Assembly (NCBI GenBank): GCA_017542065.1
Contig: JAFXXX010000003.1
Coordinates: forward strand, 12,049-76,048
Direction: 5' to 3'
From: Bacilli bacterium
Lineage (GTDB): Bacteria > Bacillota_I > Bacilli_A > RF39 > UBA660
DNA length: 64,000 bases
Shown: piece by piece, positions 1 to 64,000 of the stretch
How positions within the stretch are numbered: the stretch's first letter is position 1
Layout: each line of letters starts with the position of its first letter
The notes under the pieces: model-generated
Seen by the model: only the letters and a program-made list of their open reading frames with translations
What the model was told of the DNA's origin: nothing
The model's database searches: none
Program-made: the position numbers and the translations under genes

Positions 1-225
1 ATTTTATTTGGAATATTATTTATTTTACAATAATTAAAGCATATTAATGATACCATATTTTTTAACACATTTTTCACACATTGATAGCACTAAACTTCTA
101 CAAAATAAACCTTGTTATCCACACTTTTTGTGTTAGAATGTAGTAAAATCAGGTAATCATGAATTTAAATAATTATCTGTTTTTTGTCCCTAATTTTTGC
201 CAATTTTTGGGGTCAGGGACTTAAG

Positions 226-252
226 AAAGCCTTATTTTATAAGGCTTTTTTC
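226..252 (+). terminator. Rho-independent terminator
   Basis: Hairpin aaagcctta / taaggcttt with a short loop, followed by a T-run (ttttttc). Confidence 0.5.
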
Positions 253-424
253 ATTGTTAGGGACCAATTTTGCATGTGCAGAATAAGTTTGCCACCACCC
301 TTTTTGTTGTAAAATAAGGGCAAAACGGGGTAGTTGGCGGCACCTTCTTATGCTCATAAAAAAAATAGGCATTTTTTTAGCAGTTTTTAGTCCCTAGTAA
401 AAAATTAAAAAAGGAGGTATTTTT

Positions 425-697
425 ATGAAAAGATTTATAATCATTCCTAACAAGTTAATAACTGAAGGATCTCTATCTTATGGAGCTATTCTTTTACTTG
501 GATTTTTAAATTCGAATTCTAAAAAGTTAGGTTATTCATATGCAACTAATAATTATTATGCAAATATGATTAGATGTTCTGCAAGAAAAATAACTTATCT
601 AATTAAAGAATTAAATGATCTAAATTATATTAGAATTGAGAATCCAAAAAGTTATAAAAGAAAAATATATGTTAGTTATAAATTTCCTAGTAAGTAG
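425..697 (+). CDS. Small winged-helix/HTH-like DNA-binding protein of the integrated element (function unverified)
   Basis: 90-aa ORF preceded by AGGAGG (aaaggaggtatttttATG). The C-terminal half (ARKITYLIKELNDLNYIRIE) looks like a wHTH recognition segment. Confidence 0.35.
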   Translation: MKRFIIIPNKLITEGSLSYGAILLLGFLNSNSKKLGYSYATNNYYANMIRCSARKITYLIKELNDLNYIRIENPKSYKRKIYVSYKFPSK

Positions 698-813
698 AAT
701 TATTCTTCTAACTAATAGGAAATATATTTCTAACAAAATAAATAAATTAAATAAATAAGTTAAATATATAATAGAAGATCTTGCAAGATAAGGTCTTTTT
801 TTGTGGAGGGATT

Positions 814-1245
814 ATGGATATACAAGATTATATATTAGTACATGGAATAATTACTAATATTAAAGACAATGTTGATAATAAGTTTATATGGTTCGATATA
901 AGAAAAGATGAGTATTACAAAGATAAGGATGGAAAGATGAAGAATAACCCATCCTTTTTTAGTGTAAGAGTATCTAAGAATATGAAATATAAACTAGAAA
1001 CAAATATAGAAATTATTGTTAAAGGAATACCTAAAGGTTTTGTTGATAAAAATGGATATAGACAAAACTATATTCACGCTACTGAAATAAATGGATTAGA
1101 AACTAATAAGTATGATGGAATTATTTCTTATGATACTGATGGAGTTATGCTGTGGAATGGTAAAAGATGTGAATCTACACTAATATCTAGAGAAGAACAA
1201 GAAGAAATTGATAAATTAATAAAAGAATGTATAGGAGAAGATTAA
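814..1245 (+). CDS. Hypothetical protein (possible OB-fold or ssDNA-binding-like, unverified)
   Basis: I prefer the ATG at 814 over the TTG at 781 because GGAGGG sits 4 nt upstream. No motif recognised with certainty. Confidence 0.3.
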   Translation: MDIQDYILVHGIITNIKDNVDNKFIWFDIRKDEYYKDKDGKMKNNPSFFSVRVSKNMKYKLETNIEIIVKGIPKGFVDKNGYRQNYIHATEINGLETNKYDGIISYDTDGVMLWNGKRCESTLISREEQEEIDKLIKECIGED

Positions 1246-1319
1246 TATGATGATTTGTGTTTTTAAATCTATTGTGATATATATTAATCAACCTATCGAT
1301 ATAAGTCGAGGTGAATTTT

Positions 1320-1589
1320 ATGAGTAAGGAGATATCTTGGAAAGAAAAATTTGAATTAGTACTTAAAGAAGAACTAACAATTAAAGAAATAATGATGTTA
1401 TGCTCAGTAGGTCAACCCAGGGCATCTATCATTAGAAAGAAAGCAATTGAATTATGTATGAGTGAAGATATAAAACTATATTCACAGCAAGTTCCAACAG
1501 AAGCAGTTCTAAGAATAATCAATAAAGATATCAATTACTATAGAGATAAAATGAACCTTGAATTCGAAATATGTAGGTTGAGGAGGTAA
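1320..1589 (+). CDS. Small HTH protein immediately upstream of the integrase (excisionase/recombination directionality factor-like)
   Basis: ATG at 1320 with GAGGTGA upstream. About 89 aa. Its stop is 5 nt before the integrase start, the usual Xis position. Confidence 0.35.
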   Translation: MSKEISWKEKFELVLKEELTIKEIMMLCSVGQPRASIIRKKAIELCMSEDIKLYSQQVPTEAVLRIINKDINYYRDKMNLEFEICRLRR

Positions 1590-1593
1590 AAAA

Positions 1594-2694
1594 TTGTCTG
1601 TTCATAAAGATAGTAGAACAGGTTTATATTATGTTAAGCATCTAAATAAAACTTATAGAGGTTTTGAAAAAAAGAGCGATGCTAAAAACTATGAATCTAG
1701 GCTACAACTAAATGAAATAGACCAAATAACTAATTTATCAATTTCTACTCTTGCTAATGATTTTTTAGAAGACTATAAACTTAATCGTACAATTACAACT
1801 TATATTAGTACTAAGGCAATTATTAATAATTATATTCTTAAATTCTTTGATAATAAAAGAGTACAAAAAATAAATGAATTAGACTGCCGTAATTTTAAAA
1901 ATTTCTTAGCTACGACTAATTTATCGTCTAAAACTAAGAATCACATTATAAGCGTGTTAAAAATGGTGTTTCATCATGCAAAAGTCTATTACAAACTGAA
2001 TGATGATCCAACTTATGTAATTGAACCCTTTAATAAGACATTTGAAGAAAAGATAGCCCAAAGAGAAAGAGGAAAAAATATTTGGACTAATGAAGAGTTT
2101 AATAAGTTTATTGAATGTGTAGAAAGACCAGATTATAAGATGTTCTTCATTATAATGTATTTTACTGGTTTACGTATTGGAGAAATGCAAGCATTAAAAT
2201 GGGAAGACTATGAAAATGGTTATATAACTGTTAATAAAGAATTTAATGAAAGAACTGAAGTTCATCATGGAGAATTAAAAGAACCTAAGACTGCAAACTC
2301 TTATCGAGATGTCGCCTTAGGTCATAATATTGATAAGTTATTAAGTGATTATAAAGAATCACAAAGAAAGAAATATGGGTATATTGATAATAATTGGTTT
2401 ATTTTCGGTCGAGTTGATGTTTTTCATAGAACTACTATAAACCGAATAAAAGAACAGTCAATTAAATTAGCTGGAGTTAAATATATTACAAATCATCAGT
2501 TTAGACATTCACATGCATCTAACCTTATTTGTAATAGTGATACTAATATAGTAGCAGTATCTCAAAGACTAGGTCACTCTGATACTAGTATAACTTTAAG
2601 TACTTATACTCATTTACTTCCAAAAATGGAAGAAAAAGTATCAAGTTATATAGATGAAGTATCATCAGATTTAGTCCAAAAAGTTTGCTTTTAA
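1594..2694 (+). CDS. int: Tyrosine-type site-specific recombinase (phage integrase family)
   Basis: TTG start 7 nt after AGGAGG. The C-terminal catalytic region has ...GLRIGE..., HQFRHSHAS, LGHSDTSITLSTYTHL (R..HxxR..Y signature). Confidence 0.9.
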   Translation: MSVHKDSRTGLYYVKHLNKTYRGFEKKSDAKNYESRLQLNEIDQITNLSISTLANDFLEDYKLNRTITTYISTKAIINNYILKFFDNKRVQKINELDCRNFKNFLATTNLSSKTKNHIISVLKMVFHHAKVYYKLNDDPTYVIEPFNKTFEEKIAQRERGKNIWTNEEFNKFIECVERPDYKMFFIIMYFTGLRIGEMQALKWEDYENGYITVNKEFNERTEVHHGELKEPKTANSYRDVALGHNIDKLLSDYKESQRKKYGYIDNNWFIFGRVDVFHRTTINRIKEQSIKLAGVKYITNHQFRHSHASNLICNSDTNIVAVSQRLGHSDTSITLSTYTHLLPKMEEKVSSYIDEVSSDLVQKVCF

Positions 2695-2714
2695 AAAAAA
2701 GATTTTTTAAAAAA

Positions 2715-2736
2715 ATCTTCTCCCAATCTTCTCCCA
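2715..2736. repeat. Perfect tandem direct repeat atcttctccca x2
   Basis: Read directly: 2715-2725 and 2726-2736 are identical 11-mers between the integrase stop and the tRNA terminator. Meaning unknown (possible recombination or arm site). Confidence 0.6.
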
Positions 2737-2765
2737 AAAAAAAATACCCTTATAAAATAAGGGTA
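2736..2765 (-). terminator. Rho-independent terminator of the tRNA-Arg/tRNA-Pro operon
   Basis: On the minus strand, hairpin taccctta-tttta-taagggta is followed by T9, directly downstream of tRNA-Pro. Confidence 0.7.
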
Positions 2766-2775
2766 AAATACTCAA

Positions 2776-2852
2776 TGGTCGGGAAGACAGGATTTGAACC
2801 TGCAACCTCTTGGTCCCAAACCAAGCGCACTGCCAAGTTGTGCTACTTCCCG
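2776..2852 (-). tRNA. tRNA-Pro (anticodon UGG)
   Basis: Reverse complement reads CGGGAAGTAGCACAACTTGGCAGTGCGCTTGGTTTGGGACCAAGAGGTTGCAGGTTCAAATCCTGTCTTCCCGACCA. Acceptor stem CGGGAAG/CTTCCCG, anticodon loop TTTGGGA, T-arm GGTTCAAATCC, encoded CCA. Confidence 0.92.
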
Positions 2853-2868
2853 ATATATATTATAAAAA

Positions 2869-2945
<77 letters not shown>

Positions 2946-2969
2946 ATACGCACTTCAAAGAACATATAA

Positions 2970-2998
2970 ATAATATCATTATTATTCTTTAAAGTCAA
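2970..2998 (-). promoter_or_regulatory. Sigma-A-type promoter for the tRNA operon
   Basis: Minus strand: TTGACT (2998-2993), 17-nt spacer, TATTAT (2975-2970), about 25 nt upstream of the tRNA-Arg 5' end. Confidence 0.5.
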
Positions 2999-3032
2999 TA
3001 AATAATAAAAAAAATAAAGAATTATTCATTCT

Positions 3033-4553
3033 CTATTTTTTAAACATTTTTTCTAAAGCATTTAATCCTTTAGTAATTAATCTTCCTTCTACTCTAGAAG
3101 CTACTCTTCTACCTATTTTTCTTGGTACTGAGTTTTTCTTCTTTCTTTCAGCTTCTCTTTCTTCTTTTTCTTTTTGCTTTCTAGCTTTTTCAGCTTCTTT
3201 TTCTGCTGCTATTTTAGCTTTTTCTTCATCTTTAATTCTTTGCTCTTCTGCTTTTTTAGCCTTTTCTTCTTCAACTATTTTATCTATTTTTTCAGAAGCT
3301 GATTCATCATCTATCTTTTCATCATATTTACCAGCAAAAGGACTATTATTAATGATTTTATTTCTAGCCATATCATCAATAACACCTATCTTACTTTGAG
3401 GTGGAAGTATAGTTACTCTTTCACATACTTCAGGTTCTCCTTTTTCGTTTAAGAAACTTACTATTGCTTCACCAGTTCCCAATTCTAAAATAGTATCATA
3501 TGTATTAAACTTTGGATTAGATCTAAATGAATCTGCAGCAGCTTTAACTATTTTTTGTTCAGCTGGTGTATAAGCTCTTAAGTTATGTTGAACTCTATTA
3601 CCCAATTGTTCAATAATAGTAGAAGGTATATCTCTAGTACTTTGTGAAATAAAGTATAAACCTATTCCCTTTGATCTTATTAATTTAACTATTTTTTCAA
3701 TTTGCTTTAATCTATATGATGGCATTTCTCTAAATAAGAAATGTGCTTCGTCAAAAAAGAATGCTATCTTAGGCTTATCTAAATCTCCTACTTCTGGCAT
3801 AGAATCATAAAGATTTGTTAATAAACATAACATAACTGCAGAGTATAAATCAGGATTCTTATAAAGCTCTACAGCATCAAGTATATTTACTACACCCTTT
3901 CCTTCGTTATTTGTAGATATAAAATCATGAATATCAAGTTCTGGTTCACCAAAGAAATTATCTAACCCTTGATTTTCTAATGCATTTAGGCTTCTAAGAA
4001 TTACACCTACACTTTGTGTAGTTACATTTCCATATTTAATAGTATAATCACTTCTGTGTTCACCAATATGGTTTAAAACTCTTTTTAAATCAGGTAGATT
4101 ATCTAAATCCCATTTTTCATCTTCTGAAACTTTAAATACGATGTTTAAAACGCCTTCTTGAGCTTCAGATAATCCAAGCATAATAGAAAGTATATTTGGA
4201 CCTACATCAGATACTTTAAATCTAATTGGATGTCCTTTAGTTCCATAAATATCCCAAAATCTAACTGGAAATTCTTTAACATCAAAATCTGTTAGTTTTA
4301 GAGATTCTACTCTCTTTGAAATGTTTTCATTCATTTCTCCAATACAAGCAGTTCCTGCCAAATCACCTTTAACATCTGCCATAAATACTGGAACACCTAA
4401 ATCAGATAAACTTTCTGCCATTACTTTAGATGTAATAGTTTTACCAGTTCCTGATGCTCCTGTTATAAGTCCATGACGATTAGCCATTTTTGGAAGTAAA
4501 TATACTTCCTTTTTTTCATTCTTACCTATTAATAAACCTTCACTTCTATACAT
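3033..4553 (-). CDS. HerA/FtsK-like P-loop ATPase (DUF853/YjgR-type) with a K/E-rich C-terminal tail
   Basis: Walker A GASGTGKT near the N-terminus, Walker B-like FFFDEAH, and overall similarity to the DUF853 family as I recall it. Confidence 0.7.
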   Translation of the reverse strand: MYRSEGLLIGKNEKKEVYLLPKMANRHGLITGASGTGKTITSKVMAESLSDLGVPVFMADVKGDLAGTACIGEMNENISKRVESLKLTDFDVKEFPVRFWDIYGTKGHPIRFKVSDVGPNILSIMLGLSEAQEGVLNIVFKVSEDEKWDLDNLPDLKRVLNHIGEHRSDYTIKYGNVTTQSVGVILRSLNALENQGLDNFFGEPELDIHDFISTNNEGKGVVNILDAVELYKNPDLYSAVMLCLLTNLYDSMPEVGDLDKPKIAFFFDEAHFLFREMPSYRLKQIEKIVKLIRSKGIGLYFISQSTRDIPSTIIEQLGNRVQHNLRAYTPAEQKIVKAAADSFRSNPKFNTYDTILELGTGEAIVSFLNEKGEPEVCERVTILPPQSKIGVIDDMARNKIINNSPFAGKYDEKIDDESASEKIDKIVEEEKAKKAEEQRIKDEEKAKIAAEKEAEKARKQKEKEEREAERKKKNSVPRKIGRRVASRVEGRLITKGLNALEKMFKK

Positions 4554-4605
4554 ATTATCCTCCTAATACTTTATATAATTATTCTTCTTTATACATATAA
4601 TCCCC

Positions 4606-5025
4606 CTAGTTGTTTTTCAAGATGTCTTCAATTATATTTACACCAAGTGTAGCACATGTTTTTCTAGATTCTTGCATCCATATTTCATCAAATGCTAATA
4701 AATCTTCAAGAATAGAACTATCATATTCTTCCTCGTTTACCATCTTTTTATAATTATCAATTATATTTAATACTTCCTCTTTAGATTTACCAATAAATCT
4801 ATGAATAGCTATTGATAATGATGAAGTTGCTATTGCACAAGCTTCACCATCAAATCTAATATCTTTTACTATTCCATCTTCTATTTTTAATTCTATATCA
4901 AAATGATCTATACAAGATGGATTTTTATTACTTTTTTTAATATAACTAGGATCATTAGTTAATCCTTTATTATTAGGATAATTAAAATTGTCTAATATAA
5001 GTTCTCTTTTAATATTACTATCCAT
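4606..5025 (-). CDS. sufU: SufU/IscU-like Fe-S cluster assembly scaffold
   Basis: Three conserved Cys contexts (NPSCID, GEACAIATSS, RKTCATL). The gene directly follows a cysteine desulfurase. Confidence 0.85.
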   Translation of the reverse strand: MDSNIKRELILDNFNYPNNKGLTNDPSYIKKSNKNPSCIDHFDIELKIEDGIVKDIRFDGEACAIATSSLSIAIHRFIGKSKEEVLNIIDNYKKMVNEEEYDSSILEDLLAFDEIWMQESRKTCATLGVNIIEDILKNN

Positions 5026-5026
5026 A

Positions 5027-6211
5027 TTAAATACCTAAACTTTCTTCTAGAATATTTTTATTATCTAGAACTTCTACTAATTTATCACATTCTTCTATTG
5101 TGTTATAGAAGTATAAACTTACTCTTACAGTATTTTTAACTCCTGTAACTTCATGAAGCATTTTATCACAATGATCACCTGATCTAACACATATATTCTT
5201 TTTATCTAAATATAATGATGTATCTTGTGCAAATACTCCTTTTACATTAAATATGATAGTAGAACCATCTATATCTTTATTATATATATCTAAATTATCT
5301 AACTTAGATAATTTAGTAATTAAATACTTTCTTAAATCAGATACATATTCTTCTATAGTATTAACTCCAATAGAATTAATATAATCAATAGTATCAGCTA
5401 AAGCTATGACTCCAGGAACATTTCTAGTACCTGCTTCTAAGTTAAATGGATAATCTTTATAAACTATTTCATCCTCTGAGAAAGATGATGTTACTCCACC
5501 ACCTGTAGTAACAGGTTTTATATCTTTCATTAATTCTTCTTTAGCATATAGAATACCTACTCCCATAGGTCCACAAAACTTATGAGCAGATCCAGCTAAG
5601 AAATCTATATCCATATCTGTTACATCCACTAATGTATGTCCTAAACTTTGAGCAGCATCTACAACTACTAATATATTATTCTTGTGAGCAAATTCACATA
5701 TAGATTTAATATCTCTTTTATCACCTATTACATTAGATATATGAGATAATGCAATTACTTTTGTATTATTTGTTACTTTCTGCGAAATATTATCTAGTGT
5801 TAGTTTATAGTCCTCATCAAGGTTAGCATATTTTATTTTTACACCTAGTTCCATAAATGGAAGTATAAGTGATGCATGTTCACTCTTTGATAGTATTACT
5901 TCGTCATTACTATTTAATGCATGCTTAAAATAACCATTAATAATCATATTAAGGCTCTCTGTAGCTCCACTAGTAAATACTATTTCTTTTGATGATTTAG
6001 CATTAATAAATTCTTTTACTTTATCTCTAGATTTTTCATATAGATTACTAGTAAGCATACTAAGATTATAATCTCCCCTATGAGCATTCATAGGATATTC
6101 CTCATAATACTTATTAATAGAATCTATTACGCATTTTGGTTTTAAACTAGTAGCACCATTATCAAAATAAATAATATTTGTATTTAAAATATTAAAATCA
6201 TCTCTATGCAT
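5027..6211 (-). CDS. sufS: Cysteine desulfurase (class V aminotransferase, SufS type)
   Basis: PLP-lysine context SAHKFCGPMG and C-terminal RSGDHC active-site loop. The ATG at 6211 has AGAGGTG upstream and is preferred to the GTG at 6220. Confidence 0.88.
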   Translation of the reverse strand: MHRDDFNILNTNIIYFDNGATSLKPKCVIDSINKYYEEYPMNAHRGDYNLSMLTSNLYEKSRDKVKEFINAKSSKEIVFTSGATESLNMIINGYFKHALNSNDEVILSKSEHASLILPFMELGVKIKYANLDEDYKLTLDNISQKVTNNTKVIALSHISNVIGDKRDIKSICEFAHKNNILVVVDAAQSLGHTLVDVTDMDIDFLAGSAHKFCGPMGVGILYAKEELMKDIKPVTTGGGVTSSFSEDEIVYKDYPFNLEAGTRNVPGVIALADTIDYINSIGVNTIEEYVSDLRKYLITKLSKLDNLDIYNKDIDGSTIIFNVKGVFAQDTSLYLDKKNICVRSGDHCDKMLHEVTGVKNTVRVSLYFYNTIEECDKLVEVLDNKNILEESLGI

Positions 6212-6281
6212 AAATAGCACCTCTTTTTTATATTCGTATTATAACATATTTATGATAAAATATATATGGGAGATGAAATAA

Positions 6282-6644
6282 ATGGACAATTGTATTTTTT
6301 GTAAAATTATAGATGGAAGTATTCCATCAAAAACTATTTATGAGGACGAAGTAGTAAAAGTATTTTTAGATATTAATCCTTTAGCAGCAGGACATACTTT
6401 AATAATACCTAAAAAACATTTTAAGGATTTTGATGATATTGATTTAGAAACACTTAATCATATTATGAAAGTTGCTAAGGATATTAAACTTAGAATAGAA
6501 GAAAGATTAAATCCTAGTGGAATTAGACTTCTTCAAAATAATGGTGTACTTCAAGATGTTAAACATTTTCACTTACATTTAATACCTACATATAATAAAG
6601 ATATGGATTTAAATGTAGATAAAGTGTTTGAAATATTAAAGTAA
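6282..6644 (+). CDS. HIT-family nucleotide hydrolase/transferase
   Basis: N-terminal CIFCKI and the histidine triad HFHLHLIP. Confidence 0.88.
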   Translation: MDNCIFCKIIDGSIPSKTIYEDEVVKVFLDINPLAAGHTLIIPKKHFKDFDDIDLETLNHIMKVAKDIKLRIEERLNPSGIRLLQNNGVLQDVKHFHLHLIPTYNKDMDLNVDKVFEILK

Positions 6645-6684
6645 TTTTGTTATTATATATGTATACGTTTATAGGAGGATAAAG

Positions 6685-7635
6685 ATGAAAAACAAAATAT
6701 TATTAAGCGTAGGAATAACTATGGGTGCAGTATTATTACTTACTGGTTGTGGTAAAGCAAAATTAAAAGACGGATCTGAAGTAGCTTTTAAAGTTAATGG
6801 TGAAAAAGTATCTGCTGAAAAAGTATATGAAACTTTAAAAGAAAAATATGCTAAACAAATGTTAGCAGATGAAATTGATAAAATCATTTTTGATACAGTA
6901 TATAAAAATGATGAAGAAATAGAAAAAAAAGTAAATGAACAACTAGATTATTTAAAAACTACTTATGGTGATAATTGGGAAACTACATTAAAGAGTGCTG
7001 GTTATGATTCAGAGGATAAATTAAGAGATGAATTTAGATTATCATATCAAAGAGATAAAGCTGTTAGAGATTATATTAAAGAAAATATTTCTGATTCAGA
7101 AATTAATTCTTATTATAATGATGAATATGAAGGATCTATATCTGCTAAACATATATTAATATCTACTACTGATAGATCAGATGAAGATGCTGAAAAAGAA
7201 GCTAAAGAAATTATTAAGAGATTAAATAATGGTGAAGATTTTTCTGAAATAGCTAAAGAAAAATCTGAAGATCCAGGATCTAAAGATAATGGTGGAGATT
7301 TAGGTTACTTTGGTAAAGGTGAAATGGTTTCTGAATTTGAAGAAGCTGCATTTAAATTAAATGTTAATGAATATACTAAAGAACCAGTTAAAACTAGTTA
7401 TGGATATCATATTATATTAAAGACTGGTCAAAAAGATAAAGCTGAATTAAAAGATGTTAAAGATGATATAATTGATAAATTAGTAGAAAAGAAACTAAAT
7501 GACGATAAAACTATTGCTATTACATCTTTAGAACAAATTAGAAAAGACTATGGATTAAAGATTAATGATTCTGTTTTAAAAAGAGAATATAAAGCTTATA
7601 TCCAAGAACAAAAAGATTATTATAATGAACAATAA
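6685..7635 (+). CDS. prsA: PrsA-type foldase lipoprotein (parvulin PPIase)
   Basis: Lipobox LLTGC after a signal peptide. Parvulin domain (SAKHILI..., GGDLGYFGKGEMVSEFE, YGYHII). Confidence 0.85.
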   Translation: MKNKILLSVGITMGAVLLLTGCGKAKLKDGSEVAFKVNGEKVSAEKVYETLKEKYAKQMLADEIDKIIFDTVYKNDEEIEKKVNEQLDYLKTTYGDNWETTLKSAGYDSEDKLRDEFRLSYQRDKAVRDYIKENISDSEINSYYNDEYEGSISAKHILISTTDRSDEDAEKEAKEIIKRLNNGEDFSEIAKEKSEDPGSKDNGGDLGYFGKGEMVSEFEEAAFKLNVNEYTKEPVKTSYGYHIILKTGQKDKAELKDVKDDIIDKLVEKKLNDDKTIAITSLEQIRKDYGLKINDSVLKREYKAYIQEQKDYYNEQ

Positions 7636-7648
7636 TAAAAAAGGAATA

Positions 7649-8398
7649 TCAATTGATATTCCTTTTTATTTCGTCTAAATCAAATCCTTTAGAGTATAAT
7701 TTAGATCTTATAAATACTTCTAGTTTATAATCATCAAATTTATCTTTATATTTATTTAATAATTTATTATATTCTTTTATACCCTCTTCTATATTAGTTA
7801 AATTTTTAGTATTAATTATTTCATTAATCATATCTATATCATATCCTTGATTAATAAAATAACTAATTAATCTTTGTTTTAATATATTTCCTGAGTATCC
7901 TTTAGAGGTCTTAATCTTTTTATCTATTAAATGATTTAACTTATCATATATTACTTTATTATCCACAGTAATATTATCATTTATTATATCTTCTTTAATA
8001 CCTAACTTTAATAAATTATCTTTTATTTTATTAGGTCCATCATTAGATAGATTAATTCTATCTAAATAATAAGCATATACATATTTAGAGTCATTTATAA
8101 GGCCATTTAAGATAAGTTTTTCTATAGTTCTATTAACTAACCCATCTTCATAATATTTGCTTAAATAAGTCTTTATTTCCTTCTTAGAACGCATTTTAGT
8201 ACTAATATATTTAATACTCTTATTATATGCTTCATATTCATTATTATCAGACATTATTTTATCTAAATTATCTATATGTTTACTAATTAATAAATTATTA
8301 TTTAATATAACATCTTCATATAAAGTAATAGTATCTTCATTATCTAAATATACTTTATATTTACCATTCTTTAATCTTTCATATTTAACTATATTCAT
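7649..8398 (-). CDS. recX: RecX-like regulatory protein
   Basis: Repeated three-helix RecX-like segments (RSKKEIKTYLSK..., GLINDSKYVYAYY...), with length and pattern typical of Firmicute RecX. Confidence 0.6.
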   Translation of the reverse strand: MNIVKYERLKNGKYKVYLDNEDTITLYEDVILNNNLLISKHIDNLDKIMSDNNEYEAYNKSIKYISTKMRSKKEIKTYLSKYYEDGLVNRTIEKLILNGLINDSKYVYAYYLDRINLSNDGPNKIKDNLLKLGIKEDIINDNITVDNKVIYDKLNHLIDKKIKTSKGYSGNILKQRLISYFINQGYDIDMINEIINTKNLTNIEEGIKEYNKLLNKYKDKFDDYKLEVFIRSKLYSKGFDLDEIKRNIN

Positions 8399-8426
8399 AT
8401 ATCACCTTATAAAAAAACTTAATACA

Positions 8427-8618
8427 TTAATTAACATGTATTAAGCCGTTTTGAACTTCTTCTAAAGCCTTATCTAAACTCTTTTTAGCTTTATAATCTT
8501 TTTCTTTCATTTGATAATGTTTTGTTTCATCCATTTGAGTAGCTCTCTTAGCTGCTATATAAACAAGTTGATATTTTGAATTAACAATATTTAAAATTTT
8601 ATCAATTGAATATGTCAT
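8427..8618 (-). CDS. rpoZ: DNA-directed RNA polymerase omega subunit
   Basis: SKYQLVYIAAKRATQM and LDKALEEVQNGL match the B. subtilis RpoZ pattern (SKYTLV..ARRAREM, GKALEEIDAGL). Confidence 0.8.
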   Translation of the reverse strand: MTYSIDKILNIVNSKYQLVYIAAKRATQMDETKHYQMKEKDYKAKKSLDKALEEVQNGLIHVN

Positions 8619-8621
8619 AAC

Positions 8622-9323
8622 CTACGCTCCCTTACTTAATGTATTCGCTATTGGAATAACTTTTTCCTCTTCTTCTTGTTTCTTTTCTGCTTCTTTCTTT
8701 GCTTTTACGAAAGATAAGTCTGATGTTATTAGTGCTCTAAAATTAGAATCTAATTCTTTTCCTTCAGTTTTACGAGCATTAACTACATCTTTTAATGAAA
8801 ATTCATCAAACTGACCAGATTCTATTTTTTCTAAGAAATCAGTATCTCCAAAAACTTCTTTAAATTCATCTCCTCTACCTGTCATAAATAAATATACAAG
8901 TAAAGATGAATTACCAATTAATTGTGTTCCATAACATTTTAAAGCATCTTCTTTAGTTGGTAATGTAACAGGTCCTGTATATTCATAATAAGGAGTTGTT
9001 CTAACTATAGCATTATACATTATTGTATTACTTATAGCTTCGTCTAACTTAACATTTCTTGGAAATGTTAAAGTTATTAAACCATGATTAAACATATTTT
9101 CTTTATCTTCTACAGCAAGAGGACAAGATAAATATTCCATTAATGTACCTACAGTTATTTCTGTTGCTTCGCCAACAAATTTTTTAACTTGATCTTTTTT
9201 ATAGTCTAGGATAGATGATACATCAACACCAGTAGGTGCTTGTAATCTATAGTAATCTAGAATATTATCAACAAATTTATCTATATCTTCTTTTGAAGTT
9301 AATGCGTAGTTTGCTACTTCCAT
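8622..9323 (-). CDS. Hypothetical protein (233 aa) in the slot usually held by gmk upstream of rpoZ
   Basis: ORF only. No P-loop or other motif recognised. Confidence 0.4.
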   Translation of the reverse strand: MEVANYALTSKEDIDKFVDNILDYYRLQAPTGVDVSSILDYKKDQVKKFVGEATEITVGTLMEYLSCPLAVEDKENMFNHGLITLTFPRNVKLDEAISNTIMYNAIVRTTPYYEYTGPVTLPTKEDALKCYGTQLIGNSSLLVYLFMTGRGDEFKEVFGDTDFLEKIESGQFDEFSLKDVVNARKTEGKELDSNFRALITSDLSFVKAKKEAEKKQEEEEKVIPIANTLSKGA

Positions 9324-9387
9324 ATTACTAGCCTCCTATACTCATATTAATTATATCATATTTTTATAAAATTTTAACATTATTTTT

Positions 9388-10695
9388 TTAAAATGGTAAT
9401 TTCATATTTCCATTACTCATCATTTTCATCATCTTTTTAGATTCATCAAATTGTTTTAATAATCTATTAACTTCTTGAACAGAAGTACCTGATCCTTTAG
9501 CTATTCTTTCTTTTCTAGATGCTTTTAAAATATCAGGATTTCTTCTTTCTTCAGGTGTCATAGAAAGAACTATAGCTTCTACATGGCCCATTTGTTTAGG
9601 ATCTACTTTAATATCATTTAATTCCATCTTTTTAGCTCCTGGGATCATTTTAAGTAAACTTTCTATTGAACCCATTTTTTTAATTTGATTCATTTGTTTT
9701 AAGAAATCTTCTAGGTCATATTTACCTTTTTTCATTTTCTTATATGTATCCATAGCTTCATCTTCATTCATAACAGATTCAGCCTTTTCAATAAGAGACA
9801 TCATATCTCCCATACCTAGAATTCTACTAACCATTCTTTCAGGATCAAATGGTTCAAGTCCATCTAATTTTTCAGATGTACCTATAAACTTAATTGGAAT
9901 ACCAGTTAAGTATTTAGCAGATAATGCTACACCACCTCTAGTATCACCATCAAGTTTAGTAAGAATAGTTCCAGTAAGCGGTAACTTATCATTAAATCCT
10001 GTAATAACATTAATAGCATCTTGACCCATCATACTATCAATTACTAGCATTACTTCATTAGGTTTAACTTCATTATTGATATTCTCTAATTCATCCATTA
10101 GTTTTTCATCAATTTGTAATCTACCTGCAGTATCGATTAAGATATAATCTAAACCATTTTCTTTAGCATATTCAATTGAATCTTTAGCTATTTGAACTGG
10201 GTTCTTAGTACCCTCTTCAAATACAGGTATATTTAAACTTTTACCTAAAGTTTGTAATTGATTAATAGCAGCTGGTCTATAGATATCAGCAGCTACTAAT
10301 AATGGTTTCTTATTATATTTTTTTCTAAGTAAATTAGCAAGCTTACCAATAGTAGTAGTTTTACCTGAACCTTGAAGACCTACTAACATTAATATAGAAG
10401 GATTACCCTTAGTATATATTTCTGCTTTATCACTACCTAGTAACTCTAACAATTCGTCTTTTAATATTTTTAAGAATACTTCATCAGGTTTTAAACTTTT
10501 CTTAATTTCTTCGCCTAATGCTTTTTCTTTAACTTTATTAGTGAATTCTTTAACTACAGTATAGTTAACATCGGCTTCTAATAAAGCAAGTCTTACTTCT
10601 CTTAAAACATCTTGTATATTTTCTTCAGTAATAGATCCATATCCTCTAATCTTACCAATAGCAGAATCTAATCTATCTGATAAACTTTCAAACAT
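9388..10695 (-). CDS. ffh: Signal recognition particle protein Ffh
   Basis: GLQGSGKTTT, DTAGR, TKLDGD GTPase motifs plus a Met-rich C-terminal M domain. Confidence 0.95.
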   Translation of the reverse strand: MFESLSDRLDSAIGKIRGYGSITEENIQDVLREVRLALLEADVNYTVVKEFTNKVKEKALGEEIKKSLKPDEVFLKILKDELLELLGSDKAEIYTKGNPSILMLVGLQGSGKTTTIGKLANLLRKKYNKKPLLVAADIYRPAAINQLQTLGKSLNIPVFEEGTKNPVQIAKDSIEYAKENGLDYILIDTAGRLQIDEKLMDELENINNEVKPNEVMLVIDSMMGQDAINVITGFNDKLPLTGTILTKLDGDTRGGVALSAKYLTGIPIKFIGTSEKLDGLEPFDPERMVSRILGMGDMMSLIEKAESVMNEDEAMDTYKKMKKGKYDLEDFLKQMNQIKKMGSIESLLKMIPGAKKMELNDIKVDPKQMGHVEAIVLSMTPEERRNPDILKASRKERIAKGSGTSVQEVNRLLKQFDESKKMMKMMSNGNMKLPF

Positions 10696-10704
10696 AGTTG
10701 CCTC

Positions 10705-11004
10705 CTATAAATCTAATATATTATTTATATTCTCTATTAATTCTTCATTTCCTGTTTCTTTTATTAAATTAATTATTTTTTTATCTTTTTCAACTAACTT
10801 TAATTTAGAATCAAAGTCTTCTAATTTAGAACATGCTAGTTTCAAATCTTTTGAAACAGCATTCTTACTAACATTATTATTTTCTGATATTTCACTTAAA
10901 GTTAAATTATGAAAATAATAATCTATAAAATAATTCTTTTGAGAATCACTTAGTAATTCTCCATAATAATCAAATAATATTATTAATCTATCTTGTAATT
11001 CCAT
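10705..11004 (-). CDS. ylxM: YlxM/UPF0122 putative HTH protein
   Basis: Conserved position between ftsY and ffh. LFDYYGELLSDSQKNYF...LSEISE resembles B. subtilis YlxM. Confidence 0.8.
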   Translation of the reverse strand: MELQDRLIILFDYYGELLSDSQKNYFIDYYFHNLTLSEISENNNVSKNAVSKDLKLACSKLEDFDSKLKLVEKDKKIINLIKETGNEELIENINNILDL

Positions 11005-11988
11005 TTACATCATTTCCTTAAATAATCCATATATATATTTTTCTATATCAAAGACTCTTAAGTCTTCTTCTTTTTCACCCATACCAACATATTTAACTGG
11101 TATATTAACCTCTTCTTTAATAGCTAATACTATTCCACCTTTAGCAGATCCATCTAACTTAGTTAGCACTATTCCTGTAACATCAGTTATTTCTTTAAAG
11201 GCTTTTGCTTGAGAAATACCATTTTGACCAGTAGTAGCATCTATAACTAGTAATGTTTCTTCTGGAGATCCATCTTGATGGTTATTAATAACCTTCTTTA
11301 TTTTCTCTAACTCATTCATTAGATTAACTTTATTTTGAAGTCTTCCAGCAGTATCAATAAGTACTAAATCATAATCTTTAGCTCTTTCCATACCACTATA
11401 AACTACTGATGCTGGATCTATTCCTTCTTCTCCTGATTCAATATCTACTTTAAGTCTATTAGCCCATTCAGTTAATTGTTCTACAGCACCTGCTCTAAAA
11501 GTATCAGCGGCTACAAGTAATACTTTCTTACCAGCATCTTTTTCCTTTTTAGCAATCTTTGCAATAGTAGTAGTTTTACCTACTCCATTAACACCTACAA
11601 ATAATATAACAGTAGGTCCATTTTCTCTATAATTAATCTTATTAACCAATACTTCATCATTAACATAAATAATAAATAATTCGTCAACTATTAATTCTTT
11701 TAAAGTTTCTGGATCTTCAATTTTTTCTTTTCTAGCTCTTTCTACTAGTCTATCCATAAACTTAATAACAGTATTAACACCAATATCTGCCATTATAAGA
11801 ATTTCTTCTAATTCTTCAAAATACTCTTGATTAACTTTAGAATATTTTTTATTTAATTTATTTAATTTGTTTGAAAAATCTTTTCTAGTTTTTTCTAATC
11901 CTTTTTCATAACTTTCAGTTTCTTTTTTCTCAACTTCATTTACTTTTTTACTAGAAAATTTTTCTTTTAATTTACTGAAAAATCCCAT
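11005..11988 (-). CDS. ftsY: SRP receptor FtsY
   Basis: GVNGVGKTTT, DTAGR, TKLDGS motifs. Confidence 0.95.
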   Translation of the reverse strand: MGFFSKLKEKFSSKKVNEVEKKETESYEKGLEKTRKDFSNKLNKLNKKYSKVNQEYFEELEEILIMADIGVNTVIKFMDRLVERARKEKIEDPETLKELIVDELFIIYVNDEVLVNKINYRENGPTVILFVGVNGVGKTTTIAKIAKKEKDAGKKVLLVAADTFRAGAVEQLTEWANRLKVDIESGEEGIDPASVVYSGMERAKDYDLVLIDTAGRLQNKVNLMNELEKIKKVINNHQDGSPEETLLVIDATTGQNGISQAKAFKEITDVTGIVLTKLDGSAKGGIVLAIKEEVNIPVKYVGMGEKEEDLRVFDIEKYIYGLFKEMM

Positions 11989-12018
11989 GTTATCACCTAA
12001 TAAATATTATATCATATA

Positions 12019-12050
12019 ATAAAAAAAACTACATCATATTGATGTAGTTT
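12019..12050 (-). terminator. Rho-independent terminator
   Basis: Minus strand: aaactacatca-ata-tgatgtagttt followed by a T-run, just after the stop of the 650-aa gene. Confidence 0.7.
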
Positions 12051-12055
12051 TACTA

Positions 12056-14008
12056 TTATCTAGATCTTCCACCAGCTTTTTCAGCTAAAGCTTGTAATTC
12101 TGCTTCTCTTATCTTTCTAATTTCTTCAGTCGAATTATAATCTGCTGGTCTTTCTGAACCAATAATAACATTTTGTTCAGTAAAGTTTTTATTATGGAAA
12201 TCTATTAAATCATCAACCTTTGCATAATCAGTGTTTTCAACACTCAACTTAGGTTTATTTTTTAGTTCTTCTAATTCAGCTTTTCTTTGTTCTTTAATAA
12301 TTTCAGACGAATTATAATATGGTTTTTCGTCTTTGCCATCTCCTAATAAGAAACGTTCATCAAGATTTCCGTAAGTAACGTTTTGTTCAGTAAAGTTTCT
12401 AGCATTGTATTCTTTTAATTCATTTAGATTTGCAGCATTTCTTTGATAATCATTTTGATATTTTTGTAGTTCTGATAATTCTTTATAATAATTTAATACA
12501 ACAGGTTTATTAACTGTTCTTTCACTTAACATCATATTAAATTCAGCATCACCTGGAACTAATCCTTCAGCTTTAACATCTTCTACAAATGCTCTATCAA
12601 TATCATCTAATTTTTCTTTGTAATGCTTATTAACTAAATCAGCATATTCAAGAGTCATTAGATTTCTTAATTCGTTTAATTCAGCATAATAATTGTATAT
12701 AGCATTTTTATCAAGTGCTCTTTCATTCATCATTTGTCTAAATTCAATATCAGTTAAATCTAAACCTTCAGCTGCAGCATCCTCTACAAAAGCTTTTTCA
12801 TAATCACCTAATTTGTTAATTAGTTTTAATTTATTCTCACCAAATTGTTTCATTAAGTCAGCTTTTAATTTGTCAGATTCATCTAACATTACTGCTTGAG
12901 GAGTTTCAATTGGCTCTGGATTATCTAGACCAGGTCCACCATTATTTCCTCCATTATTACCACCTGGTGCAGGTTTTTGTGGAGGTTCAGGGAAAGTAAA
13001 ATCTTTACCCATAGCTTTTATTCTATCTTCTAAGAATTGCATTTGGTTTTCTTTTACATCACCATATCTAACTTGTTGAAGAATTTTATTACATACACGT
13101 AATTCAGTTCTTCTTAAGTTAACCATTTCCATAGCCATAGTATCAAACTTTTTACCATCAAATTTAGGATCCTTTTTAGCAAATTCATGTAATTCACCCA
13201 TTAGGGTAACATCCCTCATAATTTCTGCTAATTCATGTGGATTTTCTTTTAATTCATCTTCAATTGAATTACCAGTAAATCTTTTTAAAATGGCCATCAT
13301 ATAATCATCTGGTTCTATTCTCTTAACTAATTTTGAAATAGTAGTAAGATCATCTAATGATTTACCATCATATTTAATAGCTAGTTTTTCATTTTCTTTT
13401 ACTTCTTCTAATGAAGATCCACCTAATGAAGGTCCACCTGCTTTACTACTTTTAGTAAATGTATATTTTAAACCTTTTCTAACTCTTTCATATAAATCTG
13501 CAACTTTAGCTTTTAAGCTTTTTGCATTTTTAATTATTTTTCTTTTAGGTTCAATTAAGTCATTTCCAGAAAAATCATATTTATTAGGTATACTTATTGG
13601 AGCAGGAGTAGTTCCATTTTTCTTAGCTAATTCTGCTTCAATAGCAGCTTTTTCCATAGCATCTAATCTATCTTTTTCTAGTTTCTTTTCTTCTTCCTCA
13701 GTATAACCACTATTCTTAATTAAAGATATATCATGTGTAGTAGTACTTTTTACTTTATTAATATCATCTACACTAATATAAATTGGTTCAGTAAAAGGAC
13801 CAACGAATCCTTGGTTAGTAATACCATATTTTGGATGAATCTTAAAATGTGGAGGTAATTGTAATTTATTCATATCAACGTTAGTATAAAAACTCTCTAC
13901 ATTCTTTGGATTCTCTAACTTACTATCTAATTCAATAGTAACATCCTGATTTAATTTTTGAATTTCCTTTATTAATTCTACATATTCTTTTACAGTTGCC
14001 ATAGACAC
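12056..14008 (-). CDS. Lineage-specific modular repeat protein A (650 aa, no signal peptide)
   Basis: Long ORF. Shares three module types with the neighbouring 863-aa ORF: LKYTFTKSSKA motif, G/N/P-rich spacer, and 2x FVEDx(A/K)AEGL...EF..M..ER..(D/N)K....NYY modules. Also NFTEQNV duplicated. Confidence 0.6.
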   Translation of the reverse strand: MSMATVKEYVELIKEIQKLNQDVTIELDSKLENPKNVESFYTNVDMNKLQLPPHFKIHPKYGITNQGFVGPFTEPIYISVDDINKVKSTTTHDISLIKNSGYTEEEEKKLEKDRLDAMEKAAIEAELAKKNGTTPAPISIPNKYDFSGNDLIEPKRKIIKNAKSLKAKVADLYERVRKGLKYTFTKSSKAGGPSLGGSSLEEVKENEKLAIKYDGKSLDDLTTISKLVKRIEPDDYMMAILKRFTGNSIEDELKENPHELAEIMRDVTLMGELHEFAKKDPKFDGKKFDTMAMEMVNLRRTELRVCNKILQQVRYGDVKENQMQFLEDRIKAMGKDFTFPEPPQKPAPGGNNGGNNGGPGLDNPEPIETPQAVMLDESDKLKADLMKQFGENKLKLINKLGDYEKAFVEDAAAEGLDLTDIEFRQMMNERALDKNAIYNYYAELNELRNLMTLEYADLVNKHYKEKLDDIDRAFVEDVKAEGLVPGDAEFNMMLSERTVNKPVVLNYYKELSELQKYQNDYQRNAANLNELKEYNARNFTEQNVTYGNLDERFLLGDGKDEKPYYNSSEIIKEQRKAELEELKNKPKLSVENTDYAKVDDLIDFHNKNFTEQNVIIGSERPADYNSTEEIRKIREAELQALAEKAGGRSR

Positions 14009-14053
14009 ACCTCTATTCTTATATATATTCTATCATAAAATAATAGTAACATA

Positions 14054-14082
14054 CAAAAAAAGATGTCTTATTTGACATCTTT
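14054..14082 (-). terminator. Rho-independent terminator
   Basis: Minus strand: aaagatgtc-aaataa-gacatcttt followed by a T-run, just after the stop of the 863-aa gene. Confidence 0.7.
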
Positions 14083-14086
14083 CTTA

Positions 14087-16678
14087 TTATTTACAAACCC
14101 CATTTTTAAGTCTTTTAATATTTATTTCATCTTGTCTTTCAAGAATATCTATTAATTCAACTTTCTTTAACTTGCTTTCATTATACATAGCACGTTCATC
14201 ATCTGTCATTATATCTTTATGACTCTTAGATAATTTTCTTAATTGATTAATAGTTAAAATATTATATCTAGTTTCTTTAGATATATCAGTAGTTCTATCT
14301 ATTAACATATCTTCATTTACTATACCATTATATCTATCTAATAATACTTTTTGTTTAATAATATAATCTTTATAAGCCTTCATAAACTTATTAATACCAT
14401 TCTTATTAACACATCTTTCACTTAACATTTGTCTATATTCACTATCATCAACAGTAATATTTTCTGCGATAGCATCTTCAACAAACATTCTTTCATATTC
14501 GTCTAAACTTGCAAATAAGAATAATATGTTATCTTGATTAAGTTTACATTCAGACATAGTAATAGTTCTATAATAGTTTAAAACTTGTACTTTATTAACA
14601 CATCTTTCATTTAACATTTGAATGAATTCACTATCTTCTGGATATAAACATTCAGCAGTAGCATCATCAACAAATGTCTTTTCAAGATCACCTAATTTTT
14701 TATATTCAGTCATACAAGTTAATTTATGTCTCTTAACTAATAAATCTTTTAGTTTTTCATCTTCAGTTGGATCTGGAGTAACTGGAGGTTTTACTGGTGG
14801 TTTTACTGGCGGTTTTACAGGAGGCTTAGGTTGAATTGGAGGCTTAACTTGTGGAGTCACAGGTGTAACCTTTTTAACCTTTTCACTCTTTGTAAATGTA
14901 TATTTTAAAGCCTTTCTAGCACCATCAAATGCACCTTTAACTTTAGCAGATAATGGTTTATTATTCATTTTTCTAACATTATTTGCCATCATAGCAGTAA
15001 CACATACTGCAACTATATCACCAGTAGCTTTATTTTTAATACTAGTTAATGAATCTTTAAGTTTAACACTTAAAGGTCTTTTAACAATTTTTCTAGGACC
15101 TGGTCCTATAATTGAATAACCACTTACTACTTTTTCACTCTTTGTAAAAGTATATTTAATATTCTTTTTAGCTGTTTCAAATAAATTATTTATTTTACTT
15201 CCAAGTGTATCTGTCTTTTCAACTTTTTCACTTCTTGTAAAAGCATAAGTAGCTTTATTTTTAATACTAGTTAATGAATCTTTAAGTTTAACACTTAAAG
15301 GTCTTTTAACAATTTTTCTAGGACCTAGTCCCATAATTGTATAACCACTTACTGCTTTTTCACTCTTTGTAAATGCATATTTAACATTCTTCTTAGTAGT
15401 AGCAAGTAAATCACTTACTTTACTTCCAAGAGTTTCAGCACCTTCAGCTTTTGAACTTTTAGTAAAGAAATACTTTAAGTCCTTTTTAAAAGTTACAAAT
15501 CTATCTTTTAAAACAGTATTAGTTACAGGTTCACTATCTTTAGCAATCTTTGCACTATCTTTTGCATGAGCACTTACAGTCTTTTCAGCTTCTTTTTTTC
15601 CATTTTTTGCTGCATCAGATAAATCTGATAATGGTCTATCATATCTATAACTTGTTGCACCATAATAATATGGAATATAAGTATAAGGTTTAACTGTTTT
15701 AGTTTCTAACTTTGGAAATTCAGGTTTTGGAAGATCTGGTTTATAATTACCAAATGCAGAACCACTTGTATCAATATCAAATCCACTATTTTTTTGTGAT
15801 TCTCCAATATTCCATAAATCAAAAACATATTTTCTACCATTATTTACTTTTGGTTTAGAATCTGCATCTACTGTTACATATCTCTTACTTGGAGTAACAG
15901 CATATAAAATCCTGTTCATTAAATTAACATATTCCTTATTTGAAAATGTAGGAGCAATAGTTATAGAATCTTTTTCGGGTTCTACAGCTTTTTGTTCAAC
16001 TTCAACCTCTTTTTGTTCTGGTTCTACTTCTTTTTGCTCAGATACCTCTTCTTTTTGTTCAAGTTCATCAGCTTTTATTGGAATAGTAATATTATTTGGA
16101 TTATACTTAGATCCATCAACAATATTAAATACTATTTTTCCTTCATCATCATTCTTTTTAGGAACTGGAGGAAGTTGTTTTTTAAACTCTTCCATAGCTT
16201 TTCTTTGATCATCAGTTTCTTCAAGTTCATTAGCTTTAATATTTTTTAAAGCATCTGGAGCTAAAGAATAATTAATACCATTAGATCTATTAGAAATCAT
16301 ATTAGTACTAAATATTTTTTCAGAAATAGATTCTGCATACTTATCTCCTGTATGATAATTTATATAACCTCTATATTTATTTCTTTTTTCATCAGTAAGA
16401 TTACATTTATCAACAGATAACTCAGCTATTTCTACGTCACCTTCAGAAGTTTCCTTACTAATCTTTACTTTTCCATGAGAAGTAGTATTAGTATCATAAT
16501 CAAGTCCACTCATATCAATATCAGCACAAGTCATAGTTTTTCTAATATTAGTAATATCGGCCACTATTGATCTACTATTTGGTTCATATTTAAATGGAAT
16601 ACTAGGATTGTTTTCAGATAATATAGTTAAAACGTCCATTATTTCTTTTTCAATATTTACCTTTTCAATATTTACCAT
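14087..16678 (-). CDS. Lineage-specific modular repeat protein B (863 aa, no signal peptide)
   Basis: Six copies of (K/R)x(L/V/I)KY(T/A/F)FT(K/R)SxK, a 75-aa tandem duplication, a (KPPV)n proline spacer, and 2x FV(E/D)DA.AE...(E/D)SE(F/Y).QML.ERCVNK modules paralogous to ORF 12056-14008. Confidence 0.6.
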   Translation of the reverse strand: MVNIEKVNIEKEIMDVLTILSENNPSIPFKYEPNSRSIVADITNIRKTMTCADIDMSGLDYDTNTTSHGKVKISKETSEGDVEIAELSVDKCNLTDEKRNKYRGYINYHTGDKYAESISEKIFSTNMISNRSNGINYSLAPDALKNIKANELEETDDQRKAMEEFKKQLPPVPKKNDDEGKIVFNIVDGSKYNPNNITIPIKADELEQKEEVSEQKEVEPEQKEVEVEQKAVEPEKDSITIAPTFSNKEYVNLMNRILYAVTPSKRYVTVDADSKPKVNNGRKYVFDLWNIGESQKNSGFDIDTSGSAFGNYKPDLPKPEFPKLETKTVKPYTYIPYYYGATSYRYDRPLSDLSDAAKNGKKEAEKTVSAHAKDSAKIAKDSEPVTNTVLKDRFVTFKKDLKYFFTKSSKAEGAETLGSKVSDLLATTKKNVKYAFTKSEKAVSGYTIMGLGPRKIVKRPLSVKLKDSLTSIKNKATYAFTRSEKVEKTDTLGSKINNLFETAKKNIKYTFTKSEKVVSGYSIIGPGPRKIVKRPLSVKLKDSLTSIKNKATGDIVAVCVTAMMANNVRKMNNKPLSAKVKGAFDGARKALKYTFTKSEKVKKVTPVTPQVKPPIQPKPPVKPPVKPPVKPPVTPDPTEDEKLKDLLVKRHKLTCMTEYKKLGDLEKTFVDDATAECLYPEDSEFIQMLNERCVNKVQVLNYYRTITMSECKLNQDNILFLFASLDEYERMFVEDAIAENITVDDSEYRQMLSERCVNKNGINKFMKAYKDYIIKQKVLLDRYNGIVNEDMLIDRTTDISKETRYNILTINQLRKLSKSHKDIMTDDERAMYNESKLKKVELIDILERQDEINIKRLKNGVCK
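14784..14825. repeat. 12-nt tandem repeat (about 3.5 units) encoding the (KPPV)n tract
   Basis: ggaggttttact / ggtggttttact / ggcggttttaca / ggaggc read directly. In frame inside ORF 14087-16678. Confidence 0.7.
15023..15472. repeat. 2 x 225-bp in-frame tandem duplication
   Basis: 15023-15148 and 15248-15373 are near-identical with a handful of mismatches (e.g. cctggtcctataattgaataacc vs cctagtcccataattgtataacc). The period is 225 bp, equal to 75 aa. Confidence 0.8.
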
Positions 16679-16820
16679 AATATTTCCCCCTCTTCAAAAC
16701 ATGCGCTATATGATACCATTAAGGGCCTTTTTTGTCAAATAATTTGCCCTTTTTTCAAAAGTAGTATATAATGTTATTTGTGAAACGCATTAACTTTGTA
16801 TTTTGGTAGAAAGGATAAAT

Positions 16821-18506
16821 ATGAAATTTTTTGAAAATAATACTGATACAAAAGTATTTGCGCTTGGTGGTCTTGGAGAAGTTGGAAAGAACATGTATTG
16901 TATAATGCATGGTAATGAATTAATAATTATAGACTCTGGAGTTTTATTTCCAGAGGCTGGTTTACTCGGTATTGATTACGTTATACCTGACTTCTCATTT
17001 TTAAAAGAAAATGAATCAAAGATAAAAGGGTTATTTATTACACACGGACATGAAGATCATATAGGAAGTATACCTTTCTTACTTCAAACTGTTAAAATAC
17101 CTGTGATTTATGCGCCTAATCAAGCTGCAAATCTAATTAAAAAGAAATTAGCAGACAGAAATATCAGATATGATAATATTGTTGTTTATTCTGAAAAAGA
17201 TAAATACAAGTTTAAAAATATGGAAGTTGAGTTTATATCAGTAAACCACTCTATTCCAGATAGTTATTCTATAGTAGTTAGAACTCCAGACGGAATAATA
17301 GTTGAGTCAGGAGACTATAAGTTTGATATGACTCCTATTGGACCAATGGCTAACTTACAAAAAATGGCTAAAATAGGTTCTGAAGGTGTAACACTTTTAA
17401 TGAATGAAAGTACTAATGTTGAAAGAGAAGGAATATCTCTTTCAGAATCTAAAGTTGACGAAGCTATGGGAGACCTATTTAGAAGACAAAAAGGTAGAAT
17501 AATAGTAGCAACATTTGCATCTAATGTTTATAGATTAAAACATATTATAGAAACTGCAAAAAGAAATAATAGAAAAGTTGCTTTATTTGGAAGAAGTATG
17601 CAAACTCAGGTTGAAATTGCAATTAAATTAGGATATATAGAGAATAATGGTATAATTATTTCTCCTGAAGAATCTAATAATTTAAAACCTGAAGAAGTAT
17701 GTTTACTTTGTACTGGTACTCAAGGAGAACCACTAGCAGCATTATCAAGAATGGCTAATGGTACTCATAGACAAATTAAACTAGTTCCAAGTGATATAGT
17801 TATATTCTCATCATCACCTATTCAAGGTAATGCTGAAGCAGTAGCTATTACACTTAATAAACTAGCCTTAAATGGTATTAAAACATATACAAACACTATA
17901 TTAAGTGATGTTCACTCATCTGGACACGGTAATCAAGAAGAAATAAAGTTAATGCTAAGATTAATAAAACCAAAATACTTAATGCCTATCCATGGTGATT
18001 ATAGATACTTAAGAAAACATGAGGAATTAGCTATAGCATGTAAAATGCCAAAAGAAAATATATTCCCAATGATGAATGGTGAAGTATTATCTATTAAAAA
18101 AGGTGTATGTAAAAGAGCAGGATCATTCCCATGTTATGATATATATGTTGATGGTAACAGAATTGGTGATGTTGGTGGAGCTGTTATTAAAGATAGAAAA
18201 ATTATGTCTAATGATGGAATACTAGTTTTAGTATGTAATGTAGATATTAAAAAGAGAAAACTTCTTGGTAAAGTTAATCAAGCAACTAGAGGATTTGTAT
18301 TAGTAAATGAAAATGAAGAATTACTAACACAAATAGAAAACAAAGCTGAAGAAGTTATTAAAAGAGAATTAAACAACAAGAGATTTAACATAGCTGATTT
18401 AAAGAGTAAAATTATAACTGATGTTAATGATTTCATAATAGAAAAAACAGGCAGAAAACCTATTATTATGCCTGTTATTATGGATATAAAAAGTAGCGAT
18501 AAATAA
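16821..18506 (+). CDS. rnj: Ribonuclease J (metallo-beta-lactamase/beta-CASP)
   Basis: ITHGHEDHIGS motif, N-terminal LGGLGEVGKN, beta-CASP region. The ATG at 16821 (GAAAGGA upstream) is preferred over the TTG at 16803. Confidence 0.93.
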   Translation: MKFFENNTDTKVFALGGLGEVGKNMYCIMHGNELIIIDSGVLFPEAGLLGIDYVIPDFSFLKENESKIKGLFITHGHEDHIGSIPFLLQTVKIPVIYAPNQAANLIKKKLADRNIRYDNIVVYSEKDKYKFKNMEVEFISVNHSIPDSYSIVVRTPDGIIVESGDYKFDMTPIGPMANLQKMAKIGSEGVTLLMNESTNVEREGISLSESKVDEAMGDLFRRQKGRIIVATFASNVYRLKHIIETAKRNNRKVALFGRSMQTQVEIAIKLGYIENNGIIISPEESNNLKPEEVCLLCTGTQGEPLAALSRMANGTHRQIKLVPSDIVIFSSSPIQGNAEAVAITLNKLALNGIKTYTNTILSDVHSSGHGNQEEIKLMLRLIKPKYLMPIHGDYRYLRKHEELAIACKMPKENIFPMMNGEVLSIKKGVCKRAGSFPCYDIYVDGNRIGDVGGAVIKDRKIMSNDGILVLVCNVDIKKRKLLGKVNQATRGFVLVNENEELLTQIENKAEEVIKRELNNKRFNIADLKSKIITDVNDFIIEKTGRKPIIMPVIMDIKSSDK

Positions 18507-18521
18507 TCGCTACTTTTTTTA
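18488..18521. terminator. Bidirectional terminator between convergent rnj and the pnp operon
   Basis: agtagcgat-aaata-atcgctact flanked by an A-run and a T-run. Overlaps the rnj stop codon. Confidence 0.7.
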
Positions 18522-18529
18522 TTAACTAA

Positions 18530-18703
18530 TTATGATAATCTTCCGTATCTAGAATACTTACCATGTAATGATTTTTGTTTAGCTCTATTAATAGATCTTT
18601 GATGACATATAGGAGTATAAACAATAGATGTACTTGTTTGATATATACCACCTAATTCACGTAGTCTTTTATTAAATTCACGTATTTTCTTTTTTAAAAT
18701 CAT
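18530..18703 (-). CDS. Unlisted small basic ORF (57 aa) downstream of pnp
   Basis: My own translation: MILKKKIREFNKRLRELGGIYQTSTSIVYTPICHQRSINRAKQKSLHGKYSRYGRLS. AGGAGA lies 7 nt upstream of the ATG. The ORF fills the pnp-to-terminator gap. It falls below the ORF-track length cutoff. Confidence 0.4.
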   Translation of the reverse strand: MILKKKIREFNKRLRELGGIYQTSTSIVYTPICHQRSINRAKQKSLHGKYSRYGRLS

Positions 18704-18717
18704 ATTTATATCTCCTA

Positions 18718-20883
18718 TTATTCCTTATCTTCTTTTTTAGGTTCTGGATTTAATGCTTCTTTTCTAGAAAGATTTAATTTACCTCTCTTATCAAATCCAG
18801 TTGCTTTAACTAAGATTTCATCTCCTACTGAAACTACATCAGATGGTTTTTCAACTCTTTCATTTGCAAGTTGAGATACATGTACAAATCCATCTAATCC
18901 ATCCCATAAGTTAACAAAGCATCCATAGTCTTCAACTTTTACTACTTTACCTTCATAAATCTTACCTATTTCAACTTCTTTAACACAGTTAAGAATCATT
19001 TCTTTAGTTCTATTAATTACATCTCTATCAGTATGATAAATAATTACTCTTCCGTCATCATCAATATCTACTTTAACAGCATTTATATCACTAACAGAAT
19101 TTACATTAGAAGCTTCTAATATAATCTTAGTAATCATTTCTCCACCCTTACCAATAACATCTTTAATTCTTGCAGGATTAATCATAAATGTATCAGTCTT
19201 AGGAGCATACTTAGAAACGTCTTCTCTAGGTGCTGGAATTTGTTTTTCCATAACATCTAGTATTTCAAATCTAGCTTTTTTAGCTTGAGCTAAAGCTTCT
19301 TTTAATATTTGTTTTGTAATACCTTTAATCTTGATATCCATTTGTAGTGAACAAATACCTTTTCTTGTTCCACCTACTTTAAAGTCCATATCACCAAGGT
19401 GATCTTCCATACCTTGGATATCTGTTAAGATTGTATAATCTTTTCCATCAGCAGATGTAATAAGACCCATAGCAATACCAGCTACTGGAGCTTTAATTGG
19501 AACACCAGCAGCCATTAATGACATACAACCAGCACAGATAGTAGCTTGTGAACTAGATCCATTAGATTCTAATATTTCAGAAACTACTCTAACTGTATAT
19601 GGGAACTCTTCTTCAGATGGCATAACTTGTTTTAAACATCTTTCACCAAGAGCACCATGTCCAATTTCTCTTCTTCCTGGACTTCCATATCTTCCTGTTT
19701 CTCCAACTGAGAATTGTGGGAAGTTATAATGTAACATAAAATGTTTTTCAGCTTCTAAGCTTAATCCATCTAATGCTTGATATTCATTTAATGCACCAAG
19801 AGTAGTAACAGCTAATGCTTGAGTTTCTCCTCTTGTAAATACTGCAGAACCATGAGTTCTAGGTAGTACATCTATTTCAGTAGATAATGGTCTAATTTCA
19901 TCCATCTTTCTACCATCAGATCTAGTCTTTTCATTAACAGTAATAGATCTAAATAAATCATATTCAATTGATTCAAGAACTAATTTAACTTTAGTAATTA
20001 ATTCAACTAATTCATCTTTATCTAAATCAGCATTTTCTTCTTCATATTTAGCTACTACTTCAGCTTTAACATTATCAATAGCTTCATATTTAGCTAATTT
20101 TTCCTTTATTCTTAAAGCTGCATCTAATTTATCTGATGCTAACTCTTTAACTTCATTTCTTAGTTCATCTGAAATATCAAGATGTTCATATTCCATCTTT
20201 TCTTGTCCAATTTCAGATATTATCTTTTCTTGGAACTCACATAATTCCTTAACAGCTTCATGACCAAACATTAATGCATCTAACATATCTTCTTCAGATA
20301 CTTCTTTAGATCCAGCTTCAACCATGTTGATAGCTTCTTTAGTACCAGCTACTGTTAAATCTATATCAGATACTTCTAGTTCTGCAGGAGTTGGGTTAAT
20401 AACAAATTCTCCATTAACTCTACCAACTTTAACACCAGCTATTGGTCCATCAAATGGAATCTTAGAGATTGATGTACAAAGTGATGATCCAAACATTGCA
20501 GCAAGTTCTGGTGAATAATCAGGATCAACTGATAATACAGTATTAACAACTTGTACTTCATTTCTAAAGTCTTCTGGGAACATAGGTCTCATAGGTCTAT
20601 CAATCATTCTAGCAGCTAATGTAGCAGCATCTGTTGGTCTACCTTCTCTTTTAATAAATCCACCAGGTATTTTACCTACTGAATATAACTTTTCTTGGTA
20701 TAAAACCATTAATGGAAAGAAATCACTAAGTATATTAGCATTTGGTGAAACTACTACTGTAGATAGTATTACAGTATCACCATATCTAACTAAAACACTA
20801 CCATGTGCTTGTTTAGCATACTCTCCATTCTCAACAATTAACTTTCTTCCACGAAAGTCCATTTCAAAAATTCTCTTACTCAT
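18718..20883 (-). CDS. pnp: Polyribonucleotide nucleotidyltransferase (PNPase)
   Basis: Two RNase PH domains plus KH and S1 ([18 protein letters not shown]). Conserved rpsO-pnp linkage. Confidence 0.96.
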
Positions 20884-20944
20884 CTTTTTTCCTCTTTCTT
20901 AAATCCTCTTTCTTTTTTCCTCTTACAAAGACTATTCTATCACA

Positions 20945-20976
20945 AAACAAAAGAAAAAACACTATAAAAGTGTTTT
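20945..20976 (-). terminator. rpsO terminator / pnp leader hairpin
   Basis: Minus strand: aaaacact-tttat-agtgtttt overlapping the rpsO stop, followed by a T-rich tract. Confidence 0.5.
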
Positions 20977-21244
20977 ATTTTCTTAAACCTAACTTATTAA
21001 TAATTTCTCTATATCTATTAACATCAGTTCTCTTTAGATATTCAAGCATATTTTTACGTTTACCAACTTTTCTTAGTAAACCTCTTTTTGAATGGAAATC
21101 ATGAATATTAACTTTTAAATGTTCAGTTAAAGTATTAATTTCTTCAGTTAATAAAGCAATTTGTACTTCAGCAGAACCAGTATCTTTATCATTTAATCCA
21201 TACTTTTTAATTATTTCAACTTTCTTTTCAGCTTTTAATGCCAT
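20975..21244 (-). CDS. rpsO: 30S ribosomal protein S15
   Basis: [16 protein letters not shown]...[10 protein letters not shown]...R. The ATG at 21244 has AAGGAG upstream, and the longer 113-aa ORF start is rejected. Confidence 0.93.
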
Positions 21245-21328
21245 AATAAATTTCTCCTTTCTTATAATTCGCCATATACTTAGTTGTAGGTTGGAGTTTC
21301 CATACACCAAGCACAAGGTACGTAATAA

Positions 21329-21356
21329 ATTATATCATAAAACTCTTATAAATCAA
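21329..21356 (-). promoter_or_regulatory. Sigma-A-type promoter upstream of rpsO
   Basis: Minus strand: TTGATT (21356-21351), 16-nt spacer, TATAAT (21334-21329). Confidence 0.5.
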
Positions 21357-21994
21357 GAGTTTTTGTATACTTTTTTACCATGACCTGCTTTAGAAGGAAT
21401 AAACTCCCCTTCTTTATAATCGAAGTTATTATCCCTTTTAGTTCTATATGTTTCTTGTAATCCATATTCACAGACTAATCTTAAAGTCATCATAATATAT
21501 CTTCTAGTAGCTCTATCATATTCACCATTATTAACTATATCTACTATTCTTTCTAATTTTGCAAAAATAGATTCTGCTTTTTTGTCCTTATCTACGTCTT
21601 TTTTAATTTCTCCTCTAATAATAGGTCCGATAGTATCATACATTTTTAATATATCATGATACTTTTCATCTTTTTGAAGTATGTTATCTCTAAATCCTCT
21701 AAGACCATTCATTGTAGGATCATCATCAGGTTTTCCTAAAATTTCACATGTTACTGTTGTTATAAAACAAAAACTAGTACTAAATGTATCAGATGGTATT
21801 TCAGGAAAATCTTTTACAAGAGACCCTGTTTCCTTATTCTTTTTAAACACAGGACATCTAGATTGATAAAGATCATTATAGCAAAGATTATCAACATATT
21901 CTTGAGGAATATATTGCTTTTCATCAGTTAGTTTACAATAATAACATGTACTAAGTTTTTTTCCACTATCTTCACAATGTTCACACCAAGACAT
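21353..21994 (-). CDS. Cys-rich hypothetical protein (CxxC pairs plus CFITTVTC...LRGFRDN motif)
   Basis: N-terminal CEHC..CYYC. The central CFITTVTCEILGKPDDDPTMNGLRGFRDNIL resembles a conserved clostridial family of unknown function that I recall but cannot name. Confidence 0.5.
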   Translation of the reverse strand: MSWCEHCEDSGKKLSTCYYCKLTDEKQYIPQEYVDNLCYNDLYQSRCPVFKKNKETGSLVKDFPEIPSDTFSTSFCFITTVTCEILGKPDDDPTMNGLRGFRDNILQKDEKYHDILKMYDTIGPIIRGEIKKDVDKDKKAESIFAKLERIVDIVNNGEYDRATRRYIMMTLRLVCEYGLQETYRTKRDNNFDYKEGEFIPSKAGHGKKVYKNS

Positions 21995-22050
21995 AAAAAA
22001 TCACCCTTTTTCTAGGTGATTATATTAACACTTTAATAATATATAGTCAA

Positions 22051-22443
22051 TTATTTATAAATTACTTCTAGAATACTCACTCTAGCCGCTATTAAACCCA
22101 TACGAGCAGTACATAATACTTCAACCGATTCATGAGATTCAGTTAATTCTACATCTTGTCTAATATTTCCATCTGCGCATACAAATTCAACCGCATGACT
22201 ACCAACTGTTACTTCTTTTTCTAAAGAAATTCCATTAGTTAATTGGCCAATCTTTTCACCATCAATATATACAGGAAATGGAATAGCACATCCCATTGCT
22301 CTTTTCTTTCTAGTAACTATTATTTTAACAGTTTTGCCTGAATTAGTAGATTTACTACTTGATACTTTAGATCCACACTCAGTACAAAAACTATCTCCAG
22401 TATTTAATTTATTTCCACAATTTGTGCAAAACATTTTTATCAC
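22051..22443 (-). CDS. Zinc-ribbon domain protein
   Basis: N-terminal CTNCG..x10..CTECG zinc ribbon. Confidence 0.6.
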   Translation of the reverse strand: MIKMFCTNCGNKLNTGDSFCTECGSKVSSSKSTNSGKTVKIIVTRKKRAMGCAIPFPVYIDGEKIGQLTNGISLEKEVTVGSHAVEFVCADGNIRQDVELTESHESVEVLCTARMGLIAARVSILEVIYK

Positions 22444-22484
22444 CTCTATAAATAATTATAACAAAAAAAGAGTGTTAATACACT

Positions 22485-22805
22485 CTATTTTCTCTTAACT
22501 AATATTCTAATAATATAGAATAATAATATTGCATATAATATAAACATTGCCCAGTTAATAATTAAATAAATTACTCCATGAGTTCCTGTATATCTTCCTA
22601 CCATAGATACTACTGATGCAGGAATATATTTATTAATAATATTACTAACATCTTTTAAATGTAGATTATCTGCTAAAAAGTGAAATAATCTAAATAAGAT
22701 ATCTAAAGCACATACTGCATATACAAATGATGAGAATCTTCTAAAGAAGAATACAACTGCAATTATTATTAATACTATTACAATTAAATCTATATACATA
22801 CACAC
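22485..22805 (-). CDS. Small integral membrane protein
   Basis: Three hydrophobic segments in 106 aa. No family recognised. Confidence 0.45.
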   Translation of the reverse strand: MCMYIDLIVIVLIIIAVVFFFRRFSSFVYAVCALDILFRLFHFLADNLHLKDVSNIINKYIPASVVSMVGRYTGTHGVIYLIINWAMFILYAILLFYIIRILVKRK

Positions 22806-22821
22806 TACCTCTAATATTATT

Positions 22822-23700
22822 TTATTTAGTTTCTAATATGTTTTCAATACTACTGTTAAATACCTTTACAGGTTTTACCGTATTATTATCTTGTTTATAT
22901 ATGGCTATCACGTTATTGTTATATGTGAATATAAACTCTGGATAATTATAAATATCTTCTAGTTTATTACCATTAGTTATTTTCTTTAATAACTCATTAT
23001 TATCTATTTCTACTTTAGGTAGATCTAGAACATCTATCATATTAAGTAACTTGTAATTTCCTTTTTCTATATCTTCTAAAGTATAGGATTCCTCTATAGT
23101 AAATTTACCTTGCTTAGTTCTTTCTAATTCTTCCATTACTCCAATAGTATTTAAGTTCTTACATATATCTCTAATTAAACTTCTAATATATGTTCCCTTA
23201 CTAACATGACATTTAATATAAAAACTGTTATCTTTTATATCACTAATTCTTTCTAATGAATAAATCTTTACTAAATGATGTGGAAGTTCTACTGGAATAT
23301 TATTTCTAGCATATTCATATAATTTCTTACCATTAACTTTAACAGCAGAATATATAGGAACTTCCATGTCATAATCCTGTGGAAACTCTCTTAAAACTCT
23401 ATCTATATCTTCATTAGTAACATTTACTTCCTTTGTTTCTAAAGTAGTACCTGTTATATCTAAAGTGTCAGTATTAATACCAAGTTTAACTTTAGCAATA
23501 TATTCTTTATCTAAAGAAGTAATATGATCTACTATCTTTAAAGAAGTACCTATGGCCACTACTAAAACACCTGTAGCCATTGGATCTAAAGTTCCAGTAT
23601 GTCCAACTTTTTTAGTATTAAAAATATGACATATTTTATTAACTACATCTCTACTTGTTAAATCTTTTTCTTTATTAACAACTATTATTCCATTCATCAT
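22822..23700 (-). CDS. truB: tRNA pseudouridine(55) synthase TruB
   Basis: GHTGTLDPMATGVL catalytic Asp motif, with typical length and position. Confidence 0.92.
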   Translation of the reverse strand: MMNGIIVVNKEKDLTSRDVVNKICHIFNTKKVGHTGTLDPMATGVLVVAIGTSLKIVDHITSLDKEYIAKVKLGINTDTLDITGTTLETKEVNVTNEDIDRVLREFPQDYDMEVPIYSAVKVNGKKLYEYARNNIPVELPHHLVKIYSLERISDIKDNSFYIKCHVSKGTYIRSLIRDICKNLNTIGVMEELERTKQGKFTIEESYTLEDIEKGNYKLLNMIDVLDLPKVEIDNNELLKKITNGNKLEDIYNYPEFIFTYNNNVIAIYKQDNNTVKPVKVFNSSIENILETK

Positions 23701-24515
23701 TTCATCACTAATCTTTTGTTACAAGGATATATCCAACAATCATCTTGTACAATTTTACATTTTTCAGCTATTTCTAAAACATCATTACCTAAATATTCAT
23801 TTTGAGCATTCTCTGTATATAATAATAATATTTTTTCTTTTAATGGTGATGGAACTTCTATTGCATCTAATACTCTAGAAACATAATGTGGTATATCATC
23901 CACTTTTTTTTCTAAAGATCCTAAATTTAAACCTATCGTATCAATAAGATAAAAACTTATTAATGATTTAATATCTAATTCTTTAGTATACATTCCATTA
24001 CTTCTATATTTTTCTAAAGATGCTGGTACTAAAGATTCTCTTATTGGTTTACTTTCTCCCATTTGAATACTATCAAAGCCTATTATTCTGATATTATCTT
24101 GTTTATCCACAAATACTTTATCTAGAAGTTCAGGGAATACTACATCTTGTCCTGCTTCTTTAACTATTTTTTCTAGTTTTAGGTATTTATATGCTAATCT
24201 ATACAAATTTTTTCTATAATCTGGTGACATACCTCTTTCATATTCACTGCTTGTTTTACCATCAATTTTATCCATAGTATAACCTACTAGATTATCATGA
24301 ACATATACTAATCCCTTTGGATCTACTACTCCATTAATACCTAATGGATTAGATAATTTTTCCTTCAATAATTCCTGATTGTCTTTTAAAGTGCTTTCTG
24401 AAAACACTTTAACAATTTGATGATTGTTTGTCTCATATATAAGACTCCCATTTTTAGATACTATTGGTTTTACTTGAATATTTAAATTCAAATCACATGA
24501 TTTAATAATTTCCAT
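23697..24515 (-). CDS. Hypothetical protein, possibly with a kinase-like fold
   Basis: Overlaps the truB start by 4 nt. VKVF / GYTMDKIDG / IRIIGFDS loosely resemble protein-kinase-like subdomains. Weak evidence. Confidence 0.35.
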   Translation of the reverse strand: MEIIKSCDLNLNIQVKPIVSKNGSLIYETNNHQIVKVFSESTLKDNQELLKEKLSNPLGINGVVDPKGLVYVHDNLVGYTMDKIDGKTSSEYERGMSPDYRKNLYRLAYKYLKLEKIVKEAGQDVVFPELLDKVFVDKQDNIRIIGFDSIQMGESKPIRESLVPASLEKYRSNGMYTKELDIKSLISFYLIDTIGLNLGSLEKKVDDIPHYVSRVLDAIEVPSPLKEKILLLYTENAQNEYLGNDVLEIAEKCKIVQDDCWIYPCNKRLVMK

Positions 24516-24568
24516 AGAACCCTCCTTTGCAAATATTATAACATAACATAATAAAAAGAGTAATTTTA

Positions 24569-25552
24569 TTACTCTTTTATTTCTAATACTCCATTTATAA
24601 ATGAATCTAAATCAGATACACTTCTATCATAATTAATTAAATAATTGTTGATAATAAGTGTATTATTATCTAATACTTTTACACTAAGATCTTTATAATT
24701 ATGTTCTCCAGCTACATTAACAGTTTCTAAATACTTATCTAGATTATCTATTTCATTAATAGTTATAAGTTCGTTATTTTGATTATAATAAACTAACTTT
24801 GTTAATGAATAATTATCTCTTAATTCTTGTGAATAAGTATTCAGTTTTAAATCTTTTATTTTTAAAGTTATTTTATCATCTAACTTAATATCACTATTAT
24901 AAGTAAAATAATAATTTGAATTATCTATATCTTCTATTTTAATAGATTTCTCTACTCTGCTAATTAACTTATTATATTCTTTTTCAGGATATTTTTCTTT
25001 ACTTAACAAGAATGGATATTCAACATATAAACTATATTTATCATTAATTACTTTATAATACTGTGCAGGATAAACACTAAGTTGAGATTTTCCTAATGAC
25101 TTCCATGTTTTATCACTAATATCTACTTCTTCACCATTTTTCAATATAGATACATTAATACTATAATACCTTAGATCATTACCTAGAACTACTAGTCTAA
25201 TAACATTATTATCTATTTGATATACATCTAAATAATTACTATCTATAGATAACTTAACATTATCAAAATAATAATTTACTTTAGATAACTTTATAAATAA
25301 ATCACTCTTTACATCATTAGTAGATGCTGTATAATTCTTATTTTTTACTACTTTAACAGTTCTTGTTTCATCATACATTAATTTATCATCTATTTGTTTA
25401 TTATTATAAACAAATGAAAATGAACCAGAAACATAAGTGTTACTAGGAGTATCATCTTTAAAATAACTCTTTATAATATAATATGAAAATACTAAGAATA
25501 ATACAACTATTATTAAAGTAAATAAATTTCTACTTTTATTATCTTGATTCAT
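24569..25552 (-). CDS. Membrane-anchored hypothetical protein
   Basis: I prefer the ATG at 25552 (AGGTGA upstream), because the longer ORF would run through the upstream terminator. N-terminal TM (LFTLIIVVLFLVFSYYII). Confidence 0.5.
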   Translation of the reverse strand: MNQDNKSRNLFTLIIVVLFLVFSYYIIKSYFKDDTPSNTYVSGSFSFVYNNKQIDDKLMYDETRTVKVVKNKNYTASTNDVKSDLFIKLSKVNYYFDNVKLSIDSNYLDVYQIDNNVIRLVVLGNDLRYYSINVSILKNGEEVDISDKTWKSLGKSQLSVYPAQYYKVINDKYSLYVEYPFLLSKEKYPEKEYNKLISRVEKSIKIEDIDNSNYYFTYNSDIKLDDKITLKIKDLKLNTYSQELRDNYSLTKLVYYNQNNELITINEIDNLDKYLETVNVAGEHNYKDLSVKVLDNNTLIINNYLINYDRSVSDLDSFINGVLEIKE

Positions 25553-25580
25553 GTTATCACCTACTAAAATTATATCATAA

Positions 25581-25616
25581 AAACAAAAAAATAAGAGCAA
25601 TTACTTTGCTCTTATT
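25581..25616 (-). terminator. Rho-independent terminator
   Basis: Minus strand: aataagagcaa-agtaa-ttgctcttatt followed by TTTTTTGTTT. The 5' arm overlaps the last codons of ORF 25601-26230. Confidence 0.7.
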
Positions 25617-26230
25617 TGTGACATGTAATTTCTTACTTTCATAGCCCAAGTATTAGACTCAGCATATTTAGGATTCATTTTCTCAGGTGTATCTAAACCT
25701 TGTGCATAATAACCAGCTAGGTTACTTACGAAGCTTGTCATACCATCTTCCATAGTATCCCATCTTCTATATGAACCTCCACCACAACTAGGTGATCCTT
25801 TTATACCGCCAACGTTATTACAGTTTCTAGTTAAAGAACTACATCCCCATTTACAACCTGTTTCAAGTAACATAATACCTAAAGCAACATATGGGTCTAC
25901 ACCTTTTTCAATACATAGATTAGCTAAGAATTCACCATAACCATCTATAGTATCAGGCATTGATCTTTCTAATTTTTCTCCTAACTCTTTTAAAGTCATA
26001 CCATCATATACGATTTGTCTAACTTCTAAGTTAGAGTCTTTACTCATCTTAGTATTAGTATCTACTACTAATTTTTCAGAGCCTGATAAATCAGCCTTTA
26101 ATAAAGCTAACTCTCTTGTATCGATGTTACCTAGAACAACTGCAAGAGATATTAAGAAAACCATGCAAATAGTAAAAACTACAATAATTTTTTTATCGAA
26201 TTTTTTTACTAATTTCATAGATTTTTTCAC
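25601..26230 (-). CDS. Secreted/anchored glucosaminidase-domain (lysozyme-like) cell-wall hydrolase
   Basis: N-terminal signal anchor. GVDPYVALGIMLLETG...NNVGGIKG resembles the glucosaminidase domain (LESgwG...NNlFGIK). Confidence 0.6.
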   Translation of the reverse strand: MKKSMKLVKKFDKKIIVVFTICMVFLISLAVVLGNIDTRELALLKADLSGSEKLVVDTNTKMSKDSNLEVRQIVYDGMTLKELGEKLERSMPDTIDGYGEFLANLCIEKGVDPYVALGIMLLETGCKWGCSSLTRNCNNVGGIKGSPSCGGGSYRRWDTMEDGMTSFVSNLAGYYAQGLDTPEKMNPKYAESNTWAMKVRNYMSQIRAK

Positions 26231-26319
26231 CTACTTCTCGCTTTTTTTAAAGCTCTTATATAATACCATATTTTAGCGTTTATGTCAAAAATAGACTATT
26301 AAAAAAACTAACTAAAAAG

Positions 26320-27300
26320 TTAGTTTTTAAACTTAATATAAAGCATTACTCCTGCTACTAAAATAGTTATAATAATCATAGAAATAATAACTATAGATGA
26401 ATAACCACTTTGGTTATTAGCAGTAAAATCATATTCTTCATTATCATCTTTAATATTAATATCTGAATAACTATCAAGAGATAGTGTTTGACCACTATTT
26501 TTAATATTAATTAAGTATTCAAACTTTCTATATTTCTTTTTAACTTCCTCTATTTCATTATTAGTTTGAAGGAATATTATAGAAACAAGATTATTATCTT
26601 TAACAGAATTTAATATACCATCAAATATAGATATTGCATTATCTACATCTGCTACTTTTATTAATTTAATATTATTACCAAGTATATTAAACCATTTAGA
26701 ATATTCACCAACATTATCATATAACTTAGTAATATTAAATGATACTCCAATAGATGTCTCTACTTTATCTTTTGGAAAATCATAATTCTTAAATAAAGTA
26801 TTTTTAGTATACATAATTAAATCTGATAAATGTTCTACTCTACTTCCATAATAAGAAGTACCTTTATCATTACTAGTATTTTCTATATATAAATTAATAC
26901 CATTAGATATTAATTGTGCATATCCATTTGATAATGTTCTAATATAATCTTCTTGTTCTTCTGATGTAGACCAATCATATAGATCAAGTGGTAATGTAGA
27001 TGCATCTATAATAGCATCGTGAAAACCTGCCCTAACTAGATCTATAACAGTATTAGTAAGAGCCTTTAAATTAGATAAATCATGTCTTAATGTAGGTAAA
27101 TGAAAATAAACTTTTCCATGATATACCTTTTTTAAATCTTCTATGTTAGATTCTTTACCATCTTTTCTAACAAATAATTCGGTGTATTTAGCAGATAATT
27201 TTTCTGATTTTTCACATTTATCTATATTAGATCCTTGTACTATATAATCACCAGTATAAGATAAACCTATATTCTTAAAATAATCCACATTTATCACCAC
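26320..27300 (-). CDS. Hypothetical protein with a C-terminal TM anchor
   Basis: ORF with a C-terminal hydrophobic segment (SSIVIISMIIITILVAGVMLYI). Confidence 0.45.
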   Translation of the reverse strand: MVINVDYFKNIGLSYTGDYIVQGSNIDKCEKSEKLSAKYTELFVRKDGKESNIEDLKKVYHGKVYFHLPTLRHDLSNLKALTNTVIDLVRAGFHDAIIDASTLPLDLYDWSTSEEQEDYIRTLSNGYAQLISNGINLYIENTSNDKGTSYYGSRVEHLSDLIMYTKNTLFKNYDFPKDKVETSIGVSFNITKLYDNVGEYSKWFNILGNNIKLIKVADVDNAISIFDGILNSVKDNNLVSIIFLQTNNEIEEVKKKYRKFEYLINIKNSGQTLSLDSYSDINIKDDNEEYDFTANNQSGYSSIVIISMIIITILVAGVMLYIKFKN

Positions 27301-27344
27301 CTACTATATAACTATATTATAAAATAAAATTATTTTTATTTCAA

Positions 27345-27370
27345 TTAAAAAAATAGAGGAAAACCTCTAT
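27345..27370 (-). terminator. Rho-independent terminator
   Basis: Minus strand: atagagg-tttt-cctctat followed by a T-run, overlapping the stop of the DnaD-like gene. Confidence 0.65.
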
Positions 27371-27996
27371 TCATTTAACCAATCATAATCATAGATTTCT
27401 TCTATTTTTTCTTCTTTTTCTTGCTTTCTTTTTATATCGCTAGCTTCTTTATAACCTTTTTTAGTCCATTCAAATAGAATCTTATCTATATATCTCATAT
27501 TATGAACTCCAGATAAAATAGCTTCTTTTAAAGCTTCTTTAATTAATTCTTCTGGAATATCACTTTCAATCCAATTACTAATAATTTCAGTTTCAGTAGG
27601 ACTAAGTGTTCTACCAAATTCTGATTCAAAGATAGAATATATATCATTACTACTCTCTTCATCTTTAGTAGATATAATCATACTTTCAATTTTATTAAAG
27701 AATAATTCTGTTGAAATGAATTCTTCGATAACTCCACTAGTTTTCTTCATTTCAATAGATATATAATTCTTTTCATTAAGAGAACTAATTAATTCTAGAA
27801 CTCTATTACTTTCTATATATAACTTAGAGGATAAATCATTAACATCAAATGCTACTAAATCTCTTTGATTAATTAAATAAACAAGTAAAATAAACTCATC
27901 CATTTCAAGATTAAGTTCACTTCTATATTTTAATAAATATTCAGGAATAATAATATTACCATTAACTTTTAAAGCATCTTTAAGTAACTTATTCAT
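27367..27996 (-). CDS. DnaD-domain replication protein
   Basis: The C-terminal FESEFGRTLSPTETEIISNWIE...ELIKEALKEA matches the DnaD/DnaB_2 domain pattern. N-terminal wHTH-like region. Confidence 0.7.
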   Translation of the reverse strand: MNKLLKDALKVNGNIIIPEYLLKYRSELNLEMDEFILLVYLINQRDLVAFDVNDLSSKLYIESNRVLELISSLNEKNYISIEMKKTSGVIEEFISTELFFNKIESMIISTKDEESSNDIYSIFESEFGRTLSPTETEIISNWIESDIPEELIKEALKEAILSGVHNMRYIDKILFEWTKKGYKEASDIKRKQEKEEKIEEIYDYDWLNE

Positions 27997-28030
27997 AATA
28001 AACCCTCCTTTTCTACATTATATACTATTA

Positions 28031-28819
28031 TTAGTTAGATTGTCTATATAACTCTATTACAGCTTTTTCTTTTCTAGTAAATGGATATTCTTCACTATAT
28101 TCTAATGAAGCCCATACATGTAAATAATCATCTGCATATATATTATTAACTATTTTTATAGATAATACCTCTTCTAAACCTAATTCTTTAATTAAGTTTA
28201 ATCCTCTTTGATAATTTATATCAGAAAATATCTTATCTAACTCTTGTTTCTTTCTAAAGAAAGATAAATTTCTAATTAATTCTTTATTAGCTATAATAGC
28301 ATTCTTAGTATTCTCATCTATAGTAAAACCTAGTAATGATGAAAATCTAATACATCTAAGCATTCTAAGAGCATCTTCTCTAAAAGATATATTAGGTTCT
28401 TTAACTGTTCTAATTATCTTATTATCTATATCTTCTTTAGCTCCTAATAAATCAATATATTTACCATTTCTATTAATACATAATGTATTAATAACAAAAT
28501 CTCTTCTTTGAAGATCTTCATCTAAAGTATCTACTCTTTCTTGAATATCAGGTTTTCTATTATCGACATAAGAATTGTCTTTTCTAAATGTAGTTATTTG
28601 AAATATATGTTCTTTATATTCAAGAATATATGACATAAATCCATTTTCTTTAACGTTATCAAATATATTTTGTAAATCTTTTAAATCAGCATTAGTTGTA
28701 ATATCTATATCATTACTCTCTTTTCCTAAATACATATCTCTAGGAAAACCACCAACTATATAAGCTTCAAACTTATGTTGAAACAATATACTTAATATTT
28801 CTAATCCTAATTCATACAT
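28031..28819 (-). CDS. Short tRNA nucleotidyltransferase/poly(A) polymerase family protein (CCA-adding head domain)
   Basis: GGFPRDMYLG..NDIDITT catalytic head and RRDFVINTL. At 262 aa it is shorter than the roughly 400-aa CCA enzymes. Confidence 0.7.
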   Translation of the reverse strand: MYELGLEILSILFQHKFEAYIVGGFPRDMYLGKESNDIDITTNADLKDLQNIFDNVKENGFMSYILEYKEHIFQITTFRKDNSYVDNRKPDIQERVDTLDEDLQRRDFVINTLCINRNGKYIDLLGAKEDIDNKIIRTVKEPNISFREDALRMLRCIRFSSLLGFTIDENTKNAIIANKELIRNLSFFRKKQELDKIFSDINYQRGLNLIKELGLEEVLSIKIVNNIYADDYLHVWASLEYSEEYPFTRKEKAVIELYRQSN

Positions 28820-28886
28820 AGTATCACCATATAAATATTATAGCACTAAAAAAGACATTTATAAAATGCCTTTTCTTTTATTATTA

Positions 28887-29162
28887 TTATTTATTAACAG
28901 CGTCTTTTAATTTAGAACCAACTTTGAATGTAACAGCTTTTCTTGCAGGAATCTTAACTGTAGCACCAGTTCTTGGATTTCTACCATTTCTAGCTTTTCT
29001 AGTTGATACTGCATAAGTACCAAAACCTGTTAAAGTAATTTTTTTACCACCTTTTAATGCTTTTGCAACAACTGTTTGGAATGCATTTAAAGCTCTTTCA
29101 GCGTCAGCTTTAGTAATTCCAGCTTCCTTAGCAATTGCTTCTACGATTTCTGATTTGTTCAT
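28887..29162 (-). CDS. hup: Histone-like DNA-binding protein HU
   Basis: MNKSEIVEAIA...GFGTY..R.ARNGRNPRTG. ATG at 29162, 9 nt after AGGAGG. Confidence 0.93.
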   Translation of the reverse strand: MNKSEIVEAIAKEAGITKADAERALNAFQTVVAKALKGGKKITLTGFGTYAVSTRKARNGRNPRTGATVKIPARKAVTFKVGSKLKDAVNK

Positions 29163-29279
29163 ATTCAAATTCCTCCTATTTTGAAATCATAAGCACATCT
29201 ATGCTTACAAGTTAAATATACCATTTTTTTGTTATAAAATCAACGTTTTTAAAGAAAAAAATGTGTTTTTAACACATTT

Positions 29280-30413
29280 TTATGCACCTAATACTAAAGT
29301 TTTTTCTAAATCTTTAGATTTACCATTTGCAAATACATTTTTTATACCAGCTATTTTAGCAACATTGCTTCCTGCAATATGATCATTTGTGCTAGTTAAT
29401 ATTTTTATTTCTAAATCTCCTTGAGGTTTTACTTCAGTAGTATTTGCTAATGGAGTAACTTCTGCTACAGGAGTTTCAACTTTAGGAGCTTCTGCAGTTA
29501 CTTCAGGTTTAGTTCCTTCAACTTTTGCATCTTCAGCAATTGGAGTAACTTCTGCTTTTTCAACACCTTGTTCTTCAGCTTCTTTAGCTTTAGCTAATAA
29601 CTCTTCGAATGTTGGCATTACTACTTTATCATCACTTTCAATTGGTGTTACTTCTGCTTTAACTGGTTCACTAGGAGCAGCTTCCTCAGTCTTTTCTTCT
29701 TTATTTTCTGAAACTTCATTTTCTGGTAAAGAATCAACTTTAACTTCAGATAATTCAGTTACTACAGCTTTTTCAGGCTCTGGAGTTTCAACTGCTTTTT
29801 CTTCAGTTTCTTCTTTTTGTTCAGGAGCCTCTTCTTTAGTTTCTTCAGCCTCGTCTTCTTGCTTAATCTCTTGTCCTTCTCTTATAGCATCATAATTAGG
29901 ATATGCAGCAAACTCATTTGCTTCATCAGTTAATTCTAATGCTTTTTGATATATTTCATAATCTGCTGTAGATCTATACTTTTCAACTAATCTAATTTGC
30001 TCTTTAACTATAGCAACATATTTATCAGTCATCTCTCTAACCATATTTCTAGCAGATTCATCTAATGCATTCCTATCTTCTTGAAGTTTTCTTAAATCAG
30101 CATATATTTCTTCAAGTTCACTTTCCTTTATAACTGTTTTTTCATCTAATTCTCTAAGTTCTGCAAGTTTTAAAGCAACTTGATTAATATGTTGAGCATT
30201 ATTTATAATTCCAATTTTATCACTTAGATCTTTTCTTTCTGCTTGAACTGCTGATACTTCATCTTCTTTTTCTTTAGCATCTTGTTCTTTAGATGCAATA
30301 GCATCGTCTAATTCTCTAACAGCAAGAACATCTGGGATAGCGTCTTTTTTAATATATACAGGAGAGTTTTCATCAATAATTTCTAAATTTTCTTCATCTA
30401 ATATTGCTTCCAT
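29280..30413 (-). CDS. Acidic E/K/T-rich repeat protein (hypothetical)
   Basis: Long ORF with N-terminal coiled-coil-like and C-terminal low-complexity regions. Recurring AEVTP(I/L) and EPEKAVVTEL motifs are shared with ORFs 35010 and 35704. Confidence 0.5.
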   Translation of the reverse strand: MEAILDEENLEIIDENSPVYIKKDAIPDVLAVRELDDAIASKEQDAKEKEDEVSAVQAERKDLSDKIGIINNAQHINQVALKLAELRELDEKTVIKESELEEIYADLRKLQEDRNALDESARNMVREMTDKYVAIVKEQIRLVEKYRSTADYEIYQKALELTDEANEFAAYPNYDAIREGQEIKQEDEAEETKEEAPEQKEETEEKAVETPEPEKAVVTELSEVKVDSLPENEVSENKEEKTEEAAPSEPVKAEVTPIESDDKVVMPTFEELLAKAKEAEEQGVEKAEVTPIAEDAKVEGTKPEVTAEAPKVETPVAEVTPLANTTEVKPQGDLEIKILTSTNDHIAGSNVAKIAGIKNVFANGKSKDLEKTLVLGA

Positions 30414-30422
30414 ATTGTCCTC

Positions 30423-30731
30423 CTATTCTTTATTGGCACTAACTAATTCCTTATAACTTTCTGCAAATGCATTATAGACAGTTTTCTTTTCTGCATCATC
30501 AGTTAAATTGAATAGTTTTTCATTACCATTTTCATCGACGTCAATTCTTGCAGCCATGATAAAAACTTTCTTTTCTTCTTCAGGAACATCTCTAGTATCC
30601 TCTACATCATCAATAGAATAAATAAGATATCTCTTATCAGTCCCTTTAATTTCAAGTCTAGTTACAACTGTAGCTACAAGTTCATTTCCTTTTTCATCAA
30701 TAACTTTAAAAGTTTCTAACTCTCTATCCAT
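30423..30731 (-). CDS. DUF1292-family small acidic protein
   Basis: The pattern F.V.DE.GNE...Y..Y....D........DENGNE matches the DUF1292/UPF0473 family as I recall it. Confidence 0.6.
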   Translation of the reverse strand: MDRELETFKVIDEKGNELVATVVTRLEIKGTDKRYLIYSIDDVEDTRDVPEEEKKVFIMAARIDVDENGNEKLFNLTDDAEKKTVYNAFAESYKELVSANKE

Positions 30732-30774
30732 TTTTATTCTCCCTTATTATGACTACATTATATCATTTTTACAA

Positions 30775-30805
30775 TTAAAAAACAACCATTTTTGGTTGTT
30801 TTTAT
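30775..30805. terminator. Rho-independent (bidirectional-looking) terminator after der
   Basis: aacaacc-attttt-ggttgtt flanked by an A-run and a T-run. Confidence 0.65.
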
Positions 30806-32115
30806 TACTCATCAGATCTATTTTTAAAGTTAAATTCTATTGGAGTCCCTTCTAAATCAAAATTAGCTCTTAATTGATTCTCTAAATATCTTAAATATGA
30901 GAAGTGAATTAATCTCTTATCATTAACGAAACAATCAATTCTAATAGGAGCTACTCCTGTTTGAGTACAATAATATATCTTTAATCTTCTTCCTTTAAAT
31001 GAAGGAGGAATATTACTATCATATGCATCTCTAATAACATTATTTAATAAACTTGTTTTAAGTTCTTTTCTAGAGTTTTCGTATACTCTAATAATTTCAG
31101 GCATTAATGTATGAACTTTAGTTCCTTTTAATGCACTTAAATATACTATTGGAATGTAAGATAAGAATTGGAATTCTGCTCTTATTTTCTTTTCAAACTC
31201 TTTTTTATCAAAATCTGGTACTGCATCTATTTTATTAACTACTATAACTAGTGGTTTACCTTCATCAATAGCATAAGAAGCAATATGCTTATCATGTTCT
31301 ATTATTCCTTCTTCTGCATTAATAACTAATGCACATACATCAGATCTTACAATTGATTTCATTGCTCTAAGTAAACTATATTTTTCTACATCTTCATATA
31401 TTTTACCTTTTTTTCTCATACCAGCAGTATCAATTATAATATATTCTTTCTTATCATAATTAAATGGAGTGTCTATTGAATCTCTTGTAGTTCCTGCTTC
31501 ATCAGATACTATTACTCTTTCTTCATGAAGTATAGCATTAACAAGTGAGCTTTTACCAACATTAGGTCTACCAATAACGCAGAACTTAATCTTGTCTTCA
31601 TCCCATTCAAAATTGTCTTGTTCTTTAAAATCTGATACTACTTCTTTAAATAGATTATCAAAACCAGTACCATGTTCAGCACTTATACCAATTACTTTTT
31701 CAAATCCAAGTTCATAGAAGTCATATAAATTATCTTTAGATGCTTTAGCATCCATCTTATTAACAGCCACAATTACTTTCTTATTAGATCTATATAATAT
31801 ATTTCTAACTTCTAAGTCATTTTGGTTAATACCTTCTATACCATCAACAACAAATACAACTACATCAGCTTCATCTATAGCAAGTTCTGCTTGCATTTTG
31901 ATTTGTTCATTGAACTTTTCATTAGATAAATCTATACCACCAGTATCTATAACATTAAACTTATAATCACCATATTTACCTACTCCATAAATTCTATCTC
32001 TTGTAACACCTGGAGTATCTTCAATTATAGATATTTTCTTGCCCATAAGTCTATTAAATATAGTTGATTTACCTACATTAGGTCTACCTACTAACGCAAC
32101 AGTTGGTAACTTCAT
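30805..32115 (-). CDS. der: Ribosome-associated GTPase Der/EngA (tandem G domains + KH-like)
   Basis: Two GRPNVGKS P-loops and two DTAG/DTGG motifs. ATG at 32115, 8 nt after AGGAGG. Confidence 0.95.
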   Translation of the reverse strand: MKLPTVALVGRPNVGKSTIFNRLMGKKISIIEDTPGVTRDRIYGVGKYGDYKFNVIDTGGIDLSNEKFNEQIKMQAELAIDEADVVVFVVDGIEGINQNDLEVRNILYRSNKKVIVAVNKMDAKASKDNLYDFYELGFEKVIGISAEHGTGFDNLFKEVVSDFKEQDNFEWDEDKIKFCVIGRPNVGKSSLVNAILHEERVIVSDEAGTTRDSIDTPFNYDKKEYIIIDTAGMRKKGKIYEDVEKYSLLRAMKSIVRSDVCALVINAEEGIIEHDKHIASYAIDEGKPLVIVVNKIDAVPDFDKKEFEKKIRAEFQFLSYIPIVYLSALKGTKVHTLMPEIIRVYENSRKELKTSLLNNVIRDAYDSNIPPSFKGRRLKIYYCTQTGVAPIRIDCFVNDKRLIHFSYLRYLENQLRANFDLEGTPIEFNFKNRSDE

Positions 32116-32153
32116 TGCACTCACCTCCTTAATACTCAAAAAAAGAATAGAAA

Positions 32154-32747
32154 CTATTCTTTATTATAAACTATTTTCTCTAGTTCATTATGTATTTCAC
32201 TCTTACCAAGTTTAGTCTTAGCAGAGAATAATACCATATTATCTCCTTCAAATACATTTAATGTATTCTTAATAAGATTTAGATTTTTATCTCTATCATT
32301 TCTTGATACCTTATCTACTTTAGTCATAACTATAGTAACAGGTAATTCGTGATACTTTAAGAAATTGTACATAAGCATATCATCATTAGTTGGTTTAATT
32401 CTAAAATCTACAAGCATATATACTCTTTCTAAATTATCCCTATTTGCTAAATATTCTTCAATCATTAATCCAAATTTTTGTTGCATTTCCTTAGATACAT
32501 TTGCATATCCATAACCAGGAACGTCAACAATATAGAAATCATTATTAATACTGTAGAAATTTAATGTTTGAGTTTTACCAGGATTAGAAGATACTCTTGC
32601 GATATCTTTTCTTTCTACTATTGAGTTGATAAAACTACTCTTCCCTACATTACTTCTTCCTACTAATAAAAATTCAGGTTTCTTATCTTCTGGATATTGA
32701 CTTTGTCTAACAGCCACTATCGGCTCAGATACACTAATAATTTTCAT
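32154..32747 (-). CDS. engB: Ribosome biogenesis GTPase EngB/YsxC
   Basis: GRSNVGKSSFIN, DVPGYGYA, TKVDK motifs. Confidence 0.92.
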   Translation of the reverse strand: MKIISVSEPIVAVRQSQYPEDKKPEFLLVGRSNVGKSSFINSIVERKDIARVSSNPGKTQTLNFYSINNDFYIVDVPGYGYANVSKEMQQKFGLMIEEYLANRDNLERVYMLVDFRIKPTNDDMLMYNFLKYHELPVTIVMTKVDKVSRNDRDKNLNLIKNTLNVFEGDNMVLFSAKTKLGKSEIHNELEKIVYNKE

Positions 32748-32798
32748 ACTAATCTCCTGCGTGCAAAAATTATATCATATAATGAAAAATAAAGCAAA

Positions 32799-33755
32799 TT
32801 ACTCATTTGCTTTACTATATTTTTCACATACTTTATCTAAATCATTTATTATATTTTTAACATTAGAATCATCTTTTAATCTAGCACCTGATGCTAAGGC
32901 ATGTCCGCCTCCACCATAGTTTTCTAGAACTTTACTAATAACAGGTCCTCTACTTCTAACATTAACTTTAACTAGGTTGTTTTTAACGTCATAAGTAAAT
33001 ATAGCCCAAGCATATACTTCATTAATATTATTTAAACTATTAACTATATCTCCTGGATATGATGTATCATCACCATATTTCTTAATTATTTCATCTGTTA
33101 AGATGATATAAGCAAATCCATTCTTAGTAACAGTCATGTTTTCTTCAATATATCCTTGAAGTCTAACTTCATCTAAGTCTCTAGAATATATTTTAGAGTA
33201 TATTTCTGATGTATTAATCTTGTTTTCGGTTAATAATCTAGCAATTAATTCATATGTTTTTGGAGTTGTATAATCATATAAGAATCTTCCAGTATCAGAA
33301 ACTATTCCTGTGAAGAACTTTTCTGCTGCATCTTTTTTAACTTTTAAGTTATTTGAGTATGCAAAATCTAATATCATTTGGCATACTGATGACTCCTCTG
33401 GTTCTACCCAAGATATATCTCCAAACTTATCTATTACTGGGTGATGGTCTATTTTAATAACATATTTAAATTCATTTATATTAGTAATACCATCTATTCT
33501 TATTAGATTTGGAGTATCAAGTACAAATAATAATGCATTTGATACATCAAGATTATCTATGTTATCTAGTTTACCCATAAATTTAAACTTAGAAGCATAT
33601 ACTCCAATAGTATATACTTTCTTTTTAGGATAATTATCTAATATTAGATCTTTTAGACCTAAAGAAGAACCAAGAGCATCAGGATCAGCTCCTATATGTC
33701 TTGCGATAACAATAGTATCAAACTCCTCTATCTTTTTTAATATTTCTTTTTTCAT
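32799..33755 (-). CDS. nrnA: DHH/DHHA1 phosphoesterase (NrnA-type oligoribonuclease/pAp phosphatase)
   Basis: HIGADPDALGS, DHHP, GGGGHALASGA motifs. The ATG at 33755 avoids overlap with ackA. Confidence 0.85.
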   Translation of the reverse strand: MKKEILKKIEEFDTIVIARHIGADPDALGSSLGLKDLILDNYPKKKVYTIGVYASKFKFMGKLDNIDNLDVSNALLFVLDTPNLIRIDGITNINEFKYVIKIDHHPVIDKFGDISWVEPEESSVCQMILDFAYSNNLKVKKDAAEKFFTGIVSDTGRFLYDYTTPKTYELIARLLTENKINTSEIYSKIYSRDLDEVRLQGYIEENMTVTKNGFAYIILTDEIIKKYGDDTSYPGDIVNSLNNINEVYAWAIFTYDVKNNLVKVNVRSRGPVISKVLENYGGGGHALASGARLKDDSNVKNIINDLDKVCEKYSKANE

Positions 33756-33768
33756 TTTATTCTCTTTT

Positions 33769-34956
33769 CTATTTAGCAAATTCATAGGCATCTCTTCCAA
33801 TCATTACTTCTTCGTCTGTAGGAACTACATATACTGGAATAGATGAATCTTCAGTAGTTATTACTCCTTCATGAATATCTTTATATCCTAGAATTTCTTC
33901 GTTTGCACTATTATCTATTTTTACTCCTAAAAAGTCAAGTCTTTCTAGTATTTCTTTTCTAGTAGCAGAGTTATTTTCACCAACACCTGCGGTTAAAACA
34001 ATAGCATCTACTCCCTTTAATTCAAAATAATATTTAGCTATGTAATCTACTATTCTATCTACATACATGTTTAATGCTGTTCTAGCTAATTCTGAACCTT
34101 CATCTGCTAGTTTTCTAACATCTCTCATGTCTGATTCTCCGGTTAAACCTAGTAGTCCACTTTCTTTATTAATAACCATAGCTATATCATCTTTAGTATA
34201 TTTCTTTTTACTCATAATATATGGAATTATAGATACATCTATATCACCACATCTAGAACCCATAATTAATCCTGCATTTGGAGTAAATCCCATAGAAGTA
34301 TCTACGCATTTACCATCTTTAACAGCAGATACAGATCCACCTGATCCAATATGACATATAATTAGTTTCTTATTAGAGCCTAATTTTTCTTTCATATGTT
34401 CTGTAATATACTTATGTGATGTTCCATGAGCACCATATTTTCTAACATGATATTCAGTATACCAATCTAGTGGTAAAGCATATAAATATCTTTCTTTAGA
34501 AATAGTTTGATGGAAAGCTGTATCAAATACACATACATGTACTGCTCCTTTAATAACTTCTTTAGCAGCTTTAATACCTGTAGCAGCAGCTTTATTATGT
34601 AGTGGAGCTAAACTAGCTAAATCTAATACATCTTTAACTACTTCATCTGTAGCTATAACAGATGATTTATAATGGTCTGCTCCTTGAACTATTCTATGTC
34701 CTACAGCTTCTATTTCATCAAATGATGAAATAACATTTAATCTAATTAATTCATTCATTAATTTAGAGAAAGCATCTCTATGATCTGGTAAATCACATTT
34801 CTTTTCTCTTTTTTCTCCGTTTACTTTAATTGTATAAAAACCATCTTTAATACCAATTCTTTCAAATACTCCAGAAGCTAGTACTTTTTCTTCTGGCATT
34901 TCATAACATTTAAATTTTAAAGATGATGATCCTGCATTAACTGATAATACTTTCAT
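33769..34956 (-). CDS. ackA: Acetate kinase
   Basis: MKVLSVNAGSSSLKF, GHRIVQG, HLGSGGS-like ICHIGSGGS motifs. ATG at 34956, 7 nt after AGGAGG. Confidence 0.95.
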   Translation of the reverse strand: MKVLSVNAGSSSLKFKCYEMPEEKVLASGVFERIGIKDGFYTIKVNGEKREKKCDLPDHRDAFSKLMNELIRLNVISSFDEIEAVGHRIVQGADHYKSSVIATDEVVKDVLDLASLAPLHNKAAATGIKAAKEVIKGAVHVCVFDTAFHQTISKERYLYALPLDWYTEYHVRKYGAHGTSHKYITEHMKEKLGSNKKLIICHIGSGGSVSAVKDGKCVDTSMGFTPNAGLIMGSRCGDIDVSIIPYIMSKKKYTKDDIAMVINKESGLLGLTGESDMRDVRKLADEGSELARTALNMYVDRIVDYIAKYYFELKGVDAIVLTAGVGENNSATRKEILERLDFLGVKIDNSANEEILGYKDIHEGVITTEDSSIPVYVVPTDEEVMIGRDAYEFAK

Positions 34957-35009
34957 AAGCATACCTCCTAACCAAATTATACAATAAAAAAAACATATTT
35001 TAAATATGT

Positions 35010-35615
35010 TTATTTTAATCTTATTATTAAATTTACAATAATAACAACATATACTAGGACTACTACTCCAAGTACTATTACTTCTGCAAATCCAGCTTGC
35101 TTATTAGCTTTAGGTGTAGGTTTAGTAAATGTTAATGGTTTTTTAACCATTTTATTTGGCATAGATTGTGTTTCTACTGGAAGTTCAGTAACTACTGCTT
35201 TTTCAGGTTCTTTTTGCTCTACAACTGTATTTTCATCTACTGGAGGCATATTAAACTTAGTTAATCCAGTATTAACAAGCATATCAGGAGTTGATTGTAA
35301 TTCCTCACTTACAGGCGCAGGATTATTAATAGGTGTTACTTCTGCTACAGGAGGCACTACTACTGGTTCAACATTTTGAATAGTATTATTATTTCTAATT
35401 CTATCTATAGTAGTTCTATATTTTTCTTCATTCTTCATTTGAATTAGATCTTCATATTTTACTTCAATCTCAGGAAATTCCTTATAAACAAAGACATTAT
35501 CTTTTCTTTGTATTTTAGTGATCCAAAAATTAGCTAATGGAATATTAACTTCAGGATCTTTGGACAAACCTTCATTTATTTGTTCAACAAGTATTTCAGC
35601 TTTACTCTTATCCAT
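35010..35615 (-). CDS. Hypothetical tail-anchored protein sharing PVAEVTP / EPEKAVVTEL motifs
   Basis: C-terminal TM (GFAEVIVLGVVVLVYVVIIVNLII). Motifs and underlying near-identical 22-27-mers are shared with ORF 29280-30413. Confidence 0.5.
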   Translation of the reverse strand: MDKSKAEILVEQINEGLSKDPEVNIPLANFWITKIQRKDNVFVYKEFPEIEVKYEDLIQMKNEEKYRTTIDRIRNNNTIQNVEPVVVPPVAEVTPINNPAPVSEELQSTPDMLVNTGLTKFNMPPVDENTVVEQKEPEKAVVTELPVETQSMPNKMVKKPLTFTKPTPKANKQAGFAEVIVLGVVVLVYVVIIVNLIIRLK

Positions 35616-35703
35616 ATCTAAACACCTACTTATCTATTCTAATAATATTATATCATATTATTTCTTTATATATCAACAAAAAAATAACTAGTATTTACAC
35701 TAG

Positions 35704-36573
35704 TTATTCTTTATTTCCTTGAATTACATTTAGGATTCCATCCATCTTTTTATTAACGTTATCGATTTCTTCTTGAAGAGCAGCTTTTTCATTATTTAAA
35801 GATAAAGCTTCTTTTTGTTTTTCAAATAAATCAAACTTAGTTTTAGAAAGTTCTTCTTCAAGTTCTTCTATACGTTTTTGTTGTTTAGCATAAACATCTA
35901 ATAAAACTGGTTCAACATCCTTTTTAAATTGTTCTTCATAATCTTTATTATTAATTTTTTGATCATAAACTACAGTTTTTTCTTCAATTACTGGTTTTTT
36001 AATTTCTTCTTTAGTAACAGAATTCATAGCATCTTGAATAGTTTTTGATCTAGCTTGTAATTCTTCAAATGTAGGTATCTTGATTGTTTTTTCAAGTTTT
36101 AATTCATTTTCAGATATATTATTAACAACTGGTTCAGTTACCTTTGGTTCTACTACTGGAGCTTCTTCTTTCACTGGTTCCATAGTTTTTGGTTCAGAAG
36201 CAGTTTCTTCTCCATACTTAGAAGCAAGTGTATTAGCAAACTTTTGAGAAACTAATAGTTTCTTTGGTTTTCTAATAGAGATTTCTTCTCCTAGAACTTT
36301 AATATTAGATATAAATGTATCTCCTAGAGGACTAGAATCTTTAGCAAATACCTTTAGGGCATCTTTAACATTATTCCATTCTTCATCACTTGAGATTTCT
36401 TTATATGTATCTAATGCTATTCCAGTAACATATATTTTAATCATTTCATTTTCATTGATTTCATTATATGTATATACCAAATAGTCATTATCATTTAATT
36501 TAAATTTTATAAGTGCTCTAGCATTAACTGGAGTACCATCTTCATTTATTACATAAAATAAATTTTCATTCAT
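35704..36573 (-). CDS. DUF1292-like N-domain protein with a coiled-coil C-terminus
   Basis: The N-terminus FYVINEDGTPV...DYLVYTY is DUF1292-like. IPTFEELQARSK parallels MPTFEELLAKAK of ORF 29280. C-terminal heptad-like region. Confidence 0.5.
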   Translation of the reverse strand: MNENLFYVINEDGTPVNARALIKFKLNDNDYLVYTYNEINENEMIKIYVTGIALDTYKEISSDEEWNNVKDALKVFAKDSSPLGDTFISNIKVLGEEISIRKPKKLLVSQKFANTLASKYGEETASEPKTMEPVKEEAPVVEPKVTEPVVNNISENELKLEKTIKIPTFEELQARSKTIQDAMNSVTKEEIKKPVIEEKTVVYDQKINNKDYEEQFKKDVEPVLLDVYAKQQKRIEELEEELSKTKFDLFEKQKEALSLNNEKAALQEEIDNVNKKMDGILNVIQGNKE

Positions 36574-36610
36574 TTATTAACACCTACCTACTATATAAAT
36601 TATAACATGT

Positions 36611-36883
36611 TTACATTTTTTTAGCAATAAAATATTTGCATCCATAAGCGCAGTTCTCTTCGATATATTTATCGACTTTACTAAACTTATTTATGTTAGA
36701 TGCTTTATTATTTTTATCATCATAAAAACCTTTTAATCTAAGTTTACCGTAAGCATAATCTCCGACAATATAATCATAGATTTCAAAAAAGTCAGTATAT
36801 CTATTTAAGAACTCTTCTTTATCAAAAGCATCTCTATAATCTTTAATTATTTCATATTCATATTTTTCTGTTTTTACTTTCAT
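36611..36883 (-). CDS. YutD-like protein (DUF1027)
   Basis: YEYEIIKDYRDAFDKEEF..RY.D....YDYIVGDYAYGKLRLKGF closely parallels B. subtilis YutD. Confidence 0.75.
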   Translation of the reverse strand: MKVKTEKYEYEIIKDYRDAFDKEEFLNRYTDFFEIYDYIVGDYAYGKLRLKGFYDDKNNKASNINKFSKVDKYIEENCAYGCKYFIAKKM

Positions 36884-36925
36884 GTTTATCACCAATTTAA
36901 TTATAACAAAAAAATAGTCAAATGA

Positions 36926-37669
36926 CTATTTTAAAATATATTTCCAAATAAAGAATGCTGCAGCAGCTATAAATAATAATACAAATACTATTATTAATAC
37001 TTTAGCTAAAGTATTTGATTTCTTCATTTCTTCTGCTTCATCTTGAACCATTTCATCATCAAAGTCTTTAGTATCAAACATAAATGTACTTGAATTATAT
37101 GTTCCTGATTTATCATCTATTTGTTTAACTTCTACTGTATTACCTTTAACTGCATCATCAGTTAAATCACTAAACATAGACATAGCTAGATCTTCTTTAG
37201 TAGCGTTAGTTAAAGTATTCATAAGTTCAAGAAGTTCTGTTTCTTCATGAAGTAATTTATCATAAGCATCTTTTGTTTTTTCTAATTCTTTTTCTATATC
37301 TATATGACTATAAAACTTACTTTGAATCTTTCTTCTTTCATTAGCATCTTCAAATATATCACGACTGCTTTTAGCACTCTTTAAAACCTCGTTTATATCA
37401 TATACCCTATCTATATCAGCTGATGTAGAAATGTTCTCTAAATCGGCATATAAATCACTTGTAGGATTATATTTCTTCTTATCTTGATATTTCTTTTCGT
37501 TTTCCAAGATTTCTCTAATCTTATCTATATCTATAGTTTTAGAATCATCTAAAACAACAGAATTAGAATAACTAGTATCACTATATAAATCCTCATATAA
37601 TTGTTTATTTCTTGATTGTCTACTACTAGTAGTAGCATTACTTGAATATTTCTCAACTCTAGAACTCAT
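36926..37669 (-). CDS. Hypothetical tail-anchored membrane protein
   Basis: C-terminal TM (LAKVLIIVFVLLFIAAAAFFIW). Confidence 0.45.
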   Translation of the reverse strand: MSSRVEKYSSNATTSSRQSRNKQLYEDLYSDTSYSNSVVLDDSKTIDIDKIREILENEKKYQDKKKYNPTSDLYADLENISTSADIDRVYDINEVLKSAKSSRDIFEDANERRKIQSKFYSHIDIEKELEKTKDAYDKLLHEETELLELMNTLTNATKEDLAMSMFSDLTDDAVKGNTVEVKQIDDKSGTYNSSTFMFDTKDFDDEMVQDEAEEMKKSNTLAKVLIIVFVLLFIAAAAFFIWKYILK

Positions 37670-37765
37670 ATAATCACCTACTTTACTATATAAATAATAA
37701 CATATTTTTTAATTATTTACAAATGAGTTTTAATTGATTATAATTTGATTAAAGGAGATAAAAAA

Positions 37766-37975
37766 ATGAAATTAAAAGTAGATAATAATAAATGTTTAAA
37801 ATGTGGAATGTGTCATGCTAATTTCCCAGATGTATTTGAATTTAACGATGAAGGAGATATCGAAGTTAAAAACGAAAATATAACTGAAGAAAACAAAGAA
37901 GAAATAGAAGAATTCAAGAACGTATGTCCTGGAGTTGCTATTGAAGAAGTAAAGGAAGAAAAAAAAGAAGATTAA
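37766..37975 (+). CDS. Small 4Fe-4S ferredoxin
   Basis: CLKCGMC...CPGVAIE cluster ligands. ATG 7 nt after AGGAGA. Confidence 0.8.
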   Translation: MKLKVDNNKCLKCGMCHANFPDVFEFNDEGDIEVKNENITEENKEEIEEFKNVCPGVAIEEVKEEKKED

Positions 37976-38697
37976 TTATCTTCTTTTTTTATTAACTGTA
38001 ATAATTCATTAATTTCTTGTTTAGATAAAGGCCTATATTCTCCAGATCTAAGATTACCAAGTCTAAGTGTTCCATAAGCTATTCTAGTTAGTTTTAATGT
38101 ATCATAACCAAGTTTTTCAAATAGTTTTCTAACCTCATGATTTCTACCTTCATGAATAGATATTTCTACTAGGCATCTATTTGTTTTCTTATCTATTTCT
38201 TTTATTTTAACTCTATCAGGAGTACATTTAACTCCATCAATAACTAAACCTTTAAGTAATCTTTCACTATCTTCTTTAGTTAAAATAGAATCTAATTTAG
38301 CTAAATAAGTCTTAGTAATATTATTACTTGGTTTCATCATTTTATTAGCGAAATCACCATCATTAGTAAGTAATATTAAACCTGTTGTATCATAGTCTAA
38401 TCTACCAATAGGATAAATTCTCTTATCAGTTTCTATATAATCTACAACAGTCTTTCTTCCTTTATCATCAGATGCTGATGATATAACTTCTCTTGGTTTA
38501 TTAAGCATATAATATTCTTTCTCTTCATAAGAAATAGAATGACCTTCTACTATAATAATATCTTTAGGATCTACTTTAGTTCCAAGTTCAGTTACTACAT
38601 CTCCATTAACTATTACTTTACCGTTTATAATTAATTCTTCTGCTTTTCTTCTAGAAGCATATCCAGAAGCAGCAATAACTTTTTGTAATCTTTCCAT
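37972..38697 (-). CDS. RsuA/RluB-family pseudouridine synthase with S4 domain
   Basis: S4-like N-terminus (RLQKVIAASGYASRRKAEELI) and catalytic GRLDYDTTGLILLTNDG. Confidence 0.88.
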   Translation of the reverse strand: MERLQKVIAASGYASRRKAEELIINGKVIVNGDVVTELGTKVDPKDIIIVEGHSISYEEKEYYMLNKPREVISSASDDKGRKTVVDYIETDKRIYPIGRLDYDTTGLILLTNDGDFANKMMKPSNNITKTYLAKLDSILTKEDSERLLKGLVIDGVKCTPDRVKIKEIDKKTNRCLVEISIHEGRNHEVRKLFEKLGYDTLKLTRIAYGTLRLGNLRSGEYRPLSKQEINELLQLIKKEDN

Positions 38698-38751
38698 AGA
38701 ATATTCCCCTTTGCGATAAAGATTATAACATATAAATAAAAAAAAGAGAAA

Positions 38752-41403
38752 TTATTTTCTCTTTTTTGATACATATATTAATGCAACCATTAATCCAGCT
38801 ATAAGAATTAATGTACCTGCAATAATTAAACCATATCTAATTAGTTTTCTACCAGTTTGAATTTCTATAATTAATTCAGCTTGTGCAGTAGAACCCTCTA
38901 ATTTCTTAGTTTGGTTAATAATAGTAGCAGATCCTTTAGCATAACCTTTTCTATCTAGTTTAATAACTGCACTATTATCTACATTAGCAAGTTCATATCC
39001 TTTAGGAGCTTCAATTTCAAGTATTCTATATGTAGTTCCTGGAGTCATATCTACAAATGTAGCAATACCATGAGATAAAGTAAATTGAACTTTACCATCT
39101 TCTGATTCTTTAAATACATTTGCTTGTGCTTGATATTGTCCTTCATTTTCTACAGATACTAATTTAATATCTTCATATTTATTAGTATCATCATTAAATC
39201 TTTGAATCTTGAATTTTCCACCAGATAAGTAATTACCATTTTCATCTACTTTATAGAAGTTAAATTCTTTAGTAGCATTAGAAATGCCTTCTGAACATGA
39301 TGCCTTATTATTAACAGTAGGTCCATCAGCTTTCATGTCTACTACTAACTTAGTATAAGCACCATCACCTTCAGGTAATACATATGGATCAATAGTTTCT
39401 ATTTCTTTTAAATAGTATGTTCCAACAGGAAGACTATTGATTTTAATATTACCATTAGCATCAGTAATAAATACTGTAGCACCGCTTATATCATTAGCAG
39501 TTCCAGAATATTGATATACTCCATTACTACTACTTGCTTTATAATATTTATCTTTTCCTTCATTTAATAAAACAAATTTAACACCTGCTAAAGGAAGACC
39601 TCCATTACCAGTTTTAATAATATTAACTTTAGTAATATAGTTCTTATAAGTTAATGTATTATTAACAGTTAAAGATGCATTCTTACATGTAGAATCATTC
39701 TTACAATCAAATATATCGTATTTATCTCCTACCTTAATATAATGCATTCTATCTTCTTCTTTAGAAGCTATTACATATGGACTAGGAGCAGCATGTTCAA
39801 CTACTTTATAAATTCCTTGTTCTAAGAATCTAATAGTATATGTAGAAAAATTATCATCTACTATACTTGTAACACTTCCATTTTCAGAATAACTATATAC
39901 ATTATTACTCTTATTAAATTTAACTTCAGTATTAAAGTTAGATCCTTTATAGATTTTGAATGTAACACCCTTTAATGGTTGATTACTTTCATTAACTTTA
40001 CTAATATTAAATGCTTTATAGTTATCTACAACTTTAACTTCAAATGCATGTTCAGTATCATTAAATGATGCTTGAACTTCACCAGTATTAGATGAACTAA
40101 TAGATCTAGTATTTAGGTTAATATTTAACTCAGTTTCATGAATCTTATCATATCCAAATGGTATATCAGTTTCATTAAGAAGATATATACCACTTCTTTC
40201 AAGTGAAACTTTACTAGTATCTCCATTAATATTAATCTTAACAGATGGATCATTCTTAAGAGTTAAAGTAAACTTAGAACCATCTATTCTAGATCCCTCT
40301 TGATTATATTTAACTATATATAATTGTGCTTCTTCTGTACCAACAGTAAACGATGCAGTATGAGTAGCTCCACCTTCACCATTGATTATTCTTTGCCACC
40401 ATTTATGTTCAGGGAAATCATAATACCACCATTTACTTGTTCCACTACCAACAACATAACTACAATTAATAGTTACATTATTAACAGGAACTGTAGAAGT
40501 AACTGTAGCATGGTCATTAGCAACAGAAACAGTTACGTTATCATTATTTACAGCATGGCAGTTAGAAGTAAATCCACCAAGTGCATTACTAATAACACCT
40601 GTTGTATATTTTTGTTGTTTTGAATCCCATCTCATAGTATAGTTTTTGAATAGTGCTGGAGCATAAGTATCTTCAGCTTTTCTTTTACTTCTATACTCTC
40701 TAGCAGCTTGAAGAGCTGCTTTATACTCTTTAAGCAAACTACTCTTTGGAGAAATAATAACATTATATGAACAACTAGAAGACATAGAACAAGCTTCAGG
40801 AACATCTTGAAGTCCTGTTCTTCCTCCACCCATTATTTCCCAAACAAGTATTTGCTTAACAAATATTTTTTCTTTTTCTGCTTTTGTACTAATTTTTTCA
40901 ATAGATGTAGTATGATCTTCAGAATAATGATATCCTGATGCTAATATATCTTGTAATGTTTCTACTTGTTCATCAGTAAGTGTAGCAGTAACATCACCAT
41001 CAATATTTCTTGCAACTAAACCTTCAAAATTATTATTGTAAACATATGCATCTAATTTAGGATGTCCTTCTTCATCAATAGCAATACCTCTATCTATACA
41101 ATATGCATGATAGTATTTACCATCAGATGACATAGCTTCATGGATATATTGTTTCTTTAATATACCAGTATGTTCATTTGGTCCTATATAGAACGATGGA
41201 GTTGAATCAGAACCCCAAACGTCCTTAATAGAAAATGATTTATTGTTATATTTATATGTATCAGAAATTACTTGGGCAGGACTACCCATTAATTTCGATA
41301 AGAAATTAAAGTTTAATCCTGCTTTCTTACCAAATACTACAGTAAATGGTATAGCAATCACTAATAATAAGACTAAGACATATAGTATTTTTTTCTTCTT
41401 CAT
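38752..41403 (-). CDS. Large surface protein: possible thioester (TQxA-type) domain plus four SpaA/Cna-B-like prealbumin-fold domains and a C-terminal sorting-signal-like anchor
   Basis: Signal peptide. YCID (C105) and KQILVW (Q187) resemble the thioester Cys/Gln motifs. Repeated G.(K/T)F.L...T...G...I..L..G.Y...E...P.GY modules. C-terminus IQTGRK + hydrophobic stretch + KKRK. ATG at 41403 with AGGTGA overlapping the upstream stop. Confidence 0.65.
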   Translation of the reverse strand: MKKKKILYVLVLLLVIAIPFTVVFGKKAGLNFNFLSKLMGSPAQVISDTYKYNNKSFSIKDVWGSDSTPSFYIGPNEHTGILKKQYIHEAMSSDGKYYHAYCIDRGIAIDEEGHPKLDAYVYNNNFEGLVARNIDGDVTATLTDEQVETLQDILASGYHYSEDHTTSIEKISTKAEKEKIFVKQILVWEIMGGGRTGLQDVPEACSMSSSCSYNVIISPKSSLLKEYKAALQAAREYRSKRKAEDTYAPALFKNYTMRWDSKQQKYTTGVISNALGGFTSNCHAVNNDNVTVSVANDHATVTSTVPVNNVTINCSYVVGSGTSKWWYYDFPEHKWWQRIINGEGGATHTASFTVGTEEAQLYIVKYNQEGSRIDGSKFTLTLKNDPSVKININGDTSKVSLERSGIYLLNETDIPFGYDKIHETELNINLNTRSISSSNTGEVQASFNDTEHAFEVKVVDNYKAFNISKVNESNQPLKGVTFKIYKGSNFNTEVKFNKSNNVYSYSENGSVTSIVDDNFSTYTIRFLEQGIYKVVEHAAPSPYVIASKEEDRMHYIKVGDKYDIFDCKNDSTCKNASLTVNNTLTYKNYITKVNIIKTGNGGLPLAGVKFVLLNEGKDKYYKASSSNGVYQYSGTANDISGATVFITDANGNIKINSLPVGTYYLKEIETIDPYVLPEGDGAYTKLVVDMKADGPTVNNKASCSEGISNATKEFNFYKVDENGNYLSGGKFKIQRFNDDTNKYEDIKLVSVENEGQYQAQANVFKESEDGKVQFTLSHGIATFVDMTPGTTYRILEIEAPKGYELANVDNSAVIKLDRKGYAKGSATIINQTKKLEGSTAQAELIIEIQTGRKLIRYGLIIAGTLILIAGLMVALIYVSKKRK

Positions 41404-41412
41404 ACTAATCAC

Positions 41413-44400
41413 CTACTCTCCGTTATTTCCTTGTGATCCAGTATTACCTGTATCAGTACCAGTATTAGGATCAGTTGTTTCTACTGGATTAGCATCTTCA
41501 AATGTAATTGAATTAAAATCAACACCAGATGTCTTTTCACCCATTAATATAGGTTGTTGTGCAGCCACTATATTAGTATATGTTCCACCTGTATTAGTAT
41601 CCAAATCAAGTACTAATTTAAAGTATTGTCTATCTCCTGGTAATAATAATTTATCTTGAAGACCTGTATAATATAGAACTCCATCATAAATTGTCCAGTC
41701 TTTATTTTCTTCTAAACTTCCATCAAATGTCATACCTGCTGGAACTAAGTCAGCAATTATTCCAATATAACCTGGGAAGTATTTAGTATTAACTATATCA
41801 AAGCTATAAGTTACTCTAAATTTAGTATTCTTAATATTTCTAATATCTATATTAACCTTAGTAGCTTTTTCATATTCATATGTCTTAACACCTTGACTAG
41901 ATGTTTGAACAATATTAGTTATATATTTATTAATTTCTACAGCAAAGTCTTTTCTAATTCTTAATCCTAAGTTTATATAATTCTTATTTTCAGAACCATT
42001 TTGACTAGTTAAAGTAATAATATCAGAAACAGCTTCATTATCAACTTGATTCTTAGCTATAGACTTAGAATTAACTTGCTTACTAGCATCTCCACCAGCA
42101 TATTTATTACTTGGTGTATATTTATTACCATCATATCTAAATAATACATAATAGTTTCCTGTATTTAAACCACTAAATGTATATGAACCATTAGCATCTG
42201 TTGATGTAGTAGCTACTAATTCATCATTTTCAGAATTAATATATGCATTTGGATTTGATGCATCATCTGCATTATATTCTGCATTATTTAATTTATATAA
42301 TTCTACTACTATATCCTTCATTTGGTCTTCACCAACTTCATAGATATCACTATAGTTATAATCTTCAAATACAAATCCAGATATTTGTCTACTATAAACT
42401 TCTACAAGTGATTCTGATGAATAGAAGAATATTCTACTACTTAATGCATTTGGATCACATGGTGTTTCAGGATCTTCATCATATCTTCCATCACACTCAG
42501 GAGCAAATCCATTAGGTCTATCTACTGCTAAAGTAAATCCATTATAATATGCATCTGCCTGAGCATTCTTAACTGGTGTAACAATTACATTAACTCCGTT
42601 TTCAGAAACAAAGTATGTATCAATATCCCAGTTTTCATCTTTAACAATCTTAATAGCTGTAGCTTCAACTTCAGTAGTTGGATTAGTCCATTTAGTCCAG
42701 TTAGTTGAACTATCAGAATTAATTAAGTTATTAATATCACTAATTACATTAGTAGCAGTATCAGTTGTATAGTATGCTGTGTAACCAGTTAAATTATCAT
42801 TAATTTTTACTTTATAAGTAGCATTTGTAAATTTCTTATTGTATGACTTATAGTTATAGTCTTCAATATATGGAAGCATATAATATAATGTTGCATTTTC
42901 ATAAGCATATCCTGCATTACTTGCATCACTAGAATTATTATAAGCTTTCATAGTATAAGTATATGGTTCTGCTTTTTCAATATATCTTGGAGCAGCATTA
43001 CCAAATGTGCTTATATAAGAACTGTTATAAAGAGTTATAGTATCAGAAACAGTAGTCTTATATGGAATAGATGTTCTATTATCTAATACTCTATGAATAT
43101 CACTATTATCTACTATATATCCTTCCATATCAGCAGAAGCACTAATTTCAGTTTGTGTTCCTGACTTAGTATTCATGAATATATCTGTAAATATAGATAA
43201 TGTATTAACAGCACCATTAGTTATTTCATCTCTTTCAAAATCATATACATAAATTATATAATCAGGATCATCATCAATAACTCTTGATGGTGTTTTTTCC
43301 ATTCTCTTAGAACTATCACCATTATTTACTAATATTTCTGCATATAAGTAATTTAATGTTCTTGGAATTGTAACAGCAATTCCTGCATGATCATATTCAA
43401 TAGTATCTATATCAGAAGATGCACTAACTTGAATTCTCCATTCAATTGGATAATCATAGAATGAAGTTTTAGGATAGTTATTAAAGTATGATACTACTGA
43501 AGGATTATTAACTCTAAATCCCATAATATGAACAGTATCACCTGAAATATTACATAATGCTTCACCATTACATGGATTAGTATTATTAGAAAGTAATAAT
43601 CTATTTTCAAAACTGTATTTACTTTTTCCATAGTTATTAACGTTCTTAGCATTAGTAACATCACTAGTATTAATATTCTTTGATAAATAATATAAATCTA
43701 AATCATTAGTTGTAGGATTCTTAAAGTATCCTGTTGATAAAGTAGATATTTGATATGAATGATCAATTAAACCAATTTGATTCTTTCTAATTTTACCTGC
43801 TAAAGATACTTTAGCTGTTAATGAAGCATTAGCATTCATTTCATCAGATGATTTATCACCAAATATTGCTTTAACAATTATTATTGGAAGATCAGATGTA
43901 TCTTCGTCTTGTAAACTCCATACGAACGGACTATTTTCACCAGTCTTTTCAACTATACATGGTCCGCCATAAAGGTTCATTATGTTTTCTGTAGTTAATC
44001 CATCAAATGATGCAGGACAACCAGCAACACCAGTTAAATCAAAGTATTCTGAAGTCCACTCACCTTGACCATATTTTAAACTAGCCATTGGAGCACCAAT
44101 AATACCACTATCTTCTTTAGTAATTAAGAATGCAGTAGGATCAATTTTAATATAGTTATCTAATTCTGATAAATCATCACCTTTACCATCAGTAGCATAA
44201 GCAATAGTTTCTACTACTCTAAATCTTTGATTGTAATTTAAATAAGCATTACCAGAAATTAATGGAGTTGCATCTCCAGGATCCTTTGATACTTCACCAG
44301 CGTATATATCAACTTGTGAAACAAAGCTACCAACGAATTTTTCATAATAATCTGTAACAGTAACAGTTCCACCTTGAAGCTTATTATATTCTGTTCCAGG

Positions 44401-45540
44401 AACAACTAAATTAGTTGTAGCAACATTAAATGTTCTATCATTTCTATCTGTTGCAGATCTACCTGCTTTAAGTTCAAATGAAGCAGAACCAACATATGAA
44501 CTATTACCATCATATTTTAAACTGCTAACAGTTAATAAATTATTTTCAAATGTAATTGTATTACCAAGTGATGGTAATTGATTAATACCATCTACGAATA
44601 TATCATATTGTTTTGAAGGATCTTTATATGCTGCCATAGAATTTTCAACATATTGAAGATTTAATACACTAGCATCTTCAGAAGCCCAGTTAACATTAAA
44701 TGAAACACTAGATGGAACATAAATACCAACAGTCTTTTCAACTTTAACACCAATACCTATTGGATAAGTCTTTTGTCCAACATTATCAGTAGAAGGAGCT
44801 CCTTGATATACCTCAACATCATAATCATATGTACCTGTCATTGTAGTTAAACAGTTAGTAACAGTATTAGGGCAAGTAACATTTCCTGTAGGATTAGCAG
44901 CAAATGCTTCTTTTTCATCTGGATTTAATTCCTCAATTGATTTACTATCAGCATCAGTAGCTTCCTTCATAATAACAATTGGAGTAAAGCTAGCACCAAC
45001 AGTTTGTGTATTAACATTTTCTAAAGTGAAACTAAACTCTGATGGATTTAAAGTGCTTGATGTAGGAATATTATGCATTGCAAAATGGAAATAACTATAA
45101 TTTTCTCCTAAAGTCTTAGAAGTTACACTTCCATCAGCACCAGAAGATGTTAATGTAGCATTAATATTCTTTGGAATAATAACATCAACAACAACGCTTC
45201 TACCTTCTACTGGAGTAGTTAATGTTTCAGTTTTATGTTCTAAAACATATTCTACGTTATATGTAATACTATCAAAGTTTCTAAGTACTCCATTAGAAGC
45301 AGATGCATCTTTACCATGAGTATCTGTATCAGCATCAAGTTCTGCATGAGCATCTGCAATTGACTTAACAACTGCACTATTATCTTTAATTTTTAATTTG
45401 TTTTCATATTCATCATCTGTAGCAAATACTCCATATAGAATAAATGAAGTTGCTATAGTAAATGCAATTATGAAAGCAATTACTTTGTGTTTATAAATAA
45501 AATCAATGGTTTTCCAAAAACCTTTCTTAATTTTTTCCAT
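41413..45540 (-). CDS. Giant secreted/anchored surface protein (1375 aa) with C-terminal SdrD-B/Cna-B-like and DUF11-like domains
   Basis: N-terminal signal anchor. ISGFVFEDYN...TDANGSYTFSGLNTGNYYVLF (SdrD B-like), then a DUF11-like beta-sandwich. No C-terminal anchor. The stop abuts the next gene's RBS. Confidence 0.65.
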   Translation of the reverse strand: MEKIKKGFWKTIDFIYKHKVIAFIIAFTIATSFILYGVFATDDEYENKLKIKDNSAVVKSIADAHAELDADTDTHGKDASASNGVLRNFDSITYNVEYVLEHKTETLTTPVEGRSVVVDVIIPKNINATLTSSGADGSVTSKTLGENYSYFHFAMHNIPTSSTLNPSEFSFTLENVNTQTVGASFTPIVIMKEATDADSKSIEELNPDEKEAFAANPTGNVTCPNTVTNCLTTMTGTYDYDVEVYQGAPSTDNVGQKTYPIGIGVKVEKTVGIYVPSSVSFNVNWASEDASVLNLQYVENSMAAYKDPSKQYDIFVDGINQLPSLGNTITFENNLLTVSSLKYDGNSSYVGSASFELKAGRSATDRNDRTFNVATTNLVVPGTEYNKLQGGTVTVTDYYEKFVGSFVSQVDIYAGEVSKDPGDATPLISGNAYLNYNQRFRVVETIAYATDGKGDDLSELDNYIKIDPTAFLITKEDSGIIGAPMASLKYGQGEWTSEYFDLTGVAGCPASFDGLTTENIMNLYGGPCIVEKTGENSPFVWSLQDEDTSDLPIIIVKAIFGDKSSDEMNANASLTAKVSLAGKIRKNQIGLIDHSYQISTLSTGYFKNPTTNDLDLYYLSKNINTSDVTNAKNVNNYGKSKYSFENRLLLSNNTNPCNGEALCNISGDTVHIMGFRVNNPSVVSYFNNYPKTSFYDYPIEWRIQVSASSDIDTIEYDHAGIAVTIPRTLNYLYAEILVNNGDSSKRMEKTPSRVIDDDPDYIIYVYDFERDEITNGAVNTLSIFTDIFMNTKSGTQTEISASADMEGYIVDNSDIHRVLDNRTSIPYKTTVSDTITLYNSSYISTFGNAAPRYIEKAEPYTYTMKAYNNSSDASNAGYAYENATLYYMLPYIEDYNYKSYNKKFTNATYKVKINDNLTGYTAYYTTDTATNVISDINNLINSDSSTNWTKWTNPTTEVEATAIKIVKDENWDIDTYFVSENGVNVIVTPVKNAQADAYYNGFTLAVDRPNGFAPECDGRYDEDPETPCDPNALSSRIFFYSSESLVEVYSRQISGFVFEDYNYSDIYEVGEDQMKDIVVELYKLNNAEYNADDASNPNAYINSENDELVATTSTDANGSYTFSGLNTGNYYVLFRYDGNKYTPSNKYAGGDASKQVNSKSIAKNQVDNEAVSDIITLTSQNGSENKNYINLGLRIRKDFAVEINKYITNIVQTSSQGVKTYEYEKATKVNIDIRNIKNTKFRVTYSFDIVNTKYFPGYIGIIADLVPAGMTFDGSLEENKDWTIYDGVLYYTGLQDKLLLPGDRQYFKLVLDLDTNTGGTYTNIVAAQQPILMGEKTSGVDFNSITFEDANPVETTDPNTGTDTGNTGSQGNNGE

Positions 45541-45589
45541 GTATACACACTCCCTATACTATTATATATACAATTATTATATCATATAA

Positions 45590-45621
45590 CAAAAAAAAGA
45601 GAAAACATTTTCTCTTTTTTA
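45590..45621. terminator. Rho-independent terminator after rmuC
   Basis: agagaaa-acat-tttctct flanked by A8 and T6. Confidence 0.6.
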
Positions 45622-45631
45622 TTAATTAAAA

Positions 45632-46693
45632 TTAATCTTCAATTTTTTCTATTTCAACGCCGTTAATACTATCAAATCTCTTAGTAATTTTATCAGTTGT
45701 TATGTGGATATCTTCAACATCTTTAGAAACAGTTTCAATACTTCTAGATAATTTATCCCATCTTTCTTTATATCTACCAAATTCTACTGATAACTTACTA
45801 AGTTCTGATTGAATAACTTTAGCATATTTATCTCTTTCACTATTCTTAATTATTACTTCAATTGTAGTTAAAGTACTCATTAAAGTAGTTGGAGATGTAA
45901 TCCAAACTCTCTTCTTATAAGCATACTCAATAATATCATTATGATAAGCGTTTAGTTCTGCAAATATAGCTTCAGCAGGCAAAAACATAATTGCTTGATC
46001 TGATGTAACACCTGGAATTATATATTTATCTGCAATAGCATCTATATGTTTTTTAACATCTTGTTTAAATAATTTCTCAGCAGTGTCTCTAGAAGCTTTA
46101 TCAAACTTTTTATCTACCATAATTCTATAGTTCTCTAAAGGGAACTTAGAGTCTATTGCTACCAAACCTAGTGGTTCTGGAGCAAATACTACTGCATCAG
46201 CGATAGTATTATTATCAAATGAGAATTGAGTTTTATAAACCTTATCATTCTTTTCTCCAAATACAGATGCAAGAATATGATTTAAGTTAACTTCTCCAAA
46301 TATACCTCTACTCTTTTTATCAGTAAGTATTCCTTGAAGAGATACAATATCAGATGATAAACTATCTATTTTCTTTTGAGCTTCATCAATCTTACTAAGT
46401 CTTTCTAAAACATCTCCAAATGTCTTATTAGTCTTTTCAAAATTAACATCCAATCTTTCGTTAACTTTATTATCTATTTGATTAAGTCTATTTTCTATTC
46501 TTTCATTCATCTTAATAAAATCTTCATTAAAATTTCTATTAATATCAGATTTAAAATCTCCTAGTTCCTTAGTTAAATTAACATGCATATCATTAACTTT
46601 ATCAGTTATTTTACCTTCATTAATATTCTTAAATAATGAAATAACAGTTAATATAATTAAAACTACTAACAATCCAATAATTATATATTCCAT
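45632..46693 (-). CDS. rmuC: DNA recombination protein RmuC
   Basis: N-terminal TM, a coiled coil, and a C-terminal RmuC nuclease-like region (DAVVFAPEP...IDSKFPLE...MFLPAEAIF). Confidence 0.85.
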   Translation of the reverse strand: MEYIIIGLLVVLIILTVISLFKNINEGKITDKVNDMHVNLTKELGDFKSDINRNFNEDFIKMNERIENRLNQIDNKVNERLDVNFEKTNKTFGDVLERLSKIDEAQKKIDSLSSDIVSLQGILTDKKSRGIFGEVNLNHILASVFGEKNDKVYKTQFSFDNNTIADAVVFAPEPLGLVAIDSKFPLENYRIMVDKKFDKASRDTAEKLFKQDVKKHIDAIADKYIIPGVTSDQAIMFLPAEAIFAELNAYHNDIIEYAYKKRVWITSPTTLMSTLTTIEVIIKNSERDKYAKVIQSELSKLSVEFGRYKERWDKLSRSIETVSKDVEDIHITTDKITKRFDSINGVEIEKIED

Positions 46694-46694
46694 A

Positions 46695-47273
46695 CTAAAC
46701 CTCCCATTTAAATATCTTACTTAATACTTTACTAATTACATAAGTAGCTACAAGCATACCTATTATTATTAAAATAGTTTTCCAGTCAGTTATACTTTCA
46801 GTAATACTTTTTCCAATAAATACCCAGAATAATATCATTGGAATCTTACCTATAGAGATACCTATAATAAACTTCTTAGTATCTAAATTAGCTAAACCTG
46901 CTGAAACATTTACTAGAAATGCTGGAGTAAATGGTAAAGCTGTTAAAACTGCAAGTTGAGGAATAGTAGTACTCTTCATCTTACTCTTTAACTTCTTTAC
47001 TTTTTCTTTCTCATTAAATCTAGTAAATAATTTATTATCAACTTTTTTAAATAACATATATGATATAAAACATCCGATTAAAGTACCTATATAAGAAATA
47101 ACGAATCCTATAAAAATACCAAATGCAGATACATTAAATGTAATAAAAACTCCAAGAGGAACTAATATAGGATAAATAGAGTTAATTATTATAACTAACA
47201 TGCCTCCTAAAGGACCCCAAGAAACTAAATATTTTGTTATTATATCAAGTATATTCTGTAATTGTGCAAGCAT
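46695..47273 (-). CDS. TVP38/TMEM64 (DedA/SNARE-associated) family membrane protein
   Basis: Multi-TM 192-aa protein with the typical ...LPFTPAFLVNVSAGL... segment. Confidence 0.7.
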   Translation of the reverse strand: MLAQLQNILDIITKYLVSWGPLGGMLVIIINSIYPILVPLGVFITFNVSAFGIFIGFVISYIGTLIGCFISYMLFKKVDNKLFTRFNEKEKVKKLKSKMKSTTIPQLAVLTALPFTPAFLVNVSAGLANLDTKKFIIGISIGKIPMILFWVFIGKSITESITDWKTILIIIGMLVATYVISKVLSKIFKWEV

Positions 47274-47307
47274 TTATAACACCCTCTATTCACATATTTA
47301 ATTATAA

Positions 47308-47337
47308 CAAAAAAACTGGTATTTAACCAGTTTTTTA
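47308..47337 (-). terminator. Rho-independent terminator after hsp20
   Basis: Minus strand: aaactggt-taaat-accagttt followed by a T-run. Confidence 0.65.
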
Positions 47338-47724
47338 TTAATCAATATCTATTTGTTTTCTATTTGATTCTAATTCTTTTTTAGTTGCTTCTATCTTTAA
47401 TACTCCATTATTAAATGAAGCTTTAATAGAACTTTCATCTATATCTCCTAGGTAGAATGCTCTTTGAATACTTGAAGAAGAATGTCTTTCTCTTCTTAGA
47501 TATTTTTTATTACTATTATCTACTTCATCTTCATTTTTTTCAGCAGTAATAATAATAGATTCATCTTCAGTTTCTATTTTGATATCATTTTTATCAAATC
47601 CATATACTGAAGCTTCTACAACGTATTTACCATCTTCTTCGTAGATATCACAATCCATTCTTTCCTTTGGAGCTCTTGGAGCGTCTAAAAACATATCATC
47701 AAAAAATCTATCTGGTAACATCAT
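47338..47724 (-). CDS. Hsp20/alpha-crystallin small heat-shock protein
   Basis: Alpha-crystallin domain (DIYEEDGKYVVEASVYGFDKNDIKIE...FNNGVLKIE). Confidence 0.88.
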   Translation of the reverse strand: MMLPDRFFDDMFLDAPRAPKERMDCDIYEEDGKYVVEASVYGFDKNDIKIETEDESIIITAEKNEDEVDNSNKKYLRRERHSSSSIQRAFYLGDIDESSIKASFNNGVLKIEATKKELESNRKQIDID

Positions 47725-47784
47725 AAAACATCTCTCCCTTCGTTACTAAGATAAAATCCTGTGGATTATTACCTCCATAATTAA

Positions 47785-47813
47785 AGTATAGCACTTTCGT
47801 TAGCACTTGTCAA
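47785..47813 (-). promoter_or_regulatory. Sigma-A promoter of hsp20
   Basis: Minus strand: TTGACA (47813-47808), 17-nt spacer, TATACT (47790-47785). Confidence 0.6.
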
Positions 47814-47826
47814 TAGAGAGTGCTAA
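47800..47826. promoter_or_regulatory. CIRCE operator (HrcA binding site)
   Basis: TTAGCACTT-N9-GAGTGCTAA against the consensus TTAGCACTC-N9-GAGTGCTAA (one mismatch). The -35 box lies in its spacer. Confidence 0.8.
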
Positions 47827-47829
47827 TTA

Positions 47830-48903
47830 TTACATAAATCTGTTTTCTATGTTAAGAGATACTATTATTTTAAGTAGTTCAGCAGTCATTTCCTTAACTT
47901 TAGGATTCATAGTTTTAGCACTCTTTGCTACTTCAAATACTAGTTTTAAATTCTTTTTAAAATCAATTAGAGTTACTATTCCATTATCTGAAAGTAGTTT
48001 ACCTACACTTTCAACGAACTCTCTTTTTTCTTCATAATTATAATTATCTAACCACTTAGTAAATCCTTCATTTAATATCTTACTAAATTTACTAACTTCT
48101 TTAGTTTTAAAATGATCATCATCTATTTGCCAACTTAAAACATCATGGGAAAACCCAACTGGTTTATCAGATTCAACACTAATAAAAAATGTATCTTGGT
48201 ATAAAAGCATGCCTACTATAGAGTTATATGGACAAATATGAACATATTTACTATCTAAGTCTTGATATCTTGGACTATTCATATCTTCTTTTCTTAAACC
48301 CTGTCCATCATTACTATATACATTTATAATTCTTTTATAAATATTCTTTCTACATTTAAGAGCTGCTACTAAAGCAATATTACCACCCTTAGAATGTCCG
48401 CCAAGAATAATCTTTTTTCTATTAAACATAAAATATCTATTTAAATATTTAATAGCATTAATATGAGCAGTTACTGGAAATTCATAACTCATTTTAGCAT
48501 CTTCTATCCAGCCGCTAATTAACTTATCAGTTCCACCAAAACCAACATATACAACCTTTTTATTTAATTCAAAAGTAATACATGAAAACTGACTTTCATC
48601 TGATGAAATATACTTACAATTATATAAAAGAATATCTCTATATCTTTTAGTACTTTTAATTTCTTTTAAAACTTTAATAGCTTCTTTTACAGCAGGTACA
48701 TCTTCTATTACTACATTTCCATTAATAGTTAAAAAATCTAATGCAGCATCCTCTAACCTTATTTTATTTCTATTATTATTAGATACTATATTAGAAAAAT
48801 TTATATACGACAAAAGAGATAATATTGCATTATCTACTTCATTAAATGATTTCTCTTTAAAAGAGTAATCTCCATATTTTTTAATATAATCTATTATATT
48901 CAT
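47830..48903 (-). CDS. DUF2974 (Mbeg1-like) alpha/beta-hydrolase/lipase-like protein
   Basis: Nucleophile elbow GGHSKGG. N-terminal LSLLSYINF pattern typical of DUF2974. Confidence 0.65.
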   Translation of the reverse strand: MNIIDYIKKYGDYSFKEKSFNEVDNAILSLLSYINFSNIVSNNNRNKIRLEDAALDFLTINGNVVIEDVPAVKEAIKVLKEIKSTKRYRDILLYNCKYISSDESQFSCITFELNKKVVYVGFGGTDKLISGWIEDAKMSYEFPVTAHINAIKYLNRYFMFNRKKIILGGHSKGGNIALVAALKCRKNIYKRIINVYSNDGQGLRKEDMNSPRYQDLDSKYVHICPYNSIVGMLLYQDTFFISVESDKPVGFSHDVLSWQIDDDHFKTKEVSKFSKILNEGFTKWLDNYNYEEKREFVESVGKLLSDNGIVTLIDFKKNLKLVFEVAKSAKTMNPKVKEMTAELLKIIVSLNIENRFM

Positions 48904-49595
48904 TATTTCTTATCCCTATAACTATCTAGATATTCTATTAACTTTCTACTTTGTCTAAATGGAAATAAGAAAAAGTATTTTTCTTCTGCTTTTTTAGTTT
49001 CGTCTTTAATATGATCTTTAAGTTTTTCATATCTAACAACAATATTATTATTCTTAGCATATTTTCTAATCTTAATGTATAACTTAGATGAATAAAAGAA
49101 ATCTATTATTAAGAATCCTGATAATACTCCTATTACATATGAAAAAGATATATTATCATTAAACCAGTTAACAGCATACATAAGTGGATCATATAAGAAG
49201 AAATAATAAATAGCTCCTGCTAATATCCACATAGAGGAATATAAAGGACATATAATACCTTTATAATTTAACCATTTATCACTATAATCCCATAATTTAA
49301 CTTTTTGAGATAAACAGAATAATCCTCCTAGTAATTCTATTAACGTCATAACTACTCCCATTAAAAGAATAGCAACTATAGGACTTAAATCAAATCTCAT
49401 AAGTATATTATGTAAGATAGTAATAGATAGTAAACCAAAACCATATATAGGTAAATAAGGTCCTACTAAAAAACCAGGATTAACTAATTTACCATACATA
49501 AGTCTTCTATAAATTATTTCTATTATCCATCCTACTAAACTACCTAAAATGAAAATAAAAACACCTGTTAAAAATATACTCATATAATTCACCAA
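48903..49595 (-). CDS. Polytopic membrane protein (PF06541-like 'putative ABC-transporter type IV')
   Basis: LVGWIIEIIYRR...NPGFLVGPYLPIYGFG pattern and about six TM segments. Confidence 0.6.
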   Translation of the reverse strand: MVNYMSIFLTGVFIFILGSLVGWIIEIIYRRLMYGKLVNPGFLVGPYLPIYGFGLLSITILHNILMRFDLSPIVAILLMGVVMTLIELLGGLFCLSQKVKLWDYSDKWLNYKGIICPLYSSMWILAGAIYYFFLYDPLMYAVNWFNDNISFSYVIGVLSGFLIIDFFYSSKLYIKIRKYAKNNNIVVRYEKLKDHIKDETKKAEEKYFFLFPFRQSRKLIEYLDSYRDKK

Positions 49596-49634
49596 TATTA
49601 TTATAATATAAAAAAAATGTAATCAGTTATATGA

Positions 49635-50399
49635 TTACACCTTTTTTACACTATATGGAGATAATACTTTAGCTCCTCTACCTTCTTCTCTATCTTTTAT
49701 TTCAGCATTTAATCTATCTTCAAAATCATACATTAAACTTCTTTGATATTCTAATTCTTCATACATTTCTAAACTTAATACTGCTGAAGCAGATGATGTT
49801 ATATTATAAATAAAGATTAATTCATCATTAGTAAGTTTTCCACCTTTATTAAATTTTGGTGTTGGATTACTAAGAATTCTTGATAATACTGCTTTTTCAT
49901 CTCCTATATCAAATCCACATGATAAATCCATTGCCATGCTTAACATTACTTGATCATTTCTATCTAGTTTTTCAAACATCTTTTTAGCGGCTTTTCTTCT
50001 ATTATATTTCTTAATAAACATTTCTAATTCTGGACGAATTTCATTTTCTATTGGATCTTCTCCTGCTTTATCTTTTTCAAGAATAGTTCCATATGATTTA
50101 CATACAAGCTTACATAATTCATTTAATTCTGTTTGTGTCATTAAATCAAATATATTCATTATATTTGTTAAACTAAAATTATGAATAGCAGTTAAATTAT
50201 CATATTCATTTCTTCCTTCATAATCCCCTGAATTTACTCTTTCTTCATACTTTCTAACATATGCTGAATTTAATGCATCTCTAACTTCTTTATCATAGTC
50301 TTTTGTTAATCCAATTAATACATAAAGTGATTCTAAGTCTTCTAAAGTTAAAGTATCAAATAACACTTTCATTTCAAAATATTTTTTACCTTTTTTCAT
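49635..50399 (-). CDS. Hypothetical protein
   Basis: ORF only. Confidence 0.4.
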   Translation of the reverse strand: MKKGKKYFEMKVLFDTLTLEDLESLYVLIGLTKDYDKEVRDALNSAYVRKYEERVNSGDYEGRNEYDNLTAIHNFSLTNIMNIFDLMTQTELNELCKLVCKSYGTILEKDKAGEDPIENEIRPELEMFIKKYNRRKAAKKMFEKLDRNDQVMLSMAMDLSCGFDIGDEKAVLSRILSNPTPKFNKGGKLTNDELIFIYNITSSASAVLSLEMYEELEYQRSLMYDFEDRLNAEIKDREEGRGAKVLSPYSVKKV

Positions 50400-50400
50400 T

Positions 50401-50721
50401 TTAAACCTCCCTGATTAGTTCTTCTTCTTTTACTAAAACTCCTTTTGAATTTTCTTTATAAACCCTCTTACTATTCTTTTCTATTTTATTTACTATTTCT
50501 TTTTCTAAATCAATATTAAGCATTTTAGATATTCCAAGAAGATATATAATAACGTCTGCTAATTCTTCTCCTAAATCTTCTTTCTTCTTTAAATATGCAA
50601 TATATGCTTCACCAAGTTCTCCATAAGCTAAACAAAATTCCATTTCTATATTTGTTGTATTAAACCCATGATTTACTTTGTTTTGATATACTTTATCTTG
50701 TAATTCTTTTATGTTAACCAT
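50401..50721 (-). CDS. MazG-like nucleotide pyrophosphohydrolase
   Basis: EFCLAYGELGEAY...GEELADVIIYLLGISKMLNIDLE contains the EExxE/D-type MazG helix pair. Confidence 0.75.
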   Translation of the reverse strand: MVNIKELQDKVYQNKVNHGFNTTNIEMEFCLAYGELGEAYIAYLKKKEDLGEELADVIIYLLGISKMLNIDLEKEIVNKIEKNSKRVYKENSKGVLVKEEELIREV

Positions 50722-50730
50722 ATAAACCTC

Positions 50731-51144
50731 CTAAAGTAACTCTTTTAACTTATTAACTATTTCTATATCTGCACCTAACCATTCAACTGAATCTAATTCT
50801 TCTTTAGAAAGCCATTTCATTGATTCATGTTCTAACTTTTCTTCATCATGATAAACCATCTCTATATGATCATTTAATAATTCACAAAAATAAGTATGCA
50901 TTATCAAATGAAAATCAGGATTCTTATAATCATAATCTACAGTGCAAATATAATCTCCTACTTTAATATCAGCATTTAATTCCTCTTTTATTTCACGAAC
51001 TAATGCTTCTTCTTTTGTTTCACCAATTTCTGGTTTTCCACCTGGAAACTCCCACATACCTTTAAAATGTCCGTATCCTCTAGCAGTTCCAAGTATCTTA
51101 TTATCTTTCTTAATAACAGCTGCTACTACTTCTACTACTTTCAT
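50731..51144 (-). CDS. NUDIX hydrolase (MutT-like)
   Basis: NUDIX box GMWEFPGGKPEIGETKEEALVREIKEEL. Confidence 0.88.
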   Translation of the reverse strand: MKVVEVVAAVIKKDNKILGTARGYGHFKGMWEFPGGKPEIGETKEEALVREIKEELNADIKVGDYICTVDYDYKNPDFHLIMHTYFCELLNDHIEMVYHDEEKLEHESMKWLSKEELDSVEWLGADIEIVNKLKELL

Positions 51145-51728
51145 TATTTATTCCTACTTTCTTCAATATATTTTCTAATAATAAACTTAGATAGTATTAC
51201 ATCAGCATCAGCTAAATCATAATCAAGTAATTCTTCAATATTAACCCACTTATATTCTGAGTGAATTGGTGATGTAAATTCACCACTTACATAATCACAT
51301 TCATAGATTTTAAGATCTACTATATGACCTGGATATTCACATATACTATGAGTTAAATAATCATTAATATTAGCCTTAATTCCAAGAACTTCATCAAATG
51401 CTCTTTCTAGAGTTTTCTTTTCATCTTCAAGACCTTGTCTTCTTCCTCCTGGAAATTCCCATCTACCCTTTAGATGATCATCTTTATTTCTTCTAGCAAT
51501 TAAACATTTTCCATCCTTCATAATTAATGCACATACTACATCTAATATCTTTTTAGTATCAACTACATTAGTAACTGCAAATGGAAGTCCATTCTTCTTA
51601 ACTACTTGTTTTAAGAATAAATTAATTGCAGAACTCATTGATAAACCTAATTCTGTTAATACTAATGTTGCATCTTGTTTAACATCACTATCTACTTGAA
51701 TATTAATAGCACTTGTTTTATTAGCCAT
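51144..51728 (-). CDS. Fusion protein: RelB/DinJ-type antitoxin-like RHH N-domain + NUDIX hydrolase domain
   Basis: N-terminus INIQVDSDVKQDATLVLTELGLSMSSAINLFLKQVVKKNGLPF (DinJ pattern). C-terminus GRWEFPGGRRQGLEDEKKTLERAFDEVLG (NUDIX box). ATG at 51728 with GAGGTGAGG upstream. Confidence 0.7.
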   Translation of the reverse strand: MANKTSAINIQVDSDVKQDATLVLTELGLSMSSAINLFLKQVVKKNGLPFAVTNVVDTKKILDVVCALIMKDGKCLIARRNKDDHLKGRWEFPGGRRQGLEDEKKTLERAFDEVLGIKANINDYLTHSICEYPGHIVDLKIYECDYVSGEFTSPIHSEYKWVNIEELLDYDLADADVILSKFIIRKYIEESRNK

Positions 51729-51837
51729 TTTCCTCACCTCTTGAATAGATAATAACACCATAAAAAATGCTTGTCAATAGAAAACTACAAAAATACTACA
51801 ATTTTACTACATTACACTTTTATAATAAAAAAGAGAC

Positions 51838-53583
51838 CTAATCAGTCTCTTTTATTTCAGATTCATATAATTTCTTATATTTCTTACATCTCTTTAATAA
51901 TTCTTCATGTGTTCCAAAATCTAATACTTTTCCATCTTCAATATAGAAGATTTTATCACAATTAATAATAGTAGAAAATCTATGGGCTATTATCATAATA
52001 GTATAATCTTTCTTTAAGTTTTCAATAGCTTCTTGAACTTTCTTTTGAGTTTCATTATCTAATGCTGAAGTAGCTTCATCAAATAATATTATTTCAGTCT
52101 TTTGAAGAAGTGCTCTAGCAATAGCTAGTCTCTGTCTTTGTCCACCAGATAATGTTACTCCTCCCTCACCTATAACAGTGTTATACTTCTCAGGTAAAGA
52201 TTCAATGAATTCATCAAGACATGCTAGTTCACATGCTTTCTTAATTTCTACAAATGTAGCATTAGATTTAACTATCTTCATATTATCTAATATACTCATA
52301 TTAAATACATATGGAGATTGACCTATTATTGTTATATTACCTCTAATAGAATCTTCATCTAATTCATTAATATTATGTCCATCAATTAATATTTCTCCAG
52401 AAGTAACATCATATAATTTACTAAGTAAACTAAATATAGTTGTCTTACCTGCTCCAGAAGGACCAACAAATCCTACTGTAGTATCAGCATCTACTTTAAA
52501 ACTAATATGATCTAATACATCTTGTTCATTTTCATATGAGAAGCAAACATCTCTAAATTCAAAGTCTCCTTTAACTTTCTTTAAATGTGTATTACCAAAC
52601 TTTTCTTTAGTAAATGTCTTATTATCAAGCAAATTAAATACTCTTTCAAACGATAAGTTAAATCCATTAACTTCCTCTAATAACTCAGATATAACTTCCA
52701 TAACATCATACATCAATCTATATCTATATGAGTATAATGCTATAGCCATAGCAACTTCTAATGTATTATCCTTAATTAAATATATCATTAAAAGCATTAA
52801 TCCAAACTCTAGAATAGCTCTAATAATATCAAATATGAAGTTATAATTAATATCTACGTTTCTCATATTAATTACTGCTTGTCTTGCTACTTTATATTGT
52901 TTATTAAGTGAATTAATAAAACTCTTTTTAGCATTAAGCATTTTAATATCTCTAGTTCCTCTAATTAACTCAGTAGAAAGAGATGTTAATTTTTCATTTT
53001 CTTTTCTTCTAATTCTATCTTTTTCTTTAAACTTTCTAGCTTTAATTAAATGAATAATAGTTAATAAAACCGCTACTATCAAGTAGAATAATCCAACTAT
53101 ATAGTTAATAATAAAGACTGCTATAAATACACCAACACTTGTTACTAATCTTGTTATTTTTCCAAAACCTTTAGTAAACATGGTAGCTATTTCTTCTACA
53201 TCAGATCCAAGTCTTTGGATGAATACTCCTGTGGAATTCTTATCTATATCAGTTTGATTAATCTTAAGAACTTCTTCAGAAACTTCTTTTTCAAGCTTAC
53301 GACATAATCCATATATAAACTGTTGTGTATTCTTTCTAATTAATACTCCAGTTGCCCCATCTACTATATATGCAGCACATATAATAGCAGATATAAATAT
53401 TAATTGTTCCCAGTTATTGTTTGTTAAATACACTACTTCTTTAGCAGCTATAATAGGCCATAATATACCTAACCCTATACTTAATAATGATCCAATTAAT
53501 TCAAAAAACAAATATTTTCTAAACTCTCTACCATATTTATATACAGCTTTTAGATTTCTAAATGTTTCCATCATATATATCAC
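51838..53583 (-). CDS. ABC exporter, fused permease/ATPase (MdlB/MsbA-like)
   Basis: Six-TM N-domain, Walker A GPSGAGKTT, signature LSGGQRQRLAIARAL, Walker B ILFDEATSALD. The exact start (M1, M4 or M5) is uncertain. Confidence 0.9.
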   Translation of the reverse strand: MIYMMETFRNLKAVYKYGREFRKYLFFELIGSLLSIGLGILWPIIAAKEVVYLTNNNWEQLIFISAIICAAYIVDGATGVLIRKNTQQFIYGLCRKLEKEVSEEVLKINQTDIDKNSTGVFIQRLGSDVEEIATMFTKGFGKITRLVTSVGVFIAVFIINYIVGLFYLIVAVLLTIIHLIKARKFKEKDRIRRKENEKLTSLSTELIRGTRDIKMLNAKKSFINSLNKQYKVARQAVINMRNVDINYNFIFDIIRAILEFGLMLLMIYLIKDNTLEVAMAIALYSYRYRLMYDVMEVISELLEEVNGFNLSFERVFNLLDNKTFTKEKFGNTHLKKVKGDFEFRDVCFSYENEQDVLDHISFKVDADTTVGFVGPSGAGKTTIFSLLSKLYDVTSGEILIDGHNINELDEDSIRGNITIIGQSPYVFNMSILDNMKIVKSNATFVEIKKACELACLDEFIESLPEKYNTVIGEGGVTLSGGQRQRLAIARALLQKTEIILFDEATSALDNETQKKVQEAIENLKKDYTIMIIAHRFSTIINCDKIFYIEDGKVLDFGTHEELLKRCKKYKKLYESEIKETD

Positions 53584-53670
53584 CTATTATAATTATATCA
53601 TTAAATATCACTTGCATTATATAAAAATATGCTAAAAAAAGTGGTGAAATATTTGGCATGATAAACTAAT

Positions 53671-53705
53671 AAAAAAACGAACTATAATAGTTCGTTTTTT
53701 ATTTT
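53671..53705 (-). terminator. Strong terminator closing the DGR/effector operon (bidirectional shape)
   Basis: acgaactat-a-atagttcgt flanked by A7 and T6ATTTT. No plus-strand gene lies upstream, so it most likely serves the minus-strand operon. Confidence 0.7.
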
Positions 53706-53893
53706 CCAAATGGGGCGTTTATTTAGATACTTTTAAACTTTCCACCTTGTTTCACAAGTATAAAATTTTTCTATAAACATTATACTACAAAAATCTATAA
53801 ATTATCAACTTATATATTTCACCTTAGTATAGATTTTCCAACTTTATAATTATATATACAAAATATTAATATTTCATTTATCACATTTTATAT

Positions 53894-55408
53894 TTATCTA
53901 ATCTTCCTACTTGCATCTTCATCAACTTTACAATCATATAGTCTTTCAAGTTGCTTTGAAGTGATTTGAATTACAGTACCACAGCATGGTTTAAAATATC
54001 TATTACCATATACAAGCCAAATAACATTTTCATTTTTTAAATCATCTTTAGGCATAGTTCCAGGACAAGGTTCACCATCCGTAAAAACAATTTTATTTAT
54101 TTCTCTTTTCTTAGTAAAAGATCTAACAGCTAAATCCCAGTCTTCAGTCCAAGCAGAGTGTCCTCTTGCTCCGTTAGGTATTTCAAAATTGTCAATGTCC
54201 GACACATTTTTAATTTCTTTCATACCCCAAAACTTTTCATTAAAACATCCAACTTTTAATTTTGATTCTTTTAATATTGGTTTTATCATTCTTAAAAATG
54301 CTTTAACTAAATCCAGGTCAACAGAACCAGAAACATCTATCATAACTTCTGTTTCGGCTTCATCATCAATATCATTTTCTTCTAGTCTATAAGCATAATT
54401 ATTTTCAGCTATAGATCTTCTTTGTGACCATATTGTTTCAGTCTTTTCTACTTCTCTTCTTAATAAAATTCTCCAATCAAATTCTTCAGCACTTTCACCA
54501 ACTGAACCTAAATTAGTTTTATCAGAGAAACATGAATTAGTTAACATTTCATTTTTTAATCTTTCTAAGTTTTCTTTAGCTCTTGTTCTTCTTTCTTCAT
54601 AATTCTTTTCAAATTCTTCTTTTTCATCAAAATTATCAGACTCTAAATCATCGGTTGATAATTTATCATCACTTTGAGAACTATTAGATTTATCGCGGGA
54701 TTTATCTCCATTTTTTCTTTTTTCAAAAGCTTCTTCCCATAAACTATGATCATCACCAATTTGTTGAGCTTCACCATCATTCTTATCATTTGTTGATTTA
54801 TCATCTTGAGTGTTTGGACAATCTTGTTGATTTTCACCACCGTTATTGTTACTCTCTGTTTGATCTTGAGAATCTTGATTTTCACTATTTTGACTCTCAG
54901 TTTGTTCTTGTGAGTCTCCACTTTCTTTTTTATCTTGACTATCTTGTTCACTATTACTTTGATGTTCTTCCTGTTCTTTAGCCTTCTTTTCTTCTAAAAG
55001 CAATTGGTAAAACTCTTCCGCTGAATAATTCAAAGCCTCAGGTCTATTAACATATCCCTCTTTAATAATAAATCCGTCTCTTTCAAGATTAGCGTTTATT
55101 ATAGCATCGGTTGCTATATTCCATGTATCCATATCACGTTTTTCACCATTTTTATCTTCAAGTCTAAATGCATGAGCAAATTTAATATGCATTAATTCAT
55201 GTGCAATAAGAAATAATCTATCTGCCTCGCTTAAACCTGCTAAGTATTCTGGATCAAAGAAAATATTTTTTCCATCAGTTGCCGCAGTATGACATTTTAA
55301 ATCCGTTCTATAGGAAATATTTGCTGATGCTATCTCACTTGCAAATCTTGGATATCTTAACATCATTAATCGTTTAGTTTCGTAAAGTAATTTTGTCATT
55401 GCATCCAT
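53894..55408 (-). CDS. Putative Zn-metallopeptidase (HExxH, DUF2201_N-type) + acidic low-complexity linker + VWA-like domain; the usual partner of MoxR-class AAA+ ATPases
   Basis: HELMH at 55187-55201. The N-terminal pattern RYPRFA...TDGKNIFFDPEYL...FLIAHELMH is typical of DUF2201_N. MIDAS-like DVSGS in VMIDVSGSVD. ATG at 55408, 6 nt after AGGGGA, which overlaps the upstream stop. Confidence 0.8.
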   Translation of the reverse strand: MDAMTKLLYETKRLMMLRYPRFASEIASANISYRTDLKCHTAATDGKNIFFDPEYLAGLSEADRLFLIAHELMHIKFAHAFRLEDKNGEKRDMDTWNIATDAIINANLERDGFIIKEGYVNRPEALNYSAEEFYQLLLEEKKAKEQEEHQSNSEQDSQDKKESGDSQEQTESQNSENQDSQDQTESNNNGGENQQDCPNTQDDKSTNDKNDGEAQQIGDDHSLWEEAFEKRKNGDKSRDKSNSSQSDDKLSTDDLESDNFDEKEEFEKNYEERRTRAKENLERLKNEMLTNSCFSDKTNLGSVGESAEEFDWRILLRREVEKTETIWSQRRSIAENNYAYRLEENDIDDEAETEVMIDVSGSVDLDLVKAFLRMIKPILKESKLKVGCFNEKFWGMKEIKNVSDIDNFEIPNGARGHSAWTEDWDLAVRSFTKKREINKIVFTDGEPCPGTMPKDDLKNENVIWLVYGNRYFKPCCGTVIQITSKQLERLYDCKVDEDASRKIR

Positions 55409-55418
55409 AAACAATCCC

Positions 55419-55808
55419 CTAAATTGATACTACACAAAAATGATAAATTTCTGAAGAAATATTTTTTAATGATTCTTTATTTTCTATAGATAATACTATT
55501 ATTATATTATCTGGTAATGTATAACCAAGAAGTTCTCTATCTTTAATTATTGGAACATATTTATTTTGTTCATCAACTGATAAAGAATCAAAATTAGTAA
55601 CAACAAAATACCCTATTTCACCATTTTTTGAAACAATATCTACCTTTTCTTTAATTATTGGATTACCCATTTTAGCACCAAACAACCATGAATCATTTAT
55701 TCTTGAATCCATATGCACAGCATTTCCAAGTTTGTTTAAATCACTATTCTTTACCACAACGCAAGTAGCTTTACTACCTCTTTGTAATTCAATTAACTCT
55801 TTATTCAT
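55419..55808 (-). CDS. 129-aa protein resembling the Walker-B-to-sensor-1 half of an AAA_5 ATPase, without a P-loop (hypothetical)
   Basis: The start ATG overlaps the target-gene TGA (ATGA at 55805-55808). YFVVTNFDSLSVDEQNKYVPIIKDRELLGYTLPDNIIIVLSIEN parallels IVIMLDELLNVKPAVQSLVYTLVLNRLVETGKGLKLPANTVIVATGN of the upstream ATPase. Confidence 0.5.
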   Translation of the reverse strand: MNKELIELQRGSKATCVVVKNSDLNKLGNAVHMDSRINDSWLFGAKMGNPIIKEKVDIVSKNGEIGYFVVTNFDSLSVDEQNKYVPIIKDRELLGYTLPDNIIIVLSIENKESLKNISSEIYHFCVVSI

Positions 55809-57961
55809 AGTCTCTTACCTGCACTTTCTTCATTAATCATTGTCATTTCTTGAAGTTCTGTTATTCTCATTATTTTTCTTTCATCATTACCTGCCCAACA
55901 AATATCATATAATTGTAGATATTCTGGATCACAATATTTTCTAATAAAATCTCTACATTTTCCGACTTGATTTTCATCAGCAAGCAATAATGATGTTACA
56001 CAAGCAAATCTTTCATTAATATCTCTTGGTAAATCAGCTTGTGAAAACGAATCTGTAACAACTTCATCAACTGACATTGTAGGTATATTATAAAAATCAA
56101 AGAACTCTCTAGCCCATTCCTCGCGAAGTTTAGAATTGATAGATACCTCTAACATGTGCTCTACATCTTTTCCAATAAATTTACCTTTTCTTAAATCTTC
56201 TTCAAAAGCATAAAGAGTATTTGAAATTGATGTCCAACCACGAGGGTCATTAGTTCTTCCTTTACAACCATTTTGGTCTAATCTCTTTTCTCCCACTTCA
56301 GGTTCCTCATAAAAATAACCCATGTCAGAAATATGTTCACTTTTTCCACTTTGAATATATTTAGATAGTATATATCCAATTACTGATGGATGAATTTTAT
56401 TTGGAATTGCATATTCATTTATCCATTCACCAACTTTTGGTTGCATATCTAAAATGTGATCAAATCTTTTTTCAAGTGGCTCTGCTAAATCTTCAGCTAC
56501 GCTTGAATACTTCCTTTGGTTACCCGTTGCAACTATAACAGTATTAGCAGGAAGCTTTAATCCTTTTCCAGTTTCAACTAATCTATTTAAAACTAGAGTA
56601 TAGACTAATGATTGAACAGCTGGTTTAACGTTTAATAATTCATCTAGCATTATAACTATCTTTTCATTGCTGTTTTTAGATCTTTCATATATTTCGTCAG
56701 CTAAATCATAAAGGTTTTGGACATTCTCACTAATTAATCTTCTTTCCTCATTAGTTGCACAAGCAAGTAAAGCTTGCTTAGCAAAATCAGGTGGAATATT
56801 TTGCCCAGTTTGAAGATTCATGGAACCCACAACTTTTTCTGGAAACATATTATTCGTTAATTTTATATATATTAAATTTGGATATAAAGCTTTAATCCTT
56901 TCAGTTTTACCAATACCACTTGGTCCTCTAAGTAATACTGATTGTCCTGCTTCTATCCATGAATGAATAATCTCTGTATCAGTCATTCTTCGTCTATCTT
57001 GAGGACTAGTAGTATCAGGATTTAATCTTTGTAATCTTGATTTTCTTTCTTCTGATTCTTGATTCCATTCTGTGTCTGCTTGTACATAAGATGACAACTC
57101 GTCTTCATCTAACAACATACGAGGTGCAGTTGCTCTACATATTTCTTTTGAAAAATATCCGTCCATAAATTTCTTTATATCAGTTTTATCAAAGTCTCCA
57201 TCATACTCCGTATCATTTTGGAATTGAACTCCAGAAAAAAGGATCTTTTTTGATAGTGCTACATTTGCTTTTTCGTCTACTAACCATTTTATTGGTTCAA
57301 CAAAAATCCAATATGGTTTACCGTCTTCTATTACTCTACCATCAGATAGTGTTTCACCATTTCCATTAAAACCGGCAACAACTCGAATATATTTTTTACC
57401 TTTGTATGCAAACTCTTCATATTCTACTGGTTCAAAATTAGTATCATATTCATCATAGTTAACTGAATCTGTAGTATATACTTTTCCCGTTCTTACTAGA
57501 TCTATTTCAAATGGAACATCCTCGTTATAACACTCTTCTAATTTCTTTGAAAGGGTTTCATCAACGATTGTTTGCGGATATTCTCCATATTCAACTTCCT
57601 TAATATCAAACTTGCCTCTCACTTCGTTCGAGGCGATTAATTTGATTGATGAGTAAGGTAAAGCTGGACGAGCCCCATCAGGACGATCGTCGACATCGTC
57701 GCGGTAAGCACGACCATTGAAATCAACAACGCGCGCGCCTGAACTATATCCCGGATAAGAAGTTTTTGTCCACCACCATCCTGTTCTTTCCTTTTTATCT
57801 TCAGTTTCTTCTCCAACGTTAGTGTAAGTATCATTAGAATATGCATTCCCTAAAAGAATAGAAAAGTCCGTAACAGCACATTTAGTTCCATATTTTTTAA
57901 TTATATCTAATTGCTCATCTCCAAAGATTTGCTCATATGTTAATAAAGTCATATTATCCAT
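55805..57961 (-). CDS. DGR target protein: N-terminal VR-bearing lectin-like domain fused to a MoxR/AAA_5-type ATPase (718 aa, no signal peptide or TM)
   Basis: Contains the VR (aa 75-100). WWWTKTS...GARPAL lectin-like signature. Walker A GPSGIGKT (56903-56926), Walker B VIMLDEL, ATGN sensor-like segment. Confidence 0.85.
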   Translation of the reverse strand: MDNMTLLTYEQIFGDEQLDIIKKYGTKCAVTDFSILLGNAYSNDTYTNVGEETEDKKERTGWWWTKTSYPGYSSGARVVDFNGRAYRDDVDDRPDGARPALPYSSIKLIASNEVRGKFDIKEVEYGEYPQTIVDETLSKKLEECYNEDVPFEIDLVRTGKVYTTDSVNYDEYDTNFEPVEYEEFAYKGKKYIRVVAGFNGNGETLSDGRVIEDGKPYWIFVEPIKWLVDEKANVALSKKILFSGVQFQNDTEYDGDFDKTDIKKFMDGYFSKEICRATAPRMLLDEDELSSYVQADTEWNQESEERKSRLQRLNPDTTSPQDRRRMTDTEIIHSWIEAGQSVLLRGPSGIGKTERIKALYPNLIYIKLTNNMFPEKVVGSMNLQTGQNIPPDFAKQALLACATNEERRLISENVQNLYDLADEIYERSKNSNEKIVIMLDELLNVKPAVQSLVYTLVLNRLVETGKGLKLPANTVIVATGNQRKYSSVAEDLAEPLEKRFDHILDMQPKVGEWINEYAIPNKIHPSVIGYILSKYIQSGKSEHISDMGYFYEEPEVGEKRLDQNGCKGRTNDPRGWTSISNTLYAFEEDLRKGKFIGKDVEHMLEVSINSKLREEWAREFFDFYNIPTMSVDEVVTDSFSQADLPRDINERFACVTSLLLADENQVGKCRDFIRKYCDPEYLQLYDICWAGNDERKIMRITELQEMTMINEESAGKRL
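57664..57738 (-). repeat. DGR variable repeat (VR)
   Basis: 75 nt aligned without gaps to 59283-59357. 59/75 identical, and all 16 mismatches fall where the TR has A on the coding (minus) strand. Encodes ARVVDFNGRAYRDDVDDRPDGARP. Confidence 0.93.
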
Positions 57962-57994
57962 TTATAATCACCATATATATCATAACATAAATTC

Positions 57995-59059
57995 CTATTC
58001 TTTGACATATTTTTGGACAAATTTAAAGCTTTTATCATCTTCAAAGGGGAAAACCTCATCTTTTAATCTTTTACTTTCAGCAGTCCACTCTATATGATTA
58101 TAGAACGCATTTTTTCTTTGATAGACATATTCATCATCTACAAGTCCATTATTATATATTTTATATAAAGTCTTAAGATGTTTCTTCATTCGTTGTTTTG
58201 AAGAATGCCTTAATTTTACAATTATTTTACCATTACTATTTATAATATGCCTGTATCCCAAAAAATCAATACCATTTTTAGTCATCCCTATCTGAGTTTT
58301 ATCGTTTAATTCTAGGTCTAATATATTGTTACAATATTCTTCTATTTTTTTCTTACACAATGACAAATATTCTTTATCTTTATGTATTAAAATCATATCA
58401 TCCATATATCTCACATAATGTTTTATTTTTAATTGTTCCTTAATAAAATGATCAACTCCATTTAGGTATAAAAGTGCAAACCATTGACTTGTTTGGTTAC
58501 CTAAAGGAAGCCCTTTAGTTGCATTATCAGGTTGTTCTTTAATAAGTTTTTTCATAATCCACATTTCATCATCGGAAAAGTCAATCTTTTCTAGCATACT
58601 TATCAAAATATCATGGTTTATACTTGGAAAATATTTACAAATATCACACTTTAAGAAATATATATTATTATCTTTACTCTTCATATACTCATTTCTTAAA
58701 AATATATGTAATCGATTAATTGCAAAAGTAGTCCCTTTATTTTTTCTACATGCACAATTATCATATATTAACTTCACTTCAATCTTGTCTCTTAAAACAA
58801 TGTCACAAAAGCATCTAACCATTACCCTATCTTTAAAGGGTAGGGCTTCAATCAATCTCTCTTTTGGTTCGTAGATATAGAACTTTTTATACTTACCAAG
58901 TTTATAAGTTTTATTTATTAATTCCTTGCTTAAATTGCTTATATTAACGGAAAGATTTGATTCAAATCTTATAACCTCCCCTTTATGTTGCTTTGAATTT
59001 CTACAATGTTTATATGCACTATATAGATTTTCAAATGAAAATATTTCACTCAAATTCAT
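57995..59059 (-). CDS. DGR reverse transcriptase
   Basis: RT motifs including LPLGNQTSQ ((I/L)GxxxSQ, diagnostic for DGR RTs as I recall) and YMDD. ATG at 59059, 8 nt after GGAGG (the TTG at 59074 is rejected). Lies between the TR and the target gene. Confidence 0.92.
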   Translation of the reverse strand: MNLSEIFSFENLYSAYKHCRNSKQHKGEVIRFESNLSVNISNLSKELINKTYKLGKYKKFYIYEPKERLIEALPFKDRVMVRCFCDIVLRDKIEVKLIYDNCACRKNKGTTFAINRLHIFLRNEYMKSKDNNIYFLKCDICKYFPSINHDILISMLEKIDFSDDEMWIMKKLIKEQPDNATKGLPLGNQTSQWFALLYLNGVDHFIKEQLKIKHYVRYMDDMILIHKDKEYLSLCKKKIEEYCNNILDLELNDKTQIGMTKNGIDFLGYRHIINSNGKIIVKLRHSSKQRMKKHLKTLYKIYNNGLVDDEYVYQRKNAFYNHIEWTAESKRLKDEVFPFEDDKSFKFVQKYVKE

Positions 59060-59438
59060 AATATTTACCTCCAAATAAAATGAACACCCCTTATAACGCG
59101 CAAAGAGTTAAAACCCGTTGGTTGTGTGAGTGTTTTTTTATTTTTCTATCGCACTAAGATTTAATCTGTTAGCGATTGGAAAAGAAGAAAATTCCTTCAC
59201 CTTACAATACTGATATATTTTACTTAAAATATATTTCTCTGATCTGTTTTTTGAATTATAACTAATTCCTTCAAAAGTGAATCTGGACGAGCCCCATTAT
59301 TACGATTGTTGACATTGTTGTTGTTATCATTACCATTGTTATTAACAACGCGCGCGCGAGTCAAGAGAGTGGCTCTAAAAAACGCAACGACACAAAAACA
59401 AATTTTCTCCTTAATTAAAGGCCTTTCAACCTAAAATC
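59060..59438 (-). ncRNA. DGR RNA region (81-nt leader + 75-nt TR + 223-nt spacer up to the RT start)
   Basis: Non-coding interval between avd and RT that contains the TR. By analogy with the Bordetella phage BPP-1 DGR, TR plus the downstream spacer form the template-primer RNA. Transcript ends are not determinable here. Confidence 0.6.
59283..59357 (-). repeat. DGR template repeat (TR)
   Basis: Coding-strand sequence GCGCGCGCGTTGTTAATAACAATGGTAATGATAACAACAACAATGTCAACAATCGTAATAATGGGGCTCGTCCAG. In the VR frame it reads ARVVNNNGNDNNNNVNNRNNGARP, the AAY-rich design typical of TRs. Confidence 0.93.
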
Positions 59439-60023
59439 CTAATTTTTATTTTTCCATCTCTCATCATCACTTTTCTTCCAACTCGTGATTAGATTAATGG
59501 CTTCAGCAAGTTGCATTGAAATTTGTTTATATTGCCTTGTTAAAATACAACCTGATGATTCTGCAACCATAGAAACATAACCCAATAATTTCAGTTTAAC
59601 AATAGCTTCTCTTTGATAACTCTCTCTTTTTTCTTTATTTAAAGCAGAATCAATTCTAATAAAATTTGCCTTTAATAAATATTCTATCGTATCTAAGCAA
59701 TAATTCTGCATTCTATTAACAAAAACTCCTCGAAATTTCTTAGGAGATTTTTCGGTTATAGTAATTACATAAGCACATAATTTCTTCACTACGGTAATTA
59801 CAACTAGATCTTTTGCATTAAATGGGAGTTTATCTATTATTTTTATTTCATTATCTTCCACCTCAGCTTTTTCTTTTTCCCTTTTGGAATTAAATTTTCT
59901 ACCTTCAGCTATTGCAATTACTTTTTTTGTTTCAATAATATCTTCTACATTATTTGCGCTCTTAGTAGTTATTTCTATCTCTTTTGGGATTTTTAAATTA
60001 TTATTCCTACTTACTTGTAACAC
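59439..60023 (-). CDS. avd: Avd-like accessory variability determinant (four-helix-bundle type) with an N-terminal extension
   Basis: The C-terminal ~125 aa (LPFNAKDLVVITVVKKLCAYVITITEKSPKKFRGVFVNRMQNYCLDTIEYLLKANFI...LITSWKKS) fits the basic helical Avd pattern. Position is immediately upstream of the TR. GTG at 60023, 5 nt after GGAGGA, is preferred to the ATG at 60059. Confidence 0.7.
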   Translation of the reverse strand: MLQVSRNNNLKIPKEIEITTKSANNVEDIIETKKVIAIAEGRKFNSKREKEKAEVEDNEIKIIDKLPFNAKDLVVITVVKKLCAYVITITEKSPKKFRGVFVNRMQNYCLDTIEYLLKANFIRIDSALNKEKRESYQREAIVKLKLLGYVSMVAESSGCILTRQYKQISMQLAEAINLITSWKKSDDERWKNKN

Positions 60024-60076
60024 AGTATTCCTCCAATCCAAAACAAACACAAGATACAATTGCTTTATATAATATA

Positions 60077-61498
60077 TTATATACTATAATTGTCAGATTT
60101 TGTCTTATAGAATTCTTCTGCAGCTTCTTCCATTTCTTTATTAATAGAATTAATAGCTTTATTTATTTCAGATCTATTAATAATTTTAGGAGGATTAAAT
60201 ATAACACTATGTTCTTTATCTTTGATAAATCCTTTTTGATATAAATCGTCAGATAATTGTTTATAGAATCTAGAAGTAGTGTAGTCTTGACTATTAGCAT
60301 GTTTACAAAGATAAGTAACTAATTCTAAATGTTCTTTATCTTTTGTATGGATATATGTTTTTAATAATTCTTCTGAGCCTTCATAATTTTTTATTTTTCT
60401 TTCGTATCTTTGATTCATATCAGCTAGTTCATCATTTTTCTTAATTAACTCATTATTTCGTTTATTTAAATATTCTACATTACCTTTTACTTTATTAATA
60501 TTTTGATATATTTCTTTTAGTCTTAAAAATACTTCTTCCATTCTTTGAACTTCATCATTTAATTCAATAAATCTAACTATTTGCTTTTCTGTTAATTTAT
60601 AATTATTAAATTCATCTGGTTCAATTTCATAGAATATCTCATCTAATTCTTTAGATGTTTTATCAATTTTATCAACTAACTCATCTGATTCTTTAATACT
60701 TTTTTTATTTACTTCTAATTGATTCATTATTTCATTATAGTTTGCCATATCTTTAACGTGTATATTAAATGCTCGACCTTTTTGTTTTTCTTTTAATTCA
60801 GCTTTGTGTTCATCATTTAATCCATAAACCTCATTATAAGCATTAATACATTTTTCTCTCATATAGTCTTGTAATTTTTCAAGTTTTTCTTTTGTAAAGA
60901 CTGCAGACTTACCCACTTGAATATTCATTCCTCTAGTATTGTTATATTTAATTGGAACTCCTACAACATGCATATGAGGTGATCCTTCATCTAAGTGAAC
61001 AACTGCAGAGCATATTTTAAAATCTGGAGCTTTATGTTCTAAATCCTTTAATTGTTGATTAAATACATTGACCATTTTTTGTTTATAATCTAGATTCTTT
61101 GTATCCCAAAAATCTTTATTTCCAAGTTCAATTATAATTTCACAAGCTAAATCTTTTTGTTCATCATCTGATACATGTTTAAAATAATCATTAATCATTC
61201 TACTAGCTCTTGATTGTTTTGAGTTATATTCTATTCTAGATTCTTCAAACATATCTAGATATAATTCTTTAACATCCGATACAACATCATTAGTTCCTCT
61301 AAGTCCATAAATATATTCTGTATCTCCATCATATTTTCTAAAATCATGATTACTTACTTTTGATAATTGTTGAGAATTTTGAATAGCATTATTTGCAAAA
61401 GAGGTAGTGCCACTTAAATTATTTTTACTTTTTGCTTTTGCTTTTCTAGACTTATTTCCGTCATTACCAAGATGAAATGAATAGGCTAAAGTTTCCAT
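60077..61498 (-). CDS. mob: MobV-family (Mob_Pre) relaxase
   Basis: HLDEGSPHMHVVGVPI matches the HxDExxPHxH motif III of MobV relaxases. N-terminal HDFRKY (HxxR-like). Long coiled-coil C-terminus. Confidence 0.85.
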   Translation of the reverse strand: METLAYSFHLGNDGNKSRKAKAKSKNNLSGTTSFANNAIQNSQQLSKVSNHDFRKYDGDTEYIYGLRGTNDVVSDVKELYLDMFEESRIEYNSKQSRASRMINDYFKHVSDDEQKDLACEIIIELGNKDFWDTKNLDYKQKMVNVFNQQLKDLEHKAPDFKICSAVVHLDEGSPHMHVVGVPIKYNNTRGMNIQVGKSAVFTKEKLEKLQDYMREKCINAYNEVYGLNDEHKAELKEKQKGRAFNIHVKDMANYNEIMNQLEVNKKSIKESDELVDKIDKTSKELDEIFYEIEPDEFNNYKLTEKQIVRFIELNDEVQRMEEVFLRLKEIYQNINKVKGNVEYLNKRNNELIKKNDELADMNQRYERKIKNYEGSEELLKTYIHTKDKEHLELVTYLCKHANSQDYTTSRFYKQLSDDLYQKGFIKDKEHSVIFNPPKIINRSEINKAINSINKEMEEAAEEFYKTKSDNYSI

Positions 61499-61565
61499 AT
61501 ATTACCTCCTTTTAAAAGAATAGTATGAGCTCCCAGATTGGGATGCCAAACTATTTAACCCTCTA

Positions 61566-61595
61566 AGAAGATTGTACGCGAGCATACAATCTTCT
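61566..61595. other. Perfect 11-bp inverted repeat upstream of mob: candidate oriT (or recombinase terminator)
   Basis: agaagattgta-cgcgagca-tacaatcttct read directly. On the minus strand it is not followed by a T-run, which argues against a simple terminator. Confidence 0.4.
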
Positions 61596-61600
61596 GCGGG

Positions 61601-63511
<1,911 letters not shown>

Positions 63512-63543
63512 TCATCCCCTTTAAACCTTGTTCTAGCATTAAG

Positions 63544-63819
63544 TTAATTAATTGACTCATTGTTATATTTTTCTGTTTTATTATTTTTTCTAGATGATTT
63601 CTTTTCTTCTTGTTTAGACTTAACTTCATTGTATTCCTCCTTTTTATTTACATAATCACTTTCACATTTAAGGATTCTTTTATCACATTCGTTAATAATT
63701 ATCTTGTGTTCTTCTTCTGTTAATAAACTTTTTTCTTTATATAATCTGTCTATAATATTTTTTATATGTTTTAGATATAAAACCTCATTTATTGTTTCAT
63801 CTAATCTAATCTTATTCAT
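63544..63819 (-). CDS. Small K/E-rich hypothetical protein upstream of the recombinase
   Basis: ORF only. Possibly a recombination directionality or regulatory factor judging by position alone. Confidence 0.35.
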   Translation of the reverse strand: MNKIRLDETINEVLYLKHIKNIIDRLYKEKSLLTEEEHKIIINECDKRILKCESDYVNKKEEYNEVKSKQEEKKSSRKNNKTEKYNNESIN

Positions 63820-64000
63820 TTAATATTTCCTTTCGATTTACAAAAAAAGAGGAGACAGCAGTACCTAAAAGTCTATGTACTACTGACTCCTCTAAATAAT
63901 CGATATTATAAATAAATATTTTTTGTTTGTTTTTAATCATAGATGTACCTCCATTTCTAGAGTTACCTCTTTCATTGGTTATTTATAATATCACTTTTAT

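Follow-up and report, generated by a model that had tools for sequence, protein, structure and literature searches.

A mobile DGR cassette that diversifies an AAA_5 ATPase linked to a VWA-metallopeptidase in a Bacilli genome

Organization of the locus

The cassette considered here lies in a 64,000-nucleotide stretch (the window) of contig JAFXXX010000003.1 from a Bacilli bacterium and is read from the minus strand in the order Avd, TR, RT, a 718-aa DGR target, a 129-aa ORF (p129), and a gene encoding an HExxH peptidase, an acidic linker, and a VWA domain (VWA-peptidase). An earlier note on this DNA had described the same gene order, and every ORF is indeed present on the minus strand. The tight junctions that it reported are also borne out: 33 nt separate the RT stop from the target ATG, the target stop and the p129 start overlap as ATGA, and the AGGGG RBS of the VWA-peptidase gene covers the p129 TAG stop. 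To judge from the ATGA overlap, p129 is translationally coupled to the target. The features of the cassette and of the element carrying it are as follows.

53672..53700, minus strand: terminator-like hairpin (13-bp stem, then a T run; sole match in 10.5 kb)
53709..53717, no strand assigned: attR-side direct repeat CGCCCCATT (attL copy inside the tRNA-His 3′ end)
53894..55414, minus strand: VWA-peptidase, 506 aa (likely start ATG 55408; DUF2201_N 9e-24)
55419..55808, minus strand: p129, a stand-alone degenerate AAA+ alpha/beta core (Foldseek on the model)
55805..57961, minus strand: DGR target, 718 aa (VR domain plus AAA_5)
56447..56938, minus strand: AAA_5 ATPase core of the target (AAA_5 29 bits, cut-off 22; phrog_1297 2e-32)
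57655..57738, minus strand: variable repeat (VR), encoding target aa 76-103
57995..59074, minus strand: DGR reverse transcriptase (RVT_1 1.4e-18; phrog_1423 1e-106)
59274..59357, minus strand: template repeat (TR); read in the VR frame, 12 codons are AAY and one is GAT
59439..60023, minus strand: Avd accessory protein, ~194 aa from GTG 60023 (phrog_3206 4e-17)
60077..61498, minus strand: MobV/Pre-family relaxase of the island (Mob_Pre 7e-15)
61601..63511, minus strand: large serine recombinase, the island integrase (Resolvase 5.5e-33, Recombinase, Zn_ribbon_recom)
63544..64000, minus strand: left part of the island, with a 91-aa ORF (63544-63819) and sequence toward a 92-aa ORF

DGR components and activity

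The Avd ORF spans 59439-60059, its likely true start being GTG 60023, preceded by GGAGG. The last 110 aa of the protein make up the Avd fold, preceded by a conserved N-terminal extension; the Pfam and NCBIfam Avd models stay below cut-off, and phrog_3206 is matched at 4e-17. The RT, which likely starts at ATG 59059, bears the motifs LGNQTSQ and YMDD. In the TR, 25 adenines are mutable, and the VR frame is free of stop codons. The TR is 77% identical to the VR over 84 nt, and all core mismatches (17/17) fall on TR adenines, an outcome with a chance of ~1e-8 when adenines make up about one third of positions. The 13 mutable codons of the VR correspond to residues 80-82, 84-89, 91-92, and 94-95 of the target, and a GC-rich, IMH-like GGGGCTCGTCCAG is found at its 3′ end.

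Two near-identical copies of the element in other genomes, L006 and L042, are informative with respect to DGR activity. The window and L006 are 99.7% identical over 10.2 kb; five of the 27 differences lie within the 84-nt VR, all at TR-adenine sites, and the TRs are identical. In the comparison with L042, 21 of the 34 differences in the target gene fall within the VR, 20 of them at TR-adenine sites, while the single non-adenine change is mirrored in the L042 TR. Differences between such near-identical copies are thus concentrated in the VR and at sites of TR adenines, which shows that the DGR has been active recently and that it targets the AAA+ gene, in agreement with the targeting proposed in the earlier note. 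In an RT-less locus, the VR is frozen (1 of 51 differences there). A stop codon within the VR is present in five related MAG consensus sequences, and therefore the target gene may often be off or dispensable.

The target and its partners

The target consists of a DUF6273-like VR domain (aa 1-105), a beta-rich middle domain (aa 110-275), a disordered linker (aa 278-307), and an AAA_5 ATPase with a C-terminal helical region (aa 330-718). Walker A (GPSGIGKT, 346-353) and Walker B (DE, 440-441) are both invariant among homologues, and stand-alone proteins of ~300 aa that correspond to the N-terminal 277-aa module are widespread. The VR domain had been labelled a lectin, and this label has indirect support, but Foldseek against PDB gave no confirmation of a C-lectin fold.

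The model of p129 (pLDDT 84) folds as an AAA+ core, in line with its earlier description as an AAA fragment; Foldseek matches it to AAA+ domains of FlrC, RFC, and ClpC at E 5e-5 with probability 1.0. The protein has no intact Walker A. The VWA-peptidase begins with a minigluzincin-like HExxH metallopeptidase domain (H72, E73, H76, H81), whose motif is invariant among homologues and which resembles MJ1213 selecase from PDB (8e-5), a member of a peptidase family of known latency. Next come a linker of ~160 aa, acidic and of low complexity (net charge -24), and, at the C terminus, a VWA-like domain in which DVSGS (360-364) forms the MIDAS motif and TDG occupies 445-447. The DUF2201 match of the latter domain is weak (E 0.025), yet DVSGS and TDG are invariant in 35 homologues. 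No signal peptide, hydrophobic segment, or transmembrane segment was found in any protein of the cassette; the cytoplasmic location that the earlier note assigned to the target, p129, and the VWA-peptidase is thus plausible.

The cassette parts seem to correspond to those of chelatase-type and CbbQ/CbbO-type AAA+/VWA machines (BchI/BchD, CobS/CobT, CbbQ/CbbO, RavA/ViaA). Such machines combine an active AAA+ with an inactive AAA+ module and an acidic linker, the motor being coupled to a client by the VWA/MIDAS domain. To our knowledge, they have neither a peptidase nor a hypervariable domain, and their client is fixed.

The mobile island

A ~10.65-kb island integrated in tRNA-His, with genes for a MobV relaxase and a serine recombinase, carries the cassette as its sole cargo. 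The attL copy of CGCCCCATT lies ~400 nt past the window end, so that attL/tRNA-His and the further 92-aa ORF are beyond the window. The same repeat is found at both the start and the end of the L006 contig and constitutes the final bases of tRNA-His (3493-3568) in L042, whose homology with the window stops at 53669. The earlier note had overlooked that the cassette is cargo of a tRNA-His-integrated mobilizable element. Another copy of the cassette, in L073, is carried by a different, unrelated island.

The hairpin at 53672-53700 had been taken as the terminator closing the operon. It is the only such structure in 10.5 kb, but it is situated just outside attR, the right-hand repeat of the island, and probably represents the displaced terminator of tRNA-His itself, which now also ends the operon. 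L042 has a comparable hairpin 3′ of its own attR.

Distribution in other genomes

The triad of target, p129, and VWA-peptidase is conserved in ~70 species-level gut genomes (74 species-level loci), the hosts being gut and rumen Bacilli and Clostridia. In 57 of these 74 loci, the downstream flank is long enough for the partners to be looked for; 53 of the 57 have the VWA-peptidase and 48 have p129, a conserved unit that speaks against an AAA+/VWA pair merely sitting near a DGR. The linkage with DGR RTs also recurs: a full RT is located 37-646 nt upstream of the target in 26 species-level loci. With RT identity of only 50-72%, the linkage points to a long shared history. About half of the related triads have no DGR, a point that the earlier note did not notice; hence, the machine does not depend on hypervariation.

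The neighbourhoods of the triad are diverse. AbiQ toxin genes adjoin it in three loci (L013, L040, L080) and a TIR-WD40 gene in another (L082); several triads (L083 and L045 among them) are flanked by housekeeping genes, without defence neighbours. Many triads, irrespective of whether a DGR is present, lie in the chromosome away from any mobility genes. No conserved client gene was found in the neighbourhoods of the triad loci, and no close family members were found among IMG/VR viral contigs. PADLOC, to which the earlier note had pointed, returned no known defence system at the locus; neither the VWA-peptidase nor p129 matched a known defence family, and the target gave a weak, partial DolB match.

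Relation to known systems

DGR-associated VMAP-ternary and MoxR-vWA conflict systems have been described by Kaur, Burroughs, Iyer, and Aravind in 2020 (PMC7159879) and by Doré et al. in 2024 (PMC10907252). As in the cassette, the DGR diversifies the domain with which a protein predicted to be cytoplasmic binds its ligand, and the same sensor-motor-effector reading was put forward for these systems (PMC7159879; PMC10907252). However, the VR in these systems belongs to a C-terminal FGS/CLec domain fused to the vWA protein or to STAND NTPases, whereas in the cassette it lies in an N-terminal DUF6273-like domain on AAA+. The peptidase is trypsin- or caspase-like and resides on a separate VMAP protein, in contrast to the minigluzincin-like domain fused to vWA. 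No VMAP protein is seen at the cassette, whose third protein is, unlike in VMAP systems, a dead AAA+ core. The hosts also differ (multicellular cyanobacteria, Chromatiales, and actinobacteria versus gut/rumen Bacilli and Clostridia), as does the carriage of the cassette on small mobile islands.

A MoxR AAA+/metallopeptidase-vWA pair is known from N4-like, rV5-like, and jumbo phages, where it was proposed to act as virion-assembly chaperones (Iyer et al. 2021, PMC7824862). The AAA_5 and DUF2201_N-peptidase-VWA proteins of the cassette are homologous to this pair (phrog_1297 2e-32, phrog_1314 1e-43), but identity is only 20-35%, the phage ATPases (~300 aa) have no N-terminal binding module and no DGR, and p129 is absent. 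DUF6273 DGR targets are also known from gut phages, the tentaclins among them (Baykov et al. 2023, PMC10743442). They share with the target of the cassette an N-terminal DUF6273-like domain, a VR forming a beta-hairpin in a rare N-terminal position, and the environment of gut Firmicutes. However, in the tentaclins, which are virion proteins, Ig domains follow, whereas the cassette module leads on to an AAA+ ATPase and belongs to a cellular, cytoplasmic operon.

Possible function

We favour, with moderate confidence, the reading that the self-contained, horizontally mobile cassette of diversified ATPase, dead AAA+, and VWA-peptidase serves in intracellular conflict as an anti-phage or anti-MGE system. 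The DGR (Avd, TR RNA, and error-prone RT) repeatedly rewrites 13 codons of a surface beta-hairpin. This hairpin belongs to the DUF6273/C-lectin-like domain at the N terminus of a probably cytoplasmic AAA_5 (MoxR/CobS-like) ATPase, which would be partnered by the catalytically dead AAA+ core of p129 and by a presumably latent minigluzincin-type metallopeptidase-linker-VWA/MIDAS protein. A protein ligand would be captured by the variable domains on the AAA+ ring, and ATP-driven remodelling would be relayed via the VWA adaptor to deploy the peptidase on the captured ligand or another substrate. Variants would arise at the population level, the useful ones being selected. The DGR activity, the conserved unit, the carriage on islands, and the AbiQ and TIR-WD40 neighbours speak for this reading; the PADLOC result, the triads among housekeeping genes, the chaperone role proposed for the distant phage homologues, the triads lacking a DGR, and the VR stop codons speak against it. 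Of the sensor-motor-effector scheme in the earlier note, the DGR on an AAA+ gene, the conserved unit, and the plausible cytoplasmic location have stood, whereas defence, the peptidase as effector, and a foreign ligand have not gained support.

A less probable idea is that the cassette is a counter-defence or establishment factor serving the element, its diversified domain capturing, in new hosts, proteins of host defence or competing elements for inactivation by the AAA+/VWA-peptidase. The cassette is the only cargo of the small mobilizable island here and is carried by the unrelated island of L073, its nearest non-diversified AAA/VWA-peptidase relatives are phage genes, and a diversifying binder would be useful for an element switching between varying hosts. 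However, many triads are chromosomal, close family was not found in IMG/VR viral contigs, AbiQ neighbours resemble defence islands, and slow population-level DGR variation poorly suits an immediate need on cell entry.

It is likewise rather unlikely that the cassette is a non-conflict chaperone or maturation machine of the RavA-ViaA, CbbQ-CbbO, or phage-assembly type, with its client-binding domain diversified to track a variable endogenous client. MoxR/VWA pairs are established chaperone-like systems, some loci lie among housekeeping genes, and the triad persists without a DGR. The same role was suggested for the phage pair (PMC7824862). Yet a fixed endogenous client gives no need for ~1e14 possible binding-site variants, no conserved client gene is seen in the neighbourhood, and the cassette is patchy and moves between islands and sites, unlike housekeeping chaperones.

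Equally doubtful is an abortive-infection switch, the classical VMAP-type reading, whereby ligand binding would turn the peptidase on host proteins and the infected cell would die. The selecase type of the peptidase, with its latency, and the AbiQ toxins adjacent at some loci are consistent with such a switch. Kaur et al. and Doré et al. also put forward such a model for DGR/MoxR/vWA systems (PMC7159879; PMC10907252). On the other hand, the hosts here are not the multicellular lineages for which the model was argued (PMC10907252), and we infer that suicide in free-living unicellular gut bacteria would remove the carriers of useful VRs, so that good variants would not be enriched.

Finally, it is very improbable that the target is a common DGR adhesin or receptor-binding protein, or that the DGR merely happens to neighbour an AAA+/VWA pair unrelated to it. 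Surface proteins make up most cellular DGR targets (PMC8144416), DUF6273 VR domains are typical for gut-phage receptor-binding proteins (PMC10743442), and the 277-aa module also exists on its own, but the VR lies inside the AAA+ gene itself, which contradicts this reading, export signals are absent, an ATPase requires cytoplasmic ATP, and the fusion and gene order are kept in dozens of genomes.

The label of a candidate new system in the earlier note is too strong for the cassette, since DGR-diversified sensors with MoxR ATPases, vWA proteins, and peptidases have already been published (PMC7159879; PMC10907252). The concept is already known, and the architecture described here is a different, compact variant of the proposed “antibody-like” sensor systems.

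Operon Layout and Gene Signals

The cassette, that is, the diversity-generating retroelement (DGR) together with the three genes behind it (the triad), comprises six collinear features on the minus strand within 53894–60059, where the gene order, sizes, and spacing claimed in the earlier note were found again.

Features of the cassette in order of transcription
Avd, 206-aa ORF: minus strand, probable start GTG 60023, six bases behind GGAGG
TR, template repeat: 59274–59357, minus strand, 84-nt repeat shared with the variable repeat (VR)
RT, reverse transcriptase: 57995–59074, minus strand, probable start ATG 59059, motifs LGNQTSQ and YMDD
Target, 718 aa, VR domain and AAA_5 ATPase: minus strand, start 33 nt past the RT stop
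p129, 129-aa ORF: minus strand, its ATG overlapping the target TGA as ATGA
VWA-peptidase, 506 aa, HExxH and VWA: minus strand, Shine–Dalgarno AGGGG overlapping the p129 TAG

The unit had been described as closed by a single strong terminator, and a terminator-like hairpin at 53672–53700 is indeed the sole such site in 10.5 kb; since it lies outside attR, one end of the mobile island that carries the cassette, it is probably the displaced terminator of the tRNA gene into which the island has integrated. The best promoter-like match, TTGATA-18-TATAAT (11/12; 53779–53808, minus strand), lies between the last gene and attR, faces outward, and could read over an excised-circle junction or into the host flank; it is a consensus match only, of a kind not commoner here than in shuffled sequence. 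The folding of the TR–RT spacer is unremarkable (z −1.5), and an Rfam search over the whole window returned two tRNAs and nothing else.

Anatomy and Activity of the DGR

The translated RT carries the DGR-type motifs LGNQTSQ and YMDD and matches RVT_1 (1.4e-18) and phrog_1423 (1e-106). Avd was recognized by its match to phrog_3206 (4e-17), with Pfam bAvd and NCBIfam DivGenRetAVD matches below the cut-offs. TR and VR are 77% identical over 84 nt, and all core mismatches (17/17) fall at TR adenines. Read in the frame of the target, TR encodes ARVV-NNN-G-NDNNNN-V-NN-R-NN-GARP, with 12 AAY codons and one GAT, i.e., 25 mutable adenines and from ~1e14 to ~5e14 protein variants (15^12 × 4 gives ~5e14).

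Two nearly identical copies of the element show the DGR at work. A Bacilli MAG from sheep jejunum (L006) matches the window at 99.7% identity over 10.2 kb; of the 27 differences, five lie inside the 84-nt VR, every one at a TR-adenine site, and the two TRs do not differ. In a Bacilli MAG from water-buffalo omasum (L042), 21 of the 34 differences in the target gene are concentrated in the 78-nt VR core, 20 of them at TR-adenine sites, and the one non-adenine change, C to T, is present in the TR of L042 too. VR differences at TR-adenine sites, with the C-to-T change mirrored in the template, are the mark of a transfer of information from TR to VR that postdates the divergence of the copies; the DGR is both genuine and active. 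The two copies thus bear witness to mutagenic retrohoming in nature, in agreement with the DGR-written surface supposed in the earlier note.

The Target Protein

VR codes for target residues 76–103, close to the N-terminus, a rare position for a VR (PMC5758913). In a confident structure model of residues 1–330 (pLDDT 83), residues 1–105 are predicted to form a small alpha/beta domain in which VR supplies a beta-hairpin and one further strand; residues 110–275 form a beta-rich second domain, followed by a disordered linker and the AAA_5 module. A Foldseek search of the N-terminal model against PDB gave no credible fold match, so that the C-type-lectin fold of the VR domain was not confirmed, and a search against BFVD gave only weak DUF6273 matches. 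Sequence searches of PDB returned nothing for the target profile or for its AAA half alone.

The AAA_5 assignment stands at 29 bits against the Pfam cut-off of 22, and both Walker motifs, A (GPSGIGKT) and B (DE), are intact and invariant in homologues. The ATPase also matches phrog_1297 (2e-32) and phage proteins annotated as MoxR. The 277-residue two-domain N-terminal module matches 1721 representative clusters, mostly stand-alone proteins of ~300 aa; tandem copies of it are known as well, and so are fusions to ankyrin or DUF4116 repeats. The target is thus a fused protein, made of a common binding module of the DGR type and an ATPase of the MoxR type that resembles those of phages.

p129 and the VWA-Peptidase

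p129 has no family match, and profile–profile comparison with the target gave just a weak 33-column match (probability 11%); its identity was therefore settled by structure search. Its model (pLDDT 84) matches FlrC, NtrC1, RFC, and ClpC in Foldseek (E 5e-5, probability 1.0), so that p129 is predicted to be an AAA+ alpha/beta core, in agreement with the proposal that this ORF is an AAA fragment; it has no intact P-loop.

The VWA-peptidase matches DUF2201_N (9e-24); its VWA half gives a sub-threshold match to DUF2201 (E 0.025) and matches phrog_1314 in two stretches. Among 35 homologues, the MIDAS motif DVSGS and the downstream TDG are invariant. The HExxH region likewise keeps H72, H76, and H81 in every homologue, and E73 in all but one. 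The sole meaningful match of the predicted peptidase domain in the PDB sequence search is the minigluzincin MJ1213 (selecase). The two halves are joined by an acidic linker (160 residues, net charge −24), whose length varies among homologues. NCBIfam gave nothing for the three effector-side proteins; the earlier family labels for RT, Avd, the AAA+ ATPase, and the peptidase agree with the family searches. Hydrophobic segments and signal-like N-termini are absent from all of the proteins, as expected for the cytoplasmic location proposed earlier, which the fusion to an ATPase also implies. An active AAA+ subunit, a dead one, an acidic linker, and a VWA/MIDAS domain make up what we take to be the parts list of the BchI/BchD, CobS/CobT, and CbbQ/CbbO machines.

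Conservation of the Unit and Its Linkage to the DGR

When one genome per species was scanned, a relative of the target turned up at 74 loci, all of them from gut or rumen MAGs of Bacilli, Clostridia, Christensenellales, or “Tenericutes”. Among the 57 loci with at least 3 kb downstream, the VWA-peptidase is present in 53 and p129 in 48. The pairing of a MoxR-type AAA+ ATPase with a VWA protein holds accordingly, with an intact AAA_5 and an adjacent VWA/MIDAS partner linked in 53/57 loci. In the Clostridia lineages, the unit is a tetrad that includes a conserved ~155-aa ORF with no family match; this ORF separates the target from p129 in 34 loci (e.g., L045, 12222–12683) and is absent from the window, where the unit is a triad.

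The recurrence of the AAA+/VWA pair with DGR RTs in other genomes, on which the earlier note had staked its proposal, is found in 26 loci, where a full-length RT lies 37–646 nt upstream of a target gene; Avd is kept upstream of RT in 24 of them. Where the N-terminal module is present and the upstream sequence is long enough (38 loci), 20 loci have a full RT and 4 more keep RT fragments. Adenine-biased TR/VR pairs were recovered in related loci, some with two VR-bearing AAA paralogues per TR. Identity to the RT of the window is 50–72%, and since this divergence parallels that of the targets, the association of the DGR with the triad is old. Distant relatives retain an undiversified N-terminal domain of the same kind.

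A compound arrangement, with two tandem VR-bearing AAA+ paralogues, one pair of p129 and 155-aa ORFs, and one VWA-peptidase, was seen in L013 (6909–12226), L021, L080 (10001–15313), and L083 (6907–12217); in L013 and L021 both VRs derive from a single TR. In one species (L001–L004 and L084–L086), an IS3-family element inside a UPF0236 transposase gene occupies the DGR position upstream of the target (about 8200–9730). There, VR is frozen, with 1 of 51 nucleotide differences between strains falling in it, and a DGR acting in trans on RT-less loci was for this reason rejected in the L001/L084 lineage.

The TRs of nine related loci (L008, L009, L011, L030, L039, L041, L045, L066, and L079) bear an in-frame stop (TAA or TGA) at one VR codon position, while the TR of the window has no stop codon. 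In four of the nine, the matching codon of the cognate VR reads TGG, TGC, TCG, or TGT and is thus open; five MAG consensus sequences (L009, L011, L030, L041, and L066) retain the stop, so that the AAA+ protein is cut at about residue 85–95. Because VR is N-terminal, retrohoming in these stop-bearing relatives could serve, besides diversification, as an on/off switch of the whole system.

The Mobile Island and Its Genomic Settings

The cassette is the sole cargo of a ~10.65-kb island integrated in the 3′ end of tRNA-His. Besides the DGR and the triad, this island has two small ORFs and genes for a large serine recombinase and a MobV relaxase. The same island, 98–99.7% identical, occurs in two other ruminant-gut Bacilli MAGs. 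In L042, it begins within the last bases of tRNA-His (3493–3568), and CGCCCCA(TT) is repeated at its far end; the L006 contig is exactly the island, with CGCCCCATT at both ends. That contig was also considered as a circle, a reading rejected since the terminal repeat is just 9 nt and was read as an att core and not as an assembly overlap. In the window, the repeat lies at 53709–53717, and the sequence stops ~400 nt before attL; past the repeat and the hairpin, the flanks of the window and L042 are unrelated. With its integrase, relaxase, tRNA insertion with direct repeats, and differing flanks, the island is an integrative mobilizable element. Over its last 1.2 kb (53669–54876, against 13041–14250 in L042), which takes in the 3′ non-coding end and the VWA-peptidase's C-terminal half, identity between window and L042 drops to 92%, from 99% in the rest; this suggests a recombination patch.

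When the 10-kb element was compared by megablast with the plasmids of PLSDB and the phages of INPHARED, no match was obtained. A prophage origin was rejected because all that a scan of IMG/VR viral contigs brought up were AAA-only phage proteins at 21–27% identity, none of them a close relative.

Elsewhere, the cassette occupies varied settings. In L073, it sits in another island, where a MobA/VirD2 relaxase is accompanied by a C5 methylase and two serine recombinases; in L045, it lies between aspartyl-tRNA synthetase genes; and in L083, housekeeping genes stand on both sides. AbiQ/ToxN toxins adjoin it in L013, L040, and L080, a TIR-WD40 gene in L082, and a patatin-like protein in L001.

Just outside the island of the window (50731–51761) are two neighbouring NUDIX-domain ORFs with a one-base overlap, the upstream of which is a fusion of an N-terminal RelB-antitoxin domain to NUDIX (RelB 1.7e-11; NUDIX_4 2.4e-14). 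Two large adjacent ORFs at 38752–45540 (886 and 1375 aa), with SpaA and SdrD-B-like domains, are Gram-positive pilin/adhesin genes. The remaining window is ordinary chromosome (PNPase, RNase J, Der, HerA-like ATPase).

Comparison with Known Systems

No catalogued defence system was recognized with PADLOC-DB 2.0: for the target there was just a partial match to DolB (E 1.7e-6, 85 residues), RT matched generic RT models, and the VWA-peptidase, p129, and Avd had no match. Literature searches found no functional work on DUF2201 or on a DGR combined with DUF2201.

DGRs have been tied to MoxR/vWA “VMAP-ternary” conflict systems by Kaur et al. (PMC7159879), and Doré et al. have proposed a division of labour in which sensing falls to the DGR target, relaying to MoxR, and execution to a peptidase (PMC10907252). 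The sensor–motor–effector scheme of the earlier note finds partial support and is reasonable, yet in view of these papers not new, and the locus, put forward as a new system, proved to differ in its architecture, the general concept being already published. In VMAP-ternary systems, the variable FGS/CLec domain is carried by the vWA component, whereas here the VR domain stands at the N-terminus of the AAA+ protein; the vWA protein bears a metallopeptidase instead; a dead AAA+ subunit, p129, is added and is the only third gene to set beside the separate VMAP protein of those systems, which bears a peptidase, cyclase, or adaptor domain; and the cassette is mobile. The hosts differ as well, VMAP-ternary systems being found mostly in multicellular prokaryotes and the present family in unicellular gut Firmicutes, all 74 loci coming from the gut and rumen groups named above. 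Since a vWA-fused variable domain and multicellular hosts are both defining features of the VMAP-ternary class, the system of the window is a variant of a VMAP-ternary-like kind and not a member of that class. The kind of system is itself still hypothetical.

Proposed Function and Significance

The anatomy supports a cytoplasmic machine with a continually re-randomised recognition surface. For such a machine we favour a conflict function, a choice on which our confidence is evenly divided, because its distribution is patchy and mobile, because Abi and TIR genes are its neighbours in some loci, and because no fixed client would need ~1e14 binding variants. The last point bears on the chaperone role that an AAA+/VWA machine might play, which remains a rival; so does a counter-defence function serving the mobile element, in which the cassette is the sole cargo.

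A more specific version of the conflict reading, to which we give a rather low probability, is clonally selected, non-suicidal proteolytic immunity, a “degrade-what-you-bind” machine on a mobile cassette. Each cell would display one variant of the DGR-written binding hairpin on a putative AAA+ ring; a variant that happened to capture an invader protein would feed it to the VWA-tethered metallopeptidase, and the cell with that variant would survive, so that the variant spreads. In related loci, stops encoded by TR in the N-terminal VR would act as an ON/OFF switch limiting self-reactivity. The remaining rival, an abortive-infection switch, would presumably suit clonal selection of variants in unicellular hosts less well than cleavage of the captured ligand.

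Should the captured ligand be what the peptidase acts on, programmable targeted proteolysis would find a natural template in the system, and if the degrade-what-you-bind reading is true, the system would be a programmable machine on a 6-kb mobile cassette. The idea that DGRs provide bacteria with anticipatory, antibody-like intracellular recognition is still a hypothesis; the loci behind it are large and complex, and their organisms are difficult to work on. The cassette described here is a minimal version, with six features in ~6–6.3 kb, in one operon, without membrane parts, and with the variable domain fused to the motor, and it belongs to a family that is widespread in gut and rumen Firmicutes, naturally mobile, and experimentally tractable. 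Being minimal, widespread, and mobile, it makes the antibody-like hypothesis directly testable.

Follow-up and report, generated by a model that had tools for sequence, protein, structure and literature searches.

A DGR-diversified N-terminal module on a predicted cytoplasmic AAA_5/MoxR-family ATPase of gut and rumen Firmicutes

Most of what is understood about DGR targets concerns binding proteins that act outside the cell, for instance phage tail fibres, pili and lipoproteins, and the NTPase-linked intracellular targets recognized to date have mainly been described from multicellular cyanobacteria, purple sulfur bacteria and CPR organisms. In the described representatives of this intracellular group the variable domain is, to our knowledge, always C-terminal. 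Among the closest described systems are the DGR-linked MoxR-vWA (VMAP) ternary conflict systems of cyanobacteria and gammaproteobacteria (Kaur et al. 2020, PMC7159879; Dore et al. 2024, PMC10907252), in which RT, Avd and TR diversify a predicted-cytoplasmic lectin-type module alongside a MoxR-type AAA+ protein, a vWA protein and a peptidase. Their variable FGS/CLec domain is found C-terminally on the vWA protein or on a separate target, MoxR is separate and unvaried, and the third part is the VMAP component with a trypsin or caspase; a role as hypervariable sensor or effector in biological conflict has been proposed (PMC7159879; PMC10907252). Other targets carry the hypervariable ligand-binding domain and the NTPase on one predicted-cytoplasmic polypeptide, with STAND/P-loop NTPases or a ‘midasin-like’ AAA (categories b7-b11, g1 and UVR4 of Wu et al. 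2018, PMC5758913; Dore et al. 2024, PMC10907252). In these proteins the NTPase lies upstream, the VR occupies the extreme C-terminus, and the NTPase belongs to STAND (NACHT, nSTAND), to AAA_16 or to unclassified CPR proteins.

Two further groups bear on the individual parts of the system. Phage receptor-binding proteins with DUF6273 (‘Ig1-class’ VR), including the tentaclins and the targets of Faecalibacterium phage FP_Toutatis (PMC10743442; bioRxiv 10.1101/2024.10.15.618418), are reported to adopt a C-type-lectin-like fold; they have the canonical domain order and a C-terminal VR, and act outside the cell as virion or tail components. Pairs of a ‘MoxR family ATPase’ and a ‘VWA-like’ protein (DUF2201_N/DUF2201) occur, for example, on the Sphaerotilus plasmid pSna507_unt13 and in N4-like phages, where the ATPase has about 400 aa and there is no N-terminal binding module, DGR or small intervening gene. 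Our search of the literature on DUF2201 found no functional study.

Here we analyse a locus in a 64,000-nucleotide stretch of a Bacilli bacterium genome (contig JAFXXX010000003.1, positions 12,049 to 76,048), hereafter the window, in which the region diversified by a DGR is the N-terminal domain of a predicted soluble AAA_5/MoxR-family ATPase, as a first-pass annotation had proposed (table). The system departs from the VMAP type in that the variable module is N-terminal on the ATPase itself and not on the vWA protein, its lectin type is a permuted DUF6273 and not FGE-sulfatase, the vWA protein bears a zincin-like DUF2201_N domain, and the third gene encodes a 129-aa protein without family match; moreover, the system is found in unicellular gut and rumen Firmicutes, on a mobilizable island. 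Compared with the STAND/P-loop targets the two parts have changed places: the VR lies at codons 75-102 of 718, and the ATPase belongs to AAA_5 and the MoxR/DUF2201-partner lineage. With the phage DUF6273 proteins the module shares the domain superfamily, the VR scaffold (WW..., variable hairpin, G-x-RPAL) and related gut-Firmicute DGRs, but it is permuted, carries a 110-aa insert, shows no secretion signal and forms one protein with an ATPase. The plasmid and phage MoxR/DUF2201 pair has the same gene order, and its members match the ATPase at E=3e-12 and the partner at E=2e-22. The annotation had noted NTPase-linked (STAND-type) targets as already reported, which the literature bears out (PMC5758913, PMC10907252), but it overstated the novelty of a MoxR-type AAA+ target with an N-terminal VR: VRs in internal or N-terminal position, targets of the P-loop/AAA(midasin) type and MoxR-vWA systems linked to a DGR have all been published (PMC5758913, PMC7159879, PMC10907252). 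A direct fusion of a DGR-variable module to a MoxR/AAA_5 ATPase was not found described in the literature searched.

Features of the DGR locus, in positions of the window
Feature	Position	Strand	Remarks
Partner protein	53894..55414	(-)	506 aa; DUF2201_N zincin-like domain, acidic low-complexity linker, VWA-like domain
Conserved protein	55419..55808	(-)	129 aa; start codon overlaps ATPase stop codon
DGR target gene	55805..57961	(-)	718 aa; hypervariable N-terminal module and AAA_5/MoxR-family ATPase
AAA+ ATPase and C-terminal helical domain	55808..56974	(-)	Residues ~330-718; assigned by invariant motifs, AAA_5 and plasmid-homologue alignment
Walker B	56636-56656	(-)	Within target ORF
Walker A	56903-56926	(-)	Within target ORF
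Module residues 216-275	57137..57316	(-)	N-terminal part of DUF6273: EPIKWLVDEK..LSKKILF..DIKKFMDGYF
Module residues 104-215	57317..57652	(-)	Beta-rich insert EYGEYPQ ... YTTDS ... KYIRV, outside the Pfam DUF6273 model
Module residues 1-103	57653..57961	(-)	C-terminal half of DUF6273: LLTYEQ.., WWW, VR, GARPAL
VR	57655..57738	(-)	84 nt; codons 75-102; 77% identical to TR; IMH-like GGGGCTCGTCCAG at 3' end
DGR reverse transcriptase	57995..59074	(-)	359 aa; RVT_1 E=1.4e-18
TR	59274..59357	(-)	AAY-rich; between Avd and RT genes; 28 adenines, 17 altered in VR
Avd-like accessory protein	59439..60059	(-)	Four-helix domain at residues 86-197, after ~80-aa N-terminal extension
Mobility genes	60077..63511	(-)	MobV/Mob_Pre relaxase 60077-61498; large serine recombinase 61601-63511

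An active and apparently complete DGR

The cassette reads along one strand as bAvd-like gene, TR, RT and target. Besides the PADLOC RT model (3.5e-35), the RT gene matches a group-II-like RT (2.4e-28). The Avd-like gene precedes the TR, which is its canonical place, and matches bAvd (E=2.6e-5) and NCBIfam DivGenRetAVD (E=1.3e-7), both under the curated cut-offs. The TR, ARVVNNNGNDNNNNVNNRNNGARP, contains 12 AAY codons and one GAT. Each of the 17 TR-to-VR mismatches in the VR core (57724-57663) coincides with a TR adenine and affects the first or second position of its codon. The two non-A mismatches in the whole repeat pair are 3'-terminal, past the identical GGGGCTCGTCCAG block, as is expected of an IMH/IMH* pair; no significant hairpin was found downstream of the VR (z=-0.25). 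The DGR rewrites the 12 AAY codons and the GAT, in codons 80-95 of the target. Thirteen codons, codon 100 included, differ from the TR in the window copy, so that the figure of 12 variable residues given earlier is true of the Asn (AAY) codons but falls short of the observed differences; likewise, the VR, placed earlier at codons 75-100, is indeed N-terminal but was measured to extend to codon 102.

Comparison of near-identical copies indicates that mutagenic homing is ongoing. Two copies from other loci are 98-99.7% identical to the window gene. The closer one (L006) differs at 7 of 2157 nt, five of them within the 84-nt VR and all five at TR-adenine positions, with the TR identical between the two loci (VR enrichment of differences, Fisher p=1.6e-6). 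The second (L042) differs at 34 nt, with 21 in the VR and 20 of these at TR-A positions (p=1e-22). This restriction of differences to the VR and their bias towards TR adenines, between copies otherwise almost the same, marks the DGR as active, and with the Avd-like gene, TR and RT in place it appears to be complete. The same signature is seen in column entropy: TR-A codons reach 2.94 bits, scaffold positions 0.62 and the ATPase 0.54.

A permuted module joined to an AAA+ ATPase

The first-pass annotation saw in the N-terminal region a DUF6273-like lectin module in permuted or split arrangement. The similarity is real: target residues 21-101 match positions 102-168 of the DUF6273 (PF19789) profile with E=1.3e-3 and 19 bits. 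It is nonetheless weak in the window copy, which reaches 15-19 bits where the gathering score is 23.5, and the module model resembles no solved C-type-lectin structure (Foldseek against PDB, best E=0.1, TM<0.15), so that the label ‘lectin-like’ rests on the link to DUF6273. Family members with the same module do pass the gathering score (P0145 with 31.4 bits, P0141 with 26.3 bits), and the arrangement itself is supported by proteins in which the module, about 270 aa long, is repeated in tandem. In P0141, with modules at residues 7-257 and 279-544, residues 214-375 cover DUF6273 profile positions 5-170 of 172, across the junction of the two modules; in P0148 the match at residues 500-626 bridges the junction of modules 2 and 3. 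An end-to-end match to the Pfam model is seen across such junctions alone, which supports the reading of residues 1-275 as a circular permutant of Pfam DUF6273 with an insert of about 110 aa. AlphaFold2 predicts residues 1-285 as one unit (pLDDT 91.2, pTM 0.90), in which the insert at residues 104-215 has secondary structure and pLDDT 80-96; its alignment contains conserved columns. The gp24 protein of phage FP_Toutatis aligns weakly to the module in permuted order. The permuted order would place the VR N-terminally and the variable loops near the N-terminus; within the VR, conserved scaffold columns alternate with hypervariable ones, and model and alignment locate it to a hairpin or loop.

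It is improbable, by comparison, that the module is a new beta-rich fold sharing with DUF6273 just the short VR-scaffold motif WW...RPAL, a reading in keeping with the absence of a PDB match to the high-confidence model, by structure or by sequence search, with the coverage of 67 profile positions by the sub-threshold match in the window, and with the failure of an artificially permuted construct to lengthen that match, but at odds with the above-threshold match across the P0141 junction, with the similar match in P0148, and with the best structural neighbours, which are several DUF6273 proteins in BFVD. The last are weak, partial matches to predicted phage proteins; Foldseek aligns sequentially, so that a permutant could be matched over only half of the domain.

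The AAA+ core, earlier placed from residue ~340, stands. AAA_5 matches residues 342-500 with E=1.2e-6 and 29 bits, above the Pfam gathering score of 22, and the Pfam AAA model scores 22.6 bits against its gathering score of 21.2. Walker A GPSGIGKT (346-353), Walker B VIMLDEL (436-442) and ATGN (478-481) are invariant or nearly so among 37 homologues compared, as are D440-E441, sensor-1 N481 and the Arg finger R499 in the homologue alignment. Assignment of the core to the MoxR/AAA_5 type holds for AAA_5 and for homology to the plasmid ‘MoxR family ATPase’, which aligns pairwise to residues 342-658, but finds no counterpart in AAA_3, the Pfam family named for MoxR proper, with no match in the target and E=0.05-0.06 in two homologues. 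No PDB sequence, solved MoxR, RavA and CbbQ included, was matched by the target in phmmer or profile searches, and the full-length model retrieved generic AAA+ matches alone with Foldseek (E>=0.013). Pfam detects no NACHT, NB-ARC or nSTAND domain in the target, and AAA_16 gives E=0.002, under its gathering score. The AAA region is modelled with moderate confidence (pLDDT about 45-75); residues 369-391, between Walker A and Walker B, are invariant and their model is of low confidence. On these motifs the target appears to be an ATPase with all catalytic motifs intact, of the MoxR/DUF2201-partner lineage (AAA_5). The absence of a signal peptide or TM segment, also noted at first pass, agrees with the hydropathy test: the N-terminus is not hydrophobic, and the highest Kyte-Doolittle 19-residue mean, 1.28, falls on the Walker B strand. 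With no hydrophobic segment, the protein is predicted by hydropathy to be soluble and cytoplasmic.

Partner genes, carrier element and distribution

The overlapping stop and start codons predict co-transcription of the ATPase gene and the 129-aa gene. The small protein matched no family in Pfam, PADLOC and NCBIfam searches and a VMAP-like gene is not evident; its homologue adjoins the ATPase in most of 79 loci. The partner, two genes downstream of the ATPase and conserved in this place across loci, shows a DUF2201_N match of E=9.2e-24 with HELMH at residue 72, and VWA-like motifs that include TDG and a MIDAS-like DVSGS at residue 360. PF09967 (VWA-like) is covered over its full profile but weakly and under the gathering score (E=0.023; 0.006-0.09 in orthologues), and the plasmid ‘VWA-like domain-containing protein’ is 37% identical in the peptidase domain. 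The three genes together with the DGR occupy about 6.5 kb.

The mobility block upstream is 99% identical in three loci (L001, L006, L042), and homology to L042 stops at window position ~53669. From these gene contents and boundaries the DGR system is seen to ride a mobilizable island of at least 10 kb, with a predicted serine recombinase and MobV relaxase. A census of 134 flanking ORFs returned housekeeping genes, integrases, GNATs and few matches to defence models, a heterogeneous neighbourhood that gives no clear defence-island signal; PADLOC matched no system, its sole match being a partial DolB/AAA.

Homologues fall into more than 1,336 protein clusters, the best 120 of which are full length with 60-99% identity, and 74 loci were located among species-representative genomes, from Clostridia and Bacilli of gut and rumen, across which the three-gene unit of ATPase, 129-aa protein and partner is kept. 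About 35 loci have the RT/Avd pair immediately upstream, and nearly all have the 129-aa gene and the DUF2201 partner on the downstream side. An A-specific TR/VR pair of their own, some 1.6 kb upstream, was found for at least 18 independent loci. At locus L013 a single TR serves two tandem, differently diversified ATPase targets. In about half of the loci no RT occurs within 10 kb, and L076 carries the module in a non-diversified form, which suggests that hypermutation is not strictly needed for the core function.

The module itself is present in about 2,900 protein clusters, mostly without the ATPase. At L140 it is encoded on its own, by the gene that directly follows a stand-alone AAA_5 gene, and P0238 and P0254 are module-AAA-module fusions; these adjacent genes and fusions argue for a functional link between module and ATPase. 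Fusions of the module to ankyrin and pentapeptide repeats in other proteins count towards a cytoplasmic location. A search of 2.9 million viral contigs yielded no close relative.

Possible function of the system

What could be the function of a motor protein with a hypervariable N-terminus? The explanation that we find the most convincing as a whole, and which we hold to be rather probable, is that the protein serves inside the cell as a hypervariable receptor for targets, steering AAA+ remodelling and proteolysis in a setting of genetic conflict. The ATPase would probably form a ring displaying several hypervariable modules as target receptor; their variable surface would capture a ligand in the cytoplasm, with proteins of invading phages or competing mobile elements as the likeliest candidates, and ATP hydrolysis together with the VWA/MIDAS adaptor could then remodel the ligand, hand it to the zinc peptidase or activate the peptidase. 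Ring formation, pore loops and peptidase activity are assumptions of this mechanism. The DGR would furnish the population with a pre-formed repertoire of roughly 15^12 x 4 specificities, and the system might thus be an anticipatory device for intracellular recognition, comparable to the STAND and MoxR-vWA conflict systems that DGRs diversify. Precedent exists in the DGR-diversified CLec sensors of MoxR-vWA and STAND systems (PMC7159879; PMC10907252). A bolder version, which we offer only tentatively, would make this an undescribed class in which the DGR continuously reprograms the substrate receptor of an AAA+ motor, so that arbitrary cytoplasmic targets such as phage or plasmid proteins might be delivered to the zincin/VWA partner, an arrangement made possible by the permutation and spread on mobilizable islands.

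The direction of the conflict could also be the reverse. The module might recognize variable host proteins, for instance those of restriction, abortive infection or surface exclusion, which the AAA+ and zincin-VWA pair would neutralize in a new recipient, making the system a counter-defence or establishment device. In the window the DGR system is essentially the sole cargo of a small serine-recombinase/MobV island; some homologues adjoin topoisomerase III and IS elements typical of conjugative elements, integrases and recombinases recur among the neighbours, and plasmids as well as lytic phages, N4-like and others, commonly carry related ATPase/DUF2201 pairs. Many copies, however, lie amid housekeeping genes without nearby mobility genes (L081), and we regard this reading as unlikely; sequence evidence does not separate binding to an invader from binding to the host. 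Lower still we place a non-conflict chaperone that would mature or remodel a specific complex, its module binding a carbohydrate or small ligand and its DGR only tuning affinity: MoxR-VWA pairs are classically maturation factors (CbbQO, NorQD, RavA-ViaA; cf. CbbQ/CbbO and NorQ/NorD), a non-DGR version of the protein exists (L076) and chromosomal copies sit amid housekeeping genes, but a repertoire of about 10^14 variants, the active turnover between 99%-identical copies, the duplication into two differently diversified paralogues (L013) and the carriage on a mobilizable island suit an arms race better than a fixed substrate, and the flanking-ORF census shows no conserved candidate for a client operon.

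The locus extends the logic of intracellular NTPase-linked DGR targets to abundant gut and rumen Firmicutes, and indicates that a variable scaffold can be permuted and put N-terminally on a motor protein, and that a MoxR-type ATPase with a peptidase/VWA partner can bear a sensor as a direct fusion. If the model of receptor, motor and peptidase is true, the scaffold could be of interest for programmable intracellular targeting. As a compact, mobile and active unit in gut and rumen Firmicutes, the system is tractable for asking what cytoplasmic DGR sensors recognize and what the MoxR/DUF2201 pair does.

The DGR and its target

The claim of the first-pass annotation that the DGR diversifies the N-terminal domain of the target, which joins a hypervariable module of ~270 aa to an AAA_5/MoxR-family ATPase, is confirmed by the pairing of the template region (TR) with a variable region (VR) inside this gene: all 17 mismatches of the TR-to-VR core fall at TR adenines, at codon positions 1 or 2. 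The N-terminal position of the VR stands as annotated, while its extent, then given as codons 75-100, is that of a repeat running through codon 102. Only two mismatches involve other TR bases, and both are found on the 3' side of an identical GGGGCTCGTCCAG block, the arrangement that an IMH/IMH* pair should give; no significant DNA hairpin was detected 3' of the VR. The TR sequence ARVVNNNGNDNNNNVNNRNNGARP yields twelve AAY codons and one GAT. A mis-called start or a longer target ORF can be ruled out, 57961 being the first in-frame start past a stop; this start lies 34 nt past the stop of the reverse transcriptase (RT) gene, and 37 of 37 homologues open with the same motif.

Features of the recombinase-to-DUF2201 block, in reading order (window positions)
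Feature	Position	Strand	Arrangement
Large serine recombinase	61601-63511	-	first in reading order of block
MobV/Mob_Pre relaxase	60077-61498	-	second in reading order
bAvd-like gene	59439-60059	-	third in reading order
TR, 84 nt	59274-59357	-	between bAvd-like gene and RT
Reverse transcriptase (RT)	57995-59074	-	between TR and target
Target, 718 aa	55805-57961	-	after RT in reading order
VR	57655-57738	-	codons 75-102, within target; repeat partner of TR
129-aa gene	55419-55808	-	start overlaps target stop
DUF2201_N protein, 506 aa	53894-55414	-	last in reading order of block

Is the retroelement active? The same island is present in three public contigs (L001, L006, L042) at 99-99.9% nucleotide identity. 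The target gene of L006 differs from that of the window at 7 of 2157 nt with an identical TR, and five of the seven differences fall in the 84-nt VR, all at TR-adenine positions (Fisher p=1.6e-6). In L042, a contig of 1.04 Mb belonging to a buffalo-omasum Bacilli MAG, the gene differs at 34 nt, 21 of them within the VR and 20 at TR adenines (p=1e-22). When 37 full-length homologues (61-99% identity) are aligned, column entropy reaches 2.94 bits at the TR-adenine codons, as against 0.62 bits at the scaffold positions in between (V79, G83, R93, G96, R98 and P99), 1.34 bits elsewhere in the N-terminal region and 0.54 bits in the ATPase. These comparisons of sequences show that the DGR is active.

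Two features of the cassette deserve mention in their own right. The Avd-like protein carries an N-terminal extension of ~80 residues ahead of its four-helix domain (residues 86-197), with a weak match to a zinc ribbon (CdsZ, E=3.7e-4); the true start of this gene is uncertain, because the public gene call at the identical locus is 194 aa. The G+C content rises to 0.33 over the target gene (56001-58000), compared with 0.25-0.30 elsewhere in the window, in part because the VR/IMH segment is GC-rich.

Fold and family of the N-terminal module

An AlphaFold2 run on target residues 1-285 with a 21-sequence alignment predicts a single compact unit, mostly beta, that ends in a helix at 261-273 (pLDDT 91.2, pTM 0.90); the N-terminal part is again confident in the full-length model, where the ATPase is only moderately so (mean pLDDT 70). 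The DUF6273-like resemblance noticed at first pass was recovered by the Pfam scan, in which positions 102-168 of the 172 in DUF6273 (PF19789), a family of DGR variable domains, correspond to target residues 21-101 at E=1.3e-3, under the gathering score. The tandem protein P0141 has modules at 7-257 and 279-544, and its DUF6273 match, which covers residues 214-375 (profile positions 5-170 of 172; E=7.8e-6, 26.3 bits, above gathering score), therefore crosses the module junction. Likewise, the DUF6273 model falls on residues 500-626 of P0148 and spans the boundary between its second and third modules. A canonical phage DUF6273 protein, gp24 of Faecalibacterium phage FP_Toutatis, aligns weakly to the module in permuted order. 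Taken together, the matches across natural tandem junctions and the permuted gp24 alignment show the module to be a circularly permuted DUF6273, and the junction-spanning matches bear out the permuted or split arrangement suspected earlier. The former C-terminal half of DUF6273 (LLTxEQ, WWW, VR, GxRPAL) comes first, followed by an insert of ~110 aa (EYGEYPQ...), with the former N-terminal strands and helix (EPIKWLVDEK...DIKKFMDGYF) placed last. The permutation explains why the VR is N-terminal in the target, and makes the internal VR a property of the whole module family, not of the target alone.

Artificially permuted constructs (residues 205-280 + 1-110, and 111-280 + 1-110) did not lengthen the DUF6273 match in a Pfam scan. 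Foldseek comparison of the N-module model found no resembling structure in the PDB (best E=0.1) and, in BFVD, nothing beyond weak, partial resemblance to predicted DUF6273 proteins of phages; a PDB sequence search with the N-module profile returned nothing. DUF6273 has been called C-type-lectin-like on the basis of AF3 models (bioRxiv 10.1101/2024.10.15.618418), a description by others that would extend to the target module through its membership of the family.

The module profile, searched against 1.84 billion representative proteins, matched 2,925 clusters at E<=1e-3 and 991 at E<=1e-30, these ~2,900 being clusters at 50% identity. Among the 150 best matches of the 2,925, all 150 contain the ~270-aa module in full, in most cases from residue 1 onwards, and only 16 have the ATPase region as well. 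The remainder of these best 150 form four groups: stand-alone modules of about 270-350 aa, tandem arrays of two or three modules, proteins in module-ATPase-module order (P0238, 895 aa; P0254, 929 aa), and modules joined to ankyrin, DUF4116, pentapeptide or TelA domains. That the ~300-aa stand-alone modules are mere gene fragments can be rejected as a general account, because at least one of them, P0151, forms a complete ORF flanked by other genes. The family looks like a large uncurated set of cytoplasmic DGR-type scaffolds.

The ATPase, its partner and their genomic setting

The AAA+ core that the first-pass annotation placed from residue ~340 onwards is readily recognized: Pfam AAA_5 matches target residues 342-500 above the gathering score, and across the 37 homologues little or no variation is seen in Walker A (346-353), Walker B (D440/E441), sensor 1 (N481) or the arginine of the RF motif (R499). 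The proposed MoxR/AAA_5 type holds as far as AAA_5 is concerned, and a plasmid 'MoxR family ATPase' aligns to target residues 342-658 (E=3e-12) with a PRxW motif common to both, but Pfam gave the target no match to AAA_3, the MoxR family proper. Between Walker A and Walker B lie 23 near-invariant residues, TNNMFPEKVVGSMNLQTGQNIPP (369-391, given as window 56890-56855), which AlphaFold2 models as flexible (pLDDT below 50) and which may represent a pore loop or helix-2 insert. Searches of PDB sequences with the ATPase region and the full profile gave no match, and Foldseek with the full-length model returned only generic AAA+ structures from the PDB (E of at least 0.013).

The plasmid gene that follows this 'MoxR family ATPase' encodes a 'VWA-like domain-containing protein' with 37% identity to the peptidase domain of the target's partner (E=2e-22). 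The partner itself matches DUF2201_N at E=9.2e-24, with HELMH at residue 72, and contains the motifs DVSGS and TDG; its C-terminal region aligns weakly, end to end, with the VWA-like DUF2201 model (E=0.023 here, 0.006-0.09 in orthologues). The zincin and VWA-like domains are separated by an acidic, Ser/Gln/Asn-rich linker of low complexity (residues ~145-330, window 54400-54990), whose length is variable among orthologues of 446-557 aa. No hydrophobic segment was found in the target, the 129-aa protein or the partner, in agreement with the earlier reading of the target as devoid of TM segments, and PADLOC and NCBIfam scans placed none of the three in a known defence system or named family.

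Homologues of the target over its full length form more than 1,336 clusters at 90% identity. The 74 loci found in bacterial contigs, with one genome per species, come without exception from gut or rumen MAGs (Clostridia, Bacilli including 'Tenericutes'-labelled bins, and Christensenella). RT and Avd genes lie directly upstream in about 35 of them, the small protein and the DUF2201 partner follow downstream in nearly all, and at least 18 possess a TR of their own some 1.6 kb upstream, with mismatches exclusively or nearly so at adenines. Tandem duplication of the ATPase target is seen in L013:4808-13791 and L081:6907-13591, in the order target, 158 aa, 121 aa, target, DUF2201. A single TR in L013 matches the VRs of both paralogues (91% identical) with adenine-only mismatches, and mixed-specificity rings or two parallel receptors are therefore possible. 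L081 is RT-less, its two paralogues sitting amid housekeeping genes; an RT-less locus is also found beside an IS and topoisomerase III. The 830-aa homologue at L076:8762-12940 has the same ATPase and a longer, divergent module with GILPMMNL in place of GARPALPY; no RT is nearby and the small intervening gene is missing, and we regard it as probably a non-diversified relative. At L140:4269-9018, a locus that lacks an RT within 6 kb, a free-standing AAA_5 gene (579 aa) precedes a triple-module gene with ankyrin, their stop and start codons overlapping. This arrangement is a split version of the module-ATPase fusion, and the overlap provides an independent genomic link of module to ATPase.

A small integrative mobilizable element, equipped with a MobV relaxase and a large serine recombinase, carries the DGR/ATPase operon and essentially no other cargo. 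The island occupies 53669-64000 and runs past the end of the window; homology to L042 stops at ~53669, just beyond the DUF2201 gene, which marks one island end, the other lying outside the window. A phage origin of the target family is rejected, because tblastn of the whole target against plasmids and phages, like the IMG/VR scan, gave distant AAA-only relatives and nothing closer, leaving no close relative in annotated phages, plasmids or IMG/VR; the N-terminal 110 aa found one insignificant match by tblastn among 50,697 phage records. Defence-island enrichment gave no clear signal among 134 flanking ORFs.

Within the relaxase gene, where it encodes the coiled-coil C-terminal part, there is a tandem 42-nt imperfect direct repeat (60621-60704, 74% identity). 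Elsewhere in the window, three ORFs come one after another: a RelB-antitoxin/NUDIX fusion (51144-51761), a second that is NUDIX-like (50731-51144) and a small one of MazG-like appearance (50401-50721). Two ORFs of great length (886 and 1375 aa, 38752-45540), with SpaA/prealbumin-like and SdrD B-like domains, probably encode Gram-positive surface adhesin or pilus proteins.

Precedents and proposed function

The combination of an N-terminal VR with a MoxR-type AAA+ protein had been put forward as novel. We found no paper on an AAA_5/MoxR-fused DGR target in the open-access literature, but the VR position has been published: internal or N-terminal VRs occur in 9 of 34 Ig1 and 9 of 10 Ig2 targets, with an N-terminal VR in three DGRs (PMC5758913), and in 17 Ig1/Ig2 targets more than 250 uncharacterised residues come after an N-terminal VR (Roux et al. 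preprint, 10.1101/2020.04.01.020958). The myDGR tool places DUF6273 VRs in class Ig1 (bioRxiv 10.1101/2024.10.15.618418). Since the published Ig1/Ig2 sets include such VRs, members of the target family are very probably already listed as unannotated 'Ig-class, internal VR' targets; conserved family peptides had no match in the searched portion of the Roux et al. 2021 supplements. No paper found in open-access text identifies the long C-terminal region as a MoxR-family AAA+ ATPase, gives such an ATPase a zincin/VWA partner or describes the variable module as a DUF6273 circular permutant. Unlike the target, P-loop NTPase or 'midasin-like' AAA DGR targets have the NTPase upstream and the VR C-terminal (PMC5758913), and MoxR-vWA-VMAP systems carry a C-terminal DGR-diversified FGS domain on the vWA protein (PMC7159879, PMC10907252). 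The target system belongs with these DGR-diversified intracellular NTPase-coupled recognition systems and is not categorically new.

What could be the function of a system with this observed anatomy, conservation and DGR activity? The MoxR-VWA pairs CbbQO, NorQD and RavA-ViaA are adaptor-guided remodellers. From this precedent, from carriage on a mobilizable island and from published proposals of DGR-diversified sensors in MoxR-vWA and STAND systems (PMC7159879, PMC10907252), we infer the following function. The ATPase would oligomerise and thereby show several hypervariable modules, the variable surface of which would bind a cytoplasmic ligand; the bound ligand would be remodelled, or else passed to the zincin/VWA partner or activate it. 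Through the DGR, up to about 15^12 x 4 variants would be available to the population as a repertoire, and the ligand might come from an invader, in a role in defence, or from the host, in one in establishment or anti-defence. The components and the logic of the system have clear precedents, and the target family is abundant, active, mechanistically suggestive and open to experiment.
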